In this document: positions 1 through 64,000 of the stretch, piece by piece
Numbering within the stretch: the stretch's first letter is position 1
Layout of the letters: the number at the start of each line of letters is the position of its first letter
NCBI RefSeq assembly: GCF_018977255.1
Contig: NW_024704742.1
Coordinates: forward strand, 10,542,001 to 10,606,000
DNA: 64,000 bases
Direction: 5' to 3'
From: Callorhinchus milii
Taxonomy: Eukaryota
Made by a program: the position numbers and the translations under genes
Notes under the pieces: generated by a model
The model's database searches: none
Seen by the model: only the letters and a program-made list of their open reading frames with translations
What the model was told of the DNA's origin: nothing

Positions 1-1135
1 CATGGAGGGCCTTGAAGGCGACAATGAGGATTTTGAACTGTATCCTCTGGGAGGTGGGAAGCCAGTGGAGCCGGGCAAGGTTGGGGGTGATAGAGTCACG
101 AAGCCTGGTGTGGGAAAGAACACAAGCTTCTGAGTTCTGGATGATCTGCAGCTTATGGATGGAAGAGATGGGAAGGCCGACAATCAGGGAGTTTGATTAG
201 TCGATCTGGATGTGATAAATGCATGGTTGAGGGTTTCAGCGACCTGCGATGTGAGGCAGTAGCAGAGCCGGGCGATGTTGGGGAGGTGGGGGAAGGCAGA
301 ACTGATTATGGCATTGATGGTACGGCCTTGTAGAGTTCTGTAGCTCAGTGGTTAGAGCACTCATTTTGCAAGCGAGACACCTGGGATCAATTCCAGGCAG
401 GGCGAAACCTTGGGCAAGTTTCCTTACTCCACACACCTAATAATAATCCCTCCAGAAAATAAAAAAATAATAAATTGGTCATTTTCAATCCACAACTGTT
501 TGTGGGACACTCTGTGCGCAATTGGCTACTGGATTTCGCCCACAAATATACAGTCAATTCACTTTACAGCATATTCTATGAAGTGCTTTGAGACATCGAG
601 AAGATGTGAAAAGCGCTATATCAAATGCAAGGATTATTATTATTAATATTATTATTATTATAATAGAAAGCACTGTTGAGGGTGAAACAAGATACCAAGG
701 TTCTGGACTGGCTTAGAGAGGTGGAGTGTGCATCCTTGGATGATGATGCTGCCAGCGACTGAGGTGTGGAGGTGCTGACGGAAGCCAATCAGGAGAGCCT
801 TGGTCTTGTAGACGTTCAACTGTAAAAAGTTAGCTCTCATCAGGATTTGTTGTCTGACAAACATTATGTCAAGAGTTAAGGGTCGAGGCAGAGAGGTACA
901 GTTGGGTATCATCATATGTGGAAGTTGACCCCATGTCTACGGATGTTGTCACCAGAGGTAGCATATAGATTTGAGGATAGGAGTGATCATAGCTGTTTTT
1001 AAGGGGGTGGGAATGGTGCCAGTGGACAGGGAGAAGTTGATGAGGTCTGTGAGTAGAGGGGCAAGGATGTGGAGCTGGAAGGTAAGGAGAGGGTTAGGAA
1101 TGGGGTTGAGGGAGCAGATAGTGGGTTTCATATGT
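1..1135 (-). mobile_element. Degenerate L2 LINE RT fragment, interrupted by a SINE at 331-662
   Basis: Minus frames give MKPTICSLNPIP..LINFSLSTG..PLKTAMITP and RANFLQLNVYKTKALLIG, matching the L2 ORF at 9571-11243. Confidence 0.85.
331..662 (+). mobile_element. tRNA-derived SINE family A, short subfamily
   Basis: A box TAGCTCAGTGG, B-box-like GGATCAATTCC, L2-type tail, (ATT)n end. Confidence 0.9.
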
Positions 1136-1859
1136 ATGATGTGTTCATATGTTTCAAAATGTGCAATCATGCAACATTTTGGAAAATTCTGAATTTAGTT
1201 TTCACTTATAAGCTGATTTTCTGCAGGACTTTTTAAATTTCACCCCCACAATCACAAGATCACAAGGGAGGTTTGGATGTAGAAGGCTCCTTAACCTTCC
1301 AAAAATCAATTGTCTTCCCAATACAAGCAATTGTAATGCATTGTGACAGAAGTGTGTGTTTGTGTATTTAATATAGCACCTTATCACAGCGTTGAGATGG
1401 CTCAAAGCGCTTCGAAGAATGTATTGTAAAGTGAATTGACTGTGTACTTTGTGAGCGATTATACATGAAAGTACCTGGTGGAGTCAGCCTGAGACTGAGT
1501 AGAGGAAGATTGAACGGAGCTGAATCTATCTGTTTGCTGCTTGAAGATCTCCTCCAGTTCCTGACCATTAGGTATTTTATTGACCATGTATTACATATTT
1601 TATTCTTTATTTAATGCACCTTTTGAGAATTGTCAGGATTTAAATGAGTGATCTTGCCTGATGCACTGCTCGCTATGCGATGGGGAGCTGTGGGGTTCAA
1701 TGCCAGATGCCTAGGTCCTTGTTCCTCTTGAGGAAAGGCGGAGGGGCAGGAGCTAAGTAGGATTTCCTTAGAGCTGATTTGCTCAAAGGCAATTTTTTTG
1801 GCAATAGAACATCAGAATTAAGTCAATCCTATATGGTAAACTTGGTAGTCTGCTTCCTG

Positions 1860-2180
1860 AACCAGGGCAGAATGTTGGGAAAGTTTCCTTACTCCACACA
1901 CACACCTCTGTTTACATAGCAGTAAGTAGGAACCCAATTGTTAGTCAATTGGCGGATGGATCACTTTTCCAGGGGTAATAATTCCTTCGAAAAAAAATAA
2001 TAATGTGCTCACTCAATCCATAACTGTTTGTGGGACACTACTGTATGTAATTGGTTGCCGGGTTTCTCCCACAAAATATACAGTTAATTTACTTTACAGA
2101 ATATCCTGTGAAGCTCTTTGAGATGTCTCGAAGACGTGATATGGCACTGTATCAAATGCAAGGATTATTATTTATTATAT
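1860..2180 (+). mobile_element. SINE family A, long subfamily, 5'-truncated
   Basis: GTTTCCTTACTCCACAC..CTCTGTTTAC.TAGCAGTAAGTAGGAACC core and tail. Confidence 0.85.
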
Positions 2181-2204
2181 GAACTAGGTAGATCTATAAT
2201 ACTT

Positions 2205-2555
2205 GAGGAGTCCCCGTAGCATAGTGGTTAGAGCGCTCGCCTCGCAAACAAGAGGAACCAGGTTTGTTTCCCAGGTGGGGTGAAGCTTTACGCAAGTTTC
2301 CTTACTCCACACGCCTCTGTTTACCTAGGAGTAAGTAGGAACCTGGTTGTTAGTTGATTGGCGGATCACTTTCTGGAGTAATAATCCCCCCATGACTGTT
2401 TGTGGGACATTGTTGTGCACAATTGGCTGTCGTGTTTCTCCCACAAAATACACAGTCAATTCATTTTACAATATATTTTGTGAAGCATTTTAAGATGTTT
2501 CATCAATGTGATAAAGCGGTATATTAAATGCAAGGATTATTAGCATTATTATTAC
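2205..2555 (+). mobile_element. SINE family A, long subfamily
   Basis: tRNA head, core, tail ATGCAAGGATTATTA. Confidence 0.85.
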
Positions 2556-2827
2556 TCCAAGGCACTGCTGATGACAGCTCAGCCAACCTTGCTCATCAGC
2601 AGGAATTGGTAGGGCAGATCTGTCACTGGGGGCAGAGAATATTTTCATTCAGTTCCCATTAACCCCGTAAGCCAAAGCCCTACTGAGTAGTGTGGGTAGT
2701 CTGAGCTGGTCAAGTAGTGGGAAACTTGCCAGGCAGTGTGCTATCACTCCTGAGTTTCAGAAACTAGAATAAAAAATGGTATGAAGCTCGAATAACTTGG
2801 CAATGGTGGCAATTTTATTGGTTACTG

Positions 2828-3270
2828 GTCAGTGGCTCAGAGGGTAGCACTCTCACCTCTGAATCAGAAGGTTGTCAGTTCAAGCCCAAAGTCAGTACTT
2901 GAAACTTATATAGTCTAGGGCTAGGCTGACACTCTAGCATTGCATGTTGGTGATGCCATCCTTTGGATGAGATGTTACACCGAGGTTCCATCTGCCTGTT
3001 CAGGTGGACGTTAAAAACCCAAGGCACTATTCAAAATGAGAAGGGAGTTTCTCCTGATGCCCTGGCCATTAAAATTGATGATTCACAACATGGCTGTTTG
3101 TGAGAAACTGCTGTATGCAAAACTGGCTGCCGTGTTTTCCCGCAAAAACACAGTCACTCTACATTACAGAATTTGCTATGAAGTGCTTTGGGACGTTCTC
3201 CTGGCATAAGATGCACTAAGGCATCATACCCAATGTAAGGATTACTGTTATTACCATTTTTTATTATTAT
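2828..3270 (+). mobile_element. SINE family B (DeuSINE, SacSINE1/AmnSINE1-like)
   Basis: tRNA head (CTCTCACCTCTGAATCAGAAGGTTG) plus Deu-like GGATGAGATGTTA.ACCGAGG..CTGTTCAGGTGGACGTTAAAA domain and L2 tail. Confidence 0.8.
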
Positions 3271-4559
3271 GCACCTCAGTCATATTGTGATAGTGTAATA
3301 AAGGCAAAAGACACTGGAGTAAGGATCTATCCAGGCCTGGTCTTTGGAATTACATTTTTTGGGCTTTGATTGGTTTGGTTTAAATTGAATTGATTCAGTG
3401 TTGCTTATCCTTATTTTAAATGTCACTTAAATGTTAATGTGTATTATGCTTGCTATGGTTTATCAACAGTAAATATCAGCAGTGGAGGCACTAATCGTAA
3501 ATAACAAGAAGCATCTTCTTCCTGGAGAAGGTTGCTCATACCTCAGCACAACAGCGTCCCTCAGTGCTTGGAAATTATCAAACGCAAAACATGGAGCCAG
3601 CTTTGTTGTGCATGTGTATGATGTGCCCTTTCCATAATACATTTTGTTGGCTGTTCAATGCTGACTAACTCAAATAAAATTTGCTGAAGAAACTTGATTG
3701 GATCCCTCCTTCAATACCTCCTTCTCTTGTGAGTCAAATCATTGATTGTTGCTGACACTTGGCTGTCTTGTTCCTCTGTATCCACTATGTAACTGTGTTT
3801 TCTACCTTTATTATTCATTAGGTGCTGCCATGGATTTCTGTTTGTGTGCCGTTCTAATATTCTCACTTATTTGGGCCTCTGAATTTACCTACACATTTCT
3901 TATTAGCATAACTTGTATGACCTCTTCTGCTTTTAATTTTAAATGCTCTTCTATCATTTTCCTTCTACCTCAATCCCAAGGCTCCGTTTCCCCCTTGGAC
4001 CCTGAATACTGTAGTCTCTTCATGCTCTGCTTCCTTCCCCTCAGATAGTCTATTCCTCTTCACTATTTTTTAGATTCTTGCTGCTCAGTTCAGTAGCCTC
4101 GCATGTTTCCTCTTTGTATTCTCTGTGACAGTTTGTCTTCCCTCGCAATGTTTTAACTGAGAAAGCAATATTGATTTCCAGCCTCAGCGAGAGCCCTTTC
4201 ACCCACCTCTGAGTAGGTTGATCACAGCAGAGGTGGTTCTTAGAATACATTGAAATGATTATTTAGTATCTGATCTGACTCAAACTGTCAAGGTTTGGGT
4301 TGCTACTGAAAAAGAGTCTGTTTTTTTTTAAAGAGGTTGCATTATTTTGGGTATCCATTATTTTAAATCCCCTTTTCTCCCCCCTGTAGAGCTGTGTTCA
4401 TGAAGCTTTGTGCAAGGATTGCTGGGTACAAACCCTGGATGATCAAGCGCCTTGGGACGACCTACTGACCTACTGACCTACTGACAATAAAAATTAAATA
4501 TAAAATATCAATGTAAATCTGTATTGTACGTTGCTAAGGTACAGCCTGGCACACAATTT

Positions 4560-4950
4560 CACCTCCAGGTAGTAAAGTTATGGCCAAGATCCACACTTTG
4601 AGACTTGAGGTCGAGATCTAGGCTGTCAGTCAAATACAGTGCGAGATAAACAATGTATTTTCAGAAGAGTCATCTTTTGGGTAGAATGTTAAAACGAGGT
4701 CTCATTTGCCTATTCAAGATCCCATGGGACGATTCAAAAAACAAAGGGAGTTTGACGTCCTGGTCAACAGTCCTCCAGATGAATTGATCATTCACCTAAT
4801 GACTGTTTGTGGGATTTTGCTATGCGCAAAGTGGCTGTTCTATTTGCCTATAAATATCCATTCATTACACTTGAGGGCAATTACTTGTGAAGTACTTGAG
4901 ACTTTCAACATTATGGTCACTATATTAAATACAAGATTTATTTATTTATA
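4560..4950 (+). mobile_element. SINE family B, old copy
   Basis: TGTTAAAACGAGGTC..AAGATCCCATGG Deu-like domain, diverged tail. Confidence 0.65.
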
Positions 4951-5489
4951 TAATAAAGGAATAGATATGCCTAATAACTGAGATTGATTTGGGACTGGGA
5001 GTTTTCTCCAGAAGGGGAAGAATAAAAAAAAAATTCTGCCCCTATTTATTGTGTCCAATTTGCATGGGAGGCATCTTAATACTGAACTTCACTATAGAGT
5101 ATTAGTGTATGATGATTAAAATGAAGGATATTTGAACCAATCTGTGAATTAAATATAAGTATAGAAAATATACAGGTTGTTGAATCAGTTCAACTCAAAA
5201 GGAAAATACAATGTAATCTAACACTTTCATTTCCAGTGAAAAATGTTCAAATAAAATATCTTCATGTCTTTATGGAGGAAGTTGAGGTCAGAAGCAGTGC
5301 ATTATTTTGTCATAATAACGTCACACAGAAGTCATGTAATGATATTGTTCTATGTGTTTACTCCATGGTATATTTGAAAACAAACCCAAGGCCTGCAGGA
5401 CACATTACTGAGGAAGGTACTGCTTTAAGATATATAGGAATGCTCAAGAAGTAGCACTCTTGCATGTTGGTTATAATAATGTTAGTTAT

Positions 5490-6426
5490 AATAATAATCC
5501 TTGCCTTAGATATAACGCCTTATCACGTCTTTGAGCTTCACAGAGTATACTGTCAAGTGAATTGACTGCATATTTTGTGGGTGAATCGTGGCAGCCAATT
5601 GTGCACAGTAGTACCCCATATGATTGATTGAGTCACAATATTATTTTTATTTATTTTGAATGAATTATTACCCCCAGCAAAGCAATCTGCCAATCGACTA
5701 ACAAGCCTTGAAGGGGGTGCAGCGTAGATTTACTAGGTTAGTACCAGGGATGAAGGGGACGAGTTACGAGGATAGGCTGACCAATTTGGGCCTATATTCT
5801 CTAGAATATAGAAGAATTAGAGGGGATCTTATAGAAACCTATAAGATCATTAAAGGGCATGATAGAGTAGATAGTGGGAGATTGTTTCCCCTGGTTGGAG
5901 AAACTAAAACCAGGGGTCACAACCTTAAAATCAGAGGCCAGCCCTTTCACACTGAGAAAGAACTTCTTCACTCAAAGGGTGGTGAATGTATGGAACTCAC
6001 TACCCCAAAGGGCTGTGGATGCTCAGACCTTGAACATATTCAAGACTGAGATAGATATATTTCTTATTGCAAAAGGGATTAAGGGATATGGGGATAAGGC
6101 GGGGTCAGGTTATTAGCTGGAGTTAGATTAGAAGATCAGCCATGATTGAATGGAGGGGCAGGCTCGAAGGGCCGAATGGCCTACTCCTGCTCATACGTGT
6201 TATGTTATGTTATGTTATGTTATGTTATGTTATGTTATGTTATGTTATGTTATGTTATGTTATGTTATGTTATGTTATGTTATGTTAAGTGGGTTCTTAC
6301 TTACTGCTAGGTGAACAGAGGTGTATGGAGTAAGGAAACATGCCGAACGTTTCGCCCTGCCGGAAATCGAACCCAGGTCTCTCGCTTGTGAGGCAAGTGC
6401 TTTAACCACTGAGCTACAGGACTCCA
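5490..6426 (-). mobile_element. SINE family A (long), split by a CR1 insertion at 5706-6287
   Basis: Tail half 5490-5705 and head half 6288-6426 join into the family consensus. Confidence 0.85.
5706..6287 (+). mobile_element. CR1-clade LINE 3' end (shark HER1-like) with (TGTTA)n tail
   Basis: VQRRFTRLVPGMKG..LGLYSLEYRRIRGDLIETYKI..TRGH and FFTQRVVNVWNSLP; tail GAAGGGCCGAATGGCCTACTCCTGCTC; microsatellite ~6198-6286. Confidence 0.92.
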
Positions 6427-6439
6427 GAAGGGTGACGGT

Positions 6440-6760
6440 TCAAGCTCCACATTGGGGCTAGTGCAGATCTCGTGCAGTGCTTGGGGAGTGCTGCATTGGT
6501 TGACAGGCTGTTCTTGGGTTGAGCCTGATCAGGTGAGCAGTAAAGATTCCTTGGCACTCTTTGAAAAGAGAATGGAATTTCTTCTGGTGTCTTGACCAAT
6601 AATTCCCCAAATATATTGACTTCCTTGGCGTTTTGTGGAATGTTGCTGTGGGCAAATTTTAACCTGGAAGCAAAAGGGCAAGCACTGAATAGGTTATTCT
6701 TATAATAATAAAAATTCTTGCAATTGATATAATGCCTTATGATGTCTTTGAGATGTCTCA
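6440..6760 (+). mobile_element. SINE family B, degenerate
   Basis: GTTCAAG B-box-like motif, GGGAGTGCTGCATT, CAGGTG..GTAAAGATTCC.TGGCACT. Confidence 0.6.
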
Positions 6761-7203
6761 AAGCCCTTCACTTATTGGTAAATTTCTACTTTATGTGGAT
6801 ACTGTGAAGTGTTGGCAAATTTCATTAAACACAGAGAATAATAATCTTTGTGACTTCCAGGATTGCTTGAATACCGTTGGGTATACAACAATAACAACTT
6901 GGATTTATATAGCACCTTTCACAAAAGATAAATATCTTGAAACACTTCATAGAGACAATAGGGAGCGCCAAGCAGTAAGGAAAGGAAAGAGAATTCAAGG
7001 GTTTTGCTGCTCAAACGGGGAAATGTTTTAAGAGTTTTGATGGCTTTGAGAGAAGTTGCAAGCAGAAGGGATTTGCGGAGAGATTTTAACATCACACTAA
7101 ATAGTAGCTTCATTTATACTCTACTGCATTATGAAATAGGAGAGGCTTTCAATCTGAGCAGTTGCAAGATGTAACATACAATGATGTTACTGTGGAGGAC
7201 TGT

Positions 7204-7525
7204 GGAGTCCTGTAGCTCAGTGGTTAGAGCACTCGCTTTGCAAGTGAGAGACCTGAGTTCAATTCCAGGCAGAGGGCGAAACCTTGGGCAGGTTTCCTTA
7301 CTCCACACAGAGCCTAATAATAATCCCTCCAAAACCAAAAACAATAATAAATTGGTCATTTTCAATCCACGACTGTTTGTGGGACATTGCTGTGCGCAAT
7401 TGGCTGCCGCGTTCGCCCACAAATATACAGTCAATTCACTTTACAGTGCGTTCTGTGAAGCGCTTTGGGTCGTCCTCCCGACGTGAAAAGCGCTATATCA
7501 AATGCAAGGATTATTATTATTATTA
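7204..7525 (+). mobile_element. SINE family A, short subfamily, young copy
   Basis: Near-identical to 59490-59828; tRNA-Ala-like head (CTTTGCAAG loop), B box GTTCAATTCC. Confidence 0.95.
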
Positions 7526-7751
7526 GGATGGGTGATTTACATGCAAATTACTTGTGATCATCCTTTGACTTCTATTCATGTGTGAGGGTATTGGCATTTT
7601 AGAAACCAAAAGTATGGTAAGAGCTAGACTGCTGGCACCAAGTACCAAAATGGAACTGGTTCATTCATTACACCCAATGACCTTTCTCTGTTACATTTTT
7701 TATGCTGTTATTGGTTTTAGCCATTTATATATCCGTAACATCGCCCGACTC

Positions 7752-10700
7752 AGTCGGGGAGCGGCGGCAGGACAGCGCGGGGAGGAGCCTGGGCCTACTG
7801 ACCCAGGTACTTAAACTCGACGCCGGAGCGAGTTCAGCTAGGGAGGGGAGGGGTGGGGGCGGAGCGGAGGAACTGCTGACGGCATAGATTAGTTTTCAGG
7901 TGCGTGCGCGCGCAAAAAAAAAAAAAAAAAACCCTCTGCGCCCCCCTCCCCCCCCCCCCAGGGCTCACATCAGAGCCCACTATGGTCCTGTTGGGTTCGC
8001 TGCCCCAATCTACGGGATAATGCCATCCACCTGACCGCTCGCTCCCGGTCCCCGCGTGCGCACTATGGCTGCCGCTTTGACCCGAGCCCCCTCCCCCCCT
8101 CCCTCCCCCCTCCTCTCTCCCCCCAAACCCTCCCCCCTCTGCATCTCTCCCGCTCTCTCCTCCTCTCTCTCCGTCCCTCTCGTCTTCTATCCCCACTTGA
8201 CCCTCCCACAACCTCCCTCTGTTCCAGCCTGGGAATCCTCCGCCGGGCTCACCGTGGCACTCGGCGTTGGCTGTCCAGCAGCAGCCACACCGACTGCCCC
8301 ATTCCCCACCACACTCGCCAGCCACCCCGGACACAGACCCGGGGAGTCAACCTCTCCTCCCTCATCCCCATTCCCCCACCCCTGCCTCACAACCTGGACC
8401 CCCCCCCCCTCCCACACACCCTTCTGTCAACCGCTCCCTCCACATCGGACTGCAAAATGTCCGCTCCCTCTGCAACAAGGCCCTGGTCATCAACGATCTC
8501 ATCCTTGATGAGAACGTTGATATCATGGCCTTAACAGAAACCTGGCTCACCCCAGGCGACACCTTCCCCCTCACGGAGGCCACACCACCCGGCTACACCT
8601 CCCACCACATCCCCCGCCCCAACCGCCGTGGCGGTGGTGTTGCCCTTATCTCAAGGACACCACTTGCCCTATCCCCTACTCCACTGGCTCTTTCCCCTCC
8701 TTTGAGCACCTCACCCTCTCCCACCCCTCATTCCTCTCCCTTAAAATCCTCCTCCTCTACCGGCCCCCTAAAACCTCTCCCACCTTCATCTCTGACATTT
8801 CAACACTCCTCACATCTCTTTGCCTCTGCTCTGATCGCCTCATCATCCTGGGCGACTTTAACCTACACTTCACCCCCTCCTGCTCCATCTCCACAGACTT
8901 CTCTTCCCTGCTCTCCTCACTCAACCTCTCCTTACACATAAACTCCCCCACTCACAGTCACGGCCACCCACTCGATTTGGTGATCACCCGGGGCCTCAGT
9001 GTCTCGGATGTCACTATTACCGACAAGGCCATCTCTGACCACTACTTCATCTCCTTCACCACCTCCACCCCCTCCCCACCTCCACCAGACCCACCACCAT
9101 CTTCTACCGCCCTTGGAAGAAGTTACCCCCACAATCCCTAACCGATGCCTTGGAGTCCTCTGAACTCCTCTCCCTCTGGCCTTCAACCCTCACCGACCCC
9201 TCTTCTCCTCTCTCCCTCCTCCACAATACCCTCTCCTCCACACTCGATACTCTTGCCCCCATCACTTCCCGCACTGTCTCCTACTCCCGCTCCTCCCCCT
9301 GGTACACCACCCACCTCCGCTCACTGAAAAGCCAGGTGCGGGCTGCTGAACGCACCTGTCACATCTGGCCTAACGGTCCACCGACAAATCTGGCTGGACC
9401 TCCTCAAAATTTACCGCTCCACTCTAGCCTCGGCCAAGTCGTCCTTCTACTCCAGGATAATCCTGGAGGCGAAGAACAACCCCAGGCTACTGTTTTCCAC
9501 CACAACCCGACTCCTCCGTCCCCCCCGCCACCCCGCGCAGGTCATCTCCTCCAACCTTCACTGCGAGGAGATGCTGGATTTCCTTGAATCCAAGATCAAG
9601 GGAATCCGCTCCGCGGTCACTTCCCCTCCAACTTCCACCAACCCCCCACCCCTTCCCTCCCACACTCCGACTCCTACCCATCCTCCCCTACACACCTTCG
9701 TACCCGTTTCCCCACCCTCTGTCACTGAACTCATCCTATCCCTAAAACCAACCACCTGCTCCCTTGACCCCATCCCCACTCCACTCCTTATCTCCCAGCT
9801 CCACTTTCTTGCCCCACATATCACTGACATCATCAACCTGTCCCTCTCCTCTGGCTCTGTCCCCATTCCATTAAAAACTGCCATCATCACGCCCACCCTG
9901 AAAAAACCCTCCCTTGATGCGTCGCAGCTATCAAGCTACCGGCCCATCTCCAACCTCCCCTTTCTCTCCAAGGTCTTGGAAAGAGTTGTCGCCTCCCAAC
10001 TGCGCTCTTTCCTTTCCACCCATTCTCTTTTCGAACCCCTTCAGTCAGGTTTCCGTGCTGCCCATAGCACAGAAACTGCCCTGGTCAAGGTCACCAATGA
10101 TATCCTGACCATCTGTGACCAGGGCTCCCTCTGTCTCCTCGTCCTCCTCGACCTATCGGCAGCATTCGATACGGTCGACCACGCTATCCTACTCCACCGC
10201 TTGTCCTCCCACCTCAACCTTCAAGGCACTGTCCTTGAATGGTTTAGGTCGTACCTTTCTCACCGTCTTCACTTTGTCTCAACGAATGGCTTCTCCTCCA
10301 CCCCCCGTACTGTCTCATGTGGTGTCCCTCAGGGCTCTGTCCTCGGTCCCCTCCTCTTCACCCTCTATATGCTCCCCCTTGGTGACATCATCCGCAGACA
10401 TGGAGTTAACTTCCACATGTATGCGGATGACACCCAACTCTACCTTTCCTCCTCTACTCTCAACTCCACGACCACCGATGTCCTGACAGCTGCCTGTCCG
10501 ACATCGAGTCCTGGACGAGAGACAACTTTCTTCAGCTCAACGTGCGAAAAACCGAGGCCCTCCTGATTGGCTCACGTCAGCGCCTCCGCACCTCAGGCGC
10601 TGACACCATCAGCATCCAAGGCTGCACTCTCCACCTCTCAAAGCCAGTCAGGAACCTCGGCGTTTTGTTCGACCCTGAGCTGTCCTTTCTCCCTCACATC

Positions 10701-11386
10701 CGCACCACAACTGGCACCGCCTTCCATCACCTCCGGAACATCGCCAGACTACGGCACTACCTCACCCCTCACGCTGCTGAAACCCTGGTTCACGCCTTTG
10801 TCACCTCAAGGCTGGACTATGGGAACTCTCTCCTCGCCGGCCTTCCCGCCACCTCCCTCCACAAGCTGCAGGTCATTCAGAACTCTGCAGCTCGTGTACT
10901 GTCCCGCACCAGGCTTCGGGACCACATCACTCCCACCCTCGCTCGCCTCCACTGGCTCCCCATCCCCCAGAGGATTGATTTCAAGATCCTCATCCTCACC
11001 TACAAGGCCATTCACGGCCTTGCTCCCTCCTACCTCTCCAACCTACTATCCCCCTACCTACCTGCCCGTACCCTCCGTTCCTCTGGCTCCGGTCTGCTCC
11101 ACGTCCCCCGCCCCAACCGCCCTACCATCGGTGGTCGGGCCTTCAGCCTCTCAGCCCCGAGGCTCTGGAACTCCATCCCCCAGTGCCTTCGCCGCTTCCT
11201 CCCTTTCCTCCTTCAAGGCCGGTCTCAAAACCTTTCTCTTTGACCGAGCCTTCAGCTCCCCTCTCGACTCTCTTCCCCCTCCTCGCTCCCTCCCTTCCCT
11301 CCCCTCACCCTGACCATTTCCCCCCTCCTCGCTCCCTCCCCTCCCCTCACCCTGACCATTTCCCCCCTGCTCGGGTCGTTGTTGTT
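7752..11386 (+). mobile_element. Apparently full-length single-ORF L2 LINE (~3.6 kb) with GACTC TSD
   Basis: GACTC at 7747-7751 and 11387-11391; flanks rejoin into an older L2 (CGTAACATCGCCCGACTC|CGCCACTACCTC); GC-rich 5' end; (GTT)n end. Confidence 0.9.
8065..11313 (+). pseudogene. Frameshifted L2 ORF2: APE endonuclease plus reverse transcriptase (start position uncertain)
   Basis: APE motifs IGLQNVRSL, MALTETWL, RRGGGVA, GDFN, ISDH; RT motifs [34 protein letters not shown]; several frameshifts. Confidence 0.92.
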
Positions 11387-12028
11387 GACTCCGCCACTAC
11401 CTCAACCCTCAGGCCGCTGAAACTCTTTTTCATGCCTTCAACCCCTCCAGGCTCGACTATGTAAACATCCTGTTTGTCGGTCTTCCCAACTCCTCCCTCC
11501 ACAGGCTGCAGATAATCCAGAACTCTGCAGCCTGTGTCCTCAACCGTACCAAACTCCGTGACCCCACTCTCAACCGACTCCGTTGGCTCCCTATCCTTCA
11601 GAAGATCCAGTTCAAGATCCTGATCCTCACCTACAAAGCCCTCCATGGCCTCGGCCCACCCTACCTCTGTGACCTCCTAATCCCCTACCAACCCGCCCGC
11701 TCCCTCCACTCAGCCGGCTCTGGCCTGCTTCATGTCCCCTGATCCACCCGCCCCACCATTGGCGGGAGAGCCTTCAACCACTCTGCCCCCAACCTCTGGA
11801 ATTCCATCCCCCAATCACTCCACCTCGCCCCGTCCTTAGCCTCCTTCAAGTCCTGCCTCAAGACCCTCCTCTTCGACAATGCATCGGCCATCCCCCTTCC
11901 CCTCCCCTCCCTTCCCCCCACCCCTCGCCGACTCCAGCTTGGGTCTGAAATGCTGTACTCTGTCCAGTGCCTTGGGTCATCCTCCCGACGTGAAAGGCAC
12001 TATACAAATGTAATCTTGTTGTTGTTTT
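11387..12028 (+). mobile_element. Older L2 3' fragment, host of the full-length copy (5' stub at ~7722-7751)
   Basis: RT C-terminus homology, stem-loop tail, (GTT)n. Confidence 0.88.
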
Positions 12029-12357
12029 TGTTAGCTGTAAGGACAGCTGTAAAAAGCTAGGAGAAATAACGGTTCAACAAAAGACTATGTGATTGTGAAA
12101 AAATAGGAAGAGACAGGGTTTTATGCCATGTGGTGTGATTGAATGGAGGGAGCTTTAAAATGTCGAAACAGGGTGTCAGTTTGGAAATGACCAAGTGGGT
12201 GGCAAAGCTGAAATCATCATTACATTGTGGGGAAAGAGAGAGAGATGTCAGACAGCTGCAGGAGGTATCAGAGAGGAGAGTGTGCATTTATTTGAGTTTT
12301 GTTGCATCTATCATTGGTTCTGACGTTTTGCACAGTTGTTTATTCTTCTGCTGACAG

Positions 12358-12390
12358 GAGGTTGGAGAATCACAGAGCTAACTATCTAGC
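12358..12390 (+). other. Candidate 33-nt micro-exon (RLENHRANYLA)
   Basis: Pyrimidine tract + CAG acceptor, GTAAGG donor, one open frame; no homology recognised. Confidence 0.2.
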
Positions 12391-12469
12391 GTAAGGCTAC
12401 GCTTTCTGAAGAGTTTTAATTACTGATTACCAAAGATGAGAAAGTAGCTGTCAGTGACGTAAAAATTGA

Positions 12470-12700
12470 GTTTTAGATGGCAATGATGGTGTCCTTGAAA
12501 GCATGACTGATGACAGTGATTTAAACACTAGTGCTCCTGACAAAGAGACGTGGAATGAAGTATATCGGTTCACTTGTTGTGTAATGAGCGGCAGTTTTGG
12601 CATGTTGCAAATGCTTGGTGGGGCAACACATTATACTCATGAACATTCCTGCCGCATCCCTGAGGAACGCTGTGTGCTCAGGAACATTACCGCCACTTCT
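12470..12700 (+). pseudogene. PIF/Harbinger DDE transposase relic
   Basis: LKA*LMTV..ETWNEVYRFTCCVMSGSFGML..GGATHY..C..CVLRNI aligns with the Harbinger/HARBI1 C-terminal pattern WLMTP..YN..H..TR..IE..FG.LK..GG.L.Y..CCVLHN. Confidence 0.6.
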
Positions 12701-12869
12701 TGGGAGCAGCTGAAGGCTTCCAGACAACATCTGTCTGCAGTTGATTTGTGGCATACCTCAGGTAAAGCTCCACAAGGGCAATGGAATATGCCCATTGGAA
12801 TATTCCCCTTTTCTTGGTCTGGCCTCCTCTTGTTGGGTTAGTGTTTCATGGATGTTTGTTGCTGCCTCA

Positions 12870-13175
12870 CCCACTCCAAATGGCCATTGCTCATGTGTGA
12901 GCCTTTGCAGTCAGTATGTGCTGATCAGTTCTGTGCCTTCAATCACTATGCCCGGAAGCTCTGGAACCTTCTCCCTCAATCCCTCCATCTTGCCCCCTCC
13001 CTCCCCACCTCTAAATCCCGCCGAAAGACCTTCCTTTTTGATCGTGCTTACCGTTTCCTCTCCCCTCCCTCTCCCCCTGGCTCATTGTCAGACTCTGCCA
13101 TTGTGAAGCCCTCTGGGATGATACCCCAGGTGAAGGGTGCTGTATAAATGCAAGTTGTTGTTGTTGTTGTTGTTG
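12870..13175 (+). mobile_element. Old L2 3' end
   Basis: [22 protein letters not shown], (GTT)n tail. Confidence 0.8.
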
Positions 13176-13803
13176 GCTACAATACACACACTCAACCTGA
13201 AGAGGAACCAGGGGCAGGAACCTGGGCTTGTTTCCTCTTCCGTAACCTGGGAAGGTCACAACCCATTTAATCTCCCCATGCAACCCTGGCTGAAACCAAC
13301 AAGATCAGCACAAACTATCAGCAAGCTCTTGGTATGTAAGCTGCAACTCTATTCACGGTACCATTGAGCTGCCAATGGGCTATTTGATTATCAAGCAGCA
13401 TCGCAGTCCTAGTGAGCTGTCCTCATCCAGTGTCCAGAGAGGCTGTGTCCATCCCTAATGTTACTTCCAGCTGAAATCACGAAACAAGATTAAAAATGGG
13501 GCTTTTGGTTTGTATGGTACAGTTCCACACTGAACAGTCCAATGACTGAACTGTTAAGCAAGCTTTAATCCTGAATTATTTACATCTGGCTGTTTGACTT
13601 CTGATTTGGCTAAGTGCAACAAACTAAATGGCAGATTTCTGTTCTCAATTAAACACATTTTTTAATCCTTATATTTGATACAATGTCATTGAAATATCTC
13701 AAATCTCTACACAGGATTTTCTGTGAAGTGTAGTGGCTTTATATTTTATATGCGAATGCAGCAGCTAATTTGTGCACAATAATATCCCACAAACAGCCAT
13801 GAA

Positions 13804-14490
<687 letters not shown>

Positions 14491-15479
14491 ATAAATGATT
14501 GTTCAAGTTTATCTGGGGATTGTTGGCCAGGAAACTGGAAGAAACTCCAGTCTCTTTTTGAATGAAGTCTTTAACGTGCATCTGAACAGACAGAACCTTG
14601 GTTTAACTTCACATCACTAGAACATCATGATGAAAGAAGGTCCATCGTGACGATATAATGTTCCCCTCGCATTGCACCAGAGTGTCAGCCTAGACTATGA
14701 AATCAAAGTCCTGATTTGGGCTTGAACCCACAATCTGACTCAGAGTGCTACTAAGTCAGACTGACAAATTAATGCTTCCTTCTACATTCAAGGTTTAGTT
14801 TGATGTATTTAAAATGGATTCTCTTCTCCTGTTTGCTACTAGTTTGCCTCTGGGTATAGCAATACAGTGAATTTAGTCTTCCATCATGTTGTCAAGCAAA
14901 GCTCAGCTTGGTAGTCATCAGCCTGTAATGAAATCTCACTTTTCTGGCTACTTTTTCTCAGCCCAGCAGATCCTGTCATCCTGTGCTACAGTCCGTTAGT
15001 TGAAACCAAGCCAATCGTACAACCATGAATTGCTCTTCAGTCTAATGAGTCTATCGACCATTGTGAAAAATCTTTTGTCATTTTTCTTTTGTTGTGGCAT
15101 TGAAGAATGAGCCTTGTTTTCATTTTAATGTAAAATCTAATTTTGTCTTTCACCGACGTATTATTGGACTGCGAGGTGGAAATGGTTGGCAGATCTGTAA
15201 CTTTTCAGGCTGTAGCTCTCTTACTGAAGTCTCCCTGAAAGGGACTGCCAGTGGGAAATATCTCTTAATCACATTATTAACCTTTTATCCGCTGAATTAA
15301 AGTCTCTGCAATCTTGATGACAAGCAGAACTACTCTCTTTTCTACATTATAATAAAATATCCTCTTTTGCAAAGCAGGCAGCGATTCCCGAATGTACAAA
15401 GTGGGTATTGAAACTCCACCACCCTTATCCTCACCCATACTAAATTCCCTTCACCCCAGTCCTTGCCAGATTCTGCAAG

Positions 15480-15985
15480 CACTCTATTGCAGAACCAATC
15501 GATTTCAAGATCTTCACACTCATATACAAGTCACTTGATGCCCTCTCTACCTCTCCAACCTACGCACACCCCACTTCCCTACCCGGCCTTTTCACTCAGC
15601 TGGCTCCAGCCTACTGCACATCCCTCATCCTCTTCATGCCACCATCGGTGGCTGGGCTTTCAGCCACTACAAGAACAACAATTTATTTATATAGTGCCCC
15701 TCACGTAGGGCAGCGCCCCAGGGCGCTTGACAGTGACGGAGCACGATGCTGAGCTGGGGGAAGGTGGGGTTGATCCACTGTGCTCCAGGACTCTGGAACT
15801 TTCTAACTCAATCTCTCTGCCTTGCTCATCTTCAGATCACACCTGAAGACTTTCCACTTCAACCATGCCTACAGTCACCTCCCTTCTCTCCTCAGCTCTG
15901 CGTTACGTTCCACCATTGTTAAATGCTCCAGGATGCTACCCGGGTGAGGCGCGCTATATTAGTGCAAGTTCTTGTTCTTGTTGTA
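15480..15985 (+). mobile_element. Old L2 3' fragments, with an inverted tail piece at ~15670-15775
   Basis: ATCGATTTCAAGATC, GCTTTCAGCCACT, CTCTGGAAC and tail motifs. Confidence 0.65.
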
Positions 15986-16060
15986 CCATACAAGCTTTCA
16001 AAACTGGACAGGGTCAGGTGGGAAGCCAGCCTGTTATCTCTCTTATCTTCTCCTTATATG

Positions 16061-16432
16061 TGGAGCCCTGTAGCTCAGTGGTTTGAGCACTCGCCTCACA
16101 AATGAGAGGACCTGGGTTTAATTCCCAGCAGGGCGATATGTTGGGCAAGTTTCCTTACTCCATACGCCTCTGTTTACCTAGCAGTAAGTAGGAACCCGGG
16201 TGTTAGTCGATTGGCGGATCGCTTTTCCGAGGGTAATAATCCCTTCAAAATAAATAAAAATTTGAATAATAATTAGGTCACTCAATCCACGATTGTTTAT
16301 GAGACATTGCTATATGTAATTGGCTGTTGCATTTCGCCCACAAAATATACAGTCACTACACTTTACAGTATATTCTTGGAAACGCTTTGAGATGTCTCCA
16401 AGACGTGATAAGGTGCTATATCAAATGCAAGG

Positions 16433-16480
<48 letters not shown>
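16061..16480 (+). mobile_element. SINE family A, long subfamily, complete
   Basis: tRNA head, full central core, L2 tail, long (ATT)n. Confidence 0.92.
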
Positions 16481-16481
<1 letters not shown>

Positions 16482-19104
16482 GTGCTCTGTTCTCAGGCAT
16501 GGGAGAGAGAAAGCAAGAGGTGCAAATACTCTTTCCTGTCAAATGAGTTGTCAAACAAAGGGCATCAGTGGGGCTGTTAAAGTGTTCTTCGCTAGCATCA
16601 AATTGTACCTTGAAAAAGCCACAAGACACTATTTCATTGGATGTTTGTGGGACATTGATGTGCACAAATTGGCTGCTACATTTGCCCACAAAATACACAG
16701 TCACTGCGCTTTACAATATATCCTGTAAAGCACTTTGGGATGTCCTCCCAACACGAAAGCTGCTACATCAAATGTAAGGTCTATTATTATTATTATTGGC
16801 ATTTTATTATTTTTGTGAAAGCACGGGATGGACAGTCACTAACATTTGTCAAAGCAAAATTCCCAGCTGGTGTAGAATTTTATTTGATCAGATGAAATAA
16901 GCACATGCTTGTGGATCTGTTTGTCTGCATTGCAGAAGTGAAAGTCACATTCAAACACACAACAACTGGATTCAATGTGGGTTAAGGGATTTTGTTACTC
17001 AGTGGGTGTACCAGTTAGAAGAACTTAAGAACATTTTTTGAATTTCTGCCATTAATCAAACAGTTGTGAAGCTGTATTTACATTAAGCAAGCCCATCATG
17101 AGCAAAGGCATTCTGTAATTGTTCTCTATTGAACCATAATACAATGCAATAATAAATTCCAGTGACACTCAAAGAAGCTTATGCACTGCAGTAATGAATA
17201 CATTTTGTGTAATGTGGTAACTCCAGATTGGCTGCATAGTCATTTATTACCGTCTGCGCACTGAGAGAAAAAAATTCTAAGCCTCAAGTTTACTGTTGCT
17301 GTGATGATCAGCCTCAGGCTCATTTTGTCAGTGTGAAACATCTAACCAGTGCCTTCAATCCATTCAAATTCACTCCTGATGGTGAGTTCTCATTGCGGCA
17401 ATAACATTGGAATAACAGAAATTCAAATGGAAATTGGATACTTTTAAATGCATTTTGATATTAAAAGCTTAATGTGAGTCATCTAATTCCCCCCAGTTAA
17501 ATAGCATTCATCAGTCTCTCAGCCACCGAGGATCAGAGACTTAGAATTAAGTACCTTAATTACCACTCCTACTGGCAGCGTATTCTCCTTTTCATCAAGT
17601 GTTTAATTAAAATAAATGTTTTATGAGCTTTCAATACTGTTCTGGTTTATCTCATGTGCACAAGCACATTAATTTCTTGAACAATTACAAGCCCAGAGAA
17701 TGATTGTAAATATTAAACATAGTGTATTGTTATATCTTCAATTAGTGTTCAGCATGTTACATTAGCACAGATATTCAATGGATGAAGACCATGAAGTATG
17801 ATGTGTACATGTAGAGCAATGTGTATGATTGGGTTGGTGTGTTAAAGTGCCTCACCAGTGGGAGCAGTCCCTGGAAGTTTTCACAATGTCTTCTTGATCT
17901 TGTGACTGGCACTTTTACCACAAGGAGATACCACTAACCCCAGCAACAGTAAAATTGACTGTTACCAGCTCCTTCAAATCTTCAAGGAGGGGATTTCAGT
18001 GAAGTTTCAGTCAACAATAGTCATTGTTTTGATGATGACCATTCTCTGTGGAGTAATAGAAAATAGTGCACTTCTCAAATCCAGCCAAAGTGTGTGTTAC
18101 AATTATGGAGGGATTCACTGTGTTTATGTGTTTTTCTCAGGTTTCGGCATTGAGAGGCAGGGCTGGGTAGCACATTGTTGTGAACGCTCATCCTCCAAAC
18201 ACCTTTAGAAATAGGAAATATAGTGCAGCTTGAGCAAGTTACACAACATGGCAAAAAGTCAGGGGATAGAACTCAATATAGGCAAGGGAGATGGCAGACT
18301 GTGGAATATCATGTCACGTAAATAACAGACAGTTTCCTATAGGACATATCTCTGGAATTTATCTCTGGAATGTGTAGGTGGGATTCATGGAAATCTCAGT
18401 TTCATTTGGATACTCTTAAACATGATAATGGGTTTTCGCATGTGTCAGACATTCGGCTGACCCCCAAAAAATAAGAGGAGAGAGACTTGCAGTTGCCGAG
18501 GAGATGAGGACATTACTCGTAAGGGGATTTTCGAATGAAAGATTACCTGCTAAATTCTATCATTTCACTATGTGCCGTGACTATGTTTGCCAGCTATGAT
18601 TGAGGCACTACATTAACAATAGGTACTTAAATCGCAAAGTAACAAATCAAGGGCAACTTGTGATGTGACAATTATCATTTTGGCAAAAATACAGTCAAAA
18701 GCAGTCAATAAATATTTGACTGTCCCAGGGGGTGAGACATCCATTCTCCTTACATCAGCACAATAGTTGCTCAAAACATTGATGGCACATATCTGGTGAA
18801 GCGCTGTGTTCTGTAGTTGGAATCAGTGGCAGCCCCACACCGCCATTGCTATTAACAAAGATAGGGTCAATCTGTGTTTTGATCCAGCTTCAAGCCCAAA
18901 CATTGAGACAAATATTGGAGGATGAGCATTGTCATCTTTCCCCCCACCCCATTATCCTTCCTTTTGATCACGTGTTGTTCATATGTTTATTAATACATTA
19001 CAAGTTGTAATAATGTTTCTCCATGGTTCCTTTCATGGCTGTATGTGGAACATTACTGTGTGCAAATTGGAAGCCCACAAAATACACAGTCACTGCACTT
19101 TATA

Positions 19105-19478
19105 TTAAATAATAATAATGATAATCATCCTTGTATTTGACATAGTGCCTTATCTCGTCTTCTAGATGTCTCAAAGCGCTTCACAGAATATACTGTGAAG
19201 TGAATTGACTGTATAATTTCTGAGCGAAACGTGGTAGCCAATTGTGCACAGCAGCGTCCCACAACCTGTAGTGAATTGATTGACCAAATTATTATTATTT
19301 TATTTATTATTTATTTGCTTGATTTTAAAGGGATTATTATACCTGGAAAAGTGATCCGCCAATCGACTAACAATTGGTTTCCTACTTCCTGCAAGGTAAA
19401 CAAAAGGCGTGTGGAGTAAGGAAACATGCCCAACGTTTCGCCCTGCCCGGGAATTGAACCCAGGTCCTCTCGCTTGGG
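19105..19478 (-). mobile_element. SINE family A (long)
   Basis: Reverse complement of the 16061 copy. Confidence 0.88.
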
Positions 19479-20239
19479 TTACCATTCTCATTGTTAAGAT
19501 TAGGAGCTGATTTACTTTACAGTAAATCCTGTGATTTGAAAGGCATCAGGCAGTACACCTTCTGGCATCAAAAGTATTGATTATTAACATTTTTATTACT
19601 GTGGTTCCTGCGAATGTTGAACACCACAGAAATAATACCTCACTATATGGGCAGAGTTCAGGTCTCTTCACTTCACAACCATGGATATAACATTGGACAA
19701 ACTGCCTTTAGATTAGCACATTTGTGCGACTGTTAGCAATTCTGGCCTGCAATTTGTGCTGCTTTTTCAATTAACCTGTTGAAAATTGATTTCAATTCAA
19801 TGGATTTGTTTAATTGAGAAAACTAAGTGAAGGATTGTGGTCATTAGTGCACAAGACCAGAAGGCGAATCTAGAACTTTTGATGAATCTTACAAAAATAA
19901 GGGGGACAGACACGTGGAGGGACGTGTCCTGCTTACCTAAATCCGGAGAGCATGGGACCAATCTGCGCCTCATACTCTCTTGGATTAGGTAAACAGGATG
20001 TGTCCCTCTAGGGAGAGGCTGCGCATTGCACCCGAAATTTCCAAGTGTAGTTGGGATGCATGGAATTCTGTTTGATGTGGATGCTCTTAAGATGGTGATG
20101 GTTTTCCTCAAGTATCGGGCAGGCAAGAAAAAAAATACAAAAGTAAGTTATGCTTCACCAAAATTTGTACAGAAGCAACCAGGAACCAGGACTAGAATCT
20201 GTCCAGGATCTGAAATTTACATGGGACCATTGGAGCAGA

Positions 20240-20650
20240 TGGAAGTCTGTGGGTTCAAGCCCCATGTCAGGACTTTGAGCTCACAACCTCGGTTGACTCT
20301 GCAGTGCAATGCTGGGAAGGCTAATGGACTTTAAAGCTCCTAAGACATTATTTGAAAAGTTTTCCCCTGTGTCCTGGTGAATAATTCCCAAGATAAAATC
20401 GGTCATTCACTTCATAGGTGTTTGTGTGACATTGCTGTATGCAAATTAGCTGCCACATTCACTTACAAAATACCCAGTGAAATGCTTTGAGACATTTTGA
20501 TGACATGATATTCTCTCTGGTTTATAGGATTGATAAATTCATCGTGTTCAATGACTAAGCTGAAAATACTAAGGATAACTTAAGGTGGTCAAATGCAATT
20601 CATCGAATGAAATTCGTCAAATGCTATATCAAGTGCAAGGAATTTTATTC
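20240..20650 (+). mobile_element. SINE family B, degenerate
   Basis: TGTGGGTTCAAGCCCCA B box, GTGTCCTGG, shared tail. Confidence 0.6.
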
Positions 20651-20802
20651 TTAATATTTCATGCCGATACTCTTGTTTAAAGATCCCTGAAATAGTGAGA
20701 ACCTTGTGTACAACAGAGAGTGTCATGCTGGTAATAGTGTTACTGAGCTGGACTGTTTTTTCCTGCGTGGGGAGAAAGAAGGGGGAGAATTGGAGAGTGG
20801 TA

Positions 20803-20951
20803 TGACCTTGAGGCCACCGATAAATTTAAAAAGAGTAAGAAATAAATCAAGCAGCAGTGGTTGGGGAGCGTATAAAAAGATTGCAGGTTGCAGAAGGAAA
20901 GAAAGAAAGACAGAGGAAAATGGTGAAATGAATCCCACTGAAAAAGTACGT
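20803..20951 (+). promoter_or_regulatory. Candidate TATA promoter and short first exon
   Basis: TGACCTTGA (ERR/SF-1 type) 20803, GATA 20819, TATAAAAA 20871, ATG 20928 (MNPTEK), donor-like GTACGT 20946; motif evidence only. Confidence 0.25.
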
Positions 20952-23164
20952 CCATGTCAACTTCTACTTATTTGTTGAAGACTGCTCACTTGTGCTCAGC
21001 CTGCGCTCAGTCGGTTGAGTTTGTGACCTTATTGGTGCCTCACTGGAGGAGGCAGCAGCCAGAACCAATTCCGCATTGAGAGAATATGAACTTTGACTGA
21101 TAGGTGGAACAGAACTAATGACTTGTTCTCTGCCTCAGGCAGTAACACCTTCTGGCATCTTGCCAAAGGGCTGAATGTTTTTGTCCTGGCTTCAAGAGAT
21201 CTGCATAAAATGCTACCACATTGACATCGCTGAAGGGAGAGCCATCATCTTGCCTCAAGGGATCTGCATCAGGTTGTCCAGGATGTTAGTAAACATGGTC
21301 ACGTAAATAACAGACAGCAGACTTTGTGGCATTTTGACTGTCGCAAATTCTTCACAAAAATTGATGTACCGTAACGGCACCGTCAATAAAATCAAAGTGC
21401 AATGAAATTGTATTTCCACACCGACGACTGTGAGTGAATATATATTGGAATGTGATACTATACTTGTTTCAGCACCAGGTAGTGGACTATAGTATTACGT
21501 GTATATAGGTTGGGTGCTAAAACCTGAAGGATGGACCGGATCAAAAACAATCCAGTCAAGTTCAGACCTCTGCACATCAGGCTCTGCCACACAGTTGCTG
21601 TACGCAATTGGCTGCTGCATTTTGTCCACAAAATATACAGTCAATTCACTTTACAGTATATTCTGTAAAGCGCTTTGAGACAACAACAACAAGATTACAT
21701 TTGTATAGCACCTTTCACTTTGGGAGGATGTCCCAAGGCGCTGGACAGTGTACAGCATTTCAGACCCGAGCTGGGGTCAGGGAGGGAAGAGGGGTGACTG
21801 TGCAGAAGACAAGATGACGTACAATACCTGACTACTCTGCTGCCCTGGAACTCCTGAGGTTCTATTCCAATTGCACACTAAAGGTATAGACTTTAACAAT
21901 TGATGCTTATGATGACATTTTCCCCCAATCTAACTGCAAATCATTAACAACATACTCAAGCGGAATTATAGCAGAGACTCAACTGGCTGCAAGGTGACTT
22001 GCCTTTCAATGGAATACAGAATCAAGTGAACCCTCTGCACTGCCACGACTGTGGTGGCCGTCCAGTTAGTGAGCCAGGTAGGTCCACAGTATTCCACTGT
22101 GGAATGAGCCAGCAGGATTTGGATTTGGAGGAGAAGACCACTCAGTCATTTGGGTTGTCTTCCCAGTCGGCTCCTATGAATGCTGCAAACCAAAGGCCTG
22201 AAGGATAGTCCCTGCTGGACAAGCAGCAGGAAGCTTGCCAGACACTAATTGCAATGCATTTTTTTCTGATTAAATACCACCAGCAGTACCCCAACACACA
22301 CTCTCAGGTCACCTTGATGGGCCTTGACTCTTAGGCGTACATGGGCCTAATACCTTCCAGGATTAGATCGACAGGGAGAAAGAGCACACTTCATTTAACA
22401 ACAACAGCAGTTTACATTTACGGAATATCTCTCATGTCGGGAGGATATTTCAAAGTGCTTCATTCCAGAAAATTCCATGCATATGTTGAGCGTTTATTAG
22501 TCTGTTTCAGGATCCCCTAAAGTTTTCATATCTTCCATATGTGTCAGATACCTGGCTGACCAAAGAATGCTATTTAAGCCACTATACTGTGTGGCAAGGG
22601 AATCAATTACCCCTGATGTATGCTCCAAACATTGTTGATGCAACAGAATGATTTCCTTGTATGTAGGAGCAGAAGCATCTCTATTTGCATCTCTTTTTAT
22701 CTATGATTCTGTGGTCTCTCTCCTTTGAATTGTGAATGAAGAAAGAATAATTTGTCCTGATCTCACAGTACACCAGCCTGGAGCAATCTTACATAGAGAT
22801 GGTTGGAATGTAGAATTCTCTACCACCAACTGTTGCTGAAGCCAGAGACCATAAATTATTTTAAAGGATATCAGAAGATGTTTGAGAAAATGGAATATAA
22901 TGGAGAACGAGGAGGACAGTGGGATTAGAATACTTTACGTGGATCCAGCGGCTTGGGATGTGCTCGTGATGTGAAAGGCACTATATAAGTGCAATTTATT
23001 GTTGTGGATAAATACACAGTATGCACTCAATGAACTGAATGGCTTATATCTGTGCAGTGGCAATCTATTATTCTGTGTTGTGCTGGTGACAGTGCGGATT
23101 GCACAAGTATTACTGCAGATCACCCTGTTGCCCTGGTAAGACAGGCATTTGTTTTCATTTTAAA

Positions 23165-23345
23165 ATAATAATAATAATCCTTGCATTTGGTATAGCTCCC
23201 TATCACATTGATGAGACATCTCAAAGTGCTTCACAGGCTATATATTATAAAGTGAATTGACTGTGTATTTTGTGGTCGAAACGCAACAGACAATTGCGCA
23301 CAGTAGTGTACCACAAACAGTCGTGGATTGAGTGACATATTATTT
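23165..23345 (-). mobile_element. SINE family A 3' half
   Basis: TAATCCTTGCATTTG tail and body. Confidence 0.8.
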
Positions 23346-23499
23346 CGCGTCCAAAAGAATTGGGCACAAAATTAGGCGTCCAATTCTTTTTTCCTTCATT
23401 ATCTCCCTGTTGATATAAGACTCTCAGCTCCTGGTGCCCAGGTTTCTCATGCTGGGGTGCAATTTCCCGGGCACAAATTTCCGTCTGGTTTCAACCAGA

Positions 23500-23840
23500 G
23501 TCCTCTACCAACCTGCCCTCTCCCTCCACTCAGTGGGCTCCGGCCAGCTTCACATCTCCCACCTTGCCCACCCCACCATTGGCAGGTGGGCCTACAGCCA
23601 CTCTGCCCCCACCCTCTGGAACTTCATCCCGCAGTCCCTCCACCTCGCCCCCTCCCTTGCCTCCTTCAGGATCCGTCTCAAGACCCTCCTCTTCAACAGT
23701 ACCTTTGGTCACCCTCCTTCCTCCCCTGCCCTCCAACCTCCCTGATCCCAACCTCCAGCTCGTTCAAAACACTGTCCAGCAACTTGGGACGTCCTCCTGA
23801 TGTGAAAGGTGCTATACACATGTAATTTTGTTGTTGTTGT
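23500..23840 (+). mobile_element. L2 3' end
   Basis: PTIGRWAYSHSAPTLWNFIP..LKTLLF, stem-loop tail. Confidence 0.85.
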
Positions 23841-24012
23841 ATCTTGTTCCAGGTTCATATGTGAAGATTATCAATAAGTACCAACAGGACACTTCACATT
23901 AGCGGGCATCACGGAACCTGCCTGGCCTTTTCACACTTGACTGCCACACACATGCACTACCAATAGAGGGTACTGAAGAGGTACTGGGATGAGTAAACTG
24001 GCTGATTGGAAC

Positions 24013-25460
24013 AACTACAACAACAAAATTACATTTGTAAAGCGCCTTTCATGTTGGGAGGATGTCCCAAGGCGCTTGACAGATAGAGTTACAGACCTGA
24101 GCTGGGGGTCGGGGTCAGGAAGGGTAGAGGGCAGGGGGCGGAAGCAGGGAGATCGAAAGCATGGTCGAAGAGGGGTGAGGCGGAGGGACTGTGGGATGGA
24201 GTTCCAGATGGTGGGGGCAGAGTTGCCTGCCTGCCAATAGTGGGGTGAGCAAGGCGGGGGACGTGAAATAGGCTGGAGCCCACTGAGCGGAGGGAGCGAA
24301 CAAGATGGTAGGAAATTAGGAGGTCGCAGAGGTAGGGGGGAGCAAGACTGTGGAGGTGAGTACCAGGAACTTGAACTATATCCTCTGTGTGATGGGAAGC
24401 CAGTGGAGTTGAGCAAGGATGGAGGTGATAGGTTCGTGAAGCCTATAATAATAATAATAATAATCCTTGCATTTGATATAGCGCTTTTCACGTCGGGAGG
24501 ACGTCCCAAAGCGCTTCACAGAATATACTGTAAAGTGAATTGACTGTATATTTGTGGGCGAACGCGGCAGCCAATTGCGCACAGCAATGTCCCACAAACA
24601 GTCGTGGATTGAAAATGACCAATTTATTATTGTTTTTTTTTTTGGTTTTGGAGGGATTATTATTAGGGCTGTGTGTGGAGTAAGGAAACTTGCCCAAGGT
24701 TTTGCCCTCTGCCTGGAATTGAACTCAGGTCTCTTGCTTGCAAAGCAAGTGCTCTAACCACTGAGCTACAGGACTCCAATTGTGGGAGAGGGCATGGGCT
24801 GCAGAGTTCTGGATGGTCTGCAGCCTGTGGAGGGAGGATTTGGGGAGGCTGACAAGCAGTGAGTTTGCATAATCGAGCCTCGATGAATGAAAGCATGTAT
24901 GAGGGTTTCGGCGGCCTGTGGTGTGAGACAGTGGCAGAGCCGGGCGACATTGCGGAGGTGGGGCAAGGCAGAGTGGGTCATAGCGCAGATGTGGGGTAGA
25001 AAGGATAGTTGAGGGTCAAACAAGACCCCAAGGTTCCGGACTGGATTAGTAAGGTGGAGTGTGCAACCACTGATGGTGTTGCTGTCAGCACCTAAGGTGA
25101 GGAGGCGCTGACGGGGGCCAATCAGGAGAGCCTCGGTCTTGTTGACAGTCAACTGAAGGAAGTTAACTCTCATCCAGGACTTGATGTCCGACAGACATTC
25201 TGTCAGGACAGCAGTGGTCCTGGAGTCAAGGGTGGAGGTAGAGAGGTACAGTTGGGTGTCATCCGCATACATGTGGAAGTTGACCCCATGTCTGCGGATG
25301 ATGTCACCAAGAGGGAACATATAGATTTGAAGAAGAGGGGACCAAGGCCAGAGCCCTGAGGAACGCCGCACGAGATGGTCCGGGGGGTTAGAGGAGAGGT
25401 CGTTTGTGGAGATGAAGTGCAGGAACTTCCCTAACCCAGAGAGGACCAGGGCCAATTTCA
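24013..25460 (-). mobile_element. L2 RT fragment with tail, split by a SINE
   Basis: [16 protein letters not shown] in ORF 24766-25461; tail at 24013-24080. Confidence 0.9.
24446..24778 (-). mobile_element. SINE family A, short subfamily, young copy
   Basis: Near-consensus reverse complement of the 7204 copy. Confidence 0.93.
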
Positions 25461-25809
25461 TAGAATCATAGAATTATACAGCACAAAAGGAGGCCATTCG
25501 GCCCATCGTGTCTGTGCCGGCTCTTTGAAGAGAATTTGACCTCCTCAGGCAGCTCAGCTGAAACCAGCAAACTCACATTGACTGGGATTTGAGCCAGCAA
25601 ACTCACAATCCTAATAGAGCTGTATTTATAGCTGCCGGTTCAAATTCTGGCCTGAAAGCTGGAACTATACCCATTACAGCATTGTGACTGCCTCAAGGAA
25701 GGTGAGTGTGCTGAAGCCAGTGCTCGTGTATGTTCTTGGTTACGATGCTGATGATTGTACATGTGACTAGTGGTGATAATGTACAGGGGATCCTGACCCA
25801 GCCTGATCA

Positions 25810-26232
25810 GTAATAATAATAATGCCTATATTTGGTTTAGCGTCTTTCACGTCAGGAGGACGTCCCAAAGCCTTTCACAGGATATACTGTAAAATTCATT
25901 GCCTGTGTTTTGTGAAGGAATGCTGATTTGCACACAGCAATGACCCTCAAATAGCTATGAAATGAAGTACAAATTTTATTTGGGGGATTGTTGGACAGGA
26001 CATTGGGAGAAACTCAATTTTTTCGAGTAGTGCCATGGTGTATTTAACGTCCACCTGAACAGGCAGACGGGTCTCAGTTTAACGTCTCATCTGAAGAACG
26101 TCACCTTAAAACAGTGCAGCACACCCAAGCACTACATTGGAGTGTCAGCTTAGACTTTATTTCTAAGTCCCGATGTGTGGTTTGAACCCACAACCATCTG
26201 ACTTACGAGGCTAAAGAGCTACTAACTGAGCC
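25810..26232 (-). mobile_element. SINE family B, complete
   Basis: Deu-like TTTAACGTCCACCTGAACAGGCAGACGG..TTTAACGTCTCATC; B box TTTGAACCCACA. Confidence 0.82.
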
Positions 26233-26690
26233 GAGCCGTGCTGACACACACCGAGCCAGGCTGACACACACCGAGCCAGGCTGACACACACTGAGCCGGG
26301 CTGACACACACCGAGCCAGGCTGACACACACTGAGCTGGGCTGACACACACTGAGCTGCGCCGACACACACTGAGCTGCGCGGACACACACTGAGCCGGG
26401 CTGACATACACTGAGCTGCGCGGACACACACTGAGCCGGGTTGACACACACCGAGCCAGGCTGACACACCCTGAGCCGGGCTGACACGCACCGAGCCAGG
26501 CTGACACACCCTGAGCCGGGCTGACACACACTGAGCTGCGCCGACACACACTGAGCCAGGCTGACACACACTGCGCTGCACTGACACACACTGAGCCAGG
26601 CTGACACACCCTGAGCCGGGTTGACACTCACCGATCCAGGCTGACACACACTGAGCCGGGTTGACACTCACCAAGCCAGGCTGACACACA
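26227..26690. repeat. 20-bp minisatellite (CTGAGCCAGGCTGACACACA), ~23 units
   Basis: Contiguous period-20 units without spacers. Confidence 0.95.
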
Positions 26691-28018
26691 GGCTGATTTG
26701 CAGGGAGACTGAGAGTAAATATATTTTACGATTATAATAAAGATTAATTAATGTGTGTGTAAACTTTTATTATGTGCCTCACATATGAAACCTAATATCA
26801 TTTGCAAACAATAGTTGGATTTCAAAATTCTCGAATTGTCATTGGGAGCAGAATATTATAAAATGCTTAAATTAGGCACTATACGTTTAAAGTTATTTAC
26901 TTCAGGCAGATTTATTATTGGCACTGATAGTTAATCCCATTTCATCTGCTCCCTGTCCCTCCAAGCATTTCATGGAAAAATGTACAAATCTACTTACATA
27001 TTACTCACCTGATAGCCACCCTGCAAGCTGCCATTTGTGTCAAAAATAAAAGTAGTAAATGGGACACAAGAGATGGATTGTGACAGGAGCCTGGCAAATG
27101 ATCTAATGCGTGGACGTGATGTGCGTTTCACATTACCCATATGGAAACTATAGATACAGAATCTTGTTTCTCTCTCTGATCTCTTTCCTTGGTTCTTCTC
27201 TCTCTCTCCCTCTCTCTCTCTCTCGACTCTCTCTCTCTGACTTTCCTTTTCTCTGTCATTCTGCCTTCACTTTGTCATTCCCTATCTCTTAACAAATTCC
27301 TGAATAAATTTACCCACTTCACTCTGTTGGTTGACAGTAGTGCTATGCGGGATTTTTTCCAGAAACCTTGCATGCATACTTGGAACGCAATGGATTTTGA
27401 TGTCATTGCAACTTCATTTCCCTTCTGCATACAGAGAAGTAATAAATAATTATCCTTGCATTTGATATAGTGTCTTTCACATTGGGAGGATGTCTCTATG
27501 AGCTTCACAGGATACACTGTAAAACAGTGGTGGCCAACTTTTTTTAGTCGGGCCAACTAAATTTGTTTTTCTTATTGCATTTTTTCTTCATTGATAGCAC
27601 GCATCAGTAGCAATCCGGAACAAGGTGTTGACTTGGTGTGGACTTGCCTGCCTGGACTGGTGCGGGTGGGCCGGGGGGGTTGTTGGCAGGACACTTGAAG
27701 AGTGTTATATGAATGCAAGCTGTTGTTGTTTTATAATTGTAACTACTGACAACACTCTCAGCTTGCACCTTTTAGCTTGAAAGTCCAGCTGTGGCTTCTG
27801 TATCTAATCCCTCGAGTCAAAGAAAGAGACATGCCACTGTGGCATGCTAAGGAAAGCAGCTGTTACCTGGCAGCTGTAATGAGCTGGCTACGGCTCATAA
27901 TGAGGGGTTCTAATTTGTGTTATTTAAAATTTGCGAAGCCTGCAGGTTCTTGGATGTGTCTCATGCCAACGTCTTTGGAATTTTGTTTGGATGCCCATTG
28001 ATTCCAAATTCCTGCCAG

Positions 28019-28099
28019 GCTCCAGGAGAATCCGGTTTCACGGAAGCAGAAACGGAACAATGTCTTCTCTTTTGAGACCTGGCCAAAGTTTTCAAGCAG
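28019..28099 (+). other. Candidate 81-nt internal exon
   Basis: CCTGCCAG acceptor, perfect CAG|GTAAGT donor, symmetric length, two open frames (LQENPVSRKQKRNNVFSFETWPKFSSR or SRRIRFHGSRNGTMSSLLRPGQSFQA). Confidence 0.35.
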
Positions 28100-28236
28100 G
28101 TAAGTAAGCTACTGTCATATTTCAATTGATGTGAACATCACCTGTGTCAAATGAGGAGGTGGCATCTCTCATTGTGAAAGTATTTTTGAAAGCATCCTCT
28201 CGACATGAAAGGTGCTATAGAAATGTAAAGTTGATT

Positions 28237-28890
28237 GCTCCACCACTACCTCACTCCTCAGGCCTCTGAAACTCTTGTTCATGCCTTCATCACCTCCAGG
28301 CTCGACTATGCAAATGCCCTGCTTGTCAGCCTTCCCAACTCCTCCCTCCACAGGCTGCAGATAATCCAGAACTCTGCAGCCCATGTCCTCTCCCACACCA
28401 AACTCTGTGAGCCCCCATCTCCCCCACTCTCGCCCGACTCCACTGGCTCCCTATCCTTCAGAGGATCCAGTTCAAGATCCTGGTCCTCACCTACAAAGCC
28501 CTCCATGGCCTCGCCCCACCCTATCCCTGTGACCTCCTAACCCCCTATCAACCCGCCCGCTCCCTCCGCTCAGCCGGCTCCGGCCTGCTTCACATCCCCC
28601 GACCCACCAACCCCACCATTGGCGGAAGAGGCTTCAGCCACTCTGCCCCTAACCTCTGGAATTCCATCCCCCAGTCACTCTGCCTCGCCCCCTCCTTAGC
28701 CTCATTCAAGTCCCGTCTCAAGACCCTCCTCTTCGACCATACCATTGGTCACCCCCCTTCTTCTCCCCTCCCTTCTCCCCCCTGACCCCAGCTCGGGTCC
28801 GAAATGCTGTATACACTGTCCAGCGCCTTGGGATATCCTCCCGATGTGAAAGGCGCTATACAAATGTAATCTTGTTGTTTGTTGTTGTTA
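28237..28890 (+). mobile_element. L2 3' fragment
   Basis: LVHAFITSRLDYANALL..IQNSAA, tail and (GTT)n. Confidence 0.9.
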
Positions 28891-29094
28891 TTGTATTTGT
28901 CTGTATGCTGACCATTTGCAAGTCCAGTTATCCACATTGGGCTCCAGAATGTGGAATGAAGTGCAGAAATGACATCAGCAAAAACACTTCTGGTTGCTAG
29001 GACACACACATACCCTAACTAAGTCCATGTTTAGGGTTAACTGTGAATTCAGCAATCTTTACAGGTACAGTGTAGGGTTGGTGAAAGAGAGTAA

Positions 29095-29822
29095 ACAACA
29101 AAATTATATTTATAGAACGCCTTTCACATCGGGAGGACGTCCCAAAACACAGAACAGTCAGGTGTCGGGGCCCAAGCATGGGGGAGGGAGGGAAGGCAGA
29201 GAGGTGGGAGGGAGACCAAAGGCACGGTCGAAGAGAAGGATCTTGAGACCGGCCTTGAAGGAGGCAAGGGAGGAAGTGAGGCGAAGGCACCGTGGGATGG
29301 AGTTCCAGAGTGTGGGGGCAGAGAGACTGAAAGCACGGCCACTGATGGTAGGGCGAGTTGGGTGGGAGACATGGAGGAGGCCGGAGCTCGATGAATGGAG
29401 GGAGTGGGCAGGTTGGTAGGGAATCAGCAGGTCAGAGAGGTAGGGGGATGGGGGATGGGGAGCCAGTGGAGTCGGTCGAGGGTGGGAGTGAAGGGGTCAC
29501 GGAGCCTGGTGCGTGAGAGTACATGAGCTGCAGAGTTTTGGATGATCTGCAGCTTGTGAAGGGAAGAATTGGGAAGGCCGATGAGGAGGGACTTCCCGTA
29601 ATCGAACCTTGATGTGACGAATGCATGGGTGAGGGTTTCAGCAGCCTGAGGGGTGAGGCAGTGGCGGAGTCTGGCAATGGTGAGGAGGTGGTGATAGGCA
29701 GTGCTGATTATGGCACGGATGTGGGGGAGAAAGGACAGTTCAGGGTCAAACAAGATACCCAGGTTCCTGACTGGCTTAGTGAGGTTGAGTGTGCAGCCGT
29801 GGAGGCTGATGCTGCCAGTGCC
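29095..29822 (-). mobile_element. L2 3' fragment
   Basis: [17 protein letters not shown]. Confidence 0.88.
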
Positions 29823-30170
29823 TGGAGCTCAGTGGTTGGAGCACTCACCTCGCAAGTGAGAGGACCTGAGTTCGATTCCCGGAAGAGCAAAACATTGGGC
29901 AAATTTCTTTAATCCACATTCCTCTGTTTACCTAGCAGTAAGGAGGAACCCAATTGTTAGTCAATTGACGGATCGCTTTCCGGGGTAATAATCCCTTTAA
30001 AAATCATAATATTGTGGTCACTCAATCCATGACTATATGTGGGACATTGCTGTGTGCAATTGGCTGCCAAGGTTTGCCTACAAAATATACTGTTAATTCA
30101 CTTTACAGTACATTCTGTGATGCGCTTAGAGATGTCTCAAAAACTATATCAAATGCAAGGATTAGTGCTA
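29823..30170 (+). mobile_element. SINE family A (long)
   Basis: B box GTTCGATTCC, core, tail. Confidence 0.85.
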
Positions 30171-30242
30171 TTATAAAGAATGATGGAAAAGTCGGATACA
30201 GATAGAGATAAAAAAGTCAGAGACAGAGGGAACAGTCAGATA

Positions 30243-30820
30243 TAACAACAACAACAACAGCAACAATAACTTGCACTTATATAGCTCCCTCCATGCAGGG
30301 TGGCGTCTCAGAGCATTTAGCAGTGACGGAGCCTGATTCCGAGCCGGGTGGTGGGGGATAGTGACCATAAGCACGGTCGAAAAGAAAGGTTTTCAGGCGG
30401 GACTTGAAAAAGAGTGTTCCAGAGTTTCCAGGCATAGAGGCTTAAAGCATGACCTCCAATGAAGGAACAAAGCGTGCAAGGGACAAACGGGAGGCCGGCG
30501 TGCCGGATAGTGGATTAGGGAGTGAGGAGGTTGGAGAGGTAGGGAGATGCCAGGGAGTTTGAGGAGTTTAGATCCGCAGGAGTGAAAACATTGATTTCAA
30601 ATCCGCAAGGCTTCTGTCTTGCCCATAATTCAGTTGCAGGAAGTTTACACTCATCCAGGTGCCGATGTCTTCCAGACAAGCTGATAGTACAGCGGGGGAC
30701 CTGGAGTTGATAGTGGAGGAGGCATACATGTGGAAGGTTACCCCTTGTCTGCAGATGACATTGCCAAGAGGGAGCATGGAGATGAGGGAAAGAAGAGGGC
30801 CAAGGATGGAACCCTGGAGA
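30243..30820 (-). mobile_element. Degenerate L2 fragments
   Basis: QGSILGPLL..MLPLG..NFLQLN; (CAA)n tail. Confidence 0.75.
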
Positions 30821-31142
30821 TACAAAGAGAGATAAGGAAGTCAGAGACAACAAAAGAAAAATGTTGGAGAGGATAATAATAATCCTTGCATTTGATATAG
30901 CGCCTTATCACATCTTCGAGACGTCTCAAAGTGCTTCACAGAATATACTGTAAAGTGAATCAGAGAAAGATAAAGAGTGAGGAGGGATGGCAGAGCCTAG
31001 TGCTATGGTAACAGTATAATTCCAAATGACATAGTTTTCTTTGTGCTGTAGCCAGTTTGTATGTTGAGTGATGAGATGACCCATTATCCTTCATGTTTTC
31101 ATGTCCACGATTGGGCCAATCCCAATTAGTTCAGTAATTAGT

Positions 31143-31540
31143 TGTCAGCCTTGCTCAGTTGGTAGTATTCTCACCTCTGAGTCAGAAGGTTGTGGGTTCA
31201 AGCCCAAGCTTGAATAGTCCAAACTGAAACTCCAATGCAGTGCTGCGTTGTCAGAGGTGGCGCCCTTCGGATAAGACATTAAACCGAGGCCCCCTCTGCC
31301 TGTTTAGGTGGCAGTTTTTGAAAATGGCATTTTTCTTGGTGTCCTGGCCAACAATCCCCCAAATAAATTTGGTCATTCACTCCATGGCTGTATGTGGGAC
31401 ATTGTTATGCTCAAGTCAGCTGCCACATTTGTCCACAGAAAAATACAGTCATTTCACTTTACAGTACATCCTGTGAAGTGCTTTGAAACATCTTATGATT
31501 TGATCAGGCGCCATATCAAAGCAAGGAGTGTTGTTATAAA
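31143..31540 (+). mobile_element. SINE family B
   Basis: GTCAGCCTTGCTCAGTTGGTAG head, GGTTCAAGCCC, Deu-like domain. Confidence 0.85.
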
Positions 31541-32063
31541 TTTCAAATGTCCTGTCCAAACAATACAGTCATTGAACAAGAACCAGTGCCCAAATACTGC
31601 TGAGACCTATGCACATCGTAATGGAGTGAGGCACATTCTTTGTAAGGCGTGCTTTCAGACAAAATGATAAATTGCACATGCTCCAAGCTTAGCCAAACAA
31701 GTTCAGAGACAATCAAGTAATTTATAGCAATAAGACAATTGAAAAATTAATTTAATGGAAGACTTAACACAGCAATTTATTTTTGTCAAGGGAGCAAATT
31801 GCTCCTAACTTATCAATTCCAGGCACAAAACAGTCAAAGCTATTGCTTTCGTTGAAGAAACTTCCTGGTGGCCATTTCTTTAAGCATGGTTGAACTTATT
31901 TTAAATCAAAGTTTTGCCACACAAAATGTTACCCCCTAGATTTACACCCATGATAATATACAATTATCACATAGTGTTGAGTCTCTGTACTGAACTTTCT
32001 GAGATTTCCTTGCCTGCAATCTTTAAATAATTTAACAGAAGACGTTTCATTTTTCTGCTATAG

Positions 32064-32416
32064 TGGAGTCCTGTAGCTCAGTAGTTAGAGCAGTCACCTC
32101 ACCTCACCTGAGTTCAATTCCCAGGCAGGGCGAAAGGTTGGAAAAGTTTCATTACTCCACACGCCTGTTTACCAAGCAGTAAGGAAGAACCGGTTGTTAG
32201 TTGATTGGCAGATTACTTTTCTGGGGGTAATATTTCTTCAAAAAAATAATAATAATAAATTGGTCACTTCATTCCATGACTGTTTGTGGGACACTGCTGT
32301 GCGCAATTGGCTGCCGCGTTCGCCCACAAATATACAGTCAATTCACTTTACAGTCTATTCTGTGAAGCGCTTTGGGACGTCCTCCCGACGTGAAAAGCGC
32401 TATATCAAATGCAAGG

Positions 32417-32447
<31 letters not shown>

Positions 32448-32520
32448 TGTGAAGTGCTTTGAGAAGTGTCAAAGATGTGATAAAGTGCTATATCAAATGC
32501 AAGGATTATTATTGTTATTA
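32064..32520 (+). mobile_element. SINE family A with doubled 3' tail
   Basis: Old long-type head, young tail to ~32445, second older tail 32446-32520. Confidence 0.85.
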
Positions 32521-32779
32521 TAGTCTTGCAGTCCCCAAAGGCAGATGTATTAACTTACCTAGACAGAAATTGGGACTAATGGCTTTAATAAAGATAGAAG
32601 CCCCCAAAATACAATGGCTTGTACACAGGAATCAGAGCAGGTTTATATTTTGTAATGTTGATTCGAAGGAATAGCTGTAAAACGGTGATGTAGCAGCTGT
32701 AATTTCTGTCCCAAAGTAATTCAGTAACTCATGAGCTGGGCAAGTAGACAGGTACAGCCAAACGTTTTCTGTGGAATCT

Positions 32780-32960
32780 GTTAAAAATGGCCTCCTCTGC
32801 TACACACATCACTTCCGCTACAAACAGGCTACACTCCCCCCCACACCCCTGCTAACGCAGTGTGCTGGGCTCCGCTACACACCTGTACACACAGTGTGCT
32901 ACACCCCGGGCCTGTCGCGCTGTTTGCTCGACGCTGCTACTGTGTGTGGAGTGGCCTCTG
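32780..32960. promoter_or_regulatory. Possible promoter/enhancer patch
   Basis: AAAATGGC (YY1-like) and CACTTCCGC (ETS-like) motifs; locally retained CpGs in unique DNA. Confidence 0.25.
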
Positions 32961-33574
32961 ACACTCTCTTCAGCTTGGCAACCAATATCCTCTTTCTGTC
33001 GGAATAATGGGAGGTTTTCTTGACTTCTACCTCCCCTTTCCTACTTGTCCAGGTGATAACTGGAGCTTCAGTGACAAACATTTTGAGATTAAAAAATCTG
33101 TAAAAATACGTGATATAAATACATATGGTGTATTGTCTTTATGGGGATTTCCTATTAAAGATGCGCATCATGTAATCCCGAAGGAAATTCATTGCTAGAT
33201 TTAGAACTAGCATATTTCAAGCAATGGTACAAGTCCCAGATGGAGCAAATCTATGATTCCCCACTGATTTTGAACTTTGTCTACAAAAGCGTAACATCTC
33301 CAGACTGTGTGCAGACCACTGCAGTGCCCTCCCTCATTGTGTCCAGAGGAGTTGGTACTGGGTAATAGAAGGAGATCCAAAATTGGCTGCTTTTGATCTC
33401 ACCATGGATTGGAGGCAGAGCCGATTGAAGAATTCTTAACATTTTTGAAACTGGGGTTCAAATATCATAATTGTCTTCATTTCTATGCTTCTTTACATAG
33501 TTCTGTGGAACAAAAGGTCTTGTCGATGTGTGAAGCATCTGTTTCTGTACGCCAACCTTTTACAATTAGACTGT

Positions 33575-34025
33575 GTAAGCCTGGCTCAGTACTCTCACCT
33601 GAGTCAGAAAGTTATTTATGGGTTCAAGCCCCATGTTGAGATTTGAACTCGCACAGTCTAAGCTGCCACTTAGCTGCTCCGTTGCAATCCTGGGAATGTG
33701 TTGCATTGTTGGAGGTGCTGTCCTTCAGATGAGATATTAAACCGAGATCCTGTCTGTTTGTTCAGGTAGACCTTAAACATCAAATGGCACTCTTTGAAAA
33801 GAGAAGGAAGTTTCTTCCAGTGTCCTGCCCACCAATTCCCCAAATAAAATTAGTCATTTGTTTCACGGCTGTTTGTGGGATATTGACAGTGCAATTCAGC
33901 TGCCATGTTTGCTATAAAATGCACAGTCATTCCATTTCACAATAAATCATGTGAAGTGTTTTGGGACGTCCTCTTGACATGAACAATGCTATATCAAATA
34001 CAAGGATTATGATTATTTATTATTA
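33575..34025 (+). mobile_element. SINE family B
   Basis: Head, GATGAGATATTAAACCGAG Deu-like domain, tail. Confidence 0.82.
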
Positions 34026-34229
34026 TAAATTCTCCTGTTTCTATTGGCTATCAAGACATAATTCCAGCCCTTTTTAAGGTTGGGCCACTAGCCATTTGTT
34101 TTTAGCCCATTCCTATTGAAGGGAGGAGTAGCCACTCTTCTGTCTCCCTTCAATTACCCTACAAAATGAACAGGCTAAACTACAACTGAACTATAACTGA
34201 AAAAACAATGTCCACATGTAAACCAACCC

Positions 34230-34266
34230 AGTTCTGACGAAGGGTCGTGGACCCGAAATGTTGATT
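34230..34266 (+). ncRNA. Minimal hammerhead ribozyme motif (degenerate) in a Penelope-type terminal repeat
   Basis: AGTT CTGACGA A GGGTC-GTG-GACCC GAAA TGTT GA; the repeat resumes at 34777-34835 after an L2 insertion. Confidence 0.6.
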
Positions 34267-34777
34267 CCCGCACCAGGCTTCGGGAACACCTCACTCCCAC
34301 CCTCGCTCGCCTCCACTGGCTCCCCATCCCCCAGAGGATCGAATTCAAGATCCTCACCCTCACCTACAAGGCCATTCACGGCCTTGCTCCCTCCTACCTC
34401 TCCGACCTACTATCCCCCTACCTACCTGCCCGTACCCTCCATTCCTCTGGCTCCGGTCTGCTCCACATTCCCCGCCCCAACCGCCCTACCATCGGTGGCC
34501 GGGACTTCAGCCTCTCAGCCCCTAGGCTCTGGAACTCTATCCCCCAGTGCCTTCGCCGCCTCCTCCCTTTCCTCCTTCAAGGTCGGTCTCAAGACCTTTC
34601 TCTTTGACCGAGCCTTCGGCTCCCCTCTCGACTCTCTACCCCCTCCTCGATCCCTCCCTTCCCTCCCCTCACCCTGACCATTTCCCCCCTGCTCGGGTCC
34701 TGACCCAACTGTACAGCGCCTTGGGACGTCCTCCCGACGTGAAAGGCGCTCAATAAATGGAATCTTGTTGTTGTTGT
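34266..34777 (+). mobile_element. Young 5'-truncated L2 inserted into the Penelope-type repeat
   Basis: High identity to 10902-11377, complete tail. Confidence 0.92.
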
Positions 34778-35835
34778 TTCCTTTCTCCATAGATGCTGCC
34801 TGACCTGCTGAGTGTTCCCAGCCCTCTCTGTTTTTGTAAACCAGCCCTCGTCTGTCAGCCTCCAGTTTGGAATCTCAGCCTGTGTCAAAGGGATCATCCT
34901 TTGGATGAAATTTTAAACCAAGCTTCCACCTGCCAGTCCAGGAGTACGTTAAGATTCCACACCACTATTCGAAAAGAAAAGGGAGTGTATTGGGCAACAA
35001 TAGCCCAAATAAAGTTGGTAATTTGCTTCATGGCTGTTTGTGGGACATTGCTGCGTGCAAATTGACTGCCACATTCACCTACAAAATACTCAGTCACTCC
35101 ATTTCAAGGTAAATCTTGTGAAGTGCTTTGATATGTCTTGATGATCCTTAAGCGCTATATCAAATGCAAATATTATTGTTAAAGAATGATGTACTGAAAT
35201 GTGACAGTGCTGACACCTTCACTGATGGTGACTACCAAATTGCAAAAACAACTTGCGTTTATATAGCACGCTTCACACAGGATAGCGACCATGTCAAACT
35301 TACTGAGTGAAGAGTTGTAATAGAGATTTATGAACTGAATGGAGGTGTGAACAGAAGGCTCTCACAAACCATTGTCAGAATGAATGGAGGTGTGATGTTC
35401 AGTCTCCTGTGAGATATTTTAGTAACCAAGCTTCTCTTCAAATAAAATAGAAGTATTTAAACGTAAGACAAATGTGTCAAGCAATAATAGAAATCTTTAC
35501 ATTTGTTATAGCAATAATGTCAAAATGCTTGAAAGCATTTCATTAATTTTCTGTAAAGTAGAGTGACTGTGAATTTCTAAGCCAATACAAAAGCCAATTT
35601 GCACATAGCAGCGTCTTTCAAACAACCACAAAGTGACTGACCAATTTTATTTGGCAGATTGTTGGCCAATTCACCTGGAGAAACTCCCTTCTTGTTTTGA
35701 ATAGCACCATGAGATCTTTAGCATCCACCTGAACAGCAAACTTCATAGCAGCCCTTATTTCAGTGTTTATGACGTGGTCACTAATAGTGAAGCTAATGGT
35801 ATTTTCATGTTTCAGCACATTATGCTTTAATATAG

Positions 35836-36220
35836 TAGAGTCCTGTAGCTTAGTTGTTGAAGTACTCGCCTCGCAAATGAAAGGACCTGGGTTCAATTCT
35901 TGGGAGGGAGAAGTGTAGGGCAAGTTTCCTTACTCCACATACTGTTTACCTGTTTACATATATATTTATATGGTTATATAGGAACCCAGTTATTAGTCGA
36001 TTGGCAGATTGTTTGTCTGGCGGTAATAATCCCTTCAAAACAAATAAAATAATAAATTGGTCACTCAATCCACAACTGTTTGGGGGTCACAGCTGTGTTG
36101 CCGCATTTTGCCCACAAAATATACAGTCATTTCACTTTACAGTATATTCTGTGAAGCACTTTGAGACATTTTTGAGGCGTTATGTCAAATGCAAGGATTA
36201 TTATCATTATATTATATTAA
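35836..36220 (+). mobile_element. SINE family A (long)
   Basis: Head, core, tail. Confidence 0.82.
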
Positions 36221-36296
36221 TATTACAGTTCCTGACACACAAGCTGTGATGCCAAAGGACCAAGCATTTCATCATGCCCAAGCTTGACTAGGCCAA

Positions 36297-37025
36297 CACA
36301 ACAACAACAACAAGATTCCATTTATAAAGCGCCTTTCACGTCAGGAGGACGTCCCAAGGCGCTGCACAGTTGGGTCATGACCCGAGCAGGGGGGAAATGG
36401 TCAGGGTGAGGGGAGGGAAGGGAGAGAGCGAGGAGGGGGAAATGGTCAGGGTGAGGGGAGGGAAGGGAGGGAGCGAGGAGGGGGAAGAGAGTCGAGAGGG
36501 GAGCTGAAGGCTCGGTCAAAGAGAAAGGTTTTGAGACCGGCCTTGAAGGAGGAAAGGGAGGAAGCAGCGAAGGCACTGGGGGATAGAGTTCCAGAGCCTC
36601 GGGGCTGAGAGGCTGAAGGCCCGACCACCGATGGTAGGGCGATTGGGGCGGGGGACGTGGAGCAGACCGGAGCCAGAGGAACGGAGGGTACGGGCAGGTA
36701 GGTAGGGGGATAGTAGGTTGGAGAGGTAGGAGGGAGCAAGGCCGTGAATGGCCTTGTAGGTGAGGATGGGATCTTGAAATCGATCCTCTGGGGGATGGGG
36801 AGCCAGTGGAGGCGAGCGAGGGTGGGAGTGATGTGGTCCCGAAGCCTGGTGCGGGACAGTACACGAGCTGCAGAGTTCTGAATGACCTGCAGCTTGTGGA
36901 GGGAGGTGGCAGGAAGGCCGGCGAGGAGAGAGTTCCCATAGTCCAGCCTTGAGGTGACAAAGGCGTGAACCAGGTTTCAGCAGCGTGAGGGGTGAGGTAG
37001 TGCCATAGTCTGGCGATGTTCCGGA
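36297..37025 (-). mobile_element. Young 5'-truncated L2
   Basis: Near-identical to 10733-11377 including the 3' UTR duplication; (CAA)n tail. Confidence 0.93.
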
Positions 37026-37074
37026 GAACACTGCTTGCTCTTCCGTTTACAAGCTACAGACTATCCCGGACAGA

Positions 37075-37555
37075 CCGCTCGTGTCCTCCCTCTACCAGGC
37101 TCCGCAAGCCAATCACCTCCATCCTTATTTGGTTCTACCAGCTTCCCATTCCCCAGCGGATTGAGTTCGAGATCCTTGTTCTCGCTTTCAAATCCCTCCA
37201 TCACCTTGCCCTACTCTACCTCTGCGGCCTCCTTCTACCACACCATTCGCTCTGAGAACACCTACCTGATTCATGTCCCCACCATTTTTGCCCCATCATT
37301 GGCAGGCAAGCTTTCAGCCCCTTGACCCTGCTCTCTGTAACTCCATCCCTGACTCCCTCTGATTCCCCACTCCTCTTGTTCAAGGCCCATCTCAAAACAT
37401 ACCTCTTTGATTGCACTGCACTATTGGTCATCTTTCCTCTCCCCACCCCCTTCAGCTCCCACCCTCAGATTGGGTGCCCATCCGGCATTGTCAAGCCCTG
37501 TGTAACTTCCTCCGATGTGGAAGGCGCTATATAAATGTAAATTGTATTGTTTTGA
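37075..37555 (+). mobile_element. Old L2 3' fragment
   Basis: LPIPQRIEFEILVLAFKSLHHLA, KTYLFD. Confidence 0.78.
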
Positions 37556-38078
37556 ATGGAACCATTTTCATCTGGGCCAGTCTGTATCTCCTCTCAGAAA
37601 TCCAGGGATTTGAGCAAATGATTGCTGTCTCTGAACTTGCTGTTGATGTATGTTGTCATACAGTACAGTATATACAGTGATGTTCTGCAGTATCGAACAT
37701 TCGTCATTTTGTGAGATTTGTTGATAAAATACTGTGTGTCTTAATTCCCGGGTATTTTCTGATCCTTTTGATCTGTGTTACCATGCATTGGTGATCTGTC
37801 TATAATGACCAGAAATCCAACGGTAATGAAAAAAAGAGCTTGCAATTTTATATCGCATCAAAGCACCTCACGGTTATCACTGTGATTACTGTTTGAAGAA
37901 CAATCACGTCAGCAAGGTAACACGTAGCATATGACCCTGAAACTTGGAATCTCACTCCTCGTGTTCCCAAACTTATATTAAAAAATTTGCATTGAATTCT
38001 GAGCTCATTCCTTCTGAGTAAAACATTCAAGACACTCACAGCCTAAGCTGGAAGCTTTTCTGTTACCAGTTTCTAACG

Positions 38079-38445
38079 TGGAGTCCTGGAGTTCAGTGGT
38101 TGGAGCACTTGCCCCGCAAGCGAGAAACTTGGGTTCAATTCCCAGGCAGAGCAAAACGTCGGTAAGTTTTCTTATTCCGCACGCCTCTATTTACATAGCA
38201 GTATGTAGGAACCTGTTTGCTAGTCGATTAGCTGATCGTTTTTCTGGGGGTAATAATTCTTTAAAAAAATAATAATTTAGTCACTTAATCCACGACTGTT
38301 TGTGGGACATTGTTGTGTGCAATTGGCTGCTGCATTTCGCCCACAAAACATACAGTCAACCGACTACAGTATACTCTGTGAAGCACTTTGAGATGTCTTG
38401 AAGATGTGATGGTGCTCTATAATCAAATGCAAGGATTATTATTTT
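38079..38445 (+). mobile_element. SINE family A (long)
   Basis: Head, core, tail. Confidence 0.87.
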
Positions 38446-38714
38446 ATCTCAATATAAGATTTGTTTGCGCAGTTGCACTTTCTGGTACATGGTTTAGAGT
38501 TGAGGACCATGTAAGTAAGTGGAGATGTAAGTTTCCATATTAAGTGTTGCGCATACGTTTCTGTTTACCTAGGAGTAAGTAGGAACCTGGGTGTTAGTCC
38601 CTCCGCAAAAACTAACCCCACGACTGTTTGTGGGGCACTGCTGGCGGAATGGGCTGCCATGTTTCACCTACAAAATACACTTTACAGTCAATCCATTTTA
38701 CAGTATATCCTCAC

Positions 38715-39095
38715 ATTTGTGTTCAAATCCCTTCACTATCCGGCACCTCCCTACCTCTCCGACCTCCTCACTCCCCAATCCACCACCTGGCACCTCTCCT
38801 CGACTGGTACTGGCCTCCTGCTCGTCCCTCGTAACCTCTGCCCCACCATTGGAGGTCACGCTTTCAGCCATTACGCCCTGAAACTCTGGAACACTTCCCC
38901 TCAATCCCGCCACCTTGCCCCATCTCTCCCATTTTTCAGGTCCCACCTGAAAAGCTTCCTCTTCGATCTGCTAACGGCCACCTCCCACCCCCCCCCAGCC
39001 CCTCCCCGACTCGGAGCCAGGCTCCGCCACTGTGAAGCGCTCTGAGATGCTACCCTGCATGGAGGGTGCTATGTAAGTGCAAGTTGTTGTTGCTA
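38715..39095 (+). mobile_element. Old L2 3' end
   Basis: FKSLHYPAPPYLSDLL..PTIGGHAFSHYALKLWN. Confidence 0.8.
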
Positions 39096-39825
39096 CTAGA
39101 TTCTGTGAAGTGTTTTGAGATGTCGCCATGACGTGATAAGGCACTATATCAATGCAAATTATTATTATTGCTAGGATCAATATCGAGGGTTTGTATGCTG
39201 CACATTATTTCCAGAGGTAACTCTTTCTTTGAGATCTGGTTTGTAGGAATTGTGATCGGATATTTCCTATCTCTCTGAACTCAGAGTCTTAATGGAGTTG
39301 CAGATGGTCGGCTGTGACACACCTGGGATTTGCAATTTTTCTGATGCTTTTGTGAATCTTGTAAATTGGACTCTGTGATGCGCTTTGTGATGCCACTCAC
39401 AACAACAACAAATATTTATTAAGTGCCCTTCATGTTGGGTAGTCTCACCCGCACATCAAGCTTATTCAAAGTCAACCTATATCCCGCCAACTATTTATAT
39501 CAGCCAGTTAGAATTATTCTATCTTTGCTGCAGCATCCATTTCTTGAAGATTACTATTATTACATTGAAGGCAATGCTGATCTGGACTGCTATTTTTTAA
39601 CCACTTGACAATATACACGCCAGGGAGGCCGCCTCCACACTGAACTCAGCAATCTACGTCTGCCTGCATGGCAATACGTACAGTAGCTCTGTCTCGCAGG
39701 CAATGTAGCAGCCTCCTAACCAGGTGTGTTTCCACATAATAAAAACACAATGATACTTTGTTACTTACAACAGAGCTGAAAGTCCCCTCCTATGGCTTTT
39801 TGTGTAAAGGTTTAGCTCAGTTCGC

Positions 39826-40190
39826 AACAACCACAACTTGCATTTATATAGCATTCTTCATGCAGGGCAGTGTCTCGGAGCGCTTAACAGTGGCTGAGTC
39901 TGACCCTGAGCCGTGGGGAGGGAGGAGGTGACCGTAAGCATGGTTGAAGAGGAAGGCCTTCAGTTATGATATAAAAGATGGGAAGGAGGGCAAGACGGAG
40001 GGATTGGCAGAGAGAGTCCCAAAGCTTCAGGGAGTAGTGCCTGAAAGAGCGGCCACCGATGGTGCAACGGAGGGGTGAGGGACAAGCAGGAGGCCAGAAC
40101 CAACCGAGTGGACACAGCGGGTAGAGGGGATGGGAAGAAAGCAGATCAGAGAAGTAAGGGAAATGCCAATGCATGAAAGGATTCGTAGAT
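39826..40190 (-). mobile_element. Old L2 3' end
   Basis: TIGGRSFRHYSLKLWDSL and tail. Confidence 0.75.
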
Positions 40191-40737
40191 GAGTGGCACC
40201 ATTCTTGGTTGTCGGTTCAAGCCCCACTTTGGGACTTTGAACTAACAGTTCAGGTTGACTCTCCAGGGAGAGAGCAAACACCCAAGATGAAATTGGTCAT
40301 TCGTTTCATGGCATTCACCTAAAAGTTACACTGTCACTTTGAGGTAAACTTTGTGAAGCACTTTCAGATATTCGCCTGAAATGAGACAGGGTGTATACAT
40401 CAGAGAACAATATTGTAGGCCTCTCCCGAGCCAGGCAGATACAGACACACACAGACTCTCATTACAACTTGGGTCTATTCTAAGGTAGGGAAAGCCTACA
40501 ACAGCAACAGCAAACACAACAACTGCAGAGTGGTGCCGGCACTTGGTTTCTTGAATAGTGTCTGGCACCAGTCTTATGCACTTACAAGCCCAACACCCCA
40601 CCCCTTGTTGTTCTGACTATTAACTAACCTCGGGCCAGCCATGTGACCTGGACCTCAAGCTCCTTGGCCCTGGAACTCTGGAACATTCTTCCTCTATCCC
40701 TCCACCTTGCCCCTTCCTTTCCCCTCTTCAGAAATGC

Positions 40738-42212
40738 TCTTCAACCTCCCCTTTCTCTCCAAGGTCCTGGAAAGAGTTGTCGCCTCCCAACTGCGCTCTT
40801 TCCTTTCCACCCATTCTCTTTTCGAACCCCTTCAGTCAGGTTTCCGTGCTGCCCATAGCACAGAAACTGCCCTGGTCAAGGTCACCAATGATATCCTGAC
40901 CATCTGTGACCAGGGCTCCCTCTGCCTCCTCGTCCTCCTCGACCTATCGGCAGCATTCGATACGGTCGACCACGCTATCCTACTCCACCGCTTGTCCTCC
41001 CACCTCAACCTTCAAGGCACTGTCCTTGAGTGGTTTAGGTCGTACCTTTCTCACCGTCTTCACTTTGTCTCGACGAATGGCTTCTCCTCCACCCCCCGTA
41101 CTGTCTCATGTGGAGTCCCTCAGGGCTCTGTCCTCGGTCCCCTCCTCTTCACCCTCTATATGCTCCCCCTTGGTGACATCATCCGCAGACATGGAGTTAA
41201 CTTCCACATGTATGCGGATGACACCCAACTCTACCTTTCCTCCTCTACTCTCAACTCCACGACCACCGATGTCCTGACAGCCTGTCTGTCCGACATCGAG
41301 TCCTGGACGAGAGACAACTTTCTTCAGCTCAACGTGCGAAAAACCGAGGCCCTCCTGATTGGCTCACGTCAGCGCCTCCGCACCTCAGGCGCCGACACCA
41401 TCAGCATCCAAGGCTGCACTCTCCACCTCTCAAAGCCAGTCAGGAACCTCGGCGTTTTTTTCGACCCTGAGCTGTCCTTTCTCCCTCACATCCGCACCAC
41501 AACTGGCACCGCCTTCCATCACCTCCGGAACATCGCCAGACTACGGCATTACCTCACCCCTCACGCTGCTGAAACCCTGGTTCACGCCTTTGTCACCTCA
41601 AGGCTGGACTATGGGAACTCTCTCCTCGCCGGCCTTCCCGCCACCTCCCTCCACAAGCTGCAGGTCATTCAGAACTCTGCAGCTCGTGTACTGTCCCGCA
41701 CCAGGCTTCGGGACCACATCACTCCCACCCTCGCTCGCCTCCACTGGCTCCCCATCCCCCAGAGGATTGATTTCAAGATCCTCATCCTCACCTACAAGGC
41801 CATTCACGGCCTTGCTCCCTCCTACCTCTCCAACCTACTATCCCCCTACCTACCCGCCCATACCCTCCGCTCCTCCGGCTCCGGTCTGCTCCACGTCCCC
41901 CGCCCCAATCGCCCTACCATTGGTGGTCGGGCCTTCAGCCTCTCAGCCCCGAGGCTCTGGAACTCTATCCCCCAGTGCCTTCGCCTTGCTTCCTCCCTTT
42001 CCTCCTTCAAGGCCGGTCTCAAAACCTTTCTCTTTGACCGAGCCTTCAGCTCCCCTCTCGACTCTCTTCCCCCTTCTCACTCCCTCCCATCCCTCCCCTC
42101 ACCCTGACCATTTCCCCACTGCTCGGGTCATGACCCAACTGTGCAGCGCCTTGGGACGTCCTCCTGACGTGAAAGGCGCTTTATAAATGGAATCTTGTTG
42201 TTGTTGTTGTTG
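40738..42212 (+). mobile_element. Young 5'-truncated L2 with uninterrupted RT frame, nested in an older L2 tail
   Basis: ORF 40707-42107 open to its stop with YADD; older tail flanks it at 40640-40737 and 42213-42350. Confidence 0.95.
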
Positions 42213-42679
42213 CGCTGAAGACCTTCCTCTTCGACTGTGCCATAAGTCACCTCTCCCCTCCCCCCAGTTCGGTGTCATGCTCTGCCTCTGTCAAGTGCTC
42301 TGGTACACTACCCTGTGTAAGGGGTACTATATAAATGGAAGTTGTTGTTATGTTTGCCAGTTGCATGCACTATCGCCTCTAAGTCACCATGCTGTGGGTT
42401 CAATCCCCAATTCTGGATATTGAATTTACATGGTCTAAGCAGACACTCAAGTGCAGTGCCTGGGGTGAGTTGGATGGCCTTCAGCCACTATGCCCTGAGG
42501 CTCTGGAACTGCCTTCCTCACTCCCTTCGCCTCACCTGAAGACCTTTCTTTTCGACCACGCCTTTGGTCACCTTCCCCCCCCTCCCCCTGGCTCGGCACC
42601 GGGATCCGTTACTGTGAAGCGCTCTGAGATGCCGTCCGGCATGGAGGGCGCTATATAAATTCAAGTTGTTGTTGTTGTT

Positions 42680-42950
42680 ACATTAAACCAAGGTGCAGGT
42701 CCGTTAAAGATCTCATGGCACTATTTGAAAAGAGAAGGGAGTTTCTCTCACCCGGTGTCCTGGCCAACAATCCCCCAAACAAAATTGGTCATTCAATTCA
42801 TGGCTGCTTGCTGGGACATTGCTGTGTGCAATTGAGCTGCCACATACACCTACAATACAGTCATTCCACTTCACAGTAAATCCCGTGAAACATTTGAGGT
42901 GATCTCCCGATGTGAAAGGTGCATATACCAAATTGAAGGATTATTAATAT
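42680..42950 (+). mobile_element. SINE family B 3' half
   Basis: GTTAAAGATCTCATGGCACTATTTGAAAAGAG..GTGTCCTGGCCAAC. Confidence 0.8.
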
Positions 42951-43233
42951 CATAACAACGAGACTGAGTGTATGTATCTGAGGACAAACAACTCCAAACA
43001 ATCTGTCAGAGAAGTTAATTAAGGTGATTAATCCTGAAAGAATAGCCACCGACTATTCTTTAAGGAAGTAGCACTTATGATATTGAATATGGAAATGAAT
43101 TGTTTCCATGCAATTCTTGACAATTCATTCAGGTTCATTGGCACATTTTAATTTTTGAATGATGCAGATTGAAATATTGATGGTCCCAAAAAATGTCTGG
43201 GGGATGATTGCTTGAACAGGGTTGAGAGTAAAT

Positions 43234-43381
43234 CTGGGCCTTGGTTCAATGTCTCATCTGAAGGACGGTACCTCCAAAAATGCAGCACGCTTTCAACACT
43301 GTACTGGAATGCCAGCCGAGACGATGTGAGTTTGAAGTCCTAACGTGGGGCTTGAATCCCAAACTTCTGATTCAGAAAAGA
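43234..43381 (+). repeat. 148-bp direct copy of 44292-44439
   Basis: Two mismatches by eye. Confidence 0.95.
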
Positions 43382-44089
43382 GCTAGGATAAAGGCAATCT
43401 CACCAGTGGGGGTTATTTTAAGAACATAAGAACATAAGAAATAGAAGCAGGAGTAGACCATTCGGCTCCTCGAGCAAAGACAAAGACAAAACCAGTTTGT
43501 GTTGGTCAACAAGTATGTGACTGTCCTGCTTGGCTCTGGTCAGTGCCTCGTTCCCCAGGTACTGACTGATTAATTTGCATGGTTGCTCATTCCACCTCAT
43601 GGAGACTTGGTATCTTTTTCAACTTCCCAGTTATCCTTCATACCTTGTATCCAAACTCGCACTCACTCTGCTTTTCCTTAACATGGCCAAACTCCACTGC
43701 TACTTTTCCCCCTTTGAAATTGAGACCTTCATACACAACCTTTACCACCACCAGGCTTCATTATTCCAATGCCTTGCTTGCTGGACTTCGCAGCCATGAT
43801 TGTGAGTCAGGAAACTGACCATATAAACCCACTTTCCTAGGTTTTCTTTACCATCAGTACCTGAGTTAAACTCCATAGGATGAAAACTCCACCTTAAGTT
43901 AGACTGTAAGATCATTTGTTTTTCAAACTTAAGATGGTGCAGAACTGGTTAAAATTCTTAAATTCAGTCTTAACTTGGAAGTCAATTCTTTCTAAGAACT
44001 GTGGAAAATCACCCACTGATGTAAATTGAACAATTTTTCAGTTTGATCCTAGAAATTATGACTAGTTGCAATTTTAGCCTCCACATATA

Positions 44090-44465
44090 AATAATCCTTA
44101 ACATTTGTTATAGTGGAATTCATTTTGGGATGACATCTCAAAGCACTTTACAGGTTTTACCATAAAGTAGTGATGTAGTGTGTGTAATTGTGGGCAAACA
44201 CAGCAGCCAATTTTATGAACAGTATTGTTCCACAAACATTTGGCTAGGACATTTTTTGAATATATCTTTAACATCCACCTGAACAGGCAGACTGGGCCTT
44301 GGTTCAATGTCTCATCTGAAGGACGGTACCTCCAAAAATGCAGCACGCTTTCAACACTGTACTGGAATGCCAGCCGAGACGATGTGAGTTCGAAGTCCTA
44401 ACGTGGGGCTTGAATCCCAAACTTCTGACTCAGAAAAGAAAGTGAGCCAGGATGACAGGCTGATG
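44090..44465 (-). mobile_element. SINE family B
   Basis: Deu-like domain and head in reverse. Confidence 0.8.
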
Positions 44466-44934
44466 AAGCAATGACAGTGCAAGGCAAGAAGGGATTGTGG
44501 GGGAGCAGCAAGACACAATTGGCAACGGTAAATGAAACACAATTTTTTTTTGGTCAGTTGGGTGTCTGACACATGCGGAAACCCATCAGTTTAAACTCAA
44601 GGAATACTTTTCAATTCTTTGTGGGATGGAGAATTACATCTAGACCTACTCTCAGTTCTGCTCCTCCATATTATGGTCACCATTTTGCCAATTCCCTGAA
44701 TAGATGGAACAGTTTGGGCTGTTAAAGACGCTGTGCGCAATTGGCTGCCGTAGGATGTAAACTGCAGGATTTCTAATGAGGTTTCTTTGTAAGGATGCTC
44801 ATTAGAGATCCCGGCAATCACTGGGAAGTAGATTGTATTGGAGTGGAGTTCTCAGGCTTGGTCTACTTCTGGTCAGCAGACAGAGCAATGCTGTACTATA
44901 TAATTCGTCACAGACAGATTGCTTCTCTATTTAA

Positions 44935-45310
44935 TAATAATAATAATTATTGCATTTAGTATAGCACCTTATTCCATCATCAAGACTCCTTAAAGCACCT
45001 CACAGAATATACTGTAAAGTGAATTGACTGTATTTTTGTGGGTAAAATTCGGCAGCCAATTGCACACAGCAGTGTTCCACAAACAGTTGTGGATTGTGTG
45101 ACCAAATTATTATTTTTTATAATTTTTTAAAAAAGGGATCATTACCCCCAGAAAGTGATTTGCCAATTGAGTAACAACTGGGTTCCTAGTTACTGTTAGG
45201 TAAATAGAGGCGTGTGGAGTAAGGAAACTTGCCTAAGGTTTTGCCTTGCCCGGGAATCAAACCCAGGTCCTCTCACTTGTGAGGCGAGTATGAGTGCTCT
45301 AACCAATGCG
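44935..45310 (-). mobile_element. SINE family A (long)
   Basis: Reverse complement of consensus. Confidence 0.87.
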
Positions 45311-48300
45311 TTACATTTATACTGTTTCCTTCAGGCCTATTCTCCTTTCTGTGACCTTGACTATTCTACCTGTGGTCTACTGCTCATTCTTCATACTCAC
45401 AAAATAGAGGAGCAGGGCCGAGAGCAGGTCTAGATATAATTCTCTAGCCTGTAAAGAATTTAAAGGAAACGTATTCCTTGAGTTGAAAGGCTATACGCTA
45501 CTTATATAAACTTTGCACAATGCTCTTTCCCTCTGACTGCTGTTTGCTCTCTTTTCGCCTCCACAAATATACAGTCTATTCACCTTACAAGAATTATTAT
45601 TTTCCAGAGGCTTTTGTCTCTAACTCATTCATCTACTGTGGTCAATTTCATCCTACCTTGGGTGACCGAGCCTTCAGCTACTATACCATCACTCTCTGGA
45701 ATGCTCCCATTGCCTTGCTCCTTCTCTCCCTGCTTTCCAGATTATCTTAAAATCTAATTTGGTCAACATTGCTAAACTTTATTTCCTCTCATCACACTCT
45801 ATCATCTCCGTGCAGGTCGAGCTTATGAAAGGTGCTACATAATTAATGGTTGCTCATAAATATCAAATCTAATTTAACAGGAAATGTCACAAATTTGCCT
45901 GCACTGATAAAGTCTTTCAAAACTTTTCTCCAATCTGTTGTTTTTTTTACCTAAAGATTACTCTGTGCTGAGTTCTGACAGCAGTAGGATCGCTGCATGT
46001 TGCTTTATTCTTCTTATAAATACCAATTATTCATTTAGATTTTCTTGCAGGATTGTCAGAAGTCCTGTCCTTTTCCTCAATCAACTTTTTGAAAGGTCCA
46101 TTCTTGTCTCCCACCATTGCCATTGTTACCCAATTTGTTATTTTACCTATTCTAAGATGTATTTAGAAAGTTGACTTGAACTTGGCCCATTGGGAGAGGG
46201 TAGTGGCTTAATTACATGCATTACCTGGAGCCGAATAAGTCTTTTATCCCAACATGGCAAGGCTTGTTTTGCAATTAGCAGGGTTTGGGGGAAAGTCCTC
46301 AGACTTGTATTATTTGTGTGGCACCATTGTCCTCTCAGAGATAGGAAGTGTGTGTCTGCTTCACAGAAGGGAAGAGCATGACACTCAGGGTGGGTGTTAA
46401 GGGAAAGGATGTGGCAAATGAGTCACTTCCCGAGCATGTTGTTATCCTGTGAAGTTCTGCTTGATCTCGGAGCTTGGAAGTTCTAAAATTGTAATCAAAC
46501 AAAAATTTGGCACAATCACATTTGAAATATCAAATTGACATTTTTATATACTACAGCTGCCCTGAGGGAATATACTTCTTTAAGATTGTTTCAAAGTTGT
46601 GAAGTCTGTAGCTCTTTCCTTTTTCACTTTGTAATGCTTTAGCTGAGATAAAGCCATTTTAATGATTTAAAACGACATTTTGATAAGCCTTTATTCACCT
46701 ACTTTGCAGCTGAATGCAGACACTTAGCAGAACATTGCGTTTGATGTAAAAATTGAATGTGGAAATGGTAGCTTGAGGCTAGGTTTTCCTCTGGTGGCTT
46801 CACCACTGCTTGTGCCAGTAAATCAGTGGATGCTTTCCTTTCAGAATAGTGATACATCTGCCAAGACTAAAGGTAGCCTTCCAATCAGATCCTAGTTGAA
46901 ATCATGCCTCCAGGTAAGAACCAGGAAATTAAACAGTTTTGACCTTTGCAAATGAGTCGAATGCTCTTTCTGCTACAATAATAATAATAATAATCCTTGA
47001 TATAGCCCCTTATCACATCTTCGAGATGTCTCAAAGCGCTTCACAGAATTGACTGTATATTTTGTTGCGAAACGCGACAGCCAATTGCGCACATCAGTGT
47101 CCCACAAACAACTGCTGCATTTTGCTCACAAATATAGAGTCAATTCACTTTACCTTATATTCTGTGAAGCGCTTTGAGACATCTAGAAGACATGAAAAGC
47201 TCTATATCAAATGCAAGGATTATTATTATTATTATTATTTGTATACGCTGTAATTTCCTTAGACTGTGAATGGGAAGAAATGTCCTCCCATATATTAAAA
47301 CTAACAATACAATACAAATTACATTTGTGTGGCGTCTTTTACATCGGGAATACATCCCAAGGCCCTGGAGAAACTTACAAGCAGTGATACACTTACAGTC
47401 CTTGTATTAGAAACAATTCTAATGCACAGGGCCATCTGAGATTAAGATGCTCTGACTTCCTGTGCAGTTCATAAATTTACCGACTTTCAGAGAATCATCC
47501 ATAAGTTTACAAAAAGGCTTCCTTTATATGTGAAGCAATTGGAATAATTGTAGATGTGTGTTAACTTTCTAAATCTGCTGAGAAAGTTGTACTGTTTGTG
47601 TGCATGGCGACATTTTCTTTAAGTTTGATATCCTGTTGTGAACCTAAAGGTTGCTTCAGGGGTGGCAGTCAAGGCTAAACGATTTAAAATGTTGTAAATA
47701 ACATTTCCAAAGAGTTTTATGATCTCTTTCACTCACTGTTGGCCTTGGTTGTGTAAATCACTTTCGATTGCTGGTGGCTGATTCTGCAATACAAATGTCA
47801 GAAAATCCTTGCTTTTGGTTTTTTGAGAAAGGAGTGAAACTGCATCAGCAAGTGCATTGGACATTTGAAATTAAACTGTTCTGAAACATTGTTTGATTAC
47901 ACACTGAGGAATGTAAAACACCATTTTACAGAGTGTCAGAGTAAATGCTGTAATTGCAAAGAAGCAATCTCTGGGTAACCTGTACACTCTCTGTATAAAT
48001 GGCTATAATTTCATAGACTACTAATCTTTTCATGAAAAGCCTAGGCTATTTTCCCTTGCATCCTGGTCAACAACCCCCCCAGATAAATTGGTCATTGGCT
48101 TTGTGGCTATTGTGGAGCTCTTGCTGTGCGCAAATTGGCTGCTGCGATTTCTTACAAATACATGGTCACTGACCTTCACAGTTATAATAATAATCTCTTG
48201 TGATTAATATGCATATTTCATAAGATCCCTTCGCTCTGCAAACACTCGCCTGCTTCATGGCCCCCATCTTACCGCCCAATACTGGTGGTGGTGTGGGCGG

Positions 48301-48529
48301 TGTGGGTGGGGGTCATTCTGTCCACACGCTCTGGATATCCCTTCAACTTTCCCCTCCCTCCCCATGTTCAAAGTCCACCTCGAGATGTATCTCTTTGACC
48401 AGGCTTTCAGTCACCTTTCTCTTCTCATCTCTCTCAGCTCCCACCCCCATCTTGGGATCCGAGCCAATAGTGGGATTTCTCCCTATGTGAATGGCGTGAT
48501 ATAAATGTAAATTGTATTTTATTGCATAT

Positions 48530-48890
48530 AGCGCTGATAACATCAAAAGTGACCTTGTGTTTGTGTGCAAACACAACACCCAATTTGCACAGAGCACTGT
48601 ATCACAAACAGCCATTAAGTGAAAGTCTAATATAGCTGGAGGATTGTTGCCCGGGACACCAGAAAAAACTACCTTCTCTTTTCCGAATAGTATTATGGGA
48701 TCTTGAGCATCTACCTGAAGAGTCAATGTTTCATCCTAAGGATGGCACCACTTCCAACGGAGAACACTCCCAACACTTCACTGAAGTGTGAGCCTAGAAT
48801 GTGAGCTGACATCTTGACTTGGAGCTTGAGTTCACAGCCTTTTGATCCAAGAAGTGAGAATGCTACCGACTGAGCCAGGCTGACACAGCT
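48530..48890 (-). mobile_element. SINE family B
   Basis: Head ends CTGAGCCAGGCTGACACA; Deu-like domain. Confidence 0.75.
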
Positions 48891-49369
48891 ATAACATGTG
48901 AAGCACATTGAAACTTTGATGTTAGAGATGCTATATCAAATGTAAGAGTTAATATTATTCTACACACACTCACTCCTCCGTGCAGCCTCACTGTGTTAAA
49001 ATAAAGCTGTTCGCATTTGCCTCCTCCTCTGATATATTCTTTCCCAATATCTCCAACATGTAATTTCCTACCTCTTTCAATCTGCTTTTCGTATACAATA
49101 TATTCTACAGTGTTTTAAAATCCAAGCCAAGTGCTCACCTAACCAATATATCTTGAATCACCTGGTTCTCTCCTTTTGTTTTCATCCTTGATGGTGTCCT
49201 GCACTATGACCTTGATTCTTCGTCATGATTTGTCAATAATTCCGCAGCCAGTTGTGAGTTAATTTGGCCTGGTTCAATGTAAGATAGATAGGATATACCA
49301 AGGGGTTTGATACCCAGGGGGTAAATGTTCTTTCTACTCCTCGATTACTGCTTTCAAATGTGATTTGAA

Positions 49370-49905
49370 ATGCCAGTCTCCCATCCACTACCATTCATAA
49401 AATCTAAATCATTCAAAACTCTACCGCCCGCATTCTCACCCACACGAAACTCCGCTTCCCAATCACCCCAGTCCTTGCCAGACAGCACTGGCTGCCTATC
49501 CCAGAGAGGATCGAATTCAAGATCCTCACCCTTGTCTTCAAGTCCCTGAACTCTTCTGCACCCCCCTACCTCTCTGACCTCCTCTCTCCTCAAAACAGTA
49601 CCCATTGCCTTCGTTCCTCCGGGTCTGGCCTCCTCCTCATCCCCTGAGTCCTCCGCTCCACCCTCGGTGGCCGTGCCTTCAGCCACTATGCCCCGAGACT
49701 CTGGAACTGCCTTCCTCACTCCCTTCATCTCGCTCCCTCCCTTCTCATTTTCAGGTCTCTGCTGAAGACCTTTCTTATCGACCGTGCCTTTGGTCACCTT
49801 CCTCCCCCTCCCCCTGGCTCGGTCCCGGGATCCGTTACTGTAAAGCGCTCTGAGACGCTGTCTGGCGTGGAGGGCACTATATAAATCCAAGTTGTTGTTG
49901 TTGAT
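49370..49905 (+). mobile_element. Old L2 3' fragment
   Basis: HWLPIPERIEFKIL, tail, (GTT)n. Confidence 0.82.
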
Positions 49906-49969
49906 CTTCCGAATTCAAAAAGAATAGTCAGTTTTGAAGGAAGATCAATTGAGGGCTGTTTGATTAATA

Positions 49970-50262
49970 CCAGGTGCCACCATCCCAGGCAGCCATGGCA
50001 CACAAGCCAAAGCCTTCCTGTATATGGATGATGTCACCTTCTTTTGCACAGACCAAAAATTGGTCTTGAGCCTGCTAGGCATTTGCAACCGGTTTGAGTA
50101 GGCCTCGAGCGTCAAGGTCAACCGCCAGAAAAGCCAGGTGATTTATTTTGGAGACTGGAAAGAACGCAGTCACATACCATTTGCGGTGAAGCCAGACTAT
50201 ATCAAAGACCTTGGCATCTGGTTCGGGGCTGCCGGGGTGTGCCAAAACAGTTGGGAGGAGTG
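49970..50262 (+). mobile_element. Tx1/L1-clade LINE RT fragment
   Basis: IPGSHGTQAKAFLYMDDVTFFCTD..ICNRFE*ASSVKVNRQKS..FGDW..YIKDLGIWFG..SWEE. Confidence 0.82.
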
Positions 50263-52050
50263 TTTCTGCATACCATTGCTTATTACTAGTTTTTTTTTAC
50301 TAGTTGACTTCTTGCTGTCACATAAATTCTGTTGTTTCACTCACAGACACCTTTTTGGGGAAAGACATGAGTAATGACATAGTATGGTTGTGTACACTCA
50401 TGGTTGCTGCTCTCAGCAAGCTAAGTCTTTTGTTGTGCGGAATTGATTCCAATGGTAAAAATTATCGTCTTGGCATTGTAATAAGTTCAGGAAGACTGTT
50501 TCATAGAGCAAATGACTGATGTGTCCACAGGCAGTGCTAAATTGGTCTTGTGCCCACAAACCTCCATATGGTAAATTCCTAATCATGGATGGACCATCTG
50601 TAGAAATCCTCCCCACAGAGACGCAAGCAAAACCAGAAGAGTCCAACCAGGACATTCTTATGCAATTCATAAAGGCTGTTGTTAGGTGAGCGATGTTTGT
50701 TCTGGAGAATGGAATACTCTGTTTTAGTTTCAGCAACAAGCTTACCACATCAGGTAGTAGCTTTGCCAGGTGAATAAATCTCCCTATTATATTTTGGCCC
50801 CAGATCTCATCTCAATTAGAGCTGTGTTGTTTCTCAAACCAGTGACCTCATTAACATTGTGACCTCATTGCATTTTGACCTCTTTGGTGTGGTGACTGTC
50901 CTGGCATGTTCTTGTGACACAATACGCAGGTAAAAGAGATGGAGACAACAAGATTTGCTTATGAAGATAACAGAACTGTAGAGACTCCACTAATTTGCTA
51001 GTTACTGCTTTGTTTGAATAACTGCGCTCCAAGCCTTGGGTAGCTCCTCCCTGTTGTGCTGTTGTTAGGTGATGGGAGCTCATTAATCTCACTAACTAGG
51101 CTGTCAGTGGGCCCCACACAGATCAGGCTGTGATTTGGCTGCAGCATTTTCCACTTGCTGGATGTTTTTAGGGAAGATGTATACATCTCCTGGAGCATTA
51201 CTGAACCTGTGCCAATCAAAATCATGACCTGATATTAACTCTTTCAATAATTGGCTCTCATATTCATATCTCTGAAAACTAATCATTTCTAGTTATTGGG
51301 GACCTCTTCAAATTCTTTGGTTGTCATGAACAGAGCTCGCTTATATCCAATGTATCATAAACTGGTTTATGGTTCCAAATTATTCTACATCACATTGGTG
51401 CCTTTAGTGAACTGAACACTGGCTGCTTGTTTGGCTATTCTTACTGTTGGAGTTCTGAGGGACGTAATTTCACTGCTGCTTCATTTTCATCAGGTTTATA
51501 AGCAATGCCATCACTCATTATTACAGCGGTATTACAGCCAATGTCTATAACTGCTTCATCACTTTGAAACTGCTCCAGCTTCAAAGTACATGTCAGTGTC
51601 ATCCTTACTGTTTATGTACATTATTTATTGACACTGTGAATTCAGAAGCAACTTTGATGGTTGTTTTAAATCTTGACTTGATGTATCTCCTCCAGTTGAA
51701 CGCTTTTAATATTGAGCCTTTTGCTGAGACTCACCACCTTAGTTATTCCCTCAGTTTTAGTCCGAAAGTAAGGGGTTTCTAAAACAATACGATCCTGCTT
51801 TTTTCAGTGTGGCAGATATTCCTCATATAGGAACTGTAAAGTAGTATTTGTCGCCTGAATTTGTAGATCTTTACTCTTGTAGATAAAGAAGAGTGTATCT
51901 TGTTGACCCACAAGAACTCTGTTGCAGTCTTTGATGTGGTTGCAATGTATTTTTCCTTGAGTTGGAATTTAAAGTAAAGTTTAAACAATCTAAATTGGGA
52001 ATCATATAAATCATAGGTATTCATTGCTCATGCTGGCCCCCTTGCTGCAG
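50263..52050 (-). pseudogene. Degenerate coding-like island of unknown origin (possible endogenous RNA-virus element)
   Basis: Repeat-free, A-rich minus strand, several overlapping 60-110 aa ORFs; only weak motif resemblance. Confidence 0.3.
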
Positions 52051-52257
52051 GTCTCTACTCTACTCTCAATTCTCTGTTCTTGCCCCAAACTCTTTTAAGT
52101 TGACACTCTTCAGAAATGTATCCAATTCACTTTTAAATGTGATCTTAGCTTCAAAAGCCTTTTGTGGTAAACCGTCTATGTTCTAACAATTATAATAATA
52201 ATAATAATAATCCTTGCATTTGATATAGCGCTTTATTGGAAGCATAATCTGTTATAG

Positions 52258-53751
52258 GCATAATCTGTTATTTTCCCAGTTCTCGTATTTTAGACTTCCA
52301 GCTAGATTGAGGCTGTTCTTATGTCCTTTTGATCTATCAGTAAGAGCCTTTCTCATGTGGGGAAAATGGACAATATTCACCCTCCCGCTGCCGTACAGAT
52401 GCTCACACACACTTCCTGAAGTGCTAGGGTTATTATGAACGCATCTTATGAAATCGTCCGCTTACTGTTTGATTGCAGATGAAAGGCAAAGATATTGAGT
52501 TGCATTAAAAGAGGGATCGTGGGCAGCAACAACAACAACAACAACTTGCATCTGTATTGCACCCCTCACGCAGAGTAGCTTCCCAGAGGGCTGGGCAAAT
52601 TAAAAGAGGTTATATGTTTTCTGCAAGATGTTGGTCAGAATCTATTGGGAGTATGGTGCACAGCTCTGGATTTGGTAGGATATAACTGGTCTTGAGAGGT
52701 TACAGGTGTCAGGAGTCAACATTTATAAAGAAAAGTTAAGAAAAAGTAGGAACTTTATGACTGCAATATTAACCCTTAACTCACTACAATAAATACATAA
52801 TTTCAATAAAATATTTTGAAAGCTTTACGAAACCTTCTGTCACATTCTTCTGTCTATCTGCTCTTCCACTTCTGATGATTAAATTCACGCAACCTAAGAA
52901 TTGAAGCCTGTGACTGTCTCTTTTAACACTCAACCTTGGAACTACTCATCTTGAGAGTTTGAATCTTTTTCAATCTTTCAGTCTTTCTCAACTCAGACAC
53001 AAATTCACCCTCAGATGATTAACTTTACAGCGTAATTGCATCAATGATTTGAATTCTGCCATTAATGTATAGCTTTTGCTTGTAATTGTTCAATAAAAAA
53101 AAACTTTAATTGTAAAAATAAATTCGTCACAATGTTATCATGAACATGAGAGTTGTAGTCCATAGCTAATTGGTACCGTCAGCATACGAGAAATCAGTCG
53201 CTGCATTAAATTACATTACTGTGCACAATTGGTTTCACCCACAAAATATTTAGTCAATTCACTTTACAGTATATTCTGTAAAGTGTTTTGAGACGTCACA
53301 AAGACGTGATAAGGCGCGATATCAAATGCAAGGATTACTATTATTATTATTACAGATGTGCTTTGACGATTTTGATCAGGGCTCCCTCTGCCTCCTTGCC
53401 CCCCTCGACTTCTCTTCCTTCAACACTGTTAACCACTCCATCCTCATACACTGCCTCTCTTCTTTACTTAACCTTTGCAGACCTGCCCTTGCCTGGATCA
53501 AATCCTATCTCTCTCACCATCTCCACTTTGTTGCCTCCAACGGTTTCTCCTCCAGCCCCCGCACTGTCACGCCTGGCGTCCCCCAGGGCTCTGTCCTTGG
53601 CCTTCTCCTCTTTACTATATCTACATGCTCCCACTTGGTGACATCATCTGCAGACATGGGGTCAACTTCCATATGTATGCGAATGACACCCAACTCTATC
53701 TTTCTGCCTCCACCCTCAACTCCAGGACCACTGCTGTCCTGACAGACTGTC

Positions 53752-53790
<39 letters not shown>

Positions 53791-54095
53791 CCTTGCATTT
53801 GATATAGCGCTTTTCACGTCGGGAAGACGTCCCAAAGCGCTTCACAGAACGCACTGTAAAGCGAATTCACTGTATATTTGTGGGCGAACGCAGCAGCCAA
53901 TTGCGCACAGCAATGTCCCGCAAACAGTCGTAGATTGAAAATGACCAATTTTATTATTGTTTTGTTTTTTTGGAGGGATTATTATTAGGCTCTGTGTGGA
54001 GTAAGGAAACTTGCCCAAGGTTTCGCTCTGCCTGGAATTGAACTCAGGTCTCTCACTTGCAAAGCGAGTGCTCTAACCACTGAGCTACAGGACTC
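52258..54095 (+). repeat. Left arm of 1.8-kb inverted duplication
   Basis: Reverse complement of 59490-61322 with scattered substitutions. Confidence 0.95.
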
Positions 54096-54985
54096 CACTG
54101 TCGGACATCAAGTCCTGGATGAGGGCAAATTTCCTACAGTTGAATGTGAACAAGACTGAGGCCCTCCTGATTGGCTCGCGCCAGCGCCTCTGCACCTCAG
54201 GTTCTGGCAGCATCAACCTCCATGGTTGCACACTTCAGCTCACCAAGCCAGTCAGGAACCTCGGTGTCTTGTTCGACCCTCAACTGTCTTTCCTTCCCCA
54301 CATGTAGGCCATGACCCGCTCTGCCTTCCCTCACCTCTGTAACATCACCCAACTCCACCACTACCTCACTCCTCAGGCCGCTGAAACTCTTGTTCATGCC
54401 TTCATCACCTCCAGGCTCGACTATGCAAACGCCCTGCTTGTCGGCCTTCCCAACTCCTCCCTCCACAGGCTGCAGATAATCCAGAACTCTGCAGCCCGTG
54501 TCCTCTCCCGCACCAAACTCTGTGACCCCCATCTCCCCCACTCTTGCCCGACTACATTGGCTCCCTATCCTTCAGAGGATCCAGTTCAAGATCCTGGTCC
54601 TCATCTACAATGTCCTCCATGGCCTCGCCCCACCCTATCTCTGCGACCTCCTACTCCCTACCAACCCACCCGCTCCATTCGCTCAGCCGGCTCCGGCTGC
54701 TCCACAACCCCCAACCCACCTACCCCACCATTGGCGGGAGAGCCTTCAACCACTCTGCCCCCAACCTCTGGAATTCCATCCCCCCGGTCACTCCTTATCC
54801 TCCTTCAAGTCCCGCCTCAAGACTCTCCTCTTCGACCATGCCATCGATTACCCCCCTTCCCCTCCCCTCCCTTCTCTCTCCCTGACCCCAGCTCGGGTCT
54901 GAAATGCTGTACACTGTCCAGCGCCTTGGGACGTCTCCCAACTTGAAAGGCACTATACAAATGTAATCTTGTTTTTGTTTTGTTG
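53355..54985 (+). mobile_element. L2 RT fragment with tail, split by a SINE
   Basis: [21 protein letters not shown]; continuous across the SINE. Confidence 0.9.
53753..54097 (-). mobile_element. SINE family A, short subfamily
   Basis: Complete head to (TAA)n tail. Confidence 0.93.
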
Positions 54986-55194
54986 GCAACACCAATAGAA
55001 CAATCCATTTATTCCCTGAGATTGGGGCAACCCAATCCCTTTTATGGACAAATGTAAGTAATGCTGTATTAATAAATGCTGCACAATGATCTTGTTTATG
55101 CATCCACCCTTCTGATGAGCTTTAACTCATCTAAATTAAATGTGGAGAAGCAAGAAGACTGTCTGTCATTGGAAAATATATTGCCTTATTTAAA

Positions 55195-55430
55195 CAAAAC
55201 GCAAAATACTGCAGATGCTGGCAATCTCAAACAAAAATAGAAGTCGCTGGGAACACTCAGCAGGTCAGGCAGCATCTATGGAGGAAGGAAAGTGAGTCAA
55301 CATTACAGGTCCACGACCCTTCGTCAGTTCTGATGAAAGGTCGTGGACCCGAAACGTTGACTCACTTTCCTTTCTCCATAGATGCTGCCTGACCTGCTGA
55401 GTGTTCCCAGCGACTTATGTTTTTGTTTTG
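55195..55430. mobile_element. Palindromic Penelope-type terminal-repeat element
   Basis: ~100-bp inverted arms centred at 55328-55329; same unit as 34230-34835. Confidence 0.75.
55326..55362 (+). ncRNA. Minimal type I hammerhead ribozyme motif
   Basis: CTGATGA 55330, stem II GGTC/GACC, GAAAC 55351, palindromic AACGTT stem III, stem I AGTT/GACT. Confidence 0.7.
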
Positions 55431-55799
55431 CATTATTTAAACCTGATTAATGGTTGGAAAAATTGGATTTGCAAGAAGTCCAATGCTTTCTTTCAAACAT
55501 TATCGTTATGGCCAGTTGTAAATTCTCAGCTTTGTCTCATACCATTGTGATCACTAAGAATTTGACAGTGATTCTCAAACTGATGTAACTTCAGACCTTT
55601 TAACCTTAATGCCAATCTATACTGTTGGAAGTAAAGCTATATTCCCTTCATAAGTCAAATGTTTAGGTGCAGTAATTTGATGTAAATTTCTCATTCCAAA
55701 TTGGAGTCACAGGAATTTTGATCATGTAAATATATGTTGCTTCGATACTGGGTGTGAGTTTTTTAATTTTATGAAATAGCATGTCACTCAGCTACTGAT

Positions 55800-56132
55800 A
55801 ATAATAATAATAATAATAATAATAATGCTTATCATTGCATATGATATAGCGCCTTATCCTGACTTTGAGATGTCTCAAAGTGCTTCACAGAATATACTGT
55901 AAAGTGAATTGACTGTATATTTCATGGGCGAAATAAGGCAGCCAATTGCGCACAGCAGTGTCCCACAAACCTTCTTGGATTGAGTGATCATTTTTTTTTA
56001 AAGGATTATTACCCCGGAAAAATGATCCGCCAATTACCTGACAACTGGGTTCGTACTTACTGCTAAGTAAACAGAGGCGGATGGAGTAAGAAAACTTGTC
56101 CAACGTCTCGCCCTGCCTGGGTAACGAACCTG
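55800..56132 (-). mobile_element. SINE family A (long), 5'-truncated
   Basis: Core and tail in reverse. Confidence 0.85.
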
Positions 56133-56829
56133 ATGCTGAGAAGTTCTAAACTCCTTGACCTGGCCTATGTATTAAACATTTTTAGCTCACACACTGAAAC
56201 AAAATTCTAATATTACAGTAATAAAACTCCAGAAATTTCAGCAGCAGCTTTATTAAAGTAAAATTAACCCCCAAATAAACGCGTTTTCAAATTAAATAAA
56301 CCATTTAAGCACTTCTTTTTCTCATCTGCCTCTGTACTCTCTTCTACTTTTATTCATTTTAATTATACTTGTAAATTTTTTAGTATAGTCCAATGAAATC
56401 TAGTCTTTTTTAATCTAAACGTCAATCTTCCGACCATCCACTTCAGAGGATGGGATCAAGTTCAAATGAATGGTCTTTAGTTGGCGGCTTCAAAGGCTGC
56501 TTTACAGCCACTTCAGGCCCAACAGATCAATCTTTGATGCAATTTCCTTGAGTTAAACATAATCCAACCAATGACCTATTTAATTGAGGACCTGGGCAAT
56601 AAGATAATTCATTGGCTGTGCAATAAAGATTAATAATTCATTTACCTAACTGGAATTGCATTCACACTGATGCCTGGGTCACCACTGCAGTTAAACTCGC
56701 TAAAACCGCATAGCTTGTCATTGAAAGCACTGTCTGGCAAGCTTGCTACTGCTTGTCTATCTAGGATCATCCAACCCGTTAGAGCTTTTGCTTACATGGT
56801 TAATAGGAACTGAGTGGGAGGAACCCCTG

Positions 56830-57097
56830 GTCCCAGTGACGGGGACTTCAGCCTCTCTGCCCCTACCCTCTGGAACTCCATCCCACAGTCCCTCCACCTC
56901 ACAACCTTCCTTTCCTCCTTCAAAACCCTCCTCTTTGATTGCGCCTTTGGTGACCATCCTACCCCTACCTTCCCTGCCCTCCACCCCTCCTGATCCCAAC
57001 CACCAGCTTAGGTCCAAATCTCTGACAGTTCAGCATCTTGAGACATCCTCCTGACATGAAATGTGCTGTACAAATATATTTGTTATTGTTGTTGTTA
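56830..57097 (+). mobile_element. Old L2 tail
   Basis: CTCTGGAACTCCATCCC, tail, (GTT)n. Confidence 0.78.
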
Positions 57098-58153
57098 TCT
57101 GCCTCTCCAAGTTCTGCACTTCAGCATACACCATCTCTAGAAAAACATGCTAAAACTATGCATTAAAATTTTGACTTATCTCCACTTGAAATGTTTCTAG
57201 ATCTAGGAAAATCGCCAATCTGTCCATGAGTTGTGGTAGGGAAAGGAGTCTTGAGTTTTTTTCCACTGAAAGCAGACATTCCACTTTGGCATATTAATCT
57301 GCCTATGACCAACTGAACTCAACCCTACAAAGAGAAACATAATAGGACATGAGGAAAACATGCAGGAGAAGGGGACTGAACAGTTAGCTCAGACTTAGGG
57401 CAGGCCTCTGACAATTTTTTAAAAACAAAATGTATTATTTTTAGCCAGCATCTGACGCATGTGGAAACTCATCACCATGTTTAAGAGTATCCAAGCAAGA
57501 ATGAAAGATCTTTATATATATGTCACCTCGGCATGGAAATTTACCTGCATCTTGAATGAAATGCACATTCTTTCCTTGGAGGGACGCAACCTGCTTACCT
57601 AATTCTGAAGAGTATTTGGCACAGGTTGGCATGAGCCAAGGCTTGGGGACCCAAGAGTCTGGGGTTTTAACTTGCAGTTTAATTTGCTAATAGCGTACAT
57701 TGAAAGTCTTGTCTGGTGAGCTTGCCTCTACTTGTCTAGCTAGGATTACCCTACCCATTCATTAGGGATTTTGCTTGCAGGGTGAACAGTGGAAAGACTC
57801 CTTACTCCCAGTGACTGGTCTGCCTCTCCAAGTACTACTGATCAAGTAGGCTGGCTGGTTTGTCATCAGCAGTGCCCTGGAATACTGCAAACCCACGTGG
57901 CTCAGGAGCCAGGCTACGACACACATGAGGGATTTGATTCTGACATTCCAAACATTGTCAAGTCATATGGTGTATTGGAAATGTCCAGCAGTTAGAGCAA
58001 TCAATTTTTTTTAAAGATGGTTGAAAGAACATTTTCTTCTACACTTCTTCAAAATGGTTGCAATTCTTACACTGTTTGTCATTTGGCAGAAATACGGTGA
58101 GTCAAGACAGTCAAATATATGGCCCCAAAGACAACAGCCAATTTCCTTCATAC

Positions 58154-58280
58154 CTTGAATTGAATTCAAGTCCTTTGAAACCCCAACTTGAATCTCAGAA
58201 GATGATTCATTAAAATCAAAAGTCTTTGTTGAGGTTTGGGCAGACCTCAAATAAAGTTCAACTGGCGATTTTCTCCTGGA
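58154..58280 (-). other. Candidate 127-nt exon (SRRKSPVELYLRSAQTSTKTFDFNESSSEIQVGVSKDLNSIQ)
   Basis: Long pyrimidine tract + CAG acceptor, AAG|GTATGA donor, open frame. Confidence 0.3.
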
Positions 58281-59489
58281 CTGAAAAAAGAGGAAAATCT
58301 GAGAAGAAAATCAAGAGAGAAACAGAGCGATGCTCCTCGACAGTGTGATTGTTTCCTGATCTAAACTCTCAATCTGGTCTGATGACTGCAGGTTTTTGAT
58401 GTAACTAGAATCATAGAAATTTATAGGCACATTTAGGGCTGTGATGAGACCTGGGTTCGATTCCTACTTACCTAGCAGTAAGTAGGAACCCGACTGTTAG
58501 TATATTGATTGATCACTTTTCCAGGAGTAATAAGTTTAGATCAGGAAACAATCACAATGGGGACAGCAGGGACATAGCTTTTGATAATCTCAGTTTTTAT
58601 GTATTTTTATTTATGTATTATTCCCTCTCTTAACACATTTAAAAATGTATACACTTTACAATATATTCTGTGAAGCGCTTTGAGACTTCTCGAAGACCTG
58701 ATGAGGCACTATATCAAATGCAAGGATAATTATTATTTCTGTGCTACATAAATGAAAGTCTGGAAATAGAATACATGGGTGAGTGAGAAAAAGGAGCCTA
58801 CAGACTAAAAGGGTTAATGAAGCTAACAGCAGTATGTGGAATTCTTTCCTCATAATGTTTCTTTTTTTTTGAGTTCTTTATGAAAATCCAAAATCGTGAT
58901 TTTTTTTCACAAACCAAATCTTTTCTCAGCTCTGTCGTGTTGAAGAGAAATCAAACGCAGAACATTGTAGAGTTTGTTTCTTTCATGCGTTATGCTCTAG
59001 GAAGAATTCCGTTACAGTAGCTGTTTTTTGTCCTTGCAATTCAAGCCCTTAATAAAATAGATAGTTATGATTCTCTATTATATCCTTCAATATTCTGTGA
59101 ATGATTTACAGCTTTAGTACTGCAGATTACAATGCTATGACCAAAAGAGAGTCTCCTTTCCAAAAAAAGGCACTGGACAACAAAGAGCATTCAAAACAAA
59201 CAGTAAGAAAGGATGCAATTAATCTGTTTGGTTACAAACATCACTGTATTGCTTCAGAGAAACTGTAAGAAACAAAAACAACTTCAATCCTAACTTGACA
59301 TGCAATATTTCAAAGAAATAATAATTATTGATTGATTATAAAAAAAAGAAATGATAGATATCAATATGACATTATTCAACAAACAAAAAGAAATAAAGAA
59401 TTTTGGGGCACGTTACAAGTGCGGGTCTCTGGTGATGAAAACAATGACAGGTTTAGACAACTGAAACAACCATACCAAAGAGAATTGGT

Positions 59490-59793
59490 AGTCCTGTAGC
59501 TCAGTGGTTAGAGCACTCGCTTTGCAAGCGAGAGACCTGAGTTCAATTCCAGGCAGAGGGCGAAACCTTGGGCAAGTTTCCTTACTCCACACAGAGCCTA
59601 ATAATAATCCCTCCAAAACCAAAAACAATAATAAATTGGTCATTTTCAATCTACGACTGTTTGTGGGACATTGCTGTGCGCAATTGGCTGCCGCGTTCGC
59701 CCACAAATATACAGTCAATTCGCTTTACAGTGCGTTCTGTGAAGCGCTTTGGGACGTCCTCCCGACGTGAAAAGCGCTATATCAAATGCAAGG

Positions 59794-59829
<36 letters not shown>

Positions 59830-61322
59830 GACAGTCTGTCAGGACAGCAGTGGTCCTGGAGTTGAGGGTGGAGGCAGAAAGATAGAGTTGGGTGTCATTC
59901 GCATACATATGGAAGTTGACCCCATGTCTGCAGATGATGTCACCAAGTGGGAGCACGTAGATATAGTAAAGAGGAGAAGGCCAAGGACAGAGCCCTGGGG
60001 GACGCCAGGCGTGACAGTGCGGGGGCTGGAGGAGAAACCGTTGGAGGCAACAAAGTGGAGATGGTGAGAGAGATAGGATTTGATCCAGGCAAGGGCAGGT
60101 CTGCAAAGGTTAAGTAAAGAAGAGAGGCAGTGTATGAGGATGGAGTGGTCAACAGTGTTGAAGGAAGAGAAGTCGAGGAGGGCAAGGAGGCAGAGGAGCC
60201 CTGATCAAAATCGTCAAAGCACATCTGTAATAATAATAATAGTAATCCTTGCATTTGATATAGCGCCTTATCACGTCTTTGTGACGTCTCAAAACACTTT
60301 ACAGAATATACTGTAAAGTGAATTGACTAAATATTTTGTGGGTGAAACCAATTGTGCACAGTAATGTAATTTAATGCAGCGACTGATTTCTCGTATGCTG
60401 ACGGTACCAATTAGCTATGGACTACAACTCTCATGTTCATGATAACATTGTGACGAATTTATTTTTACAATTAAAGTTTTTTTTTATTGAACAATTACAA
60501 GCAAAAGCTATACATTAATGGCAGAATTCAAATCATTGATGCAATTACCCTGTAAAGTTAATCATCTGAGGGTGAATTTGTGTCTGAGTTGAGAAAGACT
60601 GAAAGATTGAAAAAGATTCAAACTCGCAAGATGAGTAGTTCCAAGGTTGAGTGTTAAAAGAGACAGTCACAGGCTTCAATTCTTAGGTTGCGTGAATTTA
60701 ATCATCAGAAGTGGAAGAGCAGATAGACAGAAGAATGTGACAGAAGGTTTCGTAAAGCTTTCAAAATATTTTATTGAAATTATGTATTTATTGTAGTGAG
60801 TTAAGGGTTAATATTGCAGTCATAAAGTTCCTACTTTTTCTTAACTTTTCTTTATAAATGTTGACTCCTGACACCTGTAACCTCTCAAGACCAGTTATAT
60901 CCTACCAAATCCAGAGCTGTGCACCATACTCCCAATAGATTCTGACCAACATCTTGCAGAAAAAATATAACCTCTTTTAATTTGCCCAGCCCTCTGGGAA
61001 GCTACTCTGCGTGAGGGGTGCAATACAGATGCAAGTTGTTGTTGTTGTTGTTGCTGCCCACGATCCCTCTTTTAATGCAACTCAATATCTTTGCCTTTCA
61101 TCTGCAATCAAACAGTAAGCGGACGATTTCATAAGATGCGTTCATAATAACCCTAGCACTTTAAGAAGTGTGTGTGAGCATCTGTACGGCAGCGGGAGGG
61201 TGAATATTGTCCATTTTCCCCACATGAGAAAGGCTCTTACTGATAGATCAAAAGGACATAAGAACAGCCTCAATCTAGCTGGAAGTCTAAAATACGAGAA
61301 CTGGGAAAATAACAGATTATGC
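59490..61322 (-). repeat. Right arm of inverted duplication (contains SINE 59490-59828 and L2 piece 59829-60225)
   Basis: Shares private SINE variants CAATCTACGAC and AATTCGCTTT with the 53753 copy. Confidence 0.95.
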
Positions 61323-62298
61323 AGTGTTACTTTATTGGAAGCAACCAAGGTTTCAGCGGAAATTAATTTTGTTTCTGAACAACTGAGGACCGATTTTGTA
61401 AGTGTCGCAAACTGAATAACAGAGGCTTAAAGCAAAGTCCACGTATCTGTGAAATCGTTGAACTGAGCCCAGTTGTAAATCAAATCAAAGAGTCAGTAGC
61501 CATGAGCAAGGGGTCCCTTTGATTAAATTATATTGTTGACCAGCTCAGGTTGTAGCCTGATGCATGCCATTAGATTTGTCCATTGTTGGCTGCAGAACAT
61601 GGCTGCTGCTCGTAGTTAAATAAAGATAGGTTTTCAGGGTTAACAGGAGCTGAGTGGGATGACTCCCTGCCCTCAGAGACTGATCTCTACCAATGAGCCA
61701 GGTTGTCTGCGTTGTTATCAGCAGTGCCCTGGAATACCGCAGACCCACCTGGCTCAGGAACTGGACATCCAAGACTGTTTCAGAGGGCTGGCTCGATTCT
61801 GACATTCCATTGCCAGGTATATCACCTTGGAACTAGTCAACAGCACTGAAGGATGATGTTTGCAACAAGGTCTAGGTCCGGGTGCCTCCTGAGGATGTCC
61901 ACAATCAGATCTCTCACTTTTAATCCAGTAGCAGACATGAGCCCACTAAGGAGCCAAGCCACTACATGCTGGTATTTCCACATTGGAAGTATAGCTGCAC
62001 TCTTGACCCACCCAATATAGTTACAAGGTTAGCCCCAGTCATACTCTATCAGGTCCAGCGAGCTTGCCGCGATTCCTCTCCCAACCCCCAAGGTGGGTGG
62101 AGGGGGAGGGGGACCATCCAGAGGGTGCCAGGCTACTGAGAGTGCACCACTGACTCATGGTGAATCAGCGGCCCTTTGCCCCTTGTTGGTCGCAGTTGGG
62201 TCTTGCAGTGAGCAGTGCATGCAGCATTGGATGACATGCCACTTCAGCCCCATACCTATAGGTACTGCATCTGTAAGCATGGAGTCCGTCCTGCACTA

Positions 62299-62515
62299 AT
62301 AATAATAATAATGATAATAATCCTTGCATTTGATATAGCGCTTTTCACGTCGGGAGGACGTCCCAAAGCGCTTCACAGAACACACTGTAAAGTGAATTGA
62401 CTGTATATTTGTGGGCGAACGCGGCAGCCAATTGCGCACAGCAATGTCCCACAAACAGTCGTAGATTGAAAATGACCAATTTATTATTGTTTTTGGTTTT
62501 GGAGGGATTATTATC
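62299..62515 (-). mobile_element. SINE family A short subfamily, 3' half
   Basis: Near-consensus tail and body. Confidence 0.9.
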
Positions 62516-62609
62516 TAAGGCAGAGAGAGAAGGGGGTAAAGAAAGAGAGAGGGAGAGAGGAGACAGAAAGTGGCACAGAGAGTGGTTCCTGGGTTAAAGT
62601 AGATACCCT

Positions 62610-63420
62610 CAGAATCCTTACTACAGAAGAATGCAAGAGGACATAAACAGGCTAGCAGAATGGGCAGCCAGATGGCAAATGAAGTTTAATAGAGGAAAAT
62701 GCAAAGTAATTCACTTTGTCAGGAAAAATAAAGAAGCCGTCTATAGGCTGGGTGGTAGGAACCTAAGAGGAGTAGAGGACCAGATCCACAAATCTCTAAA
62801 AGTAGCTTCAGATAAAGTCAAAGAAAGGCCAATAGGACCTTGGGCTTTATCTCCAGAGGGCGGAGGTAATGTTGGATTTATACAAAACCCCGGTTGAATC
62901 ACATTTGGAGTATTCCGTCCAATTCTGCCTCCACAGAAAAAAAGGTTATAGCAGCAATGGAAAGAGTACGGCGTAGGTTTATAAGGATGGTACCAGGACT
63001 GGCAGGTTACCACTATAAGGATAGGCTGGATAGGGTAGGCCTTTTATTACTAGCGAAGGGGGACCTAACAAAAGTGTTTAAAATTATAAAAGGATTTGAT
63101 AAATAGGCTGTGTCCACTAGTTGAGGCGTCTGTAACCAGGCGACATATGTATAAAATAGTGAAGTGGGGATCTAAAAGACAATTTAGGAGGAACTCACAG
63201 AGTTCTGAGATTGTGGAATTCATTGCCTGAAGCAATGGTTGAATCAGATAGTATAGATATATTCAAGAGGAAGCTAGACCTACACATGAAGGAGAGGAGA
63301 AAAGAAGGGTATGAGAGGGAGTAAGGAATGGGTGAAGACTTGTGTGGACTCGGCATAGACTGGTTGAGCTGGGTGGCCCGTTTCCCTGCTGTACATTCTT
63401 TGTAAATCTTTTTATTCTTA
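62610..63420 (+). mobile_element. Degenerate CR1 LINE 3' fragment
   Basis: MQEDINRLAEWAARWQMKFNRGKCKVIHF; ERVRRRFIRMVPGL..KGDLTKVFKI. Confidence 0.88.
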
Positions 63421-64000
63421 GATCATCTAGGATATGCTGTGGTACATTCAAAATGTTTCCCGAGGTCCAGCAAAGGGCAGCACAAGGTCAAATGACTGCG
63501 ATCACATCAGAATCATTAGCAGCCAAGTGATTCCACATTTAGAAGAAAATTCAAAACTGACTCATAAGATCCAAGGATTTTACTAATGATTCCACCACCA
63601 CATCCAGAAATAGGATTTCATAGATTTGCTGTTCTGGCATTTTGAAGAATTTCTTTGTATTTTCGGTCTTTCCTGGATCAGACATTAGAAGAGCTGATAT
63701 TTTTTAATGCAGCTATTCTTCCTAATGGACCCTTTGGAAACTAGGAGTGTCCCCACCACCACACACACACCTTGTAAAAGTGAACTAGTATCCTGCATAT
63801 ATAAAAAATACACGTTATCTATAGTTTTATAGAGTGCAAGGTGTTGACTCCTACACTCTCAAGGTTAATAAAATGGTTGAGTGTAAAGGCTCTGTACTAA
63901 CTACAGATAATAGTAATAATCCTTGCATTTGATATAGCCCATTATCACAATTTAGAGTTAGATTTGACAAGAGGAGCTGTACCTCACTGCACATAACACA

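What the first reader, a model, noticed from the sequence alone, without database searches (positions are those of the whole stretch)
52231..61343. Inverted 1.8-kb duplication whose junctions imply a template-switch inversion of the 5.4 kb between the arms
Structure is W-X-Y-rc(X)-Z. The X/Y boundary (54097) is ancestral because the L2 runs through it. The rc(X)/Z boundary (61322) also looks ancestral, because the W/X junction was templated from it. The two new junctions are therefore at opposite ends (52.2 kb and 59490). The simplest history is W..rc(Y)-rc(X)-Z, with Y (54098-59489) inverted and X duplicated (FoSTeS/MMBIR or staggered break). The arms could also permit recurrent flipping of Y.
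Basis: partly seen in the sequence, partly recalled or inferred. Interest (0 to 1): 0.7.

Follow-up and report, generated by a model that had tools for sequence, protein, structure and literature searches.

The report
SINE-guided inversion with flanking duplication
A 5.4-kb piece of non-coding vertebrate DNA was most likely flipped, and 1.5 kb beside it copied, when broken DNA was repaired using two oppositely oriented copies of a small jumping element; this is a known kind of rearrangement and no affected gene was found.

Summary
The inverted duplication is real: 52258-54094 against 59490-61322, 98.7% identical. Each arm's inner 340 bp is a young tRNA-Ala SINE, and the two copies differ about four times more than the rest of the arms (8/310 against 10/1495, p=0.006). 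59489/59490 therefore looks like the old insertion site of a second SINE (S0). Its tail is now at the end of W, with a matching 5-bp target duplication. The real switch is hidden inside a hybrid SINE. Contigs of 2 of 2 laid runs of the near-identical organism carry X with one left context, including 52230-52257, and not joined to W. The 'templated' letters thus look like native flank: W/X is a 5-bp microhomology join, and the altered edge is arm 2/Z. Best model: two lesions, inversion, and one end repaired by SINE-to-SINE homology that re-copied 1.5 kb. This is a dupINV/INVdup-type variant, probably polymorphic. It works like DUP-TRP/INV-DUP but has no triplication. No host gene was detected, and reads spanning both arms were not seen.

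The parts
52187..52191 (-). 3' copy of the putative target-site duplication of SINE S0 (AATTG on the SINE strand)
   Evidence: Same 5 letters precede the SINE head at 59483-59487; chance 0.006-0.015 with 1-2 letters of slack
52192..52234 (-). Orphan 43-nt SINE tail at the end of W, read as the 3' end of S0
   Evidence: Identical to the young SINE from the position equivalent to 59771. The W contig of X1 ends at 52211, the last base of the (TAA)n tract (record 5)
52230..52234 (+). Junction 1: 5-bp microhomology (GCTTT) between the SINE tail and the native flank of X
   Evidence: The SINE match ends at 52234; the X contigs of X1 and X4 begin to match at 52230
52230..52257 (+). 28 letters of apparently native flank of X, including a 16-nt tandem unit; not a new templated insert
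   Evidence: X4 record 28 lies on 52230-53260 with 5 other letters and no gap, and has 375 further letters before it
52258..53751 (+). X', the unique part of arm 1 (old repeat fragments, with the 5' part of an L2 fragment from 53364)
   Evidence: 10 differences from arm 2 in 1495 bp
53752..54096 (-). SINE S1, complete, tRNA-Ala head and L2-like tail, inserted into the L2
   Evidence: ARAGORN and Rfam tRNA hits; 6-bp duplication at 53746-53751 and 54097-54102; L2 paralogues are uninterrupted
54097..59487 (.). Y, the single-copy spacer inferred to be inverted; begins with the 3' part of the L2 (to 54985); repeats and unique non-coding DNA
   Evidence: no Pfam family at its cut-off in the ORFs scanned
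59488..59828 (+). Hybrid SINE: head and body of S0 followed by the tail and 3' flank of S1; junction 2 lies in about 59717-59828
   Evidence: 7 of 8 differences from S1 fall in 59529-59716; 98.4% to the copy at 7206-7525, against 95.5% for S1; it lacks S1's 5' target duplication but has its 3' flank
59829..61322 (-). Second copy of X' (arm 2, unique part)
   Evidence: X1 and X4 read the arm 2 letter at 52418, 52954 and 53031
61323..61343 (+). Junction 3: altered edge between arm 2 and Z. One tandem unit is missing, followed by 7 unassigned letters and a 14-nt inverted copy of the native flank
   Evidence: Edge comparison set against the form in X1 and X4; that this is the derived state is inferred

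Best explanation
The ancestral allele is inferred as W - S0 (minus) - rc(Y) - S1 (plus) - rc(X') - Z, with two young SINE copies in inverted orientation 5.4 kb apart. DNA was broken, or a fork collapsed, at two places: inside S0, about 40 nt from its tail, and at the X'/Z edge 7.3 kb away. The W end was joined to the far end of X' by 5 bp of microhomology, which inverts the middle piece. The free S0 end paired with S1 by homology, primed synthesis through the S1 tail and all of X', and was then joined to Z with a small inverted insert and loss of one tandem unit. The result is W-X'-rc(S1)-Y-(S0/S1)-rc(X')-Z: a one-sided inversion-with-duplication made by one homology-guided switch and microhomology-type joins. 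It is a repair scar with no function, probably not fixed in the species. Shown: arms, split L2, SINE at both inner ends, uneven divergence, and X' with a non-W context in two samples. Inferred: identity of S0's two halves, the inversion of Y, the order of steps, which arm was newly made, and the enzymes.
For: SINE parts differ at 8 of 310 sites against 10 of 1495 in the unique parts (Fisher p=0.006; 0.04 if two CpG changes are dropped). The inner edge of arm 2 falls on the SINE 5' end. The W tail starts at SINE position 59771, 12 letters after the last S0/S1 difference (59759), so body and tail tile one element. A 5-bp duplication links the W end and the Y end (chance 0.006-0.015). The L2 is collinear across S1 with a 6-bp duplication. 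In X1 and X4 the X' contig runs unbroken through 52258 and 52234 and is not one of the contigs covering W at 52099 (depth sums: X1 19.7 = 8.24 + 11.5, not 14.3; X4 13.5 - 12.4 = 1.1, below the floor of 2). X' depth in X1 is 14.3 against 8.2-15 for single-copy pieces (the tool warns that depth is no copy number).
Against: The 375 letters before 52230 in X4 record 28 were not shown and Z was not in the laid stretch, so X'-Z adjacency in other samples is not seen. No contig was shown joining W to the end of Y. Three other full SINE copies in the window (at 0.3, 7.2 and 24.8 kb) show no clear target duplication on inspection. Arm 2 holds the family-majority state at all 8 SINE differences, which gene conversion of one copy could also give. 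Both arms share one SINE letter (53862/59722) seen in 1 of 29 paralogue alignments, so the difference at 53825 must postdate the event. The arms differ by 0.67% whereas W and Y differ from X1 and X4 by about 0.19% (11 of 5937; P=0.0006), which this model does not explain. X' depth in X4 (12.4) is above its single-copy pieces (7.3-10.9). Graph cleaning could hide a heterozygous junction.
Confidence: 0.7

Rival explanations
1. One reading: W ends in a 40-nt SINE stub that adjoined rc(Y). One SINE (S1) was duplicated with X, and new junctions lie at 52.2 kb (with templated inserts) and at 59490.
For: It also explains the 5-bp duplication. The head in arm 2 differs from the family head at its second letter, as a junction might. 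One SINE letter is shared only by the two arms.
Against: It needs a switch landing within 3 letters of a SINE 5' end, and a fourfold excess of change in the SINE (p=0.006). The supposed inserts are attached to X in X1 and X4 without W.
Confidence: 0.08
2. Assembly artefact: a heterozygous simple inversion (or two haplotypes) mis-joined through the near-identical SINE tails, so that X appears twice.
For: X1 and X4 show one context for X'. Arm 2 matches X1 and X4 at three sites where arm 1 is private. The switch lies in a high-copy repeat. No read spanning both arms was seen.
Against: Arm 2/Z differs from the X1/X4 form exactly where arm 1 ends, so the second haplotype would need a separate private change at the same 30 bp. 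9 of 10 arm differences are substitutions and exceed the allele level. The window has no N.
Confidence: 0.08
3. Two steps: a break in S0 was repaired by copying the S1 tail and X' onto W without inverting Y, and Y flipped later by recombination between the new arms.
For: It gives the same end product. 1.8-kb arms at 98.7% are plausible substrates for exchange (established knowledge). Changes fall on both arms (6 on arm 1, 3 on arm 2, 1 unknown).
Against: It leaves the template copy untouched, so it does not explain the altered arm 2/Z edge.
Confidence: 0.07
4. Y was never inverted. The ancestor was W..U-X'-rc(S1)-Y-S0-Z. Arm 2 is an ectopic copy added behind S0, and W/X is a separate microhomology deletion of U and of another SINE's body.
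For: The L2 is contiguous from X into Y in the present orientation. Junction 3 looks like the end of a copying tract. The identity of the 375 letters is unseen.
Against: It treats as coincidences the 5-bp duplication, the tiling of tail and body, and two independent breakpoints within 28 bp.
Confidence: 0.05

Closest known systems
CNV-flanked inversions, dupINV / INVdup (Collins et al. 2017, PMC5338099; passages seen)
   Same: An inversion with a duplication on one flank, listed there as a resolved subclass of complex structural variant.
   Different: Here the event is small (5.4 kb inverted, 1.5 kb duplicated), in a non-human genome, and has a third, altered edge. The passages seen give class names only, no mechanism.
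DUP-TRP/INV-DUP (PMC11293582; Introduction and passages seen)
   Same: One junction inside a pair of inverted repeats forming a chimeric repeat, and a second junction with short microhomology (1-9 bp in 14 of 24 cases there). Inverted Alu pairs are reported as substrates.
   Different: No triplicated segment: Y is single copy and only one flank is duplicated. The repeats are 340-bp SINEs, far below the >10 kb named there for recurrence.
Transposable-element-mediated inversions (PMC9675761; abstract and passages seen)
   Same: Inverted SINE copies at the ends of a kb-scale inversion. 4 of 7 Alu inversions there had extra deletions or insertions at the breakpoints.
   Different: Only one of the junctions here is SINE-to-SINE. 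The other joins a SINE tail to unique DNA, and the extra sequence is a 1.5-kb duplication, not 14-23 bp.
Inversion-associated inverted duplications by staggered breaks in Drosophila (Ranz et al. 2007, PMC1885836; abstract seen)
   Same: An inverted duplication of non-repetitive DNA marks the inversion breakpoints.
   Different: That model is set against ectopic exchange between repeats. Here one junction is a hybrid repeat.

Membership tests
dupINV / INVdup | One flank present twice, in inverted orientation, around a single-copy segment | tested here: met
dupINV / INVdup | Middle segment inverted relative to the ancestral allele | tested here: inconclusive
   Supported by the split L2, the 5-bp duplication and tail/body tiling; no W-to-Y-end or X'-to-Z contig was shown
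dupINV / INVdup | An allele without the duplication exists | tested here: inconclusive
   X' has one left context in 2 of 2 runs of organism A laid; the contig data are simplified and noisy
DUP-TRP/INV-DUP | Junction 1 inside inverted repeats, making a chimeric repeat | tested here: met
   Hybrid SINE at 59488-59828; statistical, p=0.006
DUP-TRP/INV-DUP | Junction 2 with short microhomology or templated insertion | tested here: met
   5 bp at 52230-52234
DUP-TRP/INV-DUP | Inverted triplicated segment between two duplications | tested here: not met
   No unique segment occurs three times; Y has no second copy in the window
Simple SINE-SINE inversion | Both breakpoints are reciprocal chimeras of the two elements, with no copy gain | tested here: not met
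   S1 is complete with both target duplications; 1.5 kb gained
Staggered-break inversion | Breakpoints free of inverted repeats | tested here: not met
   SINEs lie at both inner ends and at the W end
DNA transposon with long terminal inverted repeats | Target duplication outside the arms and a transposase between them | tested here: not met
   The outer flanks share no direct duplication at the arm ends; no Pfam family at cut-off in 66 ORFs of X and Y
Recurrently flipping inversion | Both orientations of Y found among carriers of the two arms | not testable with these tools
   Needs long reads or orientation-specific PCR from several carriers

The most novel reading that the evidence does not exclude
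This is a newly born, still segregating flip switch. A break in one very young SINE was healed by folding back onto an inverted sister SINE on the same fragment. That turned a 340-bp, 97% repeat pair into 1.8-kb, 98.7% arms that now toggle Y repeatedly. The excess divergence of the arms over Y would record mutagenic synthesis or exchange with other haplotypes. If common, this would be a route by which active SINEs seed recurrent-inversion hotspots in a repeat-rich vertebrate genome.
Probability: 0.15. Interest if true: 0.45.

Novelty: new member of a known kind. Interest (0 to 1): 0.25.

Why it matters
Modestly. It is a base-resolved example, outside mammals and flies as far as its repeats suggest, of a complex inversion in which a homology-guided switch and microhomology joins act together. 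An unrearranged allele is apparently still present, so the steps can be checked by sequencing. It also shows how an apparent breakpoint at a repeat's edge can be an old insertion site. No gene effect was found, so the biological consequence is probably nil.

Tried and rejected
No whole genome is held for this window, so other copies of X and the wider gene context could not be searched. Host gene: 246 stop-to-stop ORF scans against Pfam in three calls (87, 93 and 66; some ORFs were scanned twice, and 14 of the 185 listed, all in 7.5-9.7 kb, were not sent). Only an L2 endonuclease passed the cut-offs. A DHR-2 lobe B hit (E=0.0085) and a DUF6776 hit (E=0.047) were below cut-off, and the first had no PDB match. 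Short exons could be missed. Relatives: runs X12 (organism B) and X13 (organism C) gave mostly repeat noise at 80% likeness, and no informative joint was among the 15 shown of about 25,000. No RNA holder listed. SINE 3' transduction was rejected: arm 2 has no tail or target duplication at its far end, and S1's 5' duplication is missing. A rearrangement coupled to the S0 insertion itself (prompted by the abstract of PMC11702581) is disfavoured, because the tail is in place at W in X1 although X' is not joined to it. My own first reading of the W/X edge as a templated insertion was dropped. Earlier scan notes: none near; one unrelated plasmid case by words, not used.
Full report
Observation. A self-comparison of the window finds the arms 52258-54094 and 59490-61322 in inverted orientation: 1839 columns, 98.7% identical, the longest non-self match. 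About half of the window is repeated sequence with CpG depletion. It reads as non-coding vertebrate DNA. That the repeats resemble those of cartilaginous fish is my recall and was not tested. A tRNA-derived SINE sharing its 3' end with a LINE is described for one such fish (PMC1845163, passages seen). An L2-type fragment runs from 53364 to 54985, collinear with the copy at 40897-42212, and is interrupted by a SINE with a 6-bp target duplication.

The inner ends are SINEs. The inner 340 bp of each arm is a SINE with a tRNA-Ala-like head and a tail about 55 nt of which resembles the L2 3' ends in the window. The arms differ at 10 sites in the 1495 unique bases but at 8 sites in about 310 SINE bases, leaving out the (TAA)n length and the head letter. 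Fisher p is 0.006, or 0.04 without two CpG changes. Seven of the eight fall in 59529-59716. The arm 2 SINE is 98.4% identical to the copy at 7206-7525 and the arm 1 SINE only 95.5%. The arm 1 copy (S1) has both halves of its target duplication; the arm 2 copy has S1's 3' flank but another 5' flank. The simplest reading is two insertions, with arm 2 holding a hybrid.

W ends in 43 letters of the same SINE's tail. They start at the position equivalent to 59771, 12 letters after the last difference between the copies. The five letters after that tail equal the five letters before the arm 2 head (chance 0.006-0.015). So the tail in W and the body in arm 2 are probably the two halves of one element, S0. 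This places W next to the far end of Y in the ancestor and makes 59489/59490 an old insertion site. Against this: other full copies in the window show no clear target duplication, arm 2 has the majority state at all eight differences, and one letter is shared only by the two arms.

Outside evidence. Four runs of organism A (one study) hold 0.70-0.74 of the sampled words of 50000-59489. I laid two of them (X1, X4) and one run each of organisms B and C on 49000-59489. All are contigs, and the output was crowded by repeats and cut. W and Y pieces differ from the window at 11 of 5937 letters, so A is the same or a very close organism. One of these samples could be the source of the window; both differ from it at several sites. 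X4 record 28 lies on 52230-53260 with 5 other letters and no gap, and has 375 more letters before 52230. The X1 contig starts at the same place. These contigs are not among those covering W at 52099 (depth sums; words seen once are discarded and all 31-mers are distinct in these files, Logan methods passages). The W contig of X1 ends at 52211, the last base of the tail's (TAA)n tract. The SINE match ends at 52234 and the contig match begins at 52230, which leaves a 5-bp microhomology. The edge that departs from the X1/X4 form is arm 2/Z: one 16-nt tandem unit is missing, then come 7 unassigned letters and a 14-nt inverted copy (61330-61343). Limits: the 375 letters were not displayed. If they are Z, the contig would end near 61720, inside a repeat piece at 61700-61759, which fits but proves nothing. 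Graph cleaning could also hide a heterozygous junction. B and C gave nothing usable.

Mechanism. The inferred ancestor is W - S0 - rc(Y) - S1 - rc(X') - Z, with the SINEs inverted to each other. Two lesions, in S0 near its tail and at the X'/Z edge, account for all three junctions. W joined the far end of X' by microhomology. The S0 end paired with S1 and primed copying of the S1 tail and X'. The copy was joined to Z untidily. A series of template switches at a collapsed fork would give the same product. Break-induced replication and polymerase-theta-type joining are the natural candidates from established knowledge; neither is shown. I give this 0.7. One result stays unexplained: the arms differ by 0.67% while Y differs from X1 and X4 by about 0.2% (P=0.0006 for 10 or more), with 6 changes on arm 1, 3 on arm 2 and 1 unassigned. 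The polarity of three of these rests on only two distant paralogues, and of one on the absence of a row in a cut table.

Comparison. The structure fits the one-sided CNV-flanked inversions (dupINV/INVdup; PMC5338099, passages). It works like DUP-TRP/INV-DUP, where one junction is a chimeric inverted repeat and the other has short microhomology (PMC11293582, Introduction and passages), but it has no triplication and is not a member. SINE-mediated inversions with untidy breakpoints are common in humans (PMC9675761, abstract and passages). Inverted duplications at inversion breakpoints are well known in flies, where they are ascribed to staggered breaks (PMC1885836, abstract). I read no supplements. 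My searches were for the class of event and for methods, not for this locus, so I make no claim about whether the locus is in print.

Verdict. A real-looking, probably polymorphic repair scar of a known class, in DNA with no detected host gene. Interest 0.25.

Noticed in passing
window 7530-11380, 36379-37026, 40738-42125: A long L2-type element with a frameshifted endonuclease domain (PF03372 E=3e-9, PF14529) and two partial copies 98% identical to it: a young LINE subfamily that could be the SINE's partner.
   Followed up: partly
window 62297-62514 (-): A 5'-truncated SINE copy 98.6% identical to the arm 2 SINE, inverted to it and 2.5 kb downstream: a further substrate for exchange.
   Followed up: partly
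window 55229-55428: A 200-bp palindromic element with 99-nt arms, 92% complementary; DNA fold -103.6 kcal/mol. MITE-like and high-copy in all four runs laid.
   Followed up: partly
window 32902-33138 (-): Weak Pfam hit to DHR-2 lobe B (E=0.0085, below cut-off), no PDB match. It has a possible splice acceptor and donor by eye and may be a short exon or chance.
   Followed up: partly
window 26231-26690: A tandem array seen as overlapping self-matches at offsets of 120-280 bp; period not determined.
   Followed up: no
window 43234-43381 and 44292-44439: A 148-bp direct repeat at 98.6% identity, 1058 bp apart.
   Followed up: no
window 6352-6423, 16064-16136: tRNA-Val-like heads; the one at 16064 starts a 400-bp repeat with many copies in the window, suggesting a second SINE family.
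   Followed up: no
window 50490-50738: Gap-free match to a contig of run X13 (23 other letters in 249) with no Pfam hit. By recall its translation resembles an old LINE endonuclease fragment rather than an exon.
   Followed up: partly
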